NCBI RefSeq assembly: GCF_900167395.1
Contig: NZ_FUWK01000014.1
Span: 18,458-50,457, forward strand
DNA length: 32,000 nt
Direction: 5' to 3'
Origin: Nitrosomonas europaea
GTDB lineage: Bacteria; Pseudomonadota; Gammaproteobacteria; Burkholderiales; Nitrosomonadaceae
Shown: in pieces, positions 1 through 32,000 of the stretch
Layout of the letters: every line of letters begins with the position of its first letter
Position numbering within the stretch: the first letter of the stretch is position 1
The notes under the pieces: model-generated
What the model was told of the DNA's origin: nothing
What the model saw: only the letters and a program-made list of their open reading frames with translations
Database searches by the model: none
Translations under genes and position numbers: made by a program

Positions 1-1182
1 GTCGGGTTGCTTGTATGGTTCTGCTGGTCGCTGCCAGTGAGTGCAGAAACTGGCCAGCCCGGGTTTCCAATACAAGAAATCACCGTTCCGGCCAGTGAAG
101 AGAGTAAGCAGCATCATTTGGCGAAAACGGATGACGGCCGCCTGATCCTCAGCTGGGTCGAAAGCGACGGGCAAAACAGCACGGTCCGTTTCGCCATTCG
201 CGAGGGGCAGGGCTGGTCGCCTGTACGTACCGTGACCTCAGTCGACGGCAAGCTGGGTGACCCGCCCGTTGTATTCGGTCTCGACGATGGCAGTCTGGCG
301 GCTGCCTGGATGCCCTATGCCAAAGGCGGAAAAAGCAAATATGCGGCAGACATTTTCCTGGCTCGTTCGCAGGATGGTGGCTTGACGTGGAGCAAGGCGT
401 TCAAACCTTATGGTGAATCGGCACGTATCTACGATGCGCAAATGTCGCTGACGGCGTTGCCAAATGCCCGTATCGCGCTGGTCTGGACCGATATGCGCGA
501 GACAGGTGATCCCGGGAAAAACGATCGCTATCAACTGATGGCCACTGTGCTTGCGAAGGGGCAACAATCGGCAGGCACGGAGCTGAGGCTGGATGATGAT
601 ATTTGCTCCTGTTGCCGTGCATCTACCACTGCTGAAGGAGAGAGCCTGTTAACGGTTTACCGCGATCATAGCCAGGGCGAAATACGTGATACCGGCGCTG
701 TGCGCTGGGATACAGACGGCAAGGTGCAAGCACTCTCTGCCCCGGGTGATGGCTGGCGTATCGAAGGTTGCCCAAGCAATGGCCCGGCGGTTGATATGTC
801 CGCTTCGTCGGTAGCCTTAGCCTGGTTTTCCGCTGCTGACGATAAAGGCCGTTTCAAAGTTGCTTTTTCCACAGACGGTGGTAAAGGTTTCACTAAACCG
901 TTCGAAGTCGATGACGATGCCAGAGGTTATGTCAACGTAGCGTTGCTGAGCACCAATGTTGCGCTGGTCAGCTGGCGCAAGAGAGCGGGGCCGGAAGATG
1001 AACTTCGTATTGCGAAAGTGACAACGGATGGTATCAGCCGGCAAACCGCTATTTATCAGGGAGATTTTCCGGGTTGGCCCAGTAAATATCCGGGCATGAT
1101 AGTCCTCGATCACCAGGCTTTCGTTGCCTGGACTGATCCGATAAAGAAAAAAGTGCGCCTTGTCGCGGTAACGCTTGATTAG
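1..1182 (+). CDS. BNR/Asp-box repeat, sialidase-fold exported protein (5' end probably outside the window)
   Basis: The frame is open from base 1; the ORF track starts it at a TTG at 7. The first residues (LVWFCWSLPVSAETG) look like the tail of a signal peptide. Two Asp-box-like motifs are present (SQDGGLTWSK, STDGGKGFTK), with a repeated beta-strand pattern typical of BNR propellers. Confidence 0.6.
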   Translation, partial: VGLLVWFCWSLPVSAETGQPGFPIQEITVPASEESKQHHLAKTDDGRLILSWVESDGQNSTVRFAIREGQGWSPVRTVTSVDGKLGDPPVVFGLDDGSLAAAWMPYAKGGKSKYAADIFLARSQDGGLTWSKAFKPYGESARIYDAQMSLTALPNARIALVWTDMRETGDPGKNDRYQLMATVLAKGQQSAGTELRLDDDICSCCRASTTAEGESLLTVYRDHSQGEIRDTGAVRWDTDGKVQALSAPGDGWRIEGCPSNGPAVDMSASSVALAWFSAADDKGRFKVAFSTDGGKGFTKPFEVDDDARGYVNVALLSTNVALVSWRKRAGPEDELRIAKVTTDGISRQTAIYQGDFPGWPSKYPGMIVLDHQAFVAWTDPIKKKVRLVAVTLD

Positions 1183-1406
1183 CATGGCAGGCTGGGGTTC
1201 GCACGCTCATCCCAATCTATATTTTTTATGATGCGGCCCCTGGCCGCTGCAGCCTTTTTCAGTGTTTCTTTGCGTATCCGCCTGCCTGCTTCGATCTGGG
1301 TATAGCCAGCTTGTGTGATACCCATGTGGCTGACCATTTCTCTCCGAGTCGCTCCATATCGCAGCGCGGCTCGTGATGACAATGAGCTGTGTGCCATTTC
1401 CCTCAT
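1179..1406 (-). CDS. small helix-turn-helix (XRE-like) DNA-binding protein, possible local regulator or antitoxin-like fragment
   Basis: 75-aa ORF with an HTH-like segment (RREMVSHMGITQAGYTQIEAGRR). It is divergent from the PepSY-RND operon and overlaps the convergent BNR gene end by 4 nt. It is short and I recognise no strong RBS. Confidence 0.4.
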   Translation of the reverse strand: MREMAHSSLSSRAALRYGATRREMVSHMGITQAGYTQIEAGRRIRKETLKKAAAARGRIIKNIDWDERANPSLPC

Positions 1407-1610
1407 GATTCAAAAATCAGCTACCCGATTTTTGGGCTCGCGTGTCATGGTTAATAGGAACACATTTTCTGTTCAGTGACGGGAGGTTCCTGTGACTGCA
1501 GGAACAGAAGCACTCAGCCTGCAATCAGGCTGTCAGGCCGTGTTTCTGAAATTTATTACAACCATGTCCGGTTTCAGCTGACTCAAACGTCTTATATAGA
1601 GAAGAGATCG

Positions 1611-2933
1611 ATGAAGACTTCAATGATGCTTTTATTCCGTAATCCGTTTTCAGGGCTTAGAAAAATGGTACCGACACGTTCTTTTTGGGTTTGGCTGCAC
1701 CGCTGGGCTGGGCTGATCATGGCCGCTTTTCTGATCATCGTGGGGGCGACGGGCAGTCTGCTGGCGTTCTACCCCGAACTGGAACGCCTGATCAATCCCC
1801 ATATTTACCCCAGGCAAGTTCTGGAGAAAAAACTGGATATGGCGACGCTTGCGGAACTGGCGGAGCAGCGGGTGCCTGCCGGCAGAGTGAATGGGGTGTT
1901 GATGGAGGCCAATCAGGAAGCTACTCTGATCTCCATGGATGCCCGTCCGGATAATGCCGATCCACCGAACAAGCTTGGATTTGATCAGATGATCGTCGAT
2001 CCGTATACCGGTGAAGAGCTGGCTCGCCGCCAGTTTGGCGAGATTTCGGAAGGCATGATCAATTTCATGCCCTTCATTTACAAACTGCATTATGCGCTGG
2101 CGCTAGGCAAGTTCGGGGTATGGGTATTGGGGATTTGTGCTCTGATCTGGACGATCGATTGTTTCGTCGCGTTTTATCTGACCCTGCCGCAGCGACGCAG
2201 ATCCGTGACCGCACCCGCATCCGGTAATCATGGCAACTGGTGGCGGCGCTGGCAGCCGGCCTGGAAGATTCGCTGGCACTCGGGCAGCTACAAGCTCAAT
2301 TTCGATCTGCACCGTGCCAGCGGATTATGGCTATGGCCGGTTCTGCTCATTTTTGCCTGGTCCAGCGTCTACATGAATTTATGGGATACGGTCTATACCT
2401 GGACAACCCGGGCAGTGATGGAATACAAGGCGCCCTGGACAGAGTTTTCAAAACGGGAAATTCCTCTGGCGGAGCCTGGGGTGGATTGGCGGCAGGCTCA
2501 GCGCATTGGCGAACAGTTGATGAGTGAGCAGGCGAACAAGCATGGTTTTGCAGTCGAGCAGGTTATTGCCCTGAGACTGGATCGTGGAAACGGTACTTAT
2601 CAGTACATTGTGCGCAGTTCAAAAGAGATCCAGGATCGGCGCGGCAGAACGAGCGTATTTTTTGATGCTGATACGGGTGAACTCAAACTGGCATTGCTGG
2701 CGAGCGGCCAATACAGCGGCAATACCGTGACGAATTGGCTTTTTGCGCTGCACATGGCCAATGTATTTGGATTGCCGTACCGTATTTTTGTCTGTGTGCT
2801 CGGCCTGGTTATTGTCATGCTGTCAGTAACCGGCATCATCATCTGGATCAGGAAACGGGCAGCGCGCCTCAGCCCGAAAAATCATCAGTACGATTCGCGC
2901 TACCTGAGGCCATCGGTACATCGCGATTCATAG
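1611..2933 (+). CDS. PepSY-associated TM-helix protein (PiuB/FoxB-like putative periplasmic ferric-siderophore reductase)
   Basis: Start moved from ORF-track 1476 to ATG 1611 (MKTSMMLLF), which has a purine tract GAGAAGAGA just upstream. It has the N-terminal SFWVWLHRWAGL motif plus a TM helix, a large middle segment and C-terminal helices (NWLFALHMANVFGLPYRIFVCVLGLVIVMLSVTGIIIW). A paralogue lies at 20262-21494. Confidence 0.85.
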   Translation: MKTSMMLLFRNPFSGLRKMVPTRSFWVWLHRWAGLIMAAFLIIVGATGSLLAFYPELERLINPHIYPRQVLEKKLDMATLAELAEQRVPAGRVNGVLMEANQEATLISMDARPDNADPPNKLGFDQMIVDPYTGEELARRQFGEISEGMINFMPFIYKLHYALALGKFGVWVLGICALIWTIDCFVAFYLTLPQRRRSVTAPASGNHGNWWRRWQPAWKIRWHSGSYKLNFDLHRASGLWLWPVLLIFAWSSVYMNLWDTVYTWTTRAVMEYKAPWTEFSKREIPLAEPGVDWRQAQRIGEQLMSEQANKHGFAVEQVIALRLDRGNGTYQYIVRSSKEIQDRRGRTSVFFDADTGELKLALLASGQYSGNTVTNWLFALHMANVFGLPYRIFVCVLGLVIVMLSVTGIIIWIRKRAARLSPKNHQYDSRYLRPSVHRDS

Positions 2934-2948
2934 TCATCCGGAGAGAAA

Positions 2949-4364
2949 ATGCCGATCCGTCTCAAACCGGCTGCGGTGCTTGGCTTTGTGATGTTTGTCA
3001 GCGGCTGTCATACAGCACCGGAACGGCAGGCAAACAGGCTTGATGTTTCTGTACCTTCTGTGTGGAGTGCTTCTGCAAATACTTTTCCTCTTGCCGGGCA
3101 AAAATGGGTGGAATCGTTCGACGATCCGGTGCTGTATTCGCTGGTCGAACAGGCTTTGACCAGCAACTTCGATTTGAAGACAGCAGTGGCACGTGTCGAT
3201 GCCGCTATTGCACAGGCACGTATCGATGGCGCCGCACTCTGGCCTCAGCTCTCATTTGCACCGGGATACCAGTATACGCAGGTGCGCAGTGCCGGTTTTG
3301 GTTCGGCGCAATACAGTGTATTCGAAGCCTTGTTCAATCTGAGCTGGGAAGCGGATATCTGGGGGCGCATCCGTTCATTCAGGGAAGCAGCCCGACAGGA
3401 AGTGGAAGCAACCAACGCTGATTTTCAGGCAGCACGGCTATCGCTTGCTGCACGTGTTGCGCAGAATTATTTTGCATTACTGGAAGCGAAGCTTCAGGCT
3501 CAGGTGGCAGAACAATCTGTTGCGGATCGCGGCACGATTGCCAGTCTGGTACAAGGGCGTTTCGAACGGGGTCTGGTGCGTGCGCTGGAGGTGCGCCTGG
3601 TGTTGACCGATCTGGCCCAAGCCAGATCACAGCTCGCTGCCGCCAGAAACCAGGTGCAGCTTGTAACCCGTCAACTGGAAATTCTGCTGGGAGATTATCC
3701 TGACGGTTCATTGCCTCAAATCGACGATACGGTTACCGCTTTATCCGGTTCAACGATCCGGCAGGCTCTGCCTGTTCCTCCATCACAACTCCCTGCCGGA
3801 CTGCCTGCTGAACTGCTGACCAGACGCCCTGATCTGATCGCCTCATTTGCACGGCTGCGCGCAGCTGATGCACGGCTGGAAAGTACCAGCAAGCTGCTAT
3901 TACCGCGCATTACGCTGACAGCAGCGGGAGGGACACGTGACAGTGCGTTGACCGACCTGATCGATCCACGATCGGTCGTCTGGAATCTGTTTGCCGGAGC
4001 GGTACAACCATTGTTCACCGGTGGGCGTATCCGTGGAAGTATTCAATTGAACGAGGCCTATGTGGAAGAAGCCTTCAACCGGTATCAGGATGTGGCGCTG
4101 AATGCCTTCCGTGAAGTCGAGCAGGCACTGGCAGCAGAAGAATGGTTACGTGCACAGGAAAAAGAATTACGTGAAGCCGTGCAGCAGACTGAAGCCGGTC
4201 AGGAACTGGCGCTGTATTCCTATCGCCAGGGGTTCATCCAGATTCTGACATTGCTGGACAGCTATCGCAGTACGCTGAATGCGCAGAGTGCTCATCTGGC
4301 TGTCAGGCGGCAACTGTTGAACAACCGTGTCAATCTCTATCTTGCTCTTGGGGGCAGTATTTGA
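2949..4364 (+). CDS. RND efflux outer-membrane factor lipoprotein, NodT family
   Basis: Lipobox FVSGC near the N-terminus. The 471-aa protein has two long alpha-helical repeat halves typical of OMF/TolC-like proteins. It starts 15 nt after the PepSY stop, behind a GGAGAG RBS. Confidence 0.9.
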   Translation: MPIRLKPAAVLGFVMFVSGCHTAPERQANRLDVSVPSVWSASANTFPLAGQKWVESFDDPVLYSLVEQALTSNFDLKTAVARVDAAIAQARIDGAALWPQLSFAPGYQYTQVRSAGFGSAQYSVFEALFNLSWEADIWGRIRSFREAARQEVEATNADFQAARLSLAARVAQNYFALLEAKLQAQVAEQSVADRGTIASLVQGRFERGLVRALEVRLVLTDLAQARSQLAAARNQVQLVTRQLEILLGDYPDGSLPQIDDTVTALSGSTIRQALPVPPSQLPAGLPAELLTRRPDLIASFARLRAADARLESTSKLLLPRITLTAAGGTRDSALTDLIDPRSVVWNLFAGAVQPLFTGGRIRGSIQLNEAYVEEAFNRYQDVALNAFREVEQALAAEEWLRAQEKELREAVQQTEAGQELALYSYRQGFIQILTLLDSYRSTLNAQSAHLAVRRQLLNNRVNLYLALGGSI

Positions 4365-4562
4365 GCACCCATGAAAAATGATCTTGAGTACGATAAAAGA
4401 TACGTTATCTATCATTGAGTTACTGATTTTATTGCCGTGGCATGTCCGGTTCTGGCTGGCTAAAACGTCATAGAAGAAAAGGTTCCAAAACTACAACTCC
4501 ATTCAAACTTCTGTTTGATCATCTGCAGTGTTGTTTCCCGGTAAAAGAATAAAAACAAAATT

Positions 4563-5801
4563 GTGAGCTTACGTCGTCAAATCCGGATTGCCACCCTGGT
4601 TTTCCTTATGGGTGGATTGGCAGCCTGGCTGCTCATTCAATTCCCGCCTGAAAATGGCAAACAGGAAGAAACACTGACACCGCCCATTGTTCGGGTTGCT
4701 CAAGTGGAAATGCAATCGAAGCGTTTACATGTCCATTCACAAGGACAGGTCGTCGCGCATACCGAAATCGATCTGGTGACAGAGGTTTCCGGCCGGATCA
4801 TCGATACCTCGCCCGTTTTTGTCAGTGGTGGATATTTCAATAAAGGGGATGTGCTGGTCACCATCGATCCGGCTGATTATGACCTGCGTGTGGCACAGGC
4901 ACAGGCACAAGTCAGGGAGGCACGTCATTTACTGATGCGTGAAGAAGCGGAAGCAGCCCAGGCTCATGATGAATGGAAGCATCTGGGCCAGGGTGATCCC
5001 GGTCCACTCAGCCAGCATATTCCGCAGCTGCAGGAAATGCGTGCGAAACTGGCTGCTGCAGAAGCTGCACTCAAATATGCCAGACAGCTCAGACAACGTA
5101 CCCGGATTCGTGCCCCGTTTGACGGGCGCGTGCGCAACCACAATACCGGTATCGGGCAGTATGTCACGCAGGGTAATGTACTGGGAGTGATCTACAGCAG
5201 CGACTATGCAGAAGTCCGGTTGCCGGTTAGTACCCGGGATCTGGCGTTCATCGATGTACCCGATACATTGGTTGCGGATGAAGAGAATTCAAAGCGAATG
5301 CCGCGGGTGGTACTGGCAGCGGAATACCAGGGAGAAAAACGATTCTGGCAGGGGCGGATCGTACGCAGCGAAGGCGTGATCGATCGAAATACCGGTATGC
5401 TGATGCTGGTTGCGCGGATCCCGGATCCATTTCTGCGGACATCCTCTTCACCGCAATCCGGTGAGGATCGCTTATCCAGGCTGACCAATACCACAGCGCT
5501 GCCAGTTGGTCTGTTCGTCGAAGCCCTGATCCAGGGGCGTCGATTCGACCGGCTGGTGATTCTGCCGACCAGTGTCGTGTTCAAGGATGATCAGGTAGCC
5601 GTTGTCGATCAGCAGGATCGATTGCATCTGCGTACGGTTAAGCTGCTGAAACGTGAACATGAGCAGGCCATCATTCAGGCCGGGCTCACTGCCGGGGAGC
5701 GAGTACTGCTGTCGGGCTTGCTGCAGCCTGTAGAGGGCATGCAGGTTACACCTGAATTGCCGAACACGAATGACCAGGCCAGTGGCGACAGTCATCCATG
5801 A
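4563..5801 (+). CDS. RND efflux periplasmic adaptor (membrane fusion protein, HlyD family)
   Basis: GTG start followed by a single N-terminal anchor (IATLVFLMGGLAAWLLIQF). Lipoyl/hairpin region (GDVLVTIDPADYDLRVAQAQAQVREA ... LAAAEAALKYARQ). Its stop overlaps the RND start (ATGA at 5798-5801). Confidence 0.85.
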   Translation: MSLRRQIRIATLVFLMGGLAAWLLIQFPPENGKQEETLTPPIVRVAQVEMQSKRLHVHSQGQVVAHTEIDLVTEVSGRIIDTSPVFVSGGYFNKGDVLVTIDPADYDLRVAQAQAQVREARHLLMREEAEAAQAHDEWKHLGQGDPGPLSQHIPQLQEMRAKLAAAEAALKYARQLRQRTRIRAPFDGRVRNHNTGIGQYVTQGNVLGVIYSSDYAEVRLPVSTRDLAFIDVPDTLVADEENSKRMPRVVLAAEYQGEKRFWQGRIVRSEGVIDRNTGMLMLVARIPDPFLRTSSSPQSGEDRLSRLTNTTALPVGLFVEALIQGRRFDRLVILPTSVVFKDDQVAVVDQQDRLHLRTVKLLKREHEQAIIQAGLTAGERVLLSGLLQPVEGMQVTPELPNTNDQASGDSHP

Positions 5802-8800
5802 AACTGATCATCTGGTTTGTCAAGAATCCGGTGGCCGCCAATCTGCTGATGATCCTGATCATCGTCGGTGGAATCGTGGGATTGATCACTGCAGACCGTT
5901 ATGTCTATCCGCCGGAGCCGCGTCACCAGCTCCAGATCACTACCATTTACGACGGGGCAGGGCCAGGTGAAGTCGAGCAGGCGATCTGTATCCCGATCGA
6001 ACATGCAGTCCACGATCTGCAGGGAGTCAGGCATCTGCACGCCGAAGCAAAGCAGTCGCTTTGCCGTGTGCTGGTGGAGTTTGATCCGGCTGTCGATGCC
6101 ACCCGGCTGCAGGCGGAAGTTCAGGCACGTCTGGAAGCCGTGACAGTGTTTCCCGAGGATGCAGATAAACCGGTGATCCGTGAATTGAAAACAGGCCCGC
6201 AGGCGATCATTGCCACAGTACGCGGTATGGCTGATCTGCGTACGTTACAGCATTACCGTGATCGATTGCATATTCGGTTGAGCACTCATCCGGATATCGG
6301 TCAAATTCTGCTCTTTCCGGAAATACCGTATGAAGTATCAATCGAGATCACCAGAGAAGATTTACGGCGCTACGGCTTCAGCTTCGATGAAATTGCTGAA
6401 ATGATTCGTGCTGTTTCCGGCAATATCTCAGCAGGGGAATTAAAGAATACCGATGGCAGGTTATTGATCAGAAGCCAGGCACAGGCCATGACGGCAGAGG
6501 ATTTTGCTGCCATCCGCCTGCGATCGGACCGGCAGGGCATGCAACTGAAACTTGGCGATATCGCACATATCACTGAGACCGTACGTGACCAGAGCATGCT
6601 GGTCAGATCGGATGGTCTGCCGGCAATGGAAATCCTGATCTGGCCACGAAACCAGCTGGGGAAAACGGTAGATGCGGTAAATCAGGTCATTACCGCATTT
6701 CACTCCGAACTGCCCGCCGACGTCGAAGTGATTACCTGGGACGACTGGTCCAAGTATTACGATGAGAATATGTCGATGCTGAGAGGCAACGCCATCTCCG
6801 GCTTCATCCTGATATTCGTCGTACTGGCACTGGTTCTGGATATGCGATTGGCGTTATGGGTCAGTGCAGGCATTCTGATTTCGGTTTTCGGTGCCTTCTG
6901 GTGGATACCGATTCTGGGTATTTCCCTGAATGTCTACACCATTACCGCGTTGATTCTGATTCTGAGTGTGGTGGTGGATGATGCCATCATCGTTGGTGAG
7001 CATATCTATCTGCTTCAACAGCGGGGTCAGTCTGGTATATCCGGTGCCATCGGTGGTGTACGCGCGATGGCACCGCTGGTTGTGCCCATGGTATTGACTA
7101 CCGTGATTGCATTTACGCCGGGATTGCTGCTGCCGGGGTTGACCGGACATCTGCTGTACAACATTTCTGCAGTGGCGATCCTGGCGCTGCTGTTTTCCAT
7201 GACGGAAACACTGCTGATTCTGCCTGCCCACCTGGCCGGGCAGAGTCCAAAGGATCCAGACGCTGCAACCGGGATCATGCCTCATTTTCTGAGATATGCG
7301 ATGGCAACGCTCAAGGAGCAGGTGGATAACGGATTGCGCTGGTTGACCGGATGTTATACGCGCGCTTTGCACCTTGCACTGCAGTGGCGTTATATCGTGA
7401 TCGCCGGCTTTACGGCAGCATTACTGCTGATTGCTGCGCTGGTCATATCAGGGCGCATCACCACTGTGCTGGACAGATCGGTGGATGATTACTATCTGGT
7501 GGGCATGCTCAAATTTCCAGCTGGTACCGCATTTGAAGAAGTTGACCGCCAGTTGTTTCGGCTGGGGCATATCGCTCATGAAATCCGGGCTGAGCTGAAT
7601 CAGAAATATTATTGTGATGATTCTGCTGAGAACGGTGACAGTGTTCGTCATGTGCTGATGTTCAGTAATGATAATGTAGCGGTGGTTAACCTTGAAATGG
7701 CTATCGATGACCGTATTCGCGACCAAGTGGACGATATCAAACAGCAGTGGCGGGAACGTTTTGGCCCGTTGCCGGCGGGTACGACGTTGACCCTCCAGAG
7801 TTTCTGGCCACGTGATCTCGGTGTGTCGACAGAGGGGCCACCCAAGGCGATCGAATGGGTACTGACTGCGCCGGATACCGCTGTGCAAAATGCAGCCGGG
7901 GAGATACTGAAGCATAAGCTGGCTGCCTATGCCGGGGTGCACAGTGTCACCAGCTCGATGCAGCCCGGCAAACCTGAGCTGCATCTCGAACTGAAACCTG
8001 CCGCTGCCTTCTACGGCCTGACGATGCGTGACCTGAGTGAACAGGTACGACATGGCTTTTTCGGGCTCGAAGTGCAGCGGTACTATCACGAACACGATGA
8101 AATCCGTGTCATGCTGCGTTTCCCGCAGGAAGACCGGCAAGCACTGGAGCAGCTGCAGAATATGCCGATCAGATTACCTGGCGGGAACAGCGTACCGTTT
8201 GGCACAATTGCCCGGGCGGAATATCAGTCCGGGTTCGCCAGTATTCAACGCACTGATCGGGAACGTATTCAACTGATTGGCGCGGAAGTCTATCAGGATC
8301 AGGTGGATGTCGAATCCATCCTGGCCGATATGCGTGTGCATGTGATCCCGCAACTGAAAGCGCAATTTCCCGGGCTGGACATCAAGCCAGGCGAATCCCG
8401 GCAGAAACAGGAAGAAGTGATGTCGGATCTGTGGCTGTACGGAGTCCTGGCACTGTTTGGAATGTATGCGTTGCTTGCGATCCCGTTGCGTTCCTATGCC
8501 CAGCCATTGATCATCATGCTGACTGTTCCTTTTGGTTTCATCGGAGCAGTGGTCGGTCATTTGCTGTTTCGGATTCCACTTTCACTGGAGTCGTACTTTG
8601 CACTGTTTGCCGTGAGCGGGATTGTCATCAATGACAGTCTGGTTCTGATTGCACAGATCAATAAAAATCTGCAACAGAAAATATCTGTCATAAGAGCTGC
8701 GGTGGCAGCAGGTAAATCACGTTTCCGCGCCATATTGCTGATGAATGTCACGACCCTTGCAGGCTTGTTACCCCAGCTCAGTTCACAGGGTTACGATGCG

Positions 8801-8920
8801 GAAAAAATCATGCCGATGGCTGTCACCATTGCGTTTGGCATGCTCTTCACGTTTTTCGTCACACTGTTTCTGGTACCGGCCGTGTGTGTCGTATTCAACA
8901 AAAATATCCAAAGCGGTTAG
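5798..8920 (+). CDS. RND efflux transporter permease (AcrB/AcrD/AcrF superfamily, not HME-type)
   Basis: 1040 aa with two large periplasmic loops and a 12-TM layout. The TM4 motif is SVVVDDAIIVGEH, which is HAE-like; the heavy-metal DFG-DGA-VEN signature is absent. Confidence 0.93.
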   Translation: MKLIIWFVKNPVAANLLMILIIVGGIVGLITADRYVYPPEPRHQLQITTIYDGAGPGEVEQAICIPIEHAVHDLQGVRHLHAEAKQSLCRVLVEFDPAVDATRLQAEVQARLEAVTVFPEDADKPVIRELKTGPQAIIATVRGMADLRTLQHYRDRLHIRLSTHPDIGQILLFPEIPYEVSIEITREDLRRYGFSFDEIAEMIRAVSGNISAGELKNTDGRLLIRSQAQAMTAEDFAAIRLRSDRQGMQLKLGDIAHITETVRDQSMLVRSDGLPAMEILIWPRNQLGKTVDAVNQVITAFHSELPADVEVITWDDWSKYYDENMSMLRGNAISGFILIFVVLALVLDMRLALWVSAGILISVFGAFWWIPILGISLNVYTITALILILSVVVDDAIIVGEHIYLLQQRGQSGISGAIGGVRAMAPLVVPMVLTTVIAFTPGLLLPGLTGHLLYNISAVAILALLFSMTETLLILPAHLAGQSPKDPDAATGIMPHFLRYAMATLKEQVDNGLRWLTGCYTRALHLALQWRYIVIAGFTAALLLIAALVISGRITTVLDRSVDDYYLVGMLKFPAGTAFEEVDRQLFRLGHIAHEIRAELNQKYYCDDSAENGDSVRHVLMFSNDNVAVVNLEMAIDDRIRDQVDDIKQQWRERFGPLPAGTTLTLQSFWPRDLGVSTEGPPKAIEWVLTAPDTAVQNAAGEILKHKLAAYAGVHSVTSSMQPGKPELHLELKPAAAFYGLTMRDLSEQVRHGFFGLEVQRYYHEHDEIRVMLRFPQEDRQALEQLQNMPIRLPGGNSVPFGTIARAEYQSGFASIQRTDRERIQLIGAEVYQDQVDVESILADMRVHVIPQLKAQFPGLDIKPGESRQKQEEVMSDLWLYGVLALFGMYALLAIPLRSYAQPLIIMLTVPFGFIGAVVGHLLFRIPLSLESYFALFAVSGIVINDSLVLIAQINKNLQQKISVIRAAVAAGKSRFRAILLMNVTTLAGLLPQLSSQGYDAEKIMPMAVTIAFGMLFTFFVTLFLVPAVCVVFNKNIQSG

Positions 8921-9008
8921 GGAGCCCTGAAAGGGCGAATCGATCCGGGCTGCTATTTCCTGCCATGATGAGGTTCCTCAAGCATTTCGTAACCGCCGGA
9001 CTTCCGGG

Positions 9009-9054
9009 TGCGACAATTTGTCACATTTTTCGGTCCGGAGAAAGACAGTATGAT
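9009..9054 (+). promoter_or_regulatory. Palindromic operator plus promoter, site A (upstream of ECF sigma 1)
   Basis: TGCGACAATTTGTCACA at 9009-9025, then TTTTTC at 9026-9031 and a 17-nt spacer. TATGAT at 9049-9054 is 35 nt before the ATG at 9090. Four other sites share this architecture. Confidence 0.6.
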
Positions 9055-9089
9055 GAGCGCAGTTTTTAGCCAGGTATGCCCTACTGTTC

Positions 9090-9590
9090 ATGACAATTAC
9101 CTATTCCGGCGATGAACTGTTTCTTCAACTGCGCGGTGATCTGCTGAATTATCTGTGTCGCAAGCTGAGCAAAGATGAAGCAGCCGATATACTTCAGGAA
9201 ATCTATCTGCGATGGCGCAGGCAGGATATCTCGAGTATCGAAAACCCGCGCGCCTTCCTGTTTACCGTTGCGCTCAATCTGATCCGGGATCAGGCACGCC
9301 GGCAGGCGCATGTGCAAACCTACGCCAATACCATGCAACACCTGTTTCAGGATAAACCTGCGGACTATGATCTGGCACAGCATTGTGACGAACGCAGACA
9401 AATAGAATATCTGCAGCAGGCTCTGGATCAGTTGCCGGAAAATGTACGCCATGCTTTTCTTCTTTTTCGCCTCGATGGTTTGACATTTGCTGAAATCGCA
9501 CTGCAGATGGGTATTTCAAGCAAATCCGTGGCACGCTACATTCAGCACGCCAGCGAGCACTGCCTGACTGCTCTTGCGCAATATCGGTGA
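9090..9590 (+). CDS. ECF sigma factor, FecI group (sigma 1)
   Basis: Region 2 (EAADILQEIYLRWRR, ENPRAFLFTVALNLIRDQARR) and region 4 HTH (LTFAEIALQMGISSKSVARYIQHA). It is followed by a FecR-type gene. Confidence 0.9.
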   Translation: MTITYSGDELFLQLRGDLLNYLCRKLSKDEAADILQEIYLRWRRQDISSIENPRAFLFTVALNLIRDQARRQAHVQTYANTMQHLFQDKPADYDLAQHCDERRQIEYLQQALDQLPENVRHAFLLFRLDGLTFAEIALQMGISSKSVARYIQHASEHCLTALAQYR

Positions 9591-9658
9591 TAATACTCTA
9601 CTGATCATTTCGATCCTGTGAAGTAATCAGCATTTATCAAAATGCTCCGGAGTGCAGT

Positions 9659-10642
9659 ATGCACCTATCAAACAGTCCGAATTCGCATGACCCTGATGCA
9701 CAGGCACGATTCTGGTTCGCACGGCAGCAGGGTCAGACTTTGTCGGAAGCGGAACAGCAGCAACTGGCTGAATGGCTGGCTGCCAATCCACTGCATCAGG
9801 ATGCCTGGCGGCGTGTGGAGGAGGACTGGCTGGCAATCGACCGTTATCGTCATGCACTGAATGATGAGTTGAAAAAGGCACGCCGTAACCGTCCCGGACA
9901 GCATAAAGCGGCCTTTCAACTTAAACGACGGGCGGCAGCTGCAGCTCTGTTGGTGGCAGTATGCATTCCTGTGCTGTATCAGGGCATGACCGGAACGACA
10001 ACATACTGGAACACCTTGAAAGGTGAACAGCAGCAGATCACCCTGGCCGGTGGCTCCACTCTGAATCTGGATACTGCAACGCGTATCACTGTCACGCAGA
10101 ACTGGTTCACACATCATGTCCAGCTGCATGAAGGTGAAATCTATCTGGAGACGGCATCATCCGACTGGCATACTTTGAGAGTGAGTGCGGAGCATTACGA
10201 AATTCGTGATATCGGCACACGTTTTTCGGTCAGGTATATCCCTGATCAGTTCATGGTCGAAGTTGCTGAAGGTACGGTTGAAGTAAAAAAACAGGGACAG
10301 CTGGTGTTACTGCAAGCGGGTGAAGTACTTTCCATCATTACCGGCAGTAATGAATGGAGGCTGGCGGCACTGCCGGCAGGGGATATCGCTCACTGGCGCA
10401 AAGGTCTGCTGGTATTCAATGCACACCGGCTGCATGACGTATTACACGAAATCGCACGCTATCATACGGTTCAATTCGATCTGGCCGATTCCGCCATTGG
10501 CGAGATACAGGTCAGCGGTCGTTTCAAGCTCGATGAGCTCGATACCAATCTGCAAATCATCGCCGATACACTGAAAATCAATATCGAACACCCGGCACCC
10601 GGCCGTTACAGGCTGGGTGCCTTGCGGCAATCAACACGCTGA
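9659..10642 (+). CDS. FecR-family transmembrane anti-sigma factor (anti-sigma 1)
   Basis: N-terminal anti-sigma segment (ARFWFARQQ), one TM helix (AAAALLVAVCIPVLY) and a periplasmic FecR domain with IRDIGTRFSV. That Gly-Thr matches the position of the autoproteolytic GT described for FoxR/FecR-type proteins. Confidence 0.9.
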   Translation: MHLSNSPNSHDPDAQARFWFARQQGQTLSEAEQQQLAEWLAANPLHQDAWRRVEEDWLAIDRYRHALNDELKKARRNRPGQHKAAFQLKRRAAAAALLVAVCIPVLYQGMTGTTTYWNTLKGEQQQITLAGGSTLNLDTATRITVTQNWFTHHVQLHEGEIYLETASSDWHTLRVSAEHYEIRDIGTRFSVRYIPDQFMVEVAEGTVEVKKQGQLVLLQAGEVLSIITGSNEWRLAALPAGDIAHWRKGLLVFNAHRLHDVLHEIARYHTVQFDLADSAIGEIQVSGRFKLDELDTNLQIIADTLKINIEHPAPGRYRLGALRQSTR

Positions 10643-10753
10643 GGGACACACACGCATTCACCGAAGTATCATGCTGTGTGTGCCGTATATCGATCACGAG
10701 TCGGAAAGTAGCCGGGATTATTTACTATCAGTTCATCCCGGCCCTCGTACTTG

Positions 10754-11377
10754 TTATTTGAAATGTCTGATACGGGTATATTCTCCTTCAGTTTTGAGCG
10801 TAATCGTCATCGGGGTGGATGTCCGGTTTCGCCAGAACCACCCATGATCACCGTCAAAAGCTGCTTCTAAGACGCCTTCCCGCATTTGTCCGGTCCCCTT
10901 GCTGTAACTATGGTAGTTGATCTTCAGTTCTTTTGAATCTCCATGCTGATCAAAAACAGCTGTTCCACCATTAGTCCGCCAAACGTAGTGAACTTTACTT
11001 CCCTTTGTCATCGTCACCTTGATCTCAGTACCTTGATTTGGGGCAAGCGTTATCTTTTTTTCATGACTCATCTCTGATTTTGGAGCAAGCGGCAGAGATT
11101 CTGTTACTGCTGTTACCGCTTCAGATAATTCGATCTGCAGGCTGGCAGCCGCATTCGCCCGATCTGCAGTTGCTTCTTCTGTCAGAGAAACTTTGATTTC
11201 TCCCATTCTTTTCAGACCGGTGATTTCACCGAAACCGGTTGGATCGATACCGTATTCCGCAGGCATTACAACAGTGACGAGTAAAAATATCGCAGTCAGT
11301 AATGCAATGACGGTAGATCTGATCAATCTGCCGGTTGAGGGTATCTCATGAGTTGAAGGTATGTTTGCGTTATACAT
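10754..11377 (-). CDS. membrane-anchored periplasmic protein of unknown function (N-terminal TM anchor plus His/Trp-containing beta-rich C-terminal domain)
   Basis: 207-aa ORF with a TM anchor (LIRSTVIALLTAIFLLVTVVMPA). The C-terminal ~110 aa are beta-like (KVHYVWRTNGGTAVFDQHGD, NYHSYSKG, FDGDHGWFWRN). It begins 20 nt downstream of the HupE-type gene on the same strand. I recognise no characterised family. Confidence 0.7.
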   Translation of the reverse strand: MYNANIPSTHEIPSTGRLIRSTVIALLTAIFLLVTVVMPAEYGIDPTGFGEITGLKRMGEIKVSLTEEATADRANAAASLQIELSEAVTAVTESLPLAPKSEMSHEKKITLAPNQGTEIKVTMTKGSKVHYVWRTNGGTAVFDQHGDSKELKINYHSYSKGTGQMREGVLEAAFDGDHGWFWRNRTSTPMTITLKTEGEYTRIRHFK

Positions 11378-11397
11378 AATTTTTCCTGTAAGAATAA

Positions 11398-12081
11398 TCA
11401 GATAGTGCTGAATAAAATGAAATGGCCTGTAATCTGGTATCCCATCAAGAGGAAGCCGAGCATCATCATGAATGTATTGGTGTTATAGGCGTGGTTCATG
11501 AATTTTCCGGATTTCCTCCAATATGCAATTGCGATCAGAATGGCCGCCAGTGCCAGAATTTGTCCGATCTCGACACCGATATTGAAGAAAATGAGATTTG
11601 GCAGGAGTCCATCAGCCGGTAATTCGTACTCCAGGATCTTGGTGGCAAGGCCAAAACCATGAAACAGTCCGAAGATAAAAGTGGCAATCTTTGTATCAGG
11701 CTGAAAACCAAACCAGCGCTGAAAGGCTCCCATATTGTCCAGAGATTTGTAAACGATGGAAAATCCGATGATTGCATCGATCAGATAAGGGCTGACAGCA
11801 ACCTCAAACAGAACACCGGATAACAGCGTAATGACATGGCCGGCAGCGAACAGCGTGACATAAATACAGATGTCCTTCAGTCGATACAAAAAGAAAATCA
11901 CACCCAGCAGAAAAAGCAGATGATCGTGACCGGTCATCATATGTTTTGCGCCGAGATAAATAAAAGGTATCGGCAATATGCCGGTACTTTCCAGGATATA
12001 GCCCTTGTCACCCTCGGTGACACCATGCGCAGTAACATCAGAAGTAACTCCAAAAATTACTGCGATAAAAAGAGCCTTCAT
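11398..12081 (-). CDS. HupE/UreJ-family (HupE_UreJ_2-like) integral membrane metal permease
   Basis: Signal-like N-terminus (MKALFIAVIFGVTSDVTAHG) if started at ATG 12081; the ORF track extends to 12153. It has the GAKHMMTGHDHLLFLLGV motif (H-x3-G-x-DH-LL) followed by about 5 further TM helices. Confidence 0.8.
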   Translation of the reverse strand: MKALFIAVIFGVTSDVTAHGVTEGDKGYILESTGILPIPFIYLGAKHMMTGHDHLLFLLGVIFFLYRLKDICIYVTLFAAGHVITLLSGVLFEVAVSPYLIDAIIGFSIVYKSLDNMGAFQRWFGFQPDTKIATFIFGLFHGFGLATKILEYELPADGLLPNLIFFNIGVEIGQILALAAILIAIAYWRKSGKFMNHAYNTNTFMMMLGFLLMGYQITGHFILFSTI

Positions 12082-12364
12082 ACATAAACAAGTCAACACG
12101 CCATGCTCCACAGGAGATGACATTTTCATTTCAGTCATGCAAATTGTCTCCATGAATTACAGTCCGTGGATCCGGAATTTCCGTAAACCGCGGCGATGGA
12201 ACGGGTGCTGCAACAGTACTGGTTCTGTCAGGAATATAGCCTTTCCCCTGTCAAGTATCCGAGACAATGATTACCAGATGAAACCGGTAATACTGAGACA
12301 GGACATACAACAGACTGAAATCGCACTGGCGCTGACTGAGCCGTCAGCACACCCGATTGTGAAA

Positions 12365-12763
12365 TTAGTACCTGATTTCTAAAGAAGCGGTATTTCGAGG
12401 AGGGCGGAACGGTAAATCAAGAGTTGATTCAGGAATGCCGGCAGGAAAGAATCCGGGGATATTTTCCTTTCCCGGGAGAGATGGAATAATCGGTAGCAAG
12501 ATAAAATAGAAAGGCTGAAACTGCCCGGCTGCATGCAGGATTAAATGATCTGTGAAATCCGGATCGTTATCGAGGGTTTCGTCATGATGCTGATGAAACC
12601 CTGTATCTGCTGCGTGATCATGGTACGAATGATGATGATCGAATCTATGCGATACATGGAAATGATCAAGCTCATGTTTGAAGATTTCCTGATGGAATGA
12701 CCAGGCAACTGCATTTGTCAATAAACTGACAAACAGTATCAGAAGAATAAAATTGTCGGTCAT
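12365..12763 (-). CDS. His-rich secreted or membrane-anchored protein, unknown function (probable metal-binding)
   Basis: Preferred start is ATG 12763 (MTDNFILLILFVSLLTNAVAW), with AAGAGA 5 nt upstream. Alternative starts are ATG 12778 or the ORF-track GTG 12874. There are 15 His in a 55-residue stretch (FHQEIFKHELDHFHVSHRFDHHHSYHDHAADTGFHQHHDE...HLILH). It is the first gene downstream of operator site B. Confidence 0.65.
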   Translation of the reverse strand: MTDNFILLILFVSLLTNAVAWSFHQEIFKHELDHFHVSHRFDHHHSYHDHAADTGFHQHHDETLDNDPDFTDHLILHAAGQFQPFYFILLPIIPSLPGKENIPGFFPAGIPESTLDLPFRPPRNTASLEIRY

Positions 12764-13141
12764 ATATCTCTTGCCCATGGCAGCAAAACTGTATACACAC
12801 CCGATCAGATCGTCAACTTTTCTGATCTGATAAAAGGTGGTTTGATGATTGCACTGATTTTTCCTGAAAATCACACTGAAAACAGCTGACTAAATCCTGA
12901 CGACAGTGGACGAAAAGTGACATAAAAACAATGGCAGGAGAAGTAGAAAAAAAACGCCTGTCGATTTATAAAAAGACTATAAAAGGACAGGCAGAAGTAG
13001 AGGAGGGAAGCAATTACTTACCGGTGAGCACACTTTCATCCAGACAAGATCCGAAAGAAAAACCTGCATTCTTTCTCATGAATCTATATTCATATTGCAG
13101 ATATGAATCCGGATATCAGAGGTGGTACAGATAATGAGCCA

Positions 13142-13187
13142 ATTATGTTCTCAAACATCCTGTTTGAGAATGTGACATATTGTCGCA
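13142..13187 (-). promoter_or_regulatory. Palindromic operator plus promoter, site B (minus strand, faces the His-rich/HupE operon)
   Basis: On the minus strand: TGCGACAATATGTCACA (13187-13171), TTCTCA (13170-13165), a 17-nt spacer and CATAAT (13147-13142). The phasing is identical to the four sigma-gene sites. Confidence 0.55.
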
Positions 13188-13253
13188 TCGCTTATTTGGC
13201 GAGGCTTTTGGCTGAAAAGAAGTGCAAAATTCGAGTTGAAATGTATCGAGATA

Positions 13254-13284
13254 GGAACGGTCAGCTAAGCTGACCGTTCCTTTT
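13254..13284 (+). terminator. Rho-independent terminator-like hairpin (plus strand), no annotated gene upstream
   Basis: GGAACGGTCAGC / GCTGACCGTTCC forms a 12-bp perfect stem (13254-13265 and 13269-13280) with a 3-nt loop, followed by TTTT (13281-13284). There is no A-run on the other side, so it is plus-oriented. Confidence 0.55.
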
Positions 13285-13552
13285 CACATCATCCGGCATG
13301 CGAGTTCACAATCGCTGCACGGGCGAACGGAGAACATCCTGCTCGCTTCATGTCCCGGTTTTAAAATGTGCAATGTGGTAAGAAACTGCACCTAAGCAGG
13401 TGCCTCATTTCTGTTTGGCCTGTACGATATCTTCTGATATACCCTGATAACTCTTTGAAAATCATACATATACACATAGAAAAAGCTCAGAGACTTCAGT
13501 AACGCTGCTGTATGCAAAGGTGGGCATGATGTAAAGGTGTCCGCAAATCTGT

Positions 13553-13579
13553 TTGTCCACTTTTTCCGACCCGTGCGTC
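13553..13579 (+). promoter_or_regulatory. candidate ECF (FecI-type) promoter of receptor 1
   Basis: TTGTCC (13553-13558), 17 nt, then CGTC (13576-13579), 55 nt before the ATG. Similar elements precede the other three receptor genes. Confidence 0.35.
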
Positions 13580-13630
13580 CTGTAAGTAGCAAAAGATCAG
13601 AACGATCAACTTACAGGGAGTACGTCGAAA

Positions 13631-15994
13631 ATGCAGCACTATCTGTCAATCATGATTTTAATTCTGCTGTTGCCGGTTGCTCATGCCCAGACCGGGGCAG
13701 CAGGAAGCACTTCAACGGCGATCAACTGGCATCTGTCAGCCCAGCCTTTGAGCACAGCATTGCAGCAACTGGCTGAACACAGCAATACCAGTATCATGTT
13801 TGATGCAGCAACTGTCCGTAACATTCAGGCTCCATCCCTCCGTGGCCAGTACACGCCGCTGGAAGCATTGAAAAAACTATTGTCCGGCAGCGGCCTGCAG
13901 GCCGAGGAAACGGTACCCGGCAGGTTCAGTATCGTACAGGCAGCAACAACCGTACAGCAGTTACCGGAAATGACTGTCACCGGCGCTCCTGATCCGGATT
14001 CACCGTACAGCACGCAATATAAAGTACCTGATACGACGACGGCGACCAGGACGAAAACGCCGATCATGGAAACACCGATGTCGATACAGGTGGTGCCTAA
14101 ATCAGTGATGAACGATCAGCAGGCGATTACGCTGGAGCAGTCGCTAAGAAACGTCAGTGGCGTTTTTCACGGGATTGGTCAAGGTGGGGTGGAATTTCTT
14201 AATATCCGTGGTTTTCAGACTTGGGATTACTATCGAAACGGTGTGCGGTTTACATCTGCACAGACACAAACTGGTTACCGAGAAGTGGCCAATCTGGAAA
14301 GGATAGAAGTCCTCAAGGGGCCAGCTTCGATTCTGTATGGTCGGATCGAGCCGGGGGGAATGGTCAATCTGGTGCCGAAAACACCACAAGCCACGCCGTA
14401 TTATTCATTACAGCAACAATTCGGTTCATATAATCTGTTTCGTACCACGCTGGATGCTACGGGTGGATTGAATCAGGATAGTTCATTGCTGTACCGTCTG
14501 AATTTTGCCTATGAAGATAAGGGTTCGTTTCGCGAGTTTGTTGATAATCATCATTTCTTCGTGGCACCAGTGTTGCAATGGCAAATATCTGACCGTACCC
14601 AGATTACCGCTGAGATGGAATATAAGACCGGCAAGTACTCAGTGGACTATGGTTTTCCGGCGATTGGCAACCGACCAGCCAACTTGCCGATCAATCGTCA
14701 ACTGGGCGAATCATTTAATAGTGCTAAATTTGATGAAATTACAGCCGGATTCCACTGGTCTCATGCATTCAATGACAACTGGGAGATAAAACACCGTTTC
14801 TATCTGCAACGAACTGACGAAGGCGATGATGTTGTGATACCGTCGGCATTACGAACAGATAACCGTACTCTCGATCGTTTTTATGCGGGATTCAGAAACG
14901 CTAAAGTAGATACCTATACGACAAATATGGACTTGACGGGCCATGTTGAAACATTCGGGACCCAACATACGCTGCTGATGGGTGGCGATTATTACAATTT
15001 CAGAAATCGCCGCCTCATGATTTCGAATTTTGATTTTCCGTCCATTGATATTTTTAATCCGGTGCATAGTGGCACAGCTATTCGGGATTCGGCCAATGAT
15101 AGTCCTTATGACAGAAGAGATGACTGGTTTGGTCTGTATTTCCAGGATCAGATAAAATTACCCTATAACGTGCATGTGCTGGCAGGTTTCCGCTACGACA
15201 ATGCCGAGATAAAAAACATATCCGGAAGGAAAAGCGCGCAGGATAAAATTTCACCGCGTGTTGGCGTGTTATGGCAACCGATTCCAGCTCTTTCATTTTA
15301 CGGCAATTATATCGAGAATTTCGGCGCTCCAAATTTAGGCACGAGTGGACTCGACGGGCAGCCACTTCCAGCTGAAACAGCACAACAATGGGAAGCCGGG
15401 ATAAAAACAGAATTTTTTGACGGACGTTTTAGTGCAACACTTGCCTGGTTCCAGCTCACCAAGCAAAACATTGCAACCCCTCACCCTGATCCACAACTGG
15501 CGCTGCAGAGAATTTCAGTATTGACCGGAGAGGCGCGCAATCAAGGCGTTGAATTCGATATTACCGGTGAATTGTTACCTGGCTGGCAGTTGATTGCCAA
15601 TTATACTTATATCGATTCGGAAATAACCAAAACCAATAACAATATGCAGTTGGGTAACCGCTTCCCGAATGTACCCGAACACGCCGGTAATATCTGGACC
15701 ACTTATGCCTTTCAGAATGAAACCTTGCGTGGGTTGAAAATTGGTGGCGGTGTGACGCTCAGAGGAAAACGTGAAGGCAATCCGGAAAATGATTTTCAGA
15801 TGCCTGGTTACGCAGTTTTTAACCTGATGACGAGTTATGCAATGAAAATGGGTAAAACCCGGGTGACGGCACAGTTGAATGTCAATAATCTGTTTAATGA
15901 GGAATATTTCCCCGGTAGTGGTGGATTCAATCGTGCGCGTATCTTTGTAGGTACACCACGTGTATTTCTGGGCTCGCTCCGGGTCGAGTATTAA
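13631..15994 (+). CDS. TonB-dependent siderophore receptor with N-terminal STN signalling domain (transducer 1)
   Basis: Signal peptide (MQHYLSIMILILLLPVAHAQ) and an STN-like segment (LSTALQQLAEHSNTSIMFDAATV...LLSGSGLQAEE). TonB-box-like LPEMTVTG, plug motifs (TPMSIQVVPK, IEVLKGPASILYGRIEPGG) and a long barrel ending in LRVEY. Confidence 0.93.
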   Translation: MQHYLSIMILILLLPVAHAQTGAAGSTSTAINWHLSAQPLSTALQQLAEHSNTSIMFDAATVRNIQAPSLRGQYTPLEALKKLLSGSGLQAEETVPGRFSIVQAATTVQQLPEMTVTGAPDPDSPYSTQYKVPDTTTATRTKTPIMETPMSIQVVPKSVMNDQQAITLEQSLRNVSGVFHGIGQGGVEFLNIRGFQTWDYYRNGVRFTSAQTQTGYREVANLERIEVLKGPASILYGRIEPGGMVNLVPKTPQATPYYSLQQQFGSYNLFRTTLDATGGLNQDSSLLYRLNFAYEDKGSFREFVDNHHFFVAPVLQWQISDRTQITAEMEYKTGKYSVDYGFPAIGNRPANLPINRQLGESFNSAKFDEITAGFHWSHAFNDNWEIKHRFYLQRTDEGDDVVIPSALRTDNRTLDRFYAGFRNAKVDTYTTNMDLTGHVETFGTQHTLLMGGDYYNFRNRRLMISNFDFPSIDIFNPVHSGTAIRDSANDSPYDRRDDWFGLYFQDQIKLPYNVHVLAGFRYDNAEIKNISGRKSAQDKISPRVGVLWQPIPALSFYGNYIENFGAPNLGTSGLDGQPLPAETAQQWEAGIKTEFFDGRFSATLAWFQLTKQNIATPHPDPQLALQRISVLTGEARNQGVEFDITGELLPGWQLIANYTYIDSEITKTNNNMQLGNRFPNVPEHAGNIWTTYAFQNETLRGLKIGGGVTLRGKREGNPENDFQMPGYAVFNLMTSYAMKMGKTRVTAQLNVNNLFNEEYFPGSGGFNRARIFVGTPRVFLGSLRVEY
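13961..15994 (+). repeat. High-identity paralogous segment, copy 1 (plug plus barrel of receptor 1), matches 18226-20259
   Basis: Both copies are 2034 nt. They share long runs of identical nucleotides, for example gacgaaaacgccgatcatggaaacaccgatgtcgatacaggtggtgcctaaatcagt. Similarity starts at ttaccggaaatgactgtcacc and ends at the stop codon. Confidence 0.9.
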
Positions 15995-16170
15995 CCAGAA
16001 GATTGTGGCGGATCACCTTACAGGTATCCGCCAGGACTACACATCTGATGACAGGTTGAATTTCGATACATCAGCCGCTTTCGGGTGATTCTCATGGCAG
16101 CCTCATGCTTTACATGGCAATCCGGCAACGGATGGAGGTTATGATGAAAGCATGCCAGCAGGCCTTTCTC

Positions 16171-16216
16171 TGCGACAATTTGTCGCATTCCACCCTTATG
16201 GCAAACACAGCATAAT
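16171..16216 (+). promoter_or_regulatory. Palindromic operator plus promoter, site C (upstream of ECF sigma 2)
   Basis: Perfect 8-1-8 palindrome TGCGACAATTTGTCGCA (16171-16187), TTCCAC, a 17-nt spacer and CATAAT (16211-16216), 34 nt before ATG 16251. Confidence 0.65.
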
Positions 16217-16250
16217 CATGCTCTTTTTAGCCCATTATGCCTTGCTGTCC

Positions 16251-16751
16251 ATGACCACCAGTTGTACCAATGATGAACTGTTCCTCCAGTTACGTAATGA
16301 CTTGCTGAATTTTCTGTATCGCAAGGTGGGGAGAGATGAAGCAGCTGATATGGTCCAGGAAGTTTATCTGCGCTGGCGTAAACAGGATGTTTCATCCATC
16401 GAAAATCCTCGCGCGTTTTTGTTTACGGTTGCGCTCAACCTGATTCGTGACAGCTCACGCCAGCAAATTCGTGTGGACAAACATACCACCGAAATACAGA
16501 ACTTCTTTGAAATCGGCAATGCTGCGGACGATCCGGCACGACGTTATGACGGCCAAAGACAACTGGCAAGTTTGCTGCACGCATTGAATCAGCTACCGGA
16601 ACCGGTAGGCCATGCATTTCTCCTGTTTCGTTACGATGGTATGACTCATGCACAAATTGCCAAACAACTGGGCGTTTCCAGCAAAACAGTGGAACGCTAT
16701 ATTCAGCGTGCAGGTGAACATTGTCTGGCTATACTGGCAGAGTATCGGTGA
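16251..16751 (+). CDS. ECF sigma factor, FecI group (sigma 2)
   Basis: Start moved from ORF-track 16152 to ATG 16251. The extension would cover the operator and the -10 box. MTTSCTNDELFLQLRNDLL aligns residue-for-residue with sigma 1 (MTITYSGDELFLQLRGDLL), and both proteins are then 166 aa. Confidence 0.9.
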   Translation: MTTSCTNDELFLQLRNDLLNFLYRKVGRDEAADMVQEVYLRWRKQDVSSIENPRAFLFTVALNLIRDSSRQQIRVDKHTTEIQNFFEIGNAADDPARRYDGQRQLASLLHALNQLPEPVGHAFLLFRYDGMTHAQIAKQLGVSSKTVERYIQRAGEHCLAILAEYR

Positions 16752-16817
16752 TAATCATCTTTTGTCGATCATGCCTGTCCTGAATGTCCTGTGGTTAAAA
16801 GCGCAGGAGAAAATTGC

Positions 16818-17768
16818 ATGCCCGAATCTTTTCATGATGATATCGATGCAACGGCTCGTCACTGGTTTATCCGCCAGCAAGGCCGTGCACTTTCCGCAGA
16901 GGAGCAGCGCGCCCTGACGGACTGGCTTGCAGCCAGTCCGGATCACCGTACAGCCTGGACACGTGCAGAAGAGGACTGGCAATCGCTGGATCGTTTTCGT
17001 ACGGATCTGTCCAGCGAACTGAACAAGGCACGCCATTATCGTCCTCGTCATCACTCTTCTCGCTACCTCAAATGGGCCGCTGCAGCACTGGTGCTGATAG
17101 CACTTCCCATACTCTACCGCGCATCGACCGGCATCCCCCGGCATTGGCAAACGGCAACGGGTGAGCGGCAGCACGTCACACTTGCCGATGGCAGCCAACT
17201 GAGTCTGGATACAGCAACGCGCGTAACCATCACTCAAAGCTGGTTCCAACGCCTTATTCAACTGCAGGAGGGAGAAATTTATCTGGAGGTGGCGCCCGAC
17301 TGGCGTCCGCTGCAGGTAACAGCTGCCGATACACGAATTCGTGATATTGGTACCCGTTTCTCCGTACGCGATACGCCAGAAAAATTTACCGTACAAGTGG
17401 AAGAAGGCGCCGTGGAAATCATCCGCCGGGATAAACATCTCGTACTGCATGCCGGAGAAACCGTGACCCGCCATCCGGCAACCGATCGATGGCAACTGGC
17501 TACCGTGCAGGGAGACATTGCAAACTGGCGTCAGGGCATACTGGTATTCGACCAGCATCGATTGCCGGAAGTGCTGCAGGAACTGGCACGTTATCATGCC
17601 GTTCGATTCGATCTGGCCGACCCTGCCCTGGGAAGGAAACAGATCAGCGGGCGTTTCCGGCTTGACGAGCTCGATACCACCTTGCGCATCATTGCTGAAA
17701 CGCTGAATCTGAACATCGAACACCCAACACCCGACCGGTACCTGTTGAGCGCAGCGCAGAAACAGTAA
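16818..17768 (+). CDS. FecR-family anti-sigma factor (anti-sigma 2)
   Basis: ATG 16818 follows an AGGAGA RBS at 16805-16810; the ORF track uses GTG 16791. It has ARHWFIRQQ, a TM helix (AAAALVLIALPILY) and IRDIGTRFSV. It is a paralogue of anti-sigma 1. Confidence 0.9.
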   Translation: MPESFHDDIDATARHWFIRQQGRALSAEEQRALTDWLAASPDHRTAWTRAEEDWQSLDRFRTDLSSELNKARHYRPRHHSSRYLKWAAAALVLIALPILYRASTGIPRHWQTATGERQHVTLADGSQLSLDTATRVTITQSWFQRLIQLQEGEIYLEVAPDWRPLQVTAADTRIRDIGTRFSVRDTPEKFTVQVEEGAVEIIRRDKHLVLHAGETVTRHPATDRWQLATVQGDIANWRQGILVFDQHRLPEVLQELARYHAVRFDLADPALGRKQISGRFRLDELDTTLRIIAETLNLNIEHPTPDRYLLSAAQKQ

Positions 17769-17834
17769 ACGAAGCAGCAGTCGCCGGACACACCTCGTTC
17801 ACTTTCCGGCACCATCATTAAAAATCTCTTCTGA

Positions 17835-17862
17835 CTGACGGTTTACTGCAATCTGGTTCGTC
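17835..17862 (+). promoter_or_regulatory. candidate ECF (FecI-type) promoter of receptor 2
   Basis: CTGACG (17835-17840), 18 nt, then CGTC (17859-17862), 52 nt before the ATG. The CGTCCTATGTAAG stretch resembles CGTCCTGTAAG upstream of receptor 1. Confidence 0.3.
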
Positions 17863-17910
17863 CTATGTAAGGAAGTTCCAATTAAGAACATTCTTACTCA
17901 GGGAGAAACT

Positions 17911-20259
17911 ATGCTTCGTTCAGGCCTTTTCTTGGCTGTCGTCATGCTCGCCAGCCCCATCGTGCAGGCACAAATATCCGCTACACAGCAACAGCCAGCA
18001 TTGCCGCTTGCTGCAGCTTTGCAACAACTGGCTGTCCGGCACAATCTCAGTATCGTATTCGATGCAGAAATCGTGAAAGATAAACAAGCTTCACCGTTAT
18101 CCGAGAATCTTTCCATCCGGGAAGCACTCGATACGCTGCTGAACGGCAGCGGCCTGCAGGCCAAAGAAATCGCACCGGGCCGTTACAGTATCGTAAAGGC
18201 GACAACAGGAGCAATGCAGCAGACATTACCGGAAATGACTGTCACCGGCGCCTCTGACCCGGATTCGCCTTACAGTACGCAGTATAAAGTACCCGATACG
18301 ACGACAGCGACCAGGACGAAAACGCCGATCATGGAAACACCGATGTCGATACAGGTGGTGCCTAAATCAGTCATGAATGATCAGCAGGCGATCACGCTGG
18401 AGCAGTCGCTAAGCAACGTCAGTGGTGTTTTTCCCGGACTTGGATTCAACGGGGTCGAGACTTTTAATCTCCGCGGTTTTAATACCTGGGATTATTACCG
18501 TAACGGTGTACGGTTTCAGTCCGCACTATCACAGACCGGTAACCGGGAAGTGGCCAATCTGGAGAGAATTGAAGTATTGAAGGGGCCGGCATCGATTCTG
18601 TTCGGTCGGATCGAGCCTGGGGGAATGATCAATCTGGTGCCGAAAACACCGCAAGCTACACCGTATTATTCACTACAGCAACAATTCGGCTCATATAACC
18701 TGTTTCGTACCACATTGGACGCCACCAGCAGCCTGAACCAAGATAACTCATTGCTGTACCGCCTGAACTTTGCCTATGACAATGAGGGCTCATTCCGGGA
18801 GTTTGTGAATAGTCATCATTTCTTCGTTGCACCGGTATTGCAATGGCGTATTTCCGACCGTACCCAGATCACTGCTGAAATGGAATATAAAACAGGGAAA
18901 TATGCGCATGATTACGGTTTTCCTGCGATCGGCAATCGCCCGGCCAACTTGCCGGTCAATCGTCAACTGGGCGAATCATTTAATAGTGCCAAATTTGATG
19001 AAATTACAGCCGGATTCCACTGGTCGCACGCATTCAATGATAATTGGGAGATAAAACACCGCTTCTATCTGCAGCACACCGATGAAGACGATAATGTTGC
19101 CCTGCCACTGGAATTACGCGCTGACAACCGCACACTGGACCGGTTTTTTGCCGGATTCAGAAACAACAAAATAGAAACGTATACTACCAATGTAGATTTG
19201 ACCGGCCATATCGATACCTGGGGTATCAAACATACGTTGTTGATGGGGGGTGATTACTATAATTTTAGAAATCACGGCCTCATGATTGACAACTTTAATT
19301 TTCCGTCGATTGATATTTTCAATCCGGCACATAGTGGCGTGGCTGTGCGCGATCCTGCGGATGACATCCCCTATGACACAAAAGAAGACTGGTTTGGTCT
19401 GTATTTCCAGGACCAGATAAAACTGCCTTATAACGTGCATGTGCTGGCAGGTTTTCGCTACGACAATGCCGAGATAAAAGACAACATATCCGGGAGGGAA
19501 AGCGCGCAGGATAGAATTTCACCGCGTGTTGGCGTGTTATGGCAGCCTATTCCAGCCCTTTCGTTTTATGGCAATTATGTCGAGAATTTCGGCGCTCCAA
19601 ATTTATATGGAAGCGGATTGGACGGACAGCCACTTCCAGCCGAAACGGCCCAGCAATGGGAAGCCGGCGTCAAAACAGAATTCTTTGATGGGCGTCTCAG
19701 CGCAACGCTTGCCTGGTTCCAGCTCACCAAACAAAACATTGCAACCCTCCACCCTGATCCACAACTGGCGCTGCAGAGAATTTCAGTATTGACCGGAGAG
19801 GCGCGTAATGAAGGTATAGAACTGGATATTACCGGCGAGCTGTTGCCTGGCTGGCAGGTTATCGCTAACTACGCTTATATCAATTCAGAAGTTACCAAAA
19901 CCAATGACAATACGTTGGGCAATCGCTTTCCGAATGTACCCGAACACGCCGGAAATATCTGGACTACTTATGCCTTTCAGAATGAAACCTTACGTGGATT
20001 GAAAGTTGGCGGGGGCGTAACGCTCAGAGGCAAGCGTGAAGGCAATTTGGAGAACGATTATCAAATGCCCGGTTACGCTGTATTCAACCTGATGACCAGC
20101 TACGGCATGAAGGTGGGCAAAACCCGGGTGACTGCACAGTTGAATGTCAACAATCTCTTCAATGAGGAATATTTCCCCAGCAGTGGTGGATTTGGCCGCA
20201 CACGTATTGCTGTAGGTACGCCACGTGTATTCCTGGGATCGCTCCGGGTTGAGTATTAA
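17911..20259 (+). CDS. TonB-dependent siderophore receptor with STN signalling domain (transducer 2)
   Basis: Signal peptide (MLRSGLFLAVVMLASPIVQAQ), an STN-like segment, LPEMTVTG, then plug and barrel. The GGGAG RBS matches the one before receptor 1. Confidence 0.93.
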   Translation: MLRSGLFLAVVMLASPIVQAQISATQQQPALPLAAALQQLAVRHNLSIVFDAEIVKDKQASPLSENLSIREALDTLLNGSGLQAKEIAPGRYSIVKATTGAMQQTLPEMTVTGASDPDSPYSTQYKVPDTTTATRTKTPIMETPMSIQVVPKSVMNDQQAITLEQSLSNVSGVFPGLGFNGVETFNLRGFNTWDYYRNGVRFQSALSQTGNREVANLERIEVLKGPASILFGRIEPGGMINLVPKTPQATPYYSLQQQFGSYNLFRTTLDATSSLNQDNSLLYRLNFAYDNEGSFREFVNSHHFFVAPVLQWRISDRTQITAEMEYKTGKYAHDYGFPAIGNRPANLPVNRQLGESFNSAKFDEITAGFHWSHAFNDNWEIKHRFYLQHTDEDDNVALPLELRADNRTLDRFFAGFRNNKIETYTTNVDLTGHIDTWGIKHTLLMGGDYYNFRNHGLMIDNFNFPSIDIFNPAHSGVAVRDPADDIPYDTKEDWFGLYFQDQIKLPYNVHVLAGFRYDNAEIKDNISGRESAQDRISPRVGVLWQPIPALSFYGNYVENFGAPNLYGSGLDGQPLPAETAQQWEAGVKTEFFDGRLSATLAWFQLTKQNIATLHPDPQLALQRISVLTGEARNEGIELDITGELLPGWQVIANYAYINSEVTKTNDNTLGNRFPNVPEHAGNIWTTYAFQNETLRGLKVGGGVTLRGKREGNLENDYQMPGYAVFNLMTSYGMKVGKTRVTAQLNVNNLFNEEYFPSSGGFGRTRIAVGTPRVFLGSLRVEY
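18226..20259 (+). repeat. High-identity paralogous segment, copy 2 (plug plus barrel of receptor 2), matches 13961-15994
   Basis: See copy 1. The lengths are equal because of compensating 1-codon indels (IKNISGRK vs IKDNISGRE; NNNMQLGN vs NDNTLGN). Confidence 0.9.
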
Positions 20260-20261
20260 CC

Positions 20262-21494
20262 ATGTCTTCCGAGTCAGCGCATCAACATGCTGCAGGGGTG
20301 GATGAAGAGCGCGGTACATTACCGCGGCGTTCGTGGCGCCAGCTCTGGCTGAGCATCCACCTTTATCTGGGGTTGTTCATCGGTGCGCTGCTGGTCATTC
20401 TGGGGCTTACCGGCAGCATCGCGGTGTTCTGGGCCGAGATCGATGAGTGGTTGAATCCGGAGCTGCTGACTGTCACGGTGCCTGAGCAGAAAAACCTGGC
20501 ACCAGGCGCACCTGCTTATCAATCACTGGATGAGATCATTCGTGTGGCCAGACAGGCGGCCGCTCCGGATAGCAGAATTACAACCGTTTACGGTGCACGC
20601 AATAGCGAAGCGGTCTATGCCGTTTATGCCAGCCAGCCATCCAGCGCCTGGCAGCGAATCTTTGTAGATCCCTATCGCGCGCAGGTAACCGGGGTACGCA
20701 GCTATGGCGCAAATGAGTGGATACCCAACTACTTCATGGATGTCATCTTCCAGCTCCATTTCAGTCTGTTGCTGGGTATGAACGGGCAAACGCTGATGGC
20801 TGTCTGCGCACTGCTGTTGCTGGTATCCCTGATCACCGGGTTGATCGTCTGGTGGCCAACATCGGGGCAATGGCGCAAGGCGTTGACCATCAAGCGCGGT
20901 GCCGGCCCGGTGCGTTTCAACTTTGATCTGCACAAAACGCTTTCGCTTTACCTCTTTCCGGTATTAGGTGCGGTGCTGCTGTCCGGGGTGTTCATGAACC
21001 TCAACGAGCCGTTCGTGTGGGTGACTCAACTGTTCTCACCTGCAACCCGGCAACCACAACACACACTCACATCAATCCCTATTACGGGTATACCCTCGAT
21101 CGGGGCTGAGCACGCATGGGCCATTGCCACCGAACACTACCCGGACGGTAAGTTTGGCGGCATGTTCATGCCCGGGAATGCTGAAGGCGTCTATATCGTG
21201 ACCCAGAAGCATGTGCCGAAGTTGAGTGCGTTCTGGTCGGAGCGGCAAATCGCGATCGATCAGTACAGCGGCGAGATACTGGACGTGCGTGCGCCGGATG
21301 CGCGCCGCAGTGCGGGGGAAACCTTTCTGGAATGGCAATGGCCGCTGCACTCGGGCCAGGCGTTCGGCTGGCCCGGACGCATCCTCATCTTCCTGTGCGG
21401 ACTGGCCTGCCCGGTCATTTACGCCACAGGCGTCATCCGCTGGTTGCAGAAGCGGCGGGGAAAGGGGAGGAGCCCCCGGCGTCCAATCCGGTGA
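20262..21494 (+). CDS. PepSY-associated TM-helix protein (PiuB/FoxB-like)
   Basis: The ATG lies 2 nt after the receptor 2 stop. It has the RRSWRQLWLSIHLYLGLFIGALLVILGLTGS N-terminal motif, further TM helices and a C-terminal WPLHSGQAFGWPGRILIFLCGLACPVIYATGVIRW. Confidence 0.88.
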   Translation: MSSESAHQHAAGVDEERGTLPRRSWRQLWLSIHLYLGLFIGALLVILGLTGSIAVFWAEIDEWLNPELLTVTVPEQKNLAPGAPAYQSLDEIIRVARQAAAPDSRITTVYGARNSEAVYAVYASQPSSAWQRIFVDPYRAQVTGVRSYGANEWIPNYFMDVIFQLHFSLLLGMNGQTLMAVCALLLLVSLITGLIVWWPTSGQWRKALTIKRGAGPVRFNFDLHKTLSLYLFPVLGAVLLSGVFMNLNEPFVWVTQLFSPATRQPQHTLTSIPITGIPSIGAEHAWAIATEHYPDGKFGGMFMPGNAEGVYIVTQKHVPKLSAFWSERQIAIDQYSGEILDVRAPDARRSAGETFLEWQWPLHSGQAFGWPGRILIFLCGLACPVIYATGVIRWLQKRRGKGRSPRRPIR

Positions 21495-21842
21495 GCTCGG
21501 GTTCAATCAATGGATTCTCGATTCCTACACCGGCGAGGAACCGGGGCGTTGCCATTTTTGCGTTAAAAGTCGGCTCAAAATGCTCATTTATCACGTATAA
21601 ACTCGGCTTTCTCGCCGATTTTTGCCTTGAACTGGCTGCCTCGCTAACATTTTTCAGAGGTTCCTAATTCCATTTCTAAATCAAAACTAACTTTGTCGGC
21701 TTCGCCTGGCCGTATTATTTATACTGTCTGCGGCTTGCCTTCGTGTCATTTTTGATTTGGGAATGGAATAAGCACCAGAAAAAGAATGAGCTGGAATGAT
21801 CTTTTCCTTTTGGCGCCATTTTGCCTTTGAGTGTGTCTGATA

Positions 21843-21874
21843 ATGTGTTACAACGTAATTCTTGTTTAACACAT
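21843..21874 (+). promoter_or_regulatory. inverted repeat upstream of the antitoxin gene (possible autoregulatory operator)
   Basis: ATGTGTTA (21843-21850) and TAACACAT (21867-21874) are 8-bp arms separated by 16 nt. They end at the GGAGGA RBS of the RHH antitoxin gene. Confidence 0.3.
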
Positions 21875-21887
21875 GGAGGATGTGCAG

Positions 21888-22175
21888 ATGTCAGAATCCA
21901 CCTTTACTTTCCGGGTTGATGAAGACCTGAAAACCGAGTTCTCAGCGGCTGCCAAAGACTGCGACCGTAGCGGTGCGCAACTGTTGCGCGACTACATGCG
22001 GGAGTTTGTAAAGACGCGGCGTGAAGTGGCCGAGCATGACGCATGGTTCCGTAAACAGGTGCAAATTGGCCTGGACTCGGCTAATACTGGCAATCTGGTT
22101 CCGGGAGATGAGGTAGAGGCCGAGTTTGCGGCCAGGCGGGCAGCCACACGTCGCAGGCTTAAAGCTTCAGAATGA
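21888..22175 (+). CDS. parD: ribbon-helix-helix antitoxin (ParD/RelB-like) of a ParE-family toxin
   Basis: ATG 21888 follows GGAGGA (21875-21880); the ORF track uses 21873. N-terminal RHH-like segment (FTFRVDEDLKTEFSAAAKDCDRSGAQLLRDYM). The stop overlaps the toxin start. Confidence 0.75.
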   Translation: MSESTFTFRVDEDLKTEFSAAAKDCDRSGAQLLRDYMREFVKTRREVAEHDAWFRKQVQIGLDSANTGNLVPGDEVEAEFAARRAATRRRLKASE

Positions 22176-22462
22176 TGAAATTGTTCTGGACACCAGAAGC
22201 GTTACAAGATCGCGATGCAATCTATGACTACATCGAAGTCGACAACCCGCGCGCCGCTCTGGCGCTTGACGAGCTTTTTTCAGAGAAGGCGCAGCGTTTG
22301 CCTGATCATCCCGCCCTGGGTCATCCGGGCCGTGTGGCTGGTACCCGTGAGCTAATTGCCCATCAGAATTACATCATCATTTATGATGTGACGGGCGAAC
22401 TGGTGCGGGTGTTGCGTGTGCTTCACGCGGCACGGCAATGGCCTCCTTCAGAAAACGATTGA
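22172..22462 (+). CDS. parE: RelE/ParE-family type II toxin
   Basis: 96 aa. KLFWTPEALQDRDAIYDYI, LPDHPALGHPGRVAGTRELI and YIIIYDVTGELVRVLRVLHAARQW match the ParE family pattern. Confidence 0.85.
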   Translation: MMKLFWTPEALQDRDAIYDYIEVDNPRAALALDELFSEKAQRLPDHPALGHPGRVAGTRELIAHQNYIIIYDVTGELVRVLRVLHAARQWPPSEND

Positions 22463-22516
22463 TTTGTGTCGCCAGCACAGTGATATCTTTGTGGGACTTG
22501 GGGAGCTTGATCAAGC

Positions 22517-22933
22517 TTACTCAAAAGTAAAGGGATCAAGTATTGAAATACCAATTTTTGGCATGTCGGCAACATTCCGCGTTACCAGGGTAAGTCTGTA
22601 CACCTGTGCGGTAGCGGCCAGAAGGCTGTCCACGGTCGGCCTCGGATTGGGGGAATTCAAGCACCCCCATTGATCGGCGACTGCTTGGTCGACGGGCAGG
22701 ATGCGGCCAGAAAAGCCCGCTATCAGGGCATCGAGCCATTGTTCCAGGCGAGCGGCCTTAGTGGGGGCGCGTAAACGTGCCAGTTCGATGCCTTTACGAA
22801 TCTCGCCGGTTACCAATACACTCAGGAACAGGTCGTCATCAGACGTCTGTCCCCACCATTTGGCGACATGTGGATCACAGCGTTTGCCTTTACGCACTTC
22901 GGCGATGATGTTGGTATCGATGAGATAACTCAT
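22517..22933 (-). CDS. vapC: PIN-domain type II toxin VapC
   Basis: MSYLIDTNIIAE (first acidic residue), GEIRKG, TVDSLLAATA and LVTRNVADM: all PIN catalytic-position motifs appear intact. 138 aa. Confidence 0.88.
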   Translation of the reverse strand: MSYLIDTNIIAEVRKGKRCDPHVAKWWGQTSDDDLFLSVLVTGEIRKGIELARLRAPTKAARLEQWLDALIAGFSGRILPVDQAVADQWGCLNSPNPRPTVDSLLAATAQVYRLTLVTRNVADMPKIGISILDPFTFE

Positions 22934-23037
22934 AACTCAACGTTGCGGCCCAAGTCTGGATTACGGGTCAAATCAATATCGTCCAGAGGAGCTGCTGCCA
23001 GCAATTCTTTCAACCCGAGGTGGTTAGTACATGTTGT
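22930..23037 (-). pseudogene. 5'-truncated Phd/YefM-type antitoxin remnant (C-terminal toxin-binding tail only)
   Basis: My hand translation of the minus frame gives TTCTNHLGLKELLAAAPLDDIDLTRNPDLGRNVEL*. The TGA overlaps the vapC ATG (ATGA). The tail resembles the C-terminal PL..(D/E)LDL.R......R.V.L pattern of VapC-partner Phd-type antitoxins. There is an in-frame stop at 23040-23038, no ATG, and no recognisable N-terminal domain in any frame up to operator site D. Confidence 0.4.
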
Positions 23038-23119
23038 TCAGTACTCAACATTTTATGCTGGCTGGTATCATCCTGGTTACCATCCAGGAAAATGCCGCAG
23101 ACATAAGGTGATCATCAGG

Positions 23120-23165
23120 TGCGACATTATGTCGCATTTCAAACAGTTTTTCTGTCCCGCATAAT
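23120..23165 (+). promoter_or_regulatory. Palindromic operator plus promoter, site D (upstream of ECF sigma 3)
   Basis: Perfect palindrome TGCGACATTATGTCGCA (23120-23136), TTTCAA, a 17-nt spacer and CATAAT (23160-23165), 43 nt before ATG 23209. Confidence 0.65.
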
Positions 23166-23208
23166 TCCCCTGCATCGGGCATATAGCCGCACATCGCCAC
23201 TATCTACC

Positions 23209-23712
23209 ATGAATCCCAGCGTAATTCTTGCCAACCTTTACCTGCGCCATTTCAGCGAGTTACGTGCTTTCCTGTTCAGGCATACGGGTTGCAGAGAAAT
23301 TGCGGCAGAGCTGACCCAGGAAACCTTTATCCGCATTATGGGTTACCAGACTGATACATCGATACAGAACGCGCGTGCCTTGCTGTACCGTATCGCGGGT
23401 AATCTGGCGATCGATCACCATCGTACCTGTGTGAAATTTCCAGAAAGCGTTTCTATCGATGATCTTCCGCAACATGAACTGCCCGCGACTGAATTGACCG
23501 ACCCCGCTCGGCTGGTAGCTGCACGCCAGCTACTGGAAAAACTGTGTATCGCGATTGATGCACTACCGCCACAATGTCATCGTGCTTTCGTACTGCATAA
23601 ATTTGACGGTTACTCACATGCGGAAATCGCCGAAAAACTGGGAATCACCCGCAATGCCGTCGAAAAACTGTTGATTCGCGCACTCATCCGGTTACGCCAG
23701 GTGCTTGTGTAA
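23209..23712 (+). CDS. ECF sigma factor, FecI group (sigma 3)
   Basis: Start moved from ORF-track GTG 23119, which lies over the operator, to ATG 23209 (MNPSVILANLY). Region 2 (AAELTQETFIRIM, ARALLYRIAGNLAIDHHR) and region 4 HTH (YSHAEIAEKLGITRNAVEKLLIRA). Confidence 0.9.
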   Translation: MNPSVILANLYLRHFSELRAFLFRHTGCREIAAELTQETFIRIMGYQTDTSIQNARALLYRIAGNLAIDHHRTCVKFPESVSIDDLPQHELPATELTDPARLVAARQLLEKLCIAIDALPPQCHRAFVLHKFDGYSHAEIAEKLGITRNAVEKLLIRALIRLRQVLV

Positions 23713-24641
23713 TGGAGCAGGATCAACAGGCAGGGCACCCCTCTGAAGAAAACGCATTAACTGAACAGGCAGCCGCCTGGTTTTTGCGTATGCAGCAAAG
23801 CGATACCAATGATGTCGAGCAAAAAGCATTTGAAGCCTGGCTTGCAGAAAATGAAGCACATCGCACCGAATATCAGCAGTATGTCCAGCTCTGGCAGACC
23901 CTTGACCACCTGGAGCAGAAACCCCGGAAAAAATCCCGTTCAACGGTTACATGGATCGTTACATTGGCGATTCTGTTCAGCTCCCTGCACTGGCTTACCC
24001 GCCATGAAGAAATGATCACGACTGCAATCGGAGAGCATCAGCAGATCATTCTGGCTGATGGTACGACGATCGATATCAATACTGATTCGACACTGCGGCT
24101 GGCATTGTACGGATTCACCCGCAAAGTAACACTGGAACGCGGTGAAGCATTATTCAGGATCGGCGATGAGCGCCTCCGGTCTTTCGAAGTGCATGCAGGT
24201 AACGGTATCCTGCGCGATATCGGTACTGAATTTAACGTTATCAAAGAAGAAGGTAACGTTACTGTTGCGGTACTTGAAGGCGCAGTCGAGGTCGGTATCG
24301 ATCATCAGAACGATACTGTCCGTTTGCTGCATGGTGGAGAGCAGCTTACTTATTCAGCGTATGATTTATCAGAAATTTCCTCGACAGATAAAGAAACGGT
24401 CACTGCCTGGCGTAAAAGCAGGCTGATTTTCCGTGAGACACCGCTGGAAGAAGTCATCCGGCAAATCAATCGTTACCACTCGCGCCCTGTCAGACTGGGG
24501 GATCCACAACTGAATACACTGAGAGTCAGCGGGGAATTCAACTCGGCTGATCGTGCAGGGTTGGTCCAGGCGCTGATCACGCTGCTTCCGCTGCGCGCCA
24601 GTGAGCTGGATAGCGTTACTCTCCTGACTTATGAGAAATAA
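23712..24641 (+). CDS. FecR-family anti-sigma factor (anti-sigma 3)
   Basis: The ATG overlaps the sigma stop (TAATG). It has AAAWFLRMQ, a TM helix (VTWIVTLAILFSSLHWL) and LRDIGTEFNV. Confidence 0.9.
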   Translation: MEQDQQAGHPSEENALTEQAAAWFLRMQQSDTNDVEQKAFEAWLAENEAHRTEYQQYVQLWQTLDHLEQKPRKKSRSTVTWIVTLAILFSSLHWLTRHEEMITTAIGEHQQIILADGTTIDINTDSTLRLALYGFTRKVTLERGEALFRIGDERLRSFEVHAGNGILRDIGTEFNVIKEEGNVTVAVLEGAVEVGIDHQNDTVRLLHGGEQLTYSAYDLSEISSTDKETVTAWRKSRLIFRETPLEEVIRQINRYHSRPVRLGDPQLNTLRVSGEFNSADRAGLVQALITLLPLRASELDSVTLLTYEK

Positions 24642-24766
24642 AACAAAACGTATTCTGCTGATCTCGCAGGGATGAAGCCATCCAAAATGAGGAACGGATC
24701 AGCCCGTATAAAAATGCAAACGAACTGATCCGAAAAACAGCCTGGAAGCATAAGAATTTTTTCTGC

Positions 24767-24794
24767 ATGTCAGGTGCTCCTTTTTATTTTCGTC
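24767..24794 (+). promoter_or_regulatory. candidate ECF (FecI-type) promoter of receptor 3
   Basis: ATGTCA (24767-24772), 18 nt, then CGTC (24791-24794), 67 nt before the ATG. Confidence 0.3.
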
Positions 24795-24857
24795 TTATCA
24801 GGTAAGCCAGTCCGCTGGCATATACCGATCAAAGATAAAAATATTCAGGGATGAATC

Positions 24858-27203
24858 ATGCAGAAAAATTTATGGGTCATAGGGCTCAGCATCATTATGT
24901 TTTCCGGATTTGCTCAAGCACAGAGCAACAAGGTGCTCAGTATCCCGGCGCAGAATCTGCCGGATGCACTGCACAGCCTGTCCAGTCAGACAGGAATCCA
25001 GATCCTGTTCACCGCCGAGCAGTTGAAAGGGTTTCAAAGTCCGGCAATCAACGGATCGATGAATACCGAACAGGCACTCATCCGTCTGCTGCAGGGAACA
25101 TCGTATACCTGGCTGGCCAGCGGACAGAATACATACGTCATCAAATCAGCAGCCGAAGTGGCGACCGTCATGCCGGAAGTCAGGGTAACCGGCGCCATGA
25201 ATCCGGATACACCCGGTAACCCGAGTTATACACGCACCAATGCGTCAACGGCGACCAAATCCAATTTACCCATTATGAAAACGCCGATGTCCGTTCAGGT
25301 GATACCACGTGCGGTAATCGAAGATCAGCAAGCGGTTCAGGTCAATGATGCAGTCAGGAATGTGAGCGGTGTGTTTCCCGGGTTTACTTTTGGTGGAATG
25401 AGTCAGGCATTCATGATCCGTGGCTTTGACACAGGTTTTGCCAGTTTTCGTGACGGATTCAGATTTCCATTGGCTTTAAGATTCTCATTAGCCAACATAG
25501 AGCGGGTAGAGGTATTGAAAGGTGCCGCGTCAAATTTATACGGCCGGATCGAACCGGGCGGGATGGTCAACCTGATCACCAAGCGGCCGCAGGCAGAGCG
25601 CTATTACTCGCTAAACCAGCAGTTCGGGTCATACGGTCAATTTCAGACATTGGCTGATGCGACCGGCGCATTGAATGAAACGGGTACTTTGTTATACCGC
25701 CTGAACTTCGAATATCTCAATCAGGATTCATTTCGCGATTTCGGCTTCAATAAACGTATTTTTGTTGCGCCGTCAGTCACCTGGAGAATTACGCCAGATA
25801 CGCAACTGGATGTGGATTTCACTTATAACAACGAAGATACACGTGAAGACCACGGTATCGTTGCGATAGGTAACCGACCAGCCAAATTGCCGCGTTCGCG
25901 TTTTCTGGGAGAACCGGCAGATAAGACCACCCAGAACATGTACAACACTGCCGTAACACTAACGCACGCTTTTAATTCCGATTGGCAAGCACGTGCCCGG
26001 TTCAATTATTTACGCCGCGATACTGTGGATCCACAAACAACTGGATTTGATTTGAATGAAGCCACAGGTGATATGCAGCGATCTTTTTATGGTGGTACCG
26101 CAACCGGAGATGTCTTTATGAGCACAATGGACATTACGGGTCGGTTCTATACTGCTGGCGTAGAACACAATGTGCTGGCCGGTTGGGAATACTATGGTCA
26201 ATTTGGCTCTGTGAAATCCATCAGTGTGGATGCCAGCCCGATTAATATTTTCAGGCCGATATACAGCAACGTTAATCTGGCATCGCAACCTTATAACTTC
26301 TTTATTGATCAGAAAAACGAGTGGAATGGTGTGTATTTACAGGATCAGATCACACTGTTCGACAAGTTGCATATCATGGCAGGCGGGCGTTATGACTGGG
26401 CTTCTAATGATGTAGGTACGGCTTTCGGGATAGATAAATTCCTTTCTGACGCAAAAGCTGCTGGTCGGGAGATTAATAACAACCGTTTCAGTCCACGTGC
26501 AGGGATCGTTTATCAACCGTGGGAGTGGCTCTCATTCTACGGCAATTATGTGCAGTCACTTGGAGCAGCTAATTCAGCTTTCGATGCCAATGGCAATATC
26601 CTCAAGCCGCAAATCGGTGAGCAGTTCGAGGGCGGATTCAAGACCTCATTCTTCGATGGGCGGCTCAATTCGAATGTTGCATTCTATTATCTGACCAAAC
26701 AGAACCTGGCATTCCGGGTACCCGGGCAACCGTACTCGATCCCTATCGGCCAGGCACGCAGCCAGGGGGTGGAAGTGGATATTTCAGGACAGATCATACA
26801 AGGGCTGAACCTGATCCTGACTTATGCCTATACCGATGCTGAAGTGTTGGAAGGTGCCAATAAAGGTAACCGGTTATGGAATGTGCCCAAACACGCCGGC
26901 AGTTTGTGGGCGCGTTACGATGTGCAATATGAACCATTGCGCGGGCTGAGCATAGGGGCCGGCATCTATGCTCAGGATAAACGCCCGGGCGATCCTGCCA
27001 ATACCTATTTTCTGCCGGCACAGGCGCGTGTCGATGCGATGGTGCGTTACCGTCCGCCTGCTATGCATTCGCGCCTGAGTCTGCAGCTCAATATCTACAA
27101 CCTCGCTGACAGCACACTGTATGGCGGTACCCTGGGTGATCGTTTCTCTGTGAATGTCGATGTCCCGCGTACCTTTGTCGGTTCGATCCGCTATGAGATG
27201 TAA
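24858..27203 (+). CDS. TonB-dependent siderophore receptor with STN signalling domain (transducer 3)
   Basis: Signal peptide (MQKNLWVIGLSIIMFSGFAQAQ) and STN-like segment (LPDALHSLSSQTGIQILFTAEQL). It has MPEVRVTG, plug motifs (TPMSVQVIPR, VEVLKGAASNLYGRIEPGG) and a barrel. Confidence 0.93.
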   Translation: MQKNLWVIGLSIIMFSGFAQAQSNKVLSIPAQNLPDALHSLSSQTGIQILFTAEQLKGFQSPAINGSMNTEQALIRLLQGTSYTWLASGQNTYVIKSAAEVATVMPEVRVTGAMNPDTPGNPSYTRTNASTATKSNLPIMKTPMSVQVIPRAVIEDQQAVQVNDAVRNVSGVFPGFTFGGMSQAFMIRGFDTGFASFRDGFRFPLALRFSLANIERVEVLKGAASNLYGRIEPGGMVNLITKRPQAERYYSLNQQFGSYGQFQTLADATGALNETGTLLYRLNFEYLNQDSFRDFGFNKRIFVAPSVTWRITPDTQLDVDFTYNNEDTREDHGIVAIGNRPAKLPRSRFLGEPADKTTQNMYNTAVTLTHAFNSDWQARARFNYLRRDTVDPQTTGFDLNEATGDMQRSFYGGTATGDVFMSTMDITGRFYTAGVEHNVLAGWEYYGQFGSVKSISVDASPINIFRPIYSNVNLASQPYNFFIDQKNEWNGVYLQDQITLFDKLHIMAGGRYDWASNDVGTAFGIDKFLSDAKAAGREINNNRFSPRAGIVYQPWEWLSFYGNYVQSLGAANSAFDANGNILKPQIGEQFEGGFKTSFFDGRLNSNVAFYYLTKQNLAFRVPGQPYSIPIGQARSQGVEVDISGQIIQGLNLILTYAYTDAEVLEGANKGNRLWNVPKHAGSLWARYDVQYEPLRGLSIGAGIYAQDKRPGDPANTYFLPAQARVDAMVRYRPPAMHSRLSLQLNIYNLADSTLYGGTLGDRFSVNVDVPRTFVGSIRYEM

Positions 27204-27370
27204 CGATCTGGAAGGCTGGCAGGATTTTGAATCTGTGAGCGAGATGATATCCCATCGATAGGGACGTTTTATCCATCTTCATTACATCACCTGGTGATAC
27301 AGCCATCATTCGCGCGGCGCAGCCAACTGCCGATGATGGCTGTTCTTCATCGCTCATCCGATATCATCGC

Positions 27371-27416
27371 TGCGACAATTTGTCGCATTCTCATTCCTCA
27401 GTTTTATAGTGATAAT
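27371..27416 (+). promoter_or_regulatory. Palindromic operator plus promoter, site E (upstream of ECF sigma 4)
   Basis: Perfect palindrome TGCGACAATTTGTCGCA (27371-27387), sharing the 21-mer CTGCGACAATTTGTCGCATTC with site C. Then TTCTCA, a 17-nt spacer and GATAAT (27411-27416), 48 nt before ATG 27465. Confidence 0.65.
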
Positions 27417-27464
27417 ACCGTACCGATCAACGGTAATTATTCCTGTATTTTCTTGCTGTCATAC

Positions 27465-27992
27465 ATGTTTCCACTGGATTCTCCTCTTCTGGCAGACCTT
27501 TACAAAAAATATCGATCACGCCTCATAAGCAGAATTGCACGTTTGACTGGCTGCCGTGAAACTGCTGCCGATCTGGCGCAGGATGCCTACATGCGGTTGC
27601 TCGACCAGACCGGTGTGGCATGTCCTTCCAATCCTGCGGCTTATCTGTTCCGGATTGGACGTAATCTGGCTATCGATCATCAACGCAGACCGGATTTTCG
27701 GCAGCATGACGAAACTTCGTTCGAGGAAGAGTTACCTTCTTCTTTTTCCGGGCTGGATCAGCAGGCGGTCTATCGCCAGGAATGTGAACAGTTATGGACG
27801 GCAATCATGGAATTGCCTCGTCCGGTCAGTCGCGCATTGGTACTCAGTGTAATCGAAGGGGTCAGCCAGGCTGCCATTGCTGAAGAGCTTGGCGTAACCG
27901 AACGTACCGTACGCCGGTATATCAGCAAGGGGATGGCACATTGCCAGCGGCGTCTGCGTAATCCGTTACCACCAGCACGTTACGACCGCTGA
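27465..27992 (+). CDS. ECF sigma factor, FecI group (sigma 4)
   Basis: Start moved from ORF-track 27294 to ATG 27465 (MFPLDSPLLADLY), downstream of the operator and the -10 box. Region 2 (AADLAQDAYMRLL, PAAYLFRIGRNLAIDHQRR) and region 4 HTH (VSQAAIAEELGVTERTVRRYISKG). Confidence 0.88.
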   Translation: MFPLDSPLLADLYKKYRSRLISRIARLTGCRETAADLAQDAYMRLLDQTGVACPSNPAAYLFRIGRNLAIDHQRRPDFRQHDETSFEEELPSSFSGLDQQAVYRQECEQLWTAIMELPRPVSRALVLSVIEGVSQAAIAEELGVTERTVRRYISKGMAHCQRRLRNPLPPARYDR

Positions 27993-28136
27993 GTGTCGGC
28001 AGCTGGCTTCCGCGAACAATTCTCCGAATCTGCGGTTTCCAGGATAAATTGACATTGAAACTGGCTCGGGAATATATCCCGCAGCGCTTTCATGTTAACC
28101 TCGCCGCATGTTTTTCTGCTGACTGATTCATATCAG

Positions 28137-29123
28137 ATGTACTCCGATGATGATCGTAACCATTCCGGAAAAGAAGCCCTGGATTGGTTCGTGCGTATGC
28201 AGAGCGATTCCGTTACTGAGGCGGAACGGGCAGCTTTCATCGCCTGGCGTGATGCCAAACCGGAAAATGCACAAGCTTACGCTGATACCGAGCTTCTGAG
28301 CCACAAACTGGCGGCACTGAAAGGCCATTCGGCCTATCATATTCCCCGGCTCACTCCCGATCAGAAGCCTTCGCTCATGACGATGCAGTCCTTCAACCGG
28401 ATTGCATTATTCCTGCTCATTATTTTTTCAAGTGCCGGCTTGTGGTGGCAAACCGGGATTGTCAGTGATGAATATGTCACATCTGCTGGTGAACAACGCC
28501 ATATCCCTCTTGAGGATGGCAGCAAACTTGAGCTGAATACCGCTTCACACGCAGATGTACGCTATACCCGCCTGGAACGTATCGTTACCTTATACAGTGG
28601 GGAGGCCTATTTTGACATTGCCGATGAGAATTACCGGCGATTTGTTGTATTGGCTGGCGGCCTGCAGGTACGGGATATCGGGACACGTTTCATCGTTCGC
28701 CATGACAATGAACAAGTCACGGTGACAGTGCTGGAAGGTGAAGTCGAGTTGACCCGGCCTGCATTGTCAGATCGCAGTGGAGAGCTGCCGGCTACCCTGA
28801 CATTGCTGGCGGGTCAGCAAAGCCATTACCGGAATGAAGTGATTACGTCCGCAATCCCGATCGATTCGGTTGCCGCAGCTGCCTGGCGGGAGGGAAAGCT
28901 GATATTCAAGGCCACGCCGCTGCGTGAAGTTGTGCAGGAACTGGCACGTTACCACCCATTGCGCTTCGTCATACATGATCCGGCACTGGCTGATGAAACA
29001 GTCACCGGCAGCTTTCATATCGGGGAATTATCGTCTTTCTTGCGTGCACTTGAACAAGTACTGCAAATTCAAATCGATACCCGTAACCCGGATATCGCAT
29101 CCATTCAACGCAGAAAAAACTGA
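28137..29123 (+). CDS. FecR-family anti-sigma factor (anti-sigma 4)
   Basis: ATG 28137 puts the ALDWFVRMQ motif at the same distance from the N-terminus as in the three paralogues. ATG 28092 (ORF track) is the alternative; neither has a clear RBS. TM helix (IALFLLIIFSSAGLWW) and VRDIGTRFIV. Confidence 0.85.
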   Translation: MYSDDDRNHSGKEALDWFVRMQSDSVTEAERAAFIAWRDAKPENAQAYADTELLSHKLAALKGHSAYHIPRLTPDQKPSLMTMQSFNRIALFLLIIFSSAGLWWQTGIVSDEYVTSAGEQRHIPLEDGSKLELNTASHADVRYTRLERIVTLYSGEAYFDIADENYRRFVVLAGGLQVRDIGTRFIVRHDNEQVTVTVLEGEVELTRPALSDRSGELPATLTLLAGQQSHYRNEVITSAIPIDSVAAAAWREGKLIFKATPLREVVQELARYHPLRFVIHDPALADETVTGSFHIGELSSFLRALEQVLQIQIDTRNPDIASIQRRKN

Positions 29124-29186
29124 ATCACGCCATCCCGTGAAACATCGACAACCACGGAATTCTGTCACGATCAGCTTCTGAAATAA

Positions 29187-29213
29187 TTGTCCGGTTTATT
29201 CCGCTATTTCGTC
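29187..29213 (+). promoter_or_regulatory. candidate ECF (FecI-type) promoter of receptor 4
   Basis: TTGTCC (29187-29192), 17 nt, then CGTC (29210-29213), 62 nt before the ATG. The hexamer and spacing are the same as upstream of receptor 1. Confidence 0.35.
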
Positions 29214-29271
29214 ATAAACGATAGCTAACCCAAAAAGCAGAAAAATCGTTTAACGAAATAAAGGGAACCTC

Positions 29272-31671
29272 ATGCCGCACATTACAGGGAAATTCAGGCT
29301 GTGCTGGCCTGGGATCATACTGTCATTTCTGATCATGATCACCAGTGCACAGGCAAGCAATACCTTCTTCGAATTTGATCTGCCGTCCCAACCACTGACT
29401 CAGTCTCTGGAGCAATTTCAGAAGACAACCGGCATCAACATCGTATATGCACCCAAAGAGCTCGCAAACTATTACAGTCCAGCCATACAGGGGCAATATA
29501 CCCCTCGACAGGCCATACAAATACTACTGGCTGAGCATCGGCTGAATGCCGAATTCATCAGTAATTCGATGATTGCGGTAAAGCCGGCATCAGCCGTACA
29601 GCAACTGCCGGAAATGACAGTAACGGGTACTCCTGATCCGGATTCACCGGACAACAGAAGTTACAACCATTCCAGTGCTTTCTCGGCAACCAAGACCGAT
29701 ACGCCGATCATGGAAACACCGATGTCGATCCAGGTCATTCCGAAGGCGCTCATGGAGGATCAGCAAGCCATTCAACTCAAAGATGCTTTAAAGAATGTCA
29801 GTGGTGTATTTACGGGTAATCAGAGCGGAGAATACGGCTATGATAAGTTTTTCATCCGCGGTTTTCCCAACGCAGGCTCGACACAGATTTACAGAGACGG
29901 TTTGCTGTTGCCTCGCTCCAATAACGATACCTTCAATATTGAGCAAATAGAAATACTGAAAGGCCCGGCGGCAGTTCTTTACGGCCGCGTCGAACCGGGT
30001 GGCCTGATCAATACCGTTTCCAAGAAACCTTTGGACACGCCCTATTATTCATTACAACAGCAGTTTGGCTCGTTCGACCATTACCGCACGATGGCGGATG
30101 CCACAGGACCGATCACTTCTGACAAGTCTCTGCTATATCGCCTCAACATTGCCTATCAGAACACCGGTACTTTTGTCGATCTGGTCGACAATGAACGTAT
30201 TTTGGTTGCACCTTCGTTGCAATGGAAACCCGGCGATCGTGATGTCCTCAATTTTCGGCTCGAATATCAGAACGACAATGGGCGCTATTACGACGGCATT
30301 CCAGCCGTCGGGCGACGGCCGGCCGATATCCCGATTTCGACTTTTTTAGGTTGGGGGGGTGACAATGAATATCAGAAACAACAGCGAATCGTTACGGGTT
30401 ACGACTGGACACATCACTTTAACGGCGATTGGAAAATCACCAATCGGTTCAGCTATACCAATTTGAATTATAAATTTATCAATACCTATTATGGCGACAG
30501 CCTGGCGGACGATAATCGAACATTTACCCGAGCCAATTATCATTACCCGTCAGATAAAACCGACGCTTATGCAACAAATTTGGATTTAACAGGCCGATTC
30601 ACGACTTACGGCATTTCACACAAAGTGCTTCTAGGCTTCGATTATTACCGGAAGGACACTCATGCCATAGGGTACTGTTGTAACGCGCTGAATGGATTTA
30701 TCCCAACAGTTGATATTTATAACCCGATTCATGCGGATGTTCGTGTACCGCTTCAAAATGAACTGAACGACTATCGTCGATCTTCGCAATACTGGTACGG
30801 GCTATATTTTCAGGATCAAGTGACTTTCTTTGACAAATTGCACTTGCTATTCGGTGGTAGACAAGATTGGGCGACGGATACCAGAGCATCGGCTTCGAGC
30901 GCTGCATCCTATGCATTGGCGCAGGATAAAGTATTTAGTGATAGTAAATTTACACCCAGAGCCGGCATTCTTTACCAGATTCAACCTTCACTTTCAATCT
31001 ACGGTAATTACGTAGAATCTTTCGGCGTTAACAACGGACGGGGTTTTAACAATGAACCACTCAAGCCGCAGACGGCGACGCAATATGAAGCAGGAGTAAA
31101 AAAGGAGTGGATGGATGGCAAATTCATTACGACACTCGCTTATTATGATTTAACCAAAAAAAACATAACAACAACTGATCCATTACACCCGCAATTTGTT
31201 ATTCCTGTTGGTGAAGCAAGGAGTCGGGGAGTGGAATTCGATATTTCCGGCCGTATCACCGAGAACTTGAGCGTTATCGGCAGTTATAGTTACACCGATA
31301 CGGAAATCACCAAAGACAATCGAGGAAATCAAGGCCACAAACTACCTAATGTACCCAAGCATGCCGGGAGCTTATGGGGGAAATATGATGTTACCCAAGG
31401 CTTGCTGAGAGGGCTGAATATAGGTTCCGGTGTTTTTCTGATAGGCAAGCGCGAAGGTGACAATGCAAACTCGTTCGAGTTGCCGGGTTATGTGCGCTGG
31501 GATGCATTGGTGGGTTATAGATGGCGTACCAGCAAAACTGAACTGTCTTTACAACTCAACGTGAACAATATTCTGGATAAAACCTATTACGATGCTTCAC
31601 CGGCCGGCGCAACTAACATTTATCCAGGCATTCCGCGCACTTTTTTAGGTTCAATAAAAATTGCCCTGTAG
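29272..31671 (+). CDS. TonB-dependent siderophore receptor with STN signalling domain (transducer 4)
   Basis: Signal peptide ending in SAQAS and STN-like segment (LTQSLEQFQKTTGINIVYAPKEL). It has LPEMTVTG, plug motifs (TPMSIQVIPK, IEILKGPAAVLYGRVEPGG) and a barrel. Confidence 0.93.
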   Translation: MPHITGKFRLCWPGIILSFLIMITSAQASNTFFEFDLPSQPLTQSLEQFQKTTGINIVYAPKELANYYSPAIQGQYTPRQAIQILLAEHRLNAEFISNSMIAVKPASAVQQLPEMTVTGTPDPDSPDNRSYNHSSAFSATKTDTPIMETPMSIQVIPKALMEDQQAIQLKDALKNVSGVFTGNQSGEYGYDKFFIRGFPNAGSTQIYRDGLLLPRSNNDTFNIEQIEILKGPAAVLYGRVEPGGLINTVSKKPLDTPYYSLQQQFGSFDHYRTMADATGPITSDKSLLYRLNIAYQNTGTFVDLVDNERILVAPSLQWKPGDRDVLNFRLEYQNDNGRYYDGIPAVGRRPADIPISTFLGWGGDNEYQKQQRIVTGYDWTHHFNGDWKITNRFSYTNLNYKFINTYYGDSLADDNRTFTRANYHYPSDKTDAYATNLDLTGRFTTYGISHKVLLGFDYYRKDTHAIGYCCNALNGFIPTVDIYNPIHADVRVPLQNELNDYRRSSQYWYGLYFQDQVTFFDKLHLLFGGRQDWATDTRASASSAASYALAQDKVFSDSKFTPRAGILYQIQPSLSIYGNYVESFGVNNGRGFNNEPLKPQTATQYEAGVKKEWMDGKFITTLAYYDLTKKNITTTDPLHPQFVIPVGEARSRGVEFDISGRITENLSVIGSYSYTDTEITKDNRGNQGHKLPNVPKHAGSLWGKYDVTQGLLRGLNIGSGVFLIGKREGDNANSFELPGYVRWDALVGYRWRTSKTELSLQLNVNNILDKTYYDASPAGATNIYPGIPRTFLGSIKIAL

Positions 31672-31672
31672 C

Positions 31673-31709
31673 GCATAGGTTGAGATGACGAAGGAATTCC
31701 AACCTATGC
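31673..31709 (+). terminator. hairpin immediately after receptor 4 (possible terminator or attenuator)
   Basis: GCATAGGTTG (31673-31682) pairs with CAACCTATGC (31700-31709): a 10-bp perfect stem with a 17-nt loop, followed by TGTT. The large loop and short T-run make it a weak terminator call. Confidence 0.3.
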
Positions 31710-31822
31710 TGTTAAGCGGTACATGGATGATTGAGCTTTGGCATTTCAGCGCGATCTGTTTTATGAATTTATCCAGACACTCTGTTATTCCGGCCTGCTG
31801 GATTCAATGATGGACTGCAATC

Positions 31823-31972
31823 ATGAAATTTACTGGTAAGCGGCTAACTCAACTTAAAGATCGCCGTAAATTTTGGCTCGATATCCATTTATGGTTGGGT
31901 TTGGTACTAGGACAAATCGACATTTACGGATTCTCAACATCTATAATTTTTGCTTTACTGAAAGAGGTCTAA
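31823..31972 (+). pseudogene. 49-codon fragment of a PepSY-associated TM-helix gene (N-terminal motif only)
   Basis: MKFTGKRLTQLKDRRKFWLDIHLWLGLVLG matches the N-terminal W..IHL.LGL motif of the PepSY-TM proteins at 1611 and 20262. Similarity is lost after about codon 30, and a TAA stop follows at 31970-31972. Confidence 0.4.
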
Positions 31973-32000
31973 CATTTTCAGTGAGGAATGTATGAAACGC

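Follow-up and report, generated by a model that had tools for sequence, protein, structure and literature searches.

Three co-directional genes on the minus strand of a Nitrosomonas europaea contig, all of them intact ORFs, encode an exported His-rich protein, a polytopic permease and a membrane-anchored protein (genes 1, 2 and 3, Table 1). With about even confidence, we consider this trio a widespread and mobile module for stress by divalent metals of the Ni/Co class, located here beside an operator-controlled small RNA (sRNA) unit. The permease and anchor genes are an obligate pair, which in other genomes belongs to Ni/Co(-Zn/Cd)-type resistance islands and is found either under RcnR/InrS-type operators or last in czcCBA-type operons. 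The initial annotation of this stretch of DNA (32,000 nt, the window from here on) had described the trio as a metal-related system without an assigned substrate, adjoining an operator common to four sigma genes, and to this extent our analysis agrees with it.

Table 1. Features discussed in the text, with their positions in the window.
Feature	Position	Strand	Basis or remark
Gene 3, "transmembrane anchor protein" (NCBI name), 207 aa	10754..11377	-	homology, position
Gene 2, HupE_UreJ_2 (PF13795) polytopic permease, 246 aa	11398..12138	-	Pfam HMM
Gene 1, exported His-rich protein, 137 aa	12365..12778	-	alternative start 12763
Second promoter-like element, sigma-70-like TTGACG-17-TACAGT	12788..12816	-	just 5' of gene 1, inside a ~110-nt conserved block
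Candidate small RNA or terminated leader, ~190 nt	12947..13135	-	fold, terminator, comparison with strain L001
Operator-phased promoter-like elements: weak -35 TTCTCA, 17-nt spacer, -10 CATAAT	13142..13170	-	
Operator palindrome TGCGACAATATGTCACATT (site B)	13169..13187	-	one of five copies in the window
Operator copy 5' of FecI-type sigma gene 1	9009..9027	+	exact match
Other operator copies	16171-16189, 23120-23138, 27371-27389	+	exact matches

The synteny of the trio is conserved well beyond this genome. In every locus with upstream DNA among 80 species genomes, covering at least 12 phyla, the HupE_UreJ_2 gene lies immediately 5' of the anchor gene and on the same strand. Of the species genomes scanned, at least 595 have the pair. 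It also occurs on hundreds of conjugative plasmids from the genera Klebsiella, Enterobacter, Escherichia, Acinetobacter and Pseudomonas (395 plasmid matches, 224 of them conjugative). A small, His-rich, signal-bearing protein is encoded upstream of the pair in ca. 50 loci. These counterparts of gene 1, identified by their position, have the same components, i.e., a signal sequence, a His-rich region and a C-terminal motif (RPPR/K, PLYLSTQRLRI or IIRGPP; FRPPR in gene 1). The dN/dS values in the comparison with the closest relative, strain L001, were 0.30, 0.10 and 0.15 for genes 1, 2 and 3, indicating purifying selection on all three.

Gene 2 was readily placed by the profile searches. It matches PF13795 with E = 8e-54 (182 bits vs a cut-off of 24.5, profile positions 1-155 of 156) and carries the motif KHMMTGHDHLLF, so that its previous description as a HupE/UreJ_2-like protein stands. 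The HMM of the characterized HupE/UreJ permeases (PF04955) gave no match, PF13795 alone being reported at E <= 1; the two families presumably belong to the same Pfam clan. The likely start codon is at 12138, with alternatives at 12153 and 12081. Numbering from the last of these, the residues A18/H19, D25, E31, H47, D53, H54, H82, H141 and E171 are shared by at least 97% of the sequences from 80 genomes, and cleavage of the predicted signal peptide (at A18/H19, a site located by inspection) would expose His19. Identity across phyla is 61-82%, and the protein (227-246 aa) has about 25 residues between His19 and the first transmembrane helix and lacks a fused domain of ~170 aa. A sequence search of the PDB with the permease found nothing meaningful.

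The product of gene 3 is also widely distributed (3676 homologues in the protein search, 100% coverage, E down to 1e-116). The motifs HYVWR, FDQHGD and DGDHGWFWRN, already pointed out in the initial annotation, are present, and neither Pfam nor NCBIfam gave a family match. The protein begins with a short conserved N-terminus and a single transmembrane helix; the juxtamembrane segment that follows is again conserved, and a variable linker leads to the C-terminal beta-sandwich. By the positive-inside rule its topology is probably N-in, C-out. The alignment contains 60 invariant columns, and H145, D147, H178, W180 and W182, all in the beta-sandwich domain, are invariant. The AF2 model has a mean pLDDT of 64, with values of 70-89 over most of the beta domain, and the loop 147-162, which holds invariant residues, is poorly modelled. 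Foldseek with this model retrieved generic jelly-roll, GOLD and cupin folds (E ~1e-4 to 1e-2), with no specific family and no match to Ang-1, and a PDB sequence search with the anchor-protein profile gave nothing meaningful, including no similarity to the solved Ang-1 domain.

The His-rich character of gene 1 behind a signal-like N-terminus was confirmed (15 His in 54 residues). Its first ATG is at 12778 (MGKRY...); the ATG at 12763 used before is the second in-frame start and is a GTG codon in L001. No family was assigned by Pfam and NCBIfam, the matches to CopL_fam and the RcnA loop being compositional and sub-threshold; the former (NF033807) was weak for gene 1 (E = 0.043, 14.5 bits vs a cut-off of 40), and only one of ten counterparts gave a match, also weak. 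The homologue search retrieved its own cluster only, because this protein evolves fast.

The relation of the trio to the neighboring operator (site B) is less direct than had been thought. Site B does share palindrome and phasing with the four sigma-gene promoters: the pattern TGCGACAnnnTGTCRCATT has exactly five directional matches in the window (0.08 expected by chance), and in all five the -10-like hexamer starts exactly 41 nt from the first base of the palindrome. The trio had been placed directly downstream of it, which is wrong, as the first ATG of gene 1 is ~410 nt away from the operator. This gap consists of a conserved 190-nt unit with a strong terminator at its end, then a spacer that has diverged, then another conserved region that resembles a promoter. 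The terminator and ~170 further nt lie between the operator-phased promoter and gene 1. In the RNA expected from the 190-nt unit (5' end deduced from the -10 hexamer) an unpaired CU-rich stretch (cuucccuccucuacuucu) precedes a terminator-like 15-bp hairpin (12992-12956, -17.3 kcal/mol) followed by T8 (U8) at 12954-12947. The fold z-score of the unit is -3.2, and L001 has a compensatory change (T-A to C-G) in the hairpin. The RNA body is ~93% identical to L001, and the 70 nt past the terminator ~70% identical. Two small leader ORFs (21 and 30 aa) were rejected because both ATGs are gone in L001. The second promoter has both hexamers identical in L001 with a different spacer; its nine of 12 consensus matches are by themselves not above chance, and together with the 12778 translation start it would give a nearly leaderless mRNA.

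Most simply, site B drives an sRNA. Since the operator, the phased promoter and the terminated CU-rich RNA form a separate unit, we therefore regard site B as primarily the promoter of an sRNA and the trio as having its own conserved upstream region, even if its promoter is no stronger than chance matches. The regulatory link between site B and the trio, which the initial annotation took as read directly from the sequence, is not directly readable, given the strong terminator and the second promoter region that intervene; coupling the trio to the operator would require read-through of the terminator. The position of the trio, between a FecR gene and its receptor and beside the shared operator, does speak against this reading, and some read-through is conceivable. 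It is in principle also conceivable, if rather doubtful, that the trio is transcribed from site B behind a long, regulated 5' leader, with the hairpin and U8 serving as a riboswitch-like element or conditional attenuator. Unit and trio lie side by side in both available Nitrosomonas strains, the second promoter is statistically weak, and a 5' UTR of ~360 nt with a terminator would be typical of attenuation. This is opposed by the sharp divergence directly past the terminator, with conservation regained near gene 1, and by the lack of any Rfam family match. With covariance models run over positions 10400-13700 at E <= 1, no known sRNA (RyhB, PrrF, NrrF etc.) or riboswitch was detected, the sole match, AaHKsRNA41, being at chance level (24.7 bits vs a gathering score of 97); six related sRNA-like loci gave no matches either. 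Also against it, the same operator drives short terminated RNAs elsewhere. The design of an operator followed by a short terminated CU-rich RNA recurs in at least four to five metagenome contigs (L110, L121 and L135/L166 in a strict scan, L159 and L151 by eye), where these RNAs stand alone, in some cases in tandem, and are not followed by a gene.

Many metagenome contigs carry the operator together with its phased promoter. It is found there 5' of genes for TonB receptors and copper chaperones and of short CU-rich RNAs, and points to a regulator absent from the literature searched (the literal operator sequence, psRNA11, PF13795 and HupE_UreJ_2 gave no match there). The -10 hexamer at 41 nt is present in 31 of 56 metagenome operator sites, and sites of class b precede metal-acquisition genes (TonB receptors, PCuAC, SCO1). 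One contig (L168) with AmoC 3' of an operator copy was set aside because that site has no phased -10 hexamer. A Pfam search of 133 ORFs neighboring the metagenome sites did not find any Fur-family or other recurrent regulator, and by eye the shared operator was not seen upstream of "orphan" alpha-type trios. The site B operator is kept in L001. A second palindrome that had been described at site B (TTCTCAAACA/TGTTTGAGAA) was dropped as an operator, as it is unique to the window and no longer palindromic in L001. The Fur boxes of N. europaea are similar to the E. coli consensus (PMC3050691), and scanning the window for the canonical 19-bp box (GATAATGATAATCATTATC-like) gave no match upstream of sigma or receptor genes; seven of the eight matches with at least 13/19 positions were within long ORFs.

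A way to approach the role of the trio is to look at the company that the pair keeps in other genomes. Among 82 loci, 44 have at least one metal efflux or resistance gene near the pair, namely RcnR/CsoR-family repressors (18), RND/MFP/OMF components (14-16), MFS_3 (15), CDF (11), NicO/RcnA (10), ChrA/ChrB (8-9) and P-type ATPases (8), and czcCBA-type RND pumps and ncrABCY are also among the neighbors. In an E. coli IncC plasmid rcnA-rcnR are divergent from the trio, and in a Klebsiella plasmid ncrABCY lies ~5 kb from it. In 11 loci an RcnR/InrS-type operator (TATCCCC-N1-6-GGGGAT) is located 40-120 nt 5' of the small His-rich gene, adjoined by repressors that show a C-H-C fingerprint and have an N-terminal tail rich in His; this points to regulation by metal excess in those genomes. 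Other Nitrosomonas genomes have the pair at the end of czcCBA-type operons, and in two of them (L090 and L091) its start codon overlaps the end of the CzcA-type gene. A locus that can be equated with the trio by architecture and protein sizes, not by sequence, is operon 63 of Sphingobium sp. ba1, which comprises nreB, a cnrCBA-like pump, a 140-aa protein, a 219-aa HupE/UreJ protein and a 189-aa TM protein (the last three being IL54_0277, IL54_0275 and IL54_0274); in LB the operon is silent, nickel induces it, and no other gene of the genome is induced as strongly as its HupE/UreJ gene (PMC5557971).

Taken together, these observations suggest a module in which the exported His-rich protein would act with a permease of six transmembrane helices, whose mature N-terminus would be a periplasmic histidine, and with a type-II membrane-anchored protein exposing a predicted periplasmic beta-sandwich with invariant His, Asp and Trp residues. 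A Ni/Co-class cation may be moved or buffered by it at the inner membrane and periplasm under metal stress. Its partners would most likely be efflux pumps, the module either moving metal from the cytoplasm into the periplasm or passing metal already in the periplasm to the pumps. In this N. europaea-type genome the module has no RcnR-type operator and lies downstream of a separate operator-promoter-RNA unit. Several observations weigh against the Ni/Co stress reading. The window has no Ni/Co sensor (no PF02583 gene), no C/G-tract operator of the RcnR/InrS/DmeR type (TATCCCC-N-GGGGATA) and no dedicated Ni/Co exporter, and 38 of the 82 loci have no recognized resistance gene near the pair. The HupE/UreJ and anglerase relatives are importers or proposed importers (PMC12537917), and the metal-binding parts of the trio all face the periplasm, so that capture for uptake fits as well as hand-off.

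Another reading is nutritional uptake of a trace metal (Ni, Co or Cu), with the anchor and His-rich proteins as a split anglerase domain feeding the permease and the location in resistance islands reflecting homeostatic balancing or the supply of a competing essential metal. In the anglerases described in Nat Commun (2025), Ang-1 or Ang-2 fusions with HupE/UreJ-2, the histidine is the first residue after the signal peptide and a periplasmic beta-sandwich domain is fused to the permease; these proteins bind Cu above Ni and a role in uptake has been proposed (PMC12537917). The conserved His19, the periplasmic beta-sandwich of the anchor protein with its invariant His and the class-b operator sites preceding acquisition genes elsewhere would all fit. 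We nevertheless find this reading unlikely, as the RcnR/InrS-type operators predict induction by excess and not by shortage of Ni/Co, the Sphingobium locus of matching architecture is strongly induced by nickel excess (PMC5557971), the translational coupling to CzcA-type pumps points to efflux and the solved Ang-1 domain has no match in sequence or fold. Furthermore, no riboswitch (cobalamin, NiCo) or known sRNA was found with Rfam in 19 upstream regions of other trios, and urease, hydrogenase and B12 genes are absent both from the window and from the recurrent neighbors in the 82 loci.

A broader proposal, which we judge distinctly unlikely, is that the trio is a three-component "split anglerase" importing protective Fe(II) or Mn(II) during Ni/Co poisoning, and that TGCGACA-N3-TGTCRCA is the operator of an unrecognized, widespread regulator of metal limitation. 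If true, such import would explain both the location in Ni/Co islands and the recruitment beside siderophore genes, the split anglerase would be a new class of inner-membrane metal transporter, and the regulon would comprise TonB receptors, FecI-type sigma genes, PepSY reductases, PCuAC/SCO1 copper chaperones and RyhB-like CU-rich sRNAs.

The proposal of the initial annotation, that the trio is an inner-membrane importer of periplasmically released siderophore iron transcribed from site B within the same regulon, appears very improbable. The inventory behind it is right (four STN-type TonB receptors, two PepSY_TM genes and no ABC or Feo importer, to which four FecI/FecR pairs can be added), and it is favored by the operator and phasing common to the four FecI-type sigma genes, the siderophore-type flanking receptor (TIGR01783, 415 bits), the lack of another iron permease in the window and the permease nature of HupE-type proteins with a periplasmic N-terminal His (PMC12537917). 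However, the suggested co-occurrence did not materialize: across the 82 loci of other genomes, homologues of TonB receptors, PepSY_TM and FecR are all absent out to ~8 kb from the pair; context and regulation there are those of metal resistance and excess, L001 has operator, leader and trio together with no flanking FecIR or receptor genes, a strong terminator and diverged spacer lie between site B and gene 1, and a 32-kb window says nothing on iron permeases elsewhere in the genome. A Ni/Co/Cu system, given then as a second option, is nearer to the evidence than iron import. Working out the trio, which we continue to see as a Ni/Co-class stress module, would fill a gap in the management of such metals at the Gram-negative inner membrane and periplasm and would shed light on metal co-selection on resistance plasmids.

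Several known systems resemble parts of this locus. The site B unit is similar to the repressor-controlled iron-sparing sRNAs RyhB, PrrF1/PrrF2 and NrrF in that a metal-uptake-type operator lies at the promoter and the RNA is short, ends in an intrinsic terminator and leaves a pyrimidine-rich stretch unpaired, and also in its tandem copies in some metagenome contigs, but it has no Rfam match and its operator is not a Fur box. Like the CopL family, gene 1 encodes a small protein, hydrophobic at its N-terminus and rich in His over one region, and heads a metal operon, although it scores far under the cut-off of that family and most counterparts from other loci do not match it. With the HupE/UreJ Ni/Co permeases of PF04955 (Rhizobium leguminosarum and the cyanobacterial HupE) gene 2 shares being a small polytopic inner-membrane protein with a signal peptide, the His/Asp-rich motif H-x3-G-x-DH in the first TM and a metal cation as the presumed substrate; it differs in matching PF13795, in lying outside any hydrogenase or urease cluster, in always being accompanied by the anchor-protein gene and in having efflux and resistance genes as neighbors. 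The anglerases are closer, with PF13795, a His directly after the signal peptide and an associated periplasmic beta-sandwich metal-binding element in common. Yet gene 2 has no fused Ang-1/Ang-2 domain, the beta-sandwich being on a separate type-II anchored protein, and here there is a third, His-rich protein and a context of metal resistance instead of metal-dependent enzymes. The RcnR-RcnA(-RcnB) and NcrABCY efflux determinants, often next to the trio elsewhere and with a divergent operator in common, also pair a membrane transporter with an accessory protein in the periplasm, but the trio proteins are unrelated by HMM to RcnA/NicO, RcnB and NcrY, and none of those genes is in the window. Finally, the order and sizes of the trio genes are those of Sphingobium operon 63, where the trio follows a cnrCBA/czcCBA-like pump, as in Nitrosomonas L090, with a CsoR/RcnR-family repressor alongside; the trio of the window differs in having neither a Ni sensor nor a heavy-metal-type RND pump next to it, while for the Sphingobium locus the induction by nickel has been measured.

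The three genes that make up the trio (see table) are intact, co-directional ORFs on the minus strand, and every motif quoted for them in the initial annotation was found. The product of gene 1 begins with MGKRY, followed by a hydrophobic signal-like segment, and contains 15 His within 54 residues, with FRPPR as its C-terminal motif; the start first assigned to it is the second in-frame ATG. The start of the permease gene (gene 2) is preceded by a GGAGA Shine-Dalgarno sequence 8 nt upstream and is identical to the one called by NCBI in the matching genome assembly. Across 80 genomes, conservation is at least 97% for the A18/H19 junction of the permease and for residues D25, E31, H47, D53, H54, H82, H141 and E171, and H19 would be the first residue once the predicted signal peptide is cleaved. 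The gene 3 product, which had no family match in Pfam or NCBIfam, has a short conserved N terminus ahead of a single TM helix; a conserved juxtamembrane segment and then a variable linker lead to a beta-sandwich of ~105 residues, in which H145, D147, H178, W180 and W182 are invariant. The predicted periplasmic domain covers residues ~100-207. Foldseek related it to nothing more specific than jelly-roll, GOLD and cupin folds, and no relatives were found by sequence in the PDB. By their predicted topology, all three proteins carry metal ligands facing the periplasm. The copy of the trio in the nearest relative, L001 (Nitrosomonas sp. GCA_044507425.1), is 87-98% identical to that of the window, with low dN/dS values (0.30, 0.10 and 0.15 for genes 1 to 3) that mark all three as expressed genes under selection.

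The trio had been placed directly downstream of site B, an operator and promoter thought to be common to it and to four FecI-type sigma genes. The common operator is well established: the pattern TGCGACAnnnTGTCRCATT (palindrome duplex TGCGACAATTTGTCGCA) has exactly five directional matches in the window, against a chance expectation of 0.08, and each of them is followed by a -10-like hexamer (TATGAT, CATAAT, CATAAT, GATAAT, CATAAT) whose start is 41 nt away from the operator's first base. This places the palindrome at roughly -52 to -36, right against a weak -35. In three sigma genes operator and promoter fall inside the longest ORF, so that the true starts must lie further downstream. TGCGACA-N3-TGTCRCA is not a Fur box; our scan of the window found no canonical Fur box upstream of sigma or receptor genes, and the published Fur boxes of N. 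europaea resemble the E. coli consensus (PMC3050691).

The direct regulatory link from site B to the trio, on the other hand, was not supported, since a terminated segment of ~190 nt, 70 diverged nucleotides and a second conserved region intervene. The segment folds with a z of -3.2; a 15-bp hairpin with U8 behind it forms its end, and an unpaired CU-rich stretch (cuucccuccucuacuucu) lies just before the hairpin. Operator, promoter and RNA body are ~93% identical between the window and L001, where the hairpin shows a compensatory change (T-A to C-G) and the two small ORFs within the segment have both lost their ATGs. In the 70 nt after the terminator identity drops to ~70%, but conservation returns over the final 110 nt ahead of gene 1, where a TTGACG-17-TACAGT element keeps its two hexamers. 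This conserved-diverged-conserved pattern indicates two separate units: one is an sRNA-like gene, the other the upstream region of the trio. Site B thus looks like the promoter of a putative terminated, CU-rich small RNA, which had no match in Rfam; a coupling of the trio to the shared operator would need terminator read-through and appears rather unlikely. Within the conserved stretch just before gene 1, an inverted repeat with one mismatch in L001 could be the binding site for a regulator of the trio's own putative promoter. Another, perfect 14-bp repeat (AGGAACGGTCAGCT / AGCTGACCGTTCCT), followed by TTTT on the plus strand, is found just beyond ~13251, where similarity to L001 stops, and could be the boundary of an inserted unit or a plus-strand terminator.

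The operator was also found in at least 119 metagenome contigs, with two classes of sites. In class a the palindrome is fused to a perfect TTGACA, often in several copies per contig, and precedes small ORFs of phage or plasmid type on contigs of like character. Class b sites have no -35 consensus, and 31 of 56 have the -10 hexamer at exactly position 41 (other offsets account for 0-5 sites each, mostly 0-2). TonB-receptor Plug domains were present in 15 of the 45 genes tested behind class b sites; other genes there encode PepSY_TM, TonB, PCuAC, SCO1/SenC and thioredoxin-like proteins. In one contig (L095) a BNR_2-like gene lies downstream of an operator-controlled TonB receptor. Several class b sites precede no gene at all and instead an RNA of ~80-120 nt with a CU-rich stretch and a terminator at its end (L110, L121, L135/L166, L159 and L151 have the operator and phased -10 before such RNAs). 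None of these RNAs matched Rfam, and some of them are tandem copies, an arrangement that recalls PrrF1/PrrF2. No regulator gene recurred near the operator sites of these contigs. The combination of operator and small RNA is a lead separate from the trio and worth pursuing.

The window contains four FecI/FecR/STN-type TonB-receptor cassettes, two PepSY_TM genes, an RND efflux trio and a PIN-domain gene. The trio lies between a FecR gene and a receptor of siderophore type (TIGR01783, 415 bits; best named matches FhuA/FoxA-like), and together with the small RNA splits this presumed receptor from its FecI/FecR pair. In L001 the same unit stands beside the same RND and PepSY genes without FecI/FecR or receptor, so that a rearrangement has taken place here between close relatives. 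The RND system is divergent (378 bits vs a cut-off of 1250 for the multidrug model, 210 bits vs 701 for the CusA/CzcA model) and keeps the trio and a PepSY_TM gene as neighbours in both Nitrosomonas strains.

Positions in the window of the trio, the operator copies and the neighbouring features
Feature	Position	Strand	Remark
Gene 1, His-rich protein	12365-12778	-	intact ORF; second in-frame ATG at 12763
Gene 2, permease	11398-12138	-	Pfam HupE_UreJ_2, E = 8e-54
Gene 3, anchor protein	10754-11377	-	intact ORF
Operator copies	9009, 16171, 23120, 27371	+	upstream of sigma genes
Operator copy, site B	13187-13169	-	pattern search
Candidate small RNA	12947 to ~13135	-	~190 nt
Inverted repeat	12857-12875	-	TGATTTT-N5-AAAATCA
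Inverted repeat	13253-13281		14 bp
Longest sigma ORFs	starts 16152, 23119, 27294		true starts roughly 16251, 23210, 27466
BNR_2-like protein (weak)	7-1182		followed by PepSY_TM
PepSY_TM gene	1476-2933		
RND system	2949-8920		
FecI/FecR pair	9090-10642		
Presumed receptor	13631-15994		
PIN-domain toxin-like gene	22517-22933	-	between second and third receptor cassettes

The family of gene 3, to which NCBI gives the name 'transmembrane anchor protein', is large and very conserved. A protein search gave 3676 matches, the best 120 of them full length and 57-100% identical, and a genome scan found the gene in at least 595 species. The best 80 loci come from Proteobacteria, Cyanobacteria, Verrucomicrobia, Planctomycetes, Elusimicrobia, Zixibacteria, Calditrichaeota, Acidobacteria, Bacteroidota and others; wherever upstream DNA was present, a HupE_UreJ_2 gene (61-82% identity to gene 2) precedes the anchor gene immediately on the same strand. 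For gene 1 itself, no homologues could be detected by sequence beyond its own cluster. Nevertheless, ~50 loci encode, just upstream of the pair, a small protein that evolves fast and combines a signal sequence and a His-rich region with a short motif at the C terminus (RPPR/K, PLYLSTQRLRI or IIRGPP), and the three-gene architecture is therefore general. The synteny of the trio is thus conserved, with an obligate two-gene core and a variable His-rich partner. It is also highly mobile: the anchor gene is carried by 395 PLSDB plasmids (148 from Klebsiella, 55 from Enterobacter), 224 of them conjugative. The trio of the window is one more member of this very large, mobile family. In eight loci (L009, L013, L025, L027, L032, L070, L077, L087) a conserved membrane protein of ~114 aa without Pfam match is encoded on the same strand ~620-1630 nt after the anchor gene start, in most cases directly after this gene; a DUF6488 protein lies nearby in five loci. 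Both may be extra components of the module and are absent from the window.

The neighbourhoods of 82 pair-bearing loci from other genomes were surveyed by clustering the neighbouring ORFs and assigning them to Pfam. The most frequent neighbour was a repressor of the RcnR/CsoR family (18/82, usually divergent, at -1.5 kb), followed by RND, MFP and OMF components (14-16 loci), MFS_3 (15), CDF (11), NicO/RcnA (10), ChrA/ChrB (8-9) and P-type ATPases (8); at least one of these metal-resistance families appeared in 44 loci. On an E. coli IncC plasmid rcnA-rcnR is divergent from a hypothetical protein, HupE/UreJ and the anchor, and on a Klebsiella plasmid chrB and ncrABCY lie ~5 kb from the trio. 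At 11 loci the small His-rich gene is preceded, at a distance of 40-120 nt, by the palindrome TATCCCC-N1-6-GGGGAT, and the adjoining repressors have the C-H-C fingerprint and His-rich N-terminal tail typical of Ni/Co sensors (RcnR, InrS, DmeR). No RcnR-type operator for the trio was found in the window. In other Nitrosomonas genomes the pair stands at the end of an OEP-CzcB-CzcA operon, and its start codon overlaps with the RND gene's end; in further ones it stands between an RND and an MFS_3 gene, or after chrBA. Read from these neighbourhoods, the context of the trio elsewhere is one of metal excess and not of iron uptake.

The association with Ni/Co-class sensors and efflux systems suggests that the module either transports or buffers a cation of the Ni/Co class at the inner membrane under metal stress, probably together with efflux pumps. 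The regulation by excess sensors elsewhere and the translational coupling to CzcA speak for a place on the efflux side. The wider superfamily of HupE/UreJ holds importers and exporters alike, so that family membership does not settle the direction of transport. The characterised HupE/UreJ proteins import metal, and the 'anglerase' fusions of HupE/UreJ-2 are proposed importers (PMC12537917). The inner-membrane route for iron proposed in the initial annotation is not supported by the comparative evidence, as none of the 82 loci had a TonB receptor, PepSY_TM or FecR homologue near the pair and their context is of the excess type. What was observed there has largely stood, and of its interpretation the part that saw an uncharacterised metal system, which proved to be conserved. 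In the trio the HupE/UreJ-2 permease theme takes a split form with three components, and by architecture and protein sizes the trio can be likened to an operon of Sphingobium sp. ba1, with the order nreB, His-rich ORF, cnrCBA-like pump, 140-aa protein, 219-aa HupE/UreJ, 189-aa TM protein and 90-aa protein. Silent in LB, that operon shows strong induction by nickel, its HupE/UreJ gene being the most induced of the genome (PMC5557971).

Follow-up and report, generated by a model that had tools for sequence, protein, structure and literature searches.

The DNA studied is a 32,000-nt stretch of Nitrosomonas europaea ATCC 19718, hereafter the window, which contains four triads of genes for a sigma factor, a FecR protein and a TonB-dependent transducer (Table 1). 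The ECF sigma factor and FecR genes are directly upstream of receptors 2, 3 and 4 (R2, R3 and R4), whereas for receptor 1 (R1) they lie 3 kb upstream, past a three-gene island with a GC content of 0.43–0.44; the pairing of receptor 1 with sigma1 and FecR1 is what we infer from position and parallel divergence. The middle gene of the island is HupE_UreJ_2, and Pfam and NCBIfam profiles found no family for the two outer genes. This 3-kb island is kept in all three strains compared (the window, L019 and L020, introduced below). That it split an ancestral spacer between FecR1 and receptor 1 could not be demonstrated, because the upstream regions of receptors 1 and 2 and the sequence 3′ of FecR1 have no alignable DNA.

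Table 1. Features of the window discussed in the text, with their positions and the evidence for each.
Feature	Position (nt)	Strand	Evidence
sigma1, FecI-type ECF sigma factor, regulatory module 1	9090..9590	+	Pfam Sigma70_r2/r4_2/ECF
FecR1, anti-sigma factor, regulatory module 1	9659..10642	+	Pfam DUF4880 + FecR + FecR_C
Three-gene low-GC island between FecR1 and receptor 1 (context, outside the mosaic)	10754..12874	-	ORFs
CGTC element, candidate ECF-type -10, 55 nt 5′ of the receptor 1 ATG	13576..13579	+	Pattern only
Receptor 1 signal peptide, STN signalling domain and linker (locus-specific module)	13631..13960	+	PF07660, residues 55-102
Receptor 1 TonB box, plug and 22-strand barrel (putative exchangeable cassette)	13961..15994	+	Pfam, AF2 model
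5′ junction of receptor 1, LPEMTVTG to plug start TPIMETPMSIQVVPK	13961..14110	+	Breakpoints, exact matches
Receptor 1 block closest to the R2-position allele of strain L020	14519..15058	+	Identity, quartet sites
3′ junction, last 42 nt of receptor 1, coding TPRVFLGSLRVEY + stop	15953..15994	+	Mismatch end against L020
sigma2, FecI-type ECF sigma factor, regulatory module 2	16152..16751	+	Pfam
FecR2, anti-sigma factor, regulatory module 2	16791..17768	+	Pfam DUF4880 + FecR + FecR_C
Receptor 2 signal peptide, STN domain and linker (locus-specific module)	17911..18225	+	PF07660, residues 46-96
Receptor 2 TonB box, plug and barrel (putative exchangeable cassette)	18226..20259	+	Pfam, dense mismatches against L020
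R1-type tract within receptor 2, candidate intragenomic conversion; may reach ~18405	18240..18320	+	Site matches
PepSY_TM membrane protein gene	20262..21494	+	PF03929, PF03413
Receptor 3, junction MPEVRVTG at 25170; third instance of the modular break	24858..27203	+	Mismatches against L019

A CGTC element is found 52–67 nt 5′ of the ATG in all four receptor genes (the receptor 2 copy is at 17859), and CGTCCT(A)TGTAAG is common to the upstream regions of receptors 1 and 2; these are possible ECF-type -10 elements. A scan for sigma-70 promoters and terminators gave counts at the level of shuffled sequence. The PepSY gene that the preliminary description of this DNA had placed 2 nt after the receptor 2 stop codon is the PepSY_TM gene of Table 1, and it is 97–100% identical among strains. 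We take the resulting order, sigma–FecR–receptor–PepSY_TM, to resemble foxI-foxR-foxA-foxB.

Both receptors match the Pfam families STN (PF07660; 33.6 bits for receptor 1 and 39.6 bits for receptor 2, cut-off 28.4), Plug (PF07715) and TonB_dep_Rec_b-barrel (PF00593), as well as the siderophore-receptor model TIGR01783 (415.1 and 395.1 bits, respectively, against a cut-off of 223.5). The equivalog models for FhuA (289 against 803) and FoxA (229 against 1300) remained below cut-off; no equivalog cut-off is reached and therefore the ligand is not assignable from profiles. The matches of sigma1 to NCBIfam FecI-type models were likewise all below their cut-offs. The AF2 model (pLDDT 85) has 22 strands, with long and short connections alternating, a folded alpha/beta STN domain at residues 31–103 and a disordered, low-confidence linker at 106–137. 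The conserved LPEMTVTG, a putative TonB box, sits in this linker, which is where a published account would place it (PMC11637429). FoxA, FhuA and FpvA are the top fold matches, with target-normalised TM-scores of 0.84–0.88 to FhuA, FoxA and the enantio-pyochelin receptor at ~25–28% identity to the solved structures; FoxA and FpvA are also among the best sequence matches. On profile and fold evidence, receptors 1 and 2 are predicted to be TonB-dependent transducers for ferric siderophores. In such proteins the signalling domain is joined to the plug via a flexible loop containing the TonB box; it is expected to bind the C-terminal domain of the anti-sigma factor, the proteolysis of which is triggered by ligand and TonB (PMC11637429).

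Divergence between receptors 1 and 2

The preliminary description saw receptors 1 and 2 as mosaic paralogues, similar from the TonB box to the end and diverged before it. The sequence encoding LPEMTVTG, TTACCGGAAATGACTGTCACC, does occur exactly at 13961 and 18226, and 2034 nt separate it from each stop codon; the equal length conceals two compensating one-codon indels. The estimates that had been made by eye were close: residue identity from LPEMTVTG to the end (given as 85–90%) is 87% (676 codons aligned), the N-terminal region with the STN domain (under half; 102 codons aligned) is 45–46% identical, and the cognate pairs (about 55–60%) are 61% identical for sigma1/sigma2 and 55% for FecR1/FecR2. 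The longest of the identical nucleotide runs that had been remarked upon are 65 nt (14042/18307) and 56 nt (15482/19750), and similarity, which was said to stop at the stop codon, ends at TAACCA, 4 nt past it. To call the plug and barrel nearly identical was, however, an overstatement: the DNA is 84% identical, with dN 0.07 and dS 0.76, and the similarity is patchy, dS in 30-codon windows ranging from 0.11 to saturated.

The step at the boundary between STN and TonB box is present nonetheless. It is no chance effect: on the barrel side of the junction dN is 0.07 and pS 0.48, and on the STN side they have risen to 0.55 and 0.63; dS, uniformity of which would have spoken against a mosaic, is not uniform. 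In the STN region, dN is 0.55–0.56 and dS 1.39, with 55% nucleotide identity; the corresponding dN and dS are 0.27 and 1.57 for sigma1/sigma2 and 0.35 and 2.0 for FecR1/FecR2, and pS is 0.63–0.70 in STN, sigma and FecR. Measured against the outgroup receptors R3 and R4, the two barrels are disproportionately similar to each other (a ratio of 0.135, against 0.33–0.6 for the other modules), although dS values above ~1 are near saturation and such between-module ratios are approximate.

The clustered residue differences had been proposed to be surface loops. One of the two example patches, DEGDDVVIPSALRTDN (residues 397–412), is indeed at the tip of the hairpin of strands 7 and 8, in loop L4, and the other, GIGQGGVEFLNIRGFQ (181–196), is in the plug. 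The two receptors may, as had been proposed, recognise the same or a very similar ligand, although two plug loops are among the parts in which they differ. The R1/R2 differences are weakly enriched on the barrel's outer side (15.4% against 9.7%, p=0.066), which is not significant by itself, and with one example patch in the plug the idea was not retained for this pair. Across 28 clade members, variability of the outer side is clear (entropy 0.75 outer against 0.48 inner, p=1e-4).

Breakpoints in close strains

The comparison at the DNA level covers three genomes of the lineage: the window, strain H1_AOB3 (L019) and L020, the last of which is metagenome-assembled. Close strains were located by exact-protein look-up; a scan of the genome collection gave no N. 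europaea or N. eutropha locus. A metagenome scan gave one more allele of the receptor 2 locus (L025) and STN-less relatives, with no new receptor 1 alleles.

Flanks, regulators and STN regions are 97–100% identical among the three genomes, and identity falls to 0.60–0.90 only inside the plug–barrel parts of receptors 1, 2 and 3. Sigma1 is 100% and FecR1 98–99% identical in L019 and L020, and sigma2 is 99–100% and FecR2 96–99% identical in L019, L020 and L025. The locus shows an abrupt rise in divergence, synonymous included, within conserved flanks, as in a hypervariable locus. For receptor 1, dense mismatches to L020 span 13899 to 15952, beyond which the sequences are identical; the cassette is ~72–73% identical in nucleotides to the L020 gene at the same position, and its flanks 98–99%. 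The L020 allele begins 62 nt 5′ of the TonB box, within the coding end of the STN region, and has R2-type STN sequence there. Receptor 2 has dense mismatches to L020 from 18240 to 20259 and sparse ones outside, and receptor 3 has sparse mismatches to L019 up to 25182 and dense ones from 25241 (identity 0.67–0.79), its 3′ end being outside the locus covered. Set against the junctions at 13961, 18226 and 25170, the 5′ breakpoints at 13899, 18240 and 25241 fall between 62 nt before and 71 nt after the motif; the two resolved 3′ breakpoints are in the final 42 nt of the gene.

Synonymous divergence follows the same boundary. Between positional orthologues, STN dS is 0.025–0.11 for receptor 1 and 0.026–0.039 for receptor 2 (0.025–0.11 overall), and barrel dS is 0.20–1.7, with a barrel dN/dS of ~0.1 overall. 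For receptor 2 of the window and L020, dS rises from 0.039 in STN to 0.73 in the barrel, a 19-fold jump inside one gene, and a further such jump goes from 0.11 to 1.59. Hypermutation was not taken as an alternative, the extra divergence being in clustered blocks that match alleles at other loci.

Among the four receptor genes, no DNA is better conserved than the 5′ junction of Table 1. Exact matches of at least 17 nt between receptor 1 and its distant paralogue receptor 4 occur only there (29 nt at 14057, also common to receptor 2, and 20 nt at 13986), and R1–R4 identity is 0.75–0.78 at the junction against ~0.5 elsewhere. In codon identity among distant paralogues the rise is modest, ~61% against 40% overall, and dedicated recombination handles are not claimed. 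It is a speculative and rather doubtful extension that Nitrosomonas keeps its many siderophore-signalling loci as a true cassette system, in which the DNA of the TonB box and plug start and of the last strand would be kept alike even in distant paralogues (the 29-nt match would be one sign) as handles so that any barrel could be placed under any sigma/anti-sigma/STN circuit, the barrel signalling to STN through generic TonB-box and linker mechanics only, with no co-adapted contacts.

Alleles shared between loci and strains

The comparisons disclose a module boundary, recombination, a shared pool of alleles, and sigma, FecR and STN types that are inherited together. It is likely, on the sequence evidence, that receptors 1 and 2 are domain-level mosaics of two separately inherited modules, formed by repeated exchange of cassettes from the shared pool. 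The first module would be the ECF sigma gene, the FecR gene and the STN domain of the receptor itself, locus-specific and near-invariant among close strains; the second, the TonB box, plug and 22-strand barrel, would be an exchangeable cassette. Homologous recombination would repeatedly replace the latter, in whole or in part, with diverged alleles, donated by other strains or, through non-allelic gene conversion, by the paralogue next to it. At the 5′ end, the joints would lie in or beside the conserved sequence coding for the TonB box and plug start, which follows the flexible linker, and the two that are resolved at the 3′ end would lie in the conserved sequence of the last strand and the stop codon. 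Both loci would draw their barrels from one old pool, and for this reason receptors 1 and 2 would be 87% identical in the barrel and 45–61% in STN, sigma and anti-sigma.

Evidence for exchange across loci includes the receptor 1 block at 14519–15058, in which identity is 0.86–0.93 to receptor 2 of L020 against 0.76–0.88 to receptor 1 of L019. The 44 quartet sites that join receptor 1 of the window with receptor 2 of L020 are clustered at 14531–15130 (runs test, p=0.0002), and the block is best read as an exchange both between loci and between strains. Sites contradicting orthology (63 of the 144 quartet-informative barrel sites) are clustered (p=0.0002), and a Sawyer-type test, which looks for runs of matching polymorphic sites that are longer than usual, gives p=0.0005–0.0135 in all ten pairs.

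The preliminary description had suggested gene conversion or domain-level recombination. That recombination makes the mosaic is borne out; a single intragenomic conversion that copied the whole plug–barrel part between the receptors is very unlikely. It would account for the sharp ends of similarity at the TonB box and the stop codon, and the two receptors of the window are each other's best match at 13982–14100 (0.93–0.96), with three sites at 13978–13984 that group the genes by genome, not by locus. However, the overall barrel dS of 0.76, with its wide range along the gene, is about that between strains at the same locus (0.73, receptor 2 of the window and L020). Receptor 1 is closer to receptor 2 of L020 (0.53) and receptor 1 of L019 (0.32) than to its own-genome partner, dS between receptor 2 and its L019 counterpart is 0.20, and only 7 of 197 quartet-informative barrel sites group genes by genome. 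The receptors of the window are, over the whole barrel, not closer to each other than to their L019 orthologues; homogenisation is seen in short tracts only. Intragenomic conversion would account for tracts of ~80–190 nt. The candidates, judged by site matches, are 13982–14100 in receptor 1 and ~18240–18320 in receptor 2: at 25 sites in 18240–18319, receptor 2 of the window differs from that of L019 and agrees with receptor 1, and the R2-type proteins P0003–P0007 have YSTQYRVPEATTATKTQ where receptor 1 and receptor 2 of the window have YSTQYKVPDTTTATRTK.

An old tandem duplication of the whole triad probably underlies the regulatory modules: the triads are adjacent, and their sigma, FecR and STN parts are mutually closest in the window (61%, 55% and 45%, against ~30% to triads 3 and 4). 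A rival explanation builds on it, in which unequal constraint after the duplication did the rest with no recombination, the plug and barrel being under strong purifying selection and STN, sigma and anti-sigma under relaxed or diversifying selection that keeps the two circuits insulated. The dN/dS of ~0.4 in STN and ~0.095 in the plug–barrel part agrees with this; amino-acid constraint cannot, however, reduce synonymous divergence, and pS is lower in the barrel than in every other module. The rival also leaves unexplained the 19-fold jump between positional orthologues, the clustering of the incongruent sites and the occurrence of one regulator type with different barrel types in other genomes, and we consider it very unlikely. 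Mis-assembly of paralogous receptors is extremely improbable: L020 and several protein matches do come from metagenome assemblies, in which paralogous repeats are prone to chimeras, but the window matches the single 2.81-Mb chromosome record AL954747.1, L019 is the single 2.84-Mb record CP054389.1, the L020 receptor 1 allele recurs with the same gene neighbourhood on four contigs in all, of which one belongs to a second assembly (L021), the window by itself already shows the R1/R2 mosaic, and re-assortment is also present in isolate genomes (N. marina, L007 and L008).

Cassette exchange, the preferred explanation, also fits what is found in other Nitrosomonas, in which sigma, FecR and STN types travel together and the barrel type re-assorts. 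In L022, L007 and L008, regulators of the sigma3/FecR3/STN3 type (61–88%) are joined to a barrel of the R1/R2 type (74–80%). In L022 these regulators are 88/85/81% identical and the barrel 74%, against only 42% to an R3-type barrel, and the neighbouring receptor there has unrelated regulators and an R3-type barrel (73%). L023 has unrelated regulators with a barrel 86–89% identical to R1/R2. Among 29 homologues, identity to receptor 1 is 23–100% in STN and 59–99% in the barrel. These alignments indicate a re-assortment of plug–barrel parts against stable sigma/FecR/STN modules that is genus- and population-wide, and barrels of receptors 1 and 2 that come from one pool and stand under different sigma/anti-sigma/STN modules.

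It is presumably specific mutual binding, and the need to insulate the many parallel systems of a cell, that keeps STN with its anti-sigma factor. Barrel turnover may be driven by a shifting supply of foreign siderophores, by selection that phages and bacteriocins exert on the exposed face, or by both, and the coupling between ligand binding and STN signalling would be generic enough to outlast barrel swaps.

Relation to known systems and implications

The triads have the same parts as FecI-FecR-FecA of E. coli and FoxI-FoxR-FoxA and FpvI/PvdS-FpvR-FpvA of Pseudomonas, from which receptor 1 differs in its distance from its presumed regulators. The new aspect is evolutionary, namely the exchange of barrels under fixed regulators; no paper describing modular exchange of this kind was found in the literature searched. 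There is also a likeness to fpvA of P. aeruginosa, which encodes a siderophore transducer as well and falls into several deeply separated allele classes (types I, IIa, IIb and III); these occur across clonal backgrounds and have been attributed to diversifying selection and pyocin pressure (PMC2777410). However, fpvA types co-vary with linked pyoverdine synthesis genes, whereas N. europaea barrels are not tied to a biosynthetic locus, since the organism, which carries many such receptor sets, is reported to give no evidence of producing siderophores (PMC9693385). The N. europaea alleles also move between two paralogous loci and break at the STN/TonB-box junction; for fpvA, neither was found reported in the literature searched.

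As in the concerted evolution of tuf genes and rRNA operons, there are short tracts in which paralogues are closer than orthologues, although homogenisation here is partial and old, and over most of the barrel the two genes of one genome are no more alike than alleles of different strains. CdiA-CT/Rhs tips and mosaic surface antigens offer a further analogy: there, too, a short conserved motif marks the joint between a constant and a variable part, and homologous recombination re-assorts the latter, as would be the case here. Unlike in those systems, what varies here is an entire transporter of ~2 kb and not a toxin tip, both paralogues are complete and presumably expressed, and silent cassettes were not seen.

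These loci are natural domain-swap experiments, in which one STN/anti-sigma/sigma circuit is found with barrels 42–74% identical to one another and one barrel type occurs under at least five regulator types. The combinations suggest that signalling domain and transport body can be separated in function, a point of relevance to the relay from bound ligand to anti-sigma factor. For annotation and typing, position is no guide to specificity: in two strains that are 99% identical elsewhere, barrel identity of the ‘same’ receptor can be as low as ~72%. Rapid turnover of the recognition part could allow the organism to track the siderophores of its neighbours, or to evade the phages and bacteriocins that use these receptors.

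Arrangement of the receptor triads

Four triads lie on the plus strand; in each, an ECF sigma factor and a FecR-type anti-sigma factor accompany a TonB-dependent receptor bearing an N-terminal signalling domain (STN). The genes for receptors 1 and 2 (those of triads 1 and 2) are unexceptional representatives of a well-known system; NCBIfam places the receptors in a siderophore-receptor subfamily and in no equivalog. A protein identical to receptor 1 is encoded on the chromosome of Nitrosomonas europaea ATCC 19718 (AL954747.1). A CGTC element 52–67 nt 5' of the ATG of each receptor gene may, on sequence grounds, be the –10 element recognized by the ECF sigma factor.

Features of the window and plug-barrel comparison with close strains
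Feature	Position	Strand	Junction motif	Plug-barrel identity	Dense mismatches
Second PepSY_TM gene	1476–2933
RND pump gene	5798–8920
Triad 1, sigma	9090–9590	+
Triad 1, FecR	9659–10642	+
Three-gene island	10754–12874	–
Receptor 1	13631–15994	+	13961	0.60–0.88 (L020)	13899 to 15952 (L020); stop 15994
Triad 2, sigma	16152–16751	+
Triad 2, FecR	16791–17768	+
Receptor 2	17911–20259	+	18226	0.77–0.92 (L020)	from 18240 (L019, L020) to 20259, the stop (L020)
PepSY_TM gene	20262–21494	+
Two-gene module	21873–22462
PIN-domain gene	22517–22933	–
Triad 3	23119–27203	+
Receptor 3			25170	0.67–0.79 (L019)	from 25241 (L019, whose locus lacks coverage of the 3' end)
Triad 4	27294–31671	+

The three-gene island interrupts triad 1 between FecR and receptor, setting receptor 1 apart from its presumed regulators in all three strains compared below. 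It is low in GC (0.43–0.44) and encodes, besides a HupE/UreJ_2 membrane protein, two proteins without family, one of 207 aa and one of 169 aa that is rich in histidine. The order sigma–FecR–receptor–PepSY_TM at locus 2 (17911–21494) is, we presume, like that of P. aeruginosa foxI–foxR–foxA–foxB, in which we take the PepSY_TM protein to be a siderophore reductase; locus 1 has no PepSY_TM gene of this kind. The two-gene module comprises a 100-aa ORF and a 96-aa ORF, the product of the latter being annotated ParE_toxin in gene-context tables, and is also found in a related locus, L022. The start of the triad 2 sigma gene is placed later by other gene callers (177 aa in locus L002); if 16152 is the true start, its upstream region is strain-variable, with 89 nt (16062–16150) between the stop of receptor 1 and this start missing in L020.

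Divergence confined to the plug-barrel

Receptors 1 and 2 share a 21-nt motif encoding LPEMTVTG, and from it each gene runs for 2034 nt to its stop codon, as the preliminary description had it. Its estimates by eye are all borne out: from LPEMTVTG onward, 87% of residues are identical (85–90% estimated) and, before it, 45–46% (under half); identity is 61% between the sigma factors and 55% between the anti-sigma factors (about 55–60%). The long identical nucleotide runs reported there reach 65 and 56 nt, and similarity, which was said to stop at the stop codon, ends 4 nt past it. ‘Nearly identical’ is too strong for the plug-barrel, whose DNA is 84% identical with a dS of 0.76, ranging in 30-codon windows from 0.11 to saturation; a single recent conversion would not leave such a pattern. 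With receptors 3 and 4 as the outgroup, the two barrels are disproportionately close, with a dN ratio of 0.135 against 0.33–0.6 for the remaining modules, and its pS (0.48) is lower than that of the STN (0.63), sigma (0.66) and FecR (0.70). Thus, there is a step at the STN/plug boundary and dS is non-uniform along the genes, as the mosaic origin proposed earlier would entail.

Two syntenic loci were recovered for DNA comparison: L019 (Nitrosomonas sp. H1_AOB3, CP054389.1) and L020 (an assembly labelled N. europaea, WBZR01000187.1). The three strains are 97–100% identical across 22 kb outside the plug-barrel parts, a range that takes in the sigma and FecR genes of triads 1 and 2, the island, the PepSY gene and the 5' parts that code for the STN; the sharp drop is confined to the plug-barrel coding parts. 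It is unlikely that this reflects an assembly artefact: the window and L019 each belong to a single record of several megabases, and four contigs in total, one of them from a second assembly (L021), bear the receptor 1 allele of L020. Between positional orthologues, dS is 0.025–0.11 in the STN and 0.20–1.7 in the barrel; for receptor 2 and its L020 counterpart, it rises from 0.039 to 0.73, approximately 19-fold within one gene. Selection on amino acids cannot cause such a jump, and diverged DNA has been imported. That unequal constraint alone produces the step is contradicted by these synonymous data, as well as by the incongruent blocks described below.

Other strain differences were also observed. 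At 7330–7830, inside the RND pump gene, the window is only 80–85% identical to L019 and to L020, which are 97–99% identical to each other; the patch appears to have been imported by recombination, and in ATCC 19718 only. A smaller, L019-specific patch lies at 5530–6030. At approximately 23021, beside the PIN-domain gene, the window lacks 388 nt that in L019 and L020 code for most of a 92-aa ORF directly 5' of the PIN gene, and so the PIN toxin gene of ATCC 19718 may have lost its partner.

One allele pool and re-assortment across the genus

Barrel dS between receptors 1 and 2 of the window equals that between the receptor 2 alleles of two strains (0.76 and 0.73), and receptor 1 is nearer to the receptor 2-position allele of L020 (dS 0.53) than to receptor 2 of its own genome. 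In 120-nt windows, 14519–15058 of receptor 1 is closest to receptor 2 of L020 (0.86–0.93, versus 0.76–0.88 to receptor 1 of L019). In a quartet made up of receptors 1 and 2 of the window, receptor 1 of L019 and receptor 2 of L020, orthology is contradicted by 63 of the 144 informative barrel sites; 44 of the 63 pair receptor 1 of the window with receptor 2 of L020, and the contradicting sites are clustered, mostly at 14531–15130 (runs test, p=0.0002). A Sawyer-type test for over-long runs of matching polymorphic sites gave p=0.0005–0.0135 in all ten pairs, and the result holds with the most divergent allele removed. Both loci draw their barrels from one shared pool. A single conversion of the whole cassette is contradicted by the dS of 0.76 and by the closeness of receptor 1 to other strains' alleles.

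The gene conversion suggested in the preliminary description, which fails for the whole cassette, is right for short tracts. At 13982–14100, receptors 1 and 2 of the window are closest to each other (0.93–0.96), more so than to their orthologues; at 18240–18319, receptor 2 differs from that of L019 at 25 sites and there matches receptor 1; and in the L020 allele of receptor 1 the end of the STN region is of R2 type from 13899 on and includes a 6-nt insertion. Three sites at 13978–13984 group the genes by genome, and other R2-type proteins have YSTQYRVPEATTATKTQ where both receptors of the window have YSTQYKVPDTTTATRTK.

Across Nitrosomonas, sigma, FecR and STN types are inherited jointly and barrel type is free. 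In 29 homologues whose barrel is of the R1/R2 type (59–99% identical to receptor 1), STN identity to receptor 1 spans 23–100% and is unrelated to barrel identity. The regulators of L022 resemble those of triad 3 (sigma 88%, FecR 85%, STN 81%), whereas their barrel shows 42% identity to receptor 3 and 74% to receptors 1 and 2; the adjacent receptor combines unrelated regulators with a receptor 3-like barrel (73% identity). N. marina (L007, L008) has triad 3-type regulators (61–67%) with an R1/R2-type barrel (78–80%), and locus L023 has unrelated regulators (40% or less) with a barrel 86–89% identical to receptors 1 and 2. This barrel clade has also seen gain or loss of the signalling module: in metagenome loci L026–L033, barrels 60–65% identical to receptors 1 and 2, and thus closer to them than are receptors 3 and 4 of the window (43–45%), lack an STN and any adjacent sigma or FecR gene.

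The junction and its significance

Receptor 1 as modelled by AlphaFold2 (pLDDT 85; best fold matches FoxA, FhuA and FpvA) has a folded STN, a plug and 22 strands, with a disordered linker at residues 106–137 that contains the TonB-box motif. The 5' breakpoints fall in or adjoin the linker-coding sequence, where a joint formed by recombination should disturb folding least. Nor is any DNA of the four receptor genes more conserved than this stretch: exact matches of at least 17 nt between receptor 1 and its distant paralogue, receptor 4, occur only here (29 nt at 14057 and 20 nt at 13986). The 29-nt ACGCCGATCATGGAAACACCGATGTCGAT is exact in receptors 1, 2 and 4 (14057, 18322 and 29701), despite the barrels of receptors 1 and 4 being only 53% identical in DNA; the same codon is used for the same residue in approximately 61% of cases at the junction versus 40% overall.

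Differences between receptors 1 and 2 lean to the outer half of the barrel (15.4% versus 9.7%, p=0.066), and this half is clearly the more variable among 28 clade members (entropy 0.75 versus 0.48, p=1e-4). Two variable patches (residues 180–196 and 208–216) lie in plug loops, which we assume to be comparable to those that touch ligand in FhuA.

The receptors most likely import a ferric siderophore. In characterized systems, the STN contacts the C-terminal domain of the FecR-type protein it is paired with; once ligand is bound, the anti-sigma factor is proteolysed and sigma is set free (PMC11637429); by analogy with Fox and Fec, the same would apply here. The STN would have to stay matched to its own anti-sigma factor to prevent cross-talk between parallel circuits, and would therefore remain linked to its regulators; the barrel, having no such tie, would be open to exchange. 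Among siderophore receptors, fpvA is already known to recombine and to fall into deep allele classes. What appears new, in the literature searched, is the clean modular boundary, one allele pool common to two paralogous loci and genus-wide barrel re-assortment under fixed sigma/FecR/STN circuits. Since N. europaea is reported to have multiple such receptor sets and no evidence for siderophore production (PMC9693385), turnover of the recognition module could track foreign siderophores or, as proposed for fpvA (PMC2777410), could serve to evade phages and bacteriocins.

Follow-up and report, generated by a model that had tools for sequence, protein, structure and literature searches.

A 17-bp palindrome at a fixed distance from the -10 box of FecI-type sigma factor genes in Nitrosomonas europaea, a predicted RegA-type box

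Results

Organization of the locus

The 32-kb stretch of the Nitrosomonas europaea genome analysed here (hereafter: the window) comprises four FecI/FecR/FecA-type units, each of which was identified with Pfam as an ECF sigma gene (Sigma70_r2/r4_2), followed by a FecR-type anti-sigma gene (DUF4880, FecR and FecR_C) and by a gene for a TonB-dependent receptor with STN, Plug and barrel domains; the receptors were assigned by NCBIfam to the TonB-siderophore family. All units are encoded on the plus strand. The first consists of fecI-1 (9090-9590) and fecR-1 (9659-10642), with a presumed partner receptor at 13631-15994. The second spans 16254-21494 and comprises fecI-2 (16254-16751), fecR-2 (16791-17768), the receptor gene (17911-20259) and a gene for a PepSY_TM protein (20262-21494). 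The third (23209-27203) comprises fecI-3 (23209-23712), fecR-3 (23712-24641) and the receptor gene (24858-27203), and the fourth (27465-31671) fecI-4 (27465-27992), fecR-4 (28092-29123) and the receptor gene (29272-31671). A fifth fecI-fecR-receptor unit is located directly upstream of the window. The units are paralogous, and two of them exhibit 65% identity at the DNA level. In Nitrosomonas, which relies on the siderophores of other organisms, there are some twenty FecI/FecR/receptor sets, for the control of which little more than "probably Fur" has been put forward.

The minus strand carries a three-gene operon (10754-12874), which encodes a His-rich protein of 169 aa (12365-12874), a member of the HupE_UreJ_2 family (11398-12153) and a product of 207 aa (10754-11377), for which no family match was found. 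The putative transcription start of this operon would give it a leader of about 260 nt. Neither this leader nor the whole window contains a match to an Rfam family at the gathering score, and the other hits are at chance level.

A scan of both strands of the window with the pattern TGCGACAWWWTGTCRCA yielded exactly five matches, all of them intergenic and upstream of genes. The mean number expected by chance is 0.01, and none of 100 dinucleotide-preserving shuffles reached ten strand matches, which bears out the five-copy 17-bp palindrome reported in the preliminary description. Four of the five sites are located on the plus strand and precede the ECF sigma genes: TGCGACAATTTGTCACA at 9009-9025 upstream of fecI-1, TGCGACAATTTGTCGCA at 16171-16187 upstream of fecI-2 and again at 27371-27387 upstream of fecI-4, and TGCGACATTATGTCGCA at 23120-23136 upstream of fecI-3. 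Those at 16171, 23120 and 27371 are perfect 8-1-8 palindromes. The fifth site, which reads TGCGACAATATGTCACA on the minus strand (13171-13187), is found upstream of the three-gene operon. A sixth copy, also perfect, lies just upstream of the window (L132:2518), about 100 nt before the fifth fecI gene. In a relaxed scan of the window the five sites had at most one mismatch, while the next best candidates, separated from them by a gap in the score, had three to four mismatches and were located within long ORFs. The analysis supports the earlier view of a phased cis-regulatory palindrome, as opposed to a REP-type repeat.

It had been also suggested that the ORFs starting at 16152, 23119 and 27294 are over-extended. 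This is plausible, as in the shorter proteins the start of the Sigma70_r2 domain is found at residues 9-12; the public annotations differ with respect to the starts of the sigma genes (199 vs 177 aa, 162/167 aa and 218/219 aa).

Geometry of the promoters

At each of the five sites exactly 23 nt are found between the end of the palindrome and a -10-like hexamer, i.e. the hexamer starts at the 24th nucleotide, in agreement with the phasing originally claimed. On the plus strand the putative -10 elements are TATGAT (9049-9054), CATAAT (16211-16216), CATAAT (23160-23165) and GATAAT (27411-27416), after the palindromes upstream of fecI-1, fecI-2, fecI-3 and fecI-4, respectively. The CATAAT hexamer that accompanies the minus-strand palindrome is a part of a promoter-like element, TTCTCA-17-CATAAT (13142-13170, minus strand), which adjoins the palindrome and was also picked by an independent promoter scan. 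The six nucleotides directly 3' of the palindrome (TTTTTC, TTCCAC, TTTCAA, TTCTCA and TTCTCA for the sites 9009, 16171, 23120, 27371 and 13171) are T-rich and resemble a weak -35 hexamer. The usual distance from the -10 box to the transcription start is 7 nt, and with the start sites placed according to this rule, the palindrome would cover roughly the positions -52 to -36, be centred near -44 and abut the weak -35 region, which supports the location proposed before.

We aligned seven promoters with MAFFT: the five from the window, the sixth from just upstream of it and one fecI promoter of Nitrosomonas aestuarii. The invariant columns fall within the palindrome, in the TT that follows it and at four of the six -10 positions, and one more is found upstream, while the flanks around the palindrome and the -10 hexamer are not conserved and do not align. 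This agrees with the notion that it is the palindrome and its phasing that have been conserved among otherwise divergent sequences.

Similarity to the binding sites of the RegA family

Patterns have been published for the binding sites of three related response regulators, namely SSGNVRDNHYSNCSS for RegA, YSCGGC(5)GWCRMA for PrrA and GNGRCRTTNNGNCGC for RegR (PMC5506826), and a RoxR consensus, GCGGCAATTTAGAGC, is in use for Burkholderia. In a direct comparison, the inner 15 nt of the palindrome, GCGACAATTTGTCGC, match every specified position of the RegA pattern and 10 of the 11 positions of the RegR pattern (all 11 in the case of the site at 23120), while the full 17-mer matches 11 of the 12 positions of the PrrA pattern. 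The window motif has the same length and spacing as all three patterns, and like the regulon sites of the RegB/RegA systems (PrrB/PrrA, RegS/RegR, ActS/ActR, RoxS/RoxR) it is a GCGNC-N5-GNCGC inverted repeat. The alphaproteobacterial RegA motif is described as degenerate and variable in spacing and has given no strong consensus in ChIP-seq, whereas the window sites are near-perfect 17-bp palindromes at one position; for Acidithiobacillus, no RegA consensus could be derived (PMC5506826).

On the protein side, the DNA-reading helix of the Nitrosomonas RegA (NVSVTARILNMHRRTLQRKLAKR) is almost unchanged with respect to that of PrrA from R. sphaeroides (NVSETARRLNMHRRTLQRILAKR; PDB 1UMQ), and the helix-turn-helix motifs of the two proteins are nearly identical.

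Distribution of the palindrome in other genomes

The exact palindrome TGCGACAWWWTGTCGCA was searched for in one genome per species, which resulted in at least 120 loci. About three-quarters of the 120 loci listed are from Beta- and Gammaproteobacteria, as counted from the record titles, including about 17 from Nitrosomonas, Nitrosospira and other Nitrosomonadales and seven from Gallionella or Sideroxydans. Among the 120 loci listed, 110 of 129 sites (85%) are located outside long ORFs. The genes that recur beside the palindrome encode TonB receptors, the Phenol_MetA_deg outer-membrane family, PCuAC, DUF1775, NosZ, NirS, TonB and FecI-like sigma factors; one neighbouring TonB receptor was classified as a copper receptor, above the curated NCBIfam cut-off, and the tonB genes of a Gallionella and of N. 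eutropha carry the box. Among the members of RegA-type regulons in other taxa are nosZ, nirS, genes for copper chaperones, and iron and TonB genes. Another recurrent neighbour of the palindromes is a BNR-like protein of about 400 aa, to whose family the first ORF of the window also belongs.

The promoter geometry is found in other genomes as well. Of the 253 flanks examined next to perfect palindromes in the 120 loci listed, 42 have a hexamer with at least five of the six TATAAT positions starting 22-23 nt after the palindrome, while the other offsets are represented mostly by 0-3 flanks each, and none by more than five. The -35 region beside the palindrome, weak in the window, is not conserved in other genomes. 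Given that the fecI-fecR-receptor units are paralogous, one might consider the palindrome a mere relic of their duplication, or a REP-like repeat that plays no regulatory role. The probability of such an origin appears negligible, for the 17-mer and the -10 hexamer are invariant amid unconserved flanks, one of the sites precedes an unrelated operon, and the motif recurs intergenically and in the same phase in distant genera.

In seven cases the gene directly beside the palindrome encodes a histidine kinase, and next to it is the gene of a regulator (176-220 aa) that according to Pfam comprises only a receiver domain and a Fis-type HTH_8 domain, without the AAA+ domain. By tblastn, such a pair of a kinase and a REC+HTH_8 regulator was found in 12 of the 120 palindrome loci listed. 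The neighbouring regulators are named RegA by JGI and NCBI, and the stretch MHRRTLQR is common to the Nitrosomonas RegA and PrrA (1UMQ). Two kinases that we examined carry the sequences GGSTNPF and GGATNPF, which fit GGXXNPF, the quinone-binding motif described for RegB, and one kinase (L110) was scanned against NCBIfam, with ActS/PrrB/RegB as its top match.

The identity of the neighbouring regulators bears on several other types of sites. NtrC-type sites, TGCACC-N5-GGTGCA, the proteins of which act from a distance on sigma-54 promoters, share with the window motif the 17-bp inverted repeat, the TGC...GCA ends and recognition by a dimer with a Fis-type HTH. They differ in that the window promoters have -10 boxes of the sigma-70 type and that the regulators found beside the palindrome lack the AAA+ domain; on reading the promoters, no GG-N10-GC element was found, and a sigma-54 promoter was rejected. 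Class II sites of CRP and FNR (TGTGA-N6-TCACA or TTGAT-N4-ATCAA, centred near -41.5) resemble the arrangement in the window insofar as a dimeric activator binds next to a weak -35, or in its place, at a constant distance from the -10 box, and the TGYGA...TCRCA ends of the palindrome are CRP-like. The half-sites GACAA/TTGTC in turn bring to mind the copper box of CusR/CopR, regulators of the OmpR family, and copper proteins (PCuAC, DUF1775, NosZ and the TonB copper receptor) are encoded beside the sites in other genomes. Nonetheless, the arms of the palindrome (TGCGA-N7-TCGCA) are one base closer than those of the CusR box and one base further apart than those of CRP (N7 as opposed to N6, or N4 in FNR), the centre would be at -44 and not at -41.5, and the recurrent neighbouring regulator is of the REC+HTH_8 type, a protein family other than OmpR or CRP. 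On these grounds both the copper box and the CRP/FNR site, the latter one of the two guesses offered in the preliminary description, were dropped; that either of them accounts for the palindrome seems to us very improbable indeed.

The palindrome in loci selected by RegA

A reciprocal analysis was carried out with 80 metagenome loci that had been picked by the similarity of the RegA protein alone; 53 of them contain at least 1750 nt upstream of regA. The palindrome, with at most two mismatches, was found 1300-1750 nt before regA, i.e. just upstream of regB, in 37 of these 53 loci, as compared with 10 matches in the remaining 630 kb of the same loci, or about 0.007 per 450 nt. The link between the palindrome and regB holds over a GC content from 37% to 67%, and in many of these promoters a -10-like hexamer is found 21-24 nt from the palindrome towards regB. 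The presence of the box upstream of regB in loci selected by protein sequence links the palindrome with the regBA genes themselves, an arrangement that autoregulation of a two-component system would lead one to expect. Based on these comparisons, we predict that the 17-bp palindrome is a box of the RegA/PrrA/ActR/RegR/RoxR type, and consider this identification probable.

These data have also to be weighed against the other of the two original guesses, a protein of the Fur family. The palindrome might be the operator of a metal-sensing repressor, such as one of the two non-canonical Fur-family paralogs of Nitrosomonas, similar to NE0730 or NE1722, which would shut off fecI when iron or another metal is plentiful. 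FecI-type genes are usually repressed by Fur, those of N. europaea are reported to be induced by iron starvation and move together with NE0730, and an odd-centred inverted repeat is reminiscent of the 7-1-7 boxes of the Fur family; besides, RegA was not found for the europaea/eutropha-like lineage among the matches listed (see below). However, the sequence of the palindrome is unlike Fur boxes, and the single N. europaea Fur box that has been published resembles that of E. coli. Within the promoter regions of the five sites we found neither a match of at least 13/19 to the Fur consensus GATAATGATAATCATTATC nor one of at least 11/14 to the 7-1-7 consensus TGATAATnATTATCA, and all matches in the window that reach these thresholds are within long ORFs. 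The site would lie upstream of the -35, overlapping neither the -35 nor the -10, and on account of this position and the absence of a consensus match in the promoters we rejected its identity as a Fur box. No Fur-family gene was detected by tblastn (with E. coli Fur as a query) in the 120 palindrome loci listed, in 132 loci in all or in the window, as opposed to 12 of the 120 loci with regBA, and the motif precedes regB in the majority of the RegA loci described above. We therefore regard control by such a repressor as unlikely.

RegA in Nitrosomonas

Proteins named RegA are found in N. oligotropha, N. ureae, N. aestuarii, N. cryotolerans and N. supralitoralis, as well as in the strains Is79A3, Nm84 and JL21. 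One of the loci selected by RegA (L141; GC 0.49) encodes a protein 98% identical to RegA of Nitrosomonas sp. wSCUT-2 and carries the box TGAGACAATTTGTCGCA about 75 nt before regB; together with two others (L213 and L214), it makes three Nitrosomonas regB promoters with the box. Another RegA is encoded at a locus whose soil source and GC content led us to take it as Nitrosospira-like. In N. aestuarii RegA occurs together with a fecI promoter that carries the same box at the same spacing. One Nitrosomonas lineage has regBA in divergent orientation to an operon for the BNR-like protein and CopC, and two boxes lie between them.

No RegA or RegB from the europaea/eutropha-like lineage of the window, which has a GC content of 0.50, was found among the matches listed, that is among the best 120 of each of two protein lists and in 20 expanded clusters; these lists reach down to 76% and 83% identity and consist mostly of unnamed entries, about a quarter of the proteins searched carrying a name. 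There is no regBA within 10 kb on either side of the window, and no publication on Nitrosomonas RegBA came up in our literature search. Searching for exact copies of the neighbouring proteins NrdR, GlyA and RibD gave no match. The genes ribD and nrdR-glyA are not adjacent in N. europaea, unlike in the surroundings of regBA in other Nitrosomonas species, and because of this separation the synteny around regBA in those species is of no use in N. europaea. Nevertheless, near-consensus sites with the spacing typical of the family argue that a protein of RegA specificity is present in the lineage of the window.

One can also envisage that a different transcription factor, which responds to another signal, took over the RegA-type box here, for example after the loss of regBA. 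Such a take-over would agree with the lack of a europaea/eutropha RegA among the matches listed, and with the observation that the Nitrosomonas targets found here are all uptake genes and not the respiratory genes typical of RegA. Against it speak the presence of RegA in a Nitrosospira-like lineage and in at least eight lineages of Nitrosomonas, and the near-consensus sites with identical spacing, which are most simply explained by the same protein. We consider a take-over to be quite improbable, and in the following we assume that the box is read by RegA.

Discussion

A proposed mechanism

In this family the kinase RegB is established as a sensor of quinone-pool redox state, and it phosphorylates RegA. 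We propose that the same would take place in the lineage of N. europaea, where a RegA dimer would bind with its Fis-type HTH to each palindrome, at -44. Phosphorylated RegA would then compensate, in the manner of a class II-type activator, for the poor -35 of sigma-70 promoters with a good -10, recruiting RNA polymerase to the four FecI operons of the window (five with the one upstream) and to the His-rich/HupE operon, a presumed metal-uptake operon. FecI, once freed from FecR upon binding of a ligand by the cognate TonB receptor, would drive the gene of that receptor. The outcome would be a three-tier cascade, from RegB/RegA to FecI/FecR to the TonB receptor, in which RegA sets the competence for siderophore-induced receptor expression according to the respiratory state. 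The box on tonB in N. eutropha and Gallionella and on the His-rich/HupE operon would make this a coordinated metal-uptake regulon.

The palindrome layout fits best a class II-type activator promoter. The preliminary description had left the choice between occlusion of the -35 by a repressor and class II-type activation; the latter is favoured, since the spacing between the palindrome and the -10 recurs in many genomes, including the regB promoters, and a repressor fits less well. That RegA activates the window promoters rather than represses them is suggested by the same layout at the regB promoters, by the mostly positive action of PrrA, reported for all but one of its direct target operons, and by the deletion of regA in Methylomonas sp. 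DH-1, after which feo, the tonB operon and the gene of a TonB receptor are expressed at 3-23% of the wild-type level (PMC13274454). The direction of control is nonetheless uncertain, because the RegA regulon of R. capsulatus includes about 40 iron-uptake genes, most of which are repressed.

The reported induction of the N. europaea fecI genes by iron starvation is not explained by the RegA model by itself. Iron limitation could possibly enter through the quinone pool, which might become more reduced during a shortage of haem and iron-sulfur proteins; alternatively, Fur could act on regBA, or a second regulator could be involved. When ammonia- and oxygen-limited chemostats of N. europaea were compared, genes annotated as fecI, which may or may not be those of the promoters described here, changed at most 2.7-fold and in both directions.

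Comparison with known systems

The units in the window resemble the Fur-controlled fecIR-fecA signalling system in the combination of an ECF sigma factor, a FecR anti-sigma factor and a TonB receptor with an STN domain, and in that the sigma gene is the regulated entry point. They differ from it in the lack of a Fur box and in the position of the element, which would be upstream of the -35, as for an activator, and not over the -35 or -10. FecI-type sigma genes, at promoters devoid of a Fur box, are thus candidate direct targets of RegA, a role not reported for them in the literature that we found.

Gating of iron import by the redox state has a parallel in Methylomonas sp. DH-1, where RegB/RegA are needed for the expression of a TonB receptor, tonB-exbBD and feo, and where ChIP located RegA at feo, but not at the promoters of the TonB receptor or tonB (PMC13274454). 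That work described RegA as acting indirectly on the receptor and tonB, with the intermediary left unnamed, whereas here the box is found on the promoters of ECF sigma genes and on tonB of N. eutropha. ECF sigma genes could be the intermediary in this indirect control of methanotroph TonB receptors by RegA, reported in 2026.

Conclusions

The RegA-type box is an element of a known kind; what we propose as new is a direct cascade in which RegBA would act on FecI sigma factors and these on TonB receptors, no Fur box being recognisable at the promoters. In its widest form, which we put forward tentatively and to which we give slightly less than even credence, this would mean that RegB/RegA rather than Fur is the direct master switch of TonB-dependent metal uptake in Nitrosomonas, acting on the genes for FecI sigma factors, tonB and the His-rich/HupE transporter from a box fixed at -44; that Beta- and Gammaproteobacteria possess a sharply defined RegA regulon centred on the acquisition of iron and copper; and that ECF sigma factors are the missing indirect link in methanotrophs. 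The crisp motif, TGCGACA-N3-TGTCGCA at 22-23 nt before the -10, is of interest for a regulator whose site has proved difficult to pin down in alphaproteobacteria and in Acidithiobacillus. If the model is true, the respiratory redox state would gate which siderophore receptors are inducible, and the supply of iron would be tied to the haem- and iron-rich electron transport chain of these bacteria.

The palindrome at fecI genes and its spacing from the promoter

A sixth copy of the 17-bp palindrome, the proposed RegA box, was found some 6.5 kb before the window begins (L132:2518-2534, L132 being the DNA that precedes the window). It is perfect and precedes a fifth fecI-fecR-receptor unit by about 100 nt, and therefore all fecI genes of this island, which exceeds 40 kb, carry the palindrome. 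In 120 genome loci from across taxa that contain a perfect copy (L007-L126), a -10-like hexamer starts 22-23 nt past the palindrome in 42 of the 253 flanks, while each of the other offsets is represented by five flanks or fewer. The fixed geometry of palindrome and -10 element is a property of the regulator, beyond this window alone.

Gene content and variability of the island

Behind the fifth palindrome, the minus-strand operon at 10754-12874 is preceded by an untranslated leader of about 260 nt (12875-13134, minus strand), for which no Rfam match was found. It encodes three proteins: one of 169 aa that is very rich in histidine (HELDHFHVSHRFDHHHSYHDHAADTGFHQHHDE), a HupE_UreJ_2 protein and one of 207 aa, for which a family match was sought and none was obtained. 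The operon looks like a metal-uptake module.

The iron-uptake island also harbors a complete RND efflux set (2949-8920), comprising an outer-membrane factor, a membrane-fusion protein and an AcrB-type pump, flanked by a PepSY_TM gene and fecI-1; its promoter is devoid of the palindrome. Between two fecIR-receptor units (21873-22933) are two gene pairs that resemble toxin-antitoxin systems: in one a ParE toxin is paired with a protein of 95 aa, in the other a PIN protein with one of 92 aa. The stretch at 21664-21776 may be a small repeated element: its 113 nt are 94% identical to L084:6596-6708 of N. eutropha Nm24, where the location is not syntenic. Just past the window, after the last receptor-PepSY pair, the downstream flank (L127:13878-17677, L128:15736-19535) contains genes for two multicopper oxidases, of 912 and 339 aa, and for a REC-EAL protein.

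In the related strain GCA_048499195.1 (L002 / L131), the region equivalent to ~12900-16000 of the window is replaced by an IS1595-family transposase and sulfur-transport genes, in place of the fifth palindrome and the first TonB receptor; the palindrome of fecI-1 is retained.

Putative copper- or iron-uptake genes associated with the palindrome

A family of BNR-like proteins of about 400 aa, with only a weak match to BNR_2 and no NCBIfam name, is encoded directly downstream of the palindrome in several genomes (L026, L028, L058, L087). In one Nitrosomonas lineage (L214-L217:953-2248) its gene is the first in an operon with CopC, divergent from regBA, and in the window (7-1182) it follows a TonB receptor gene. 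These contexts point to a possible role in the uptake of copper or iron.

Finally, a RegB/RegA-like pair adjoins a TonB receptor gene, itself preceded by the palindrome, in several Gammaproteobacteria: Oceanisphaera, Agaribacterium and Neiella (L092, L037 and L082, respectively), the receptor being of the copper type in L092 and L037. This arrangement hints at copper supply as a core task of RegA in these Gammaproteobacteria.
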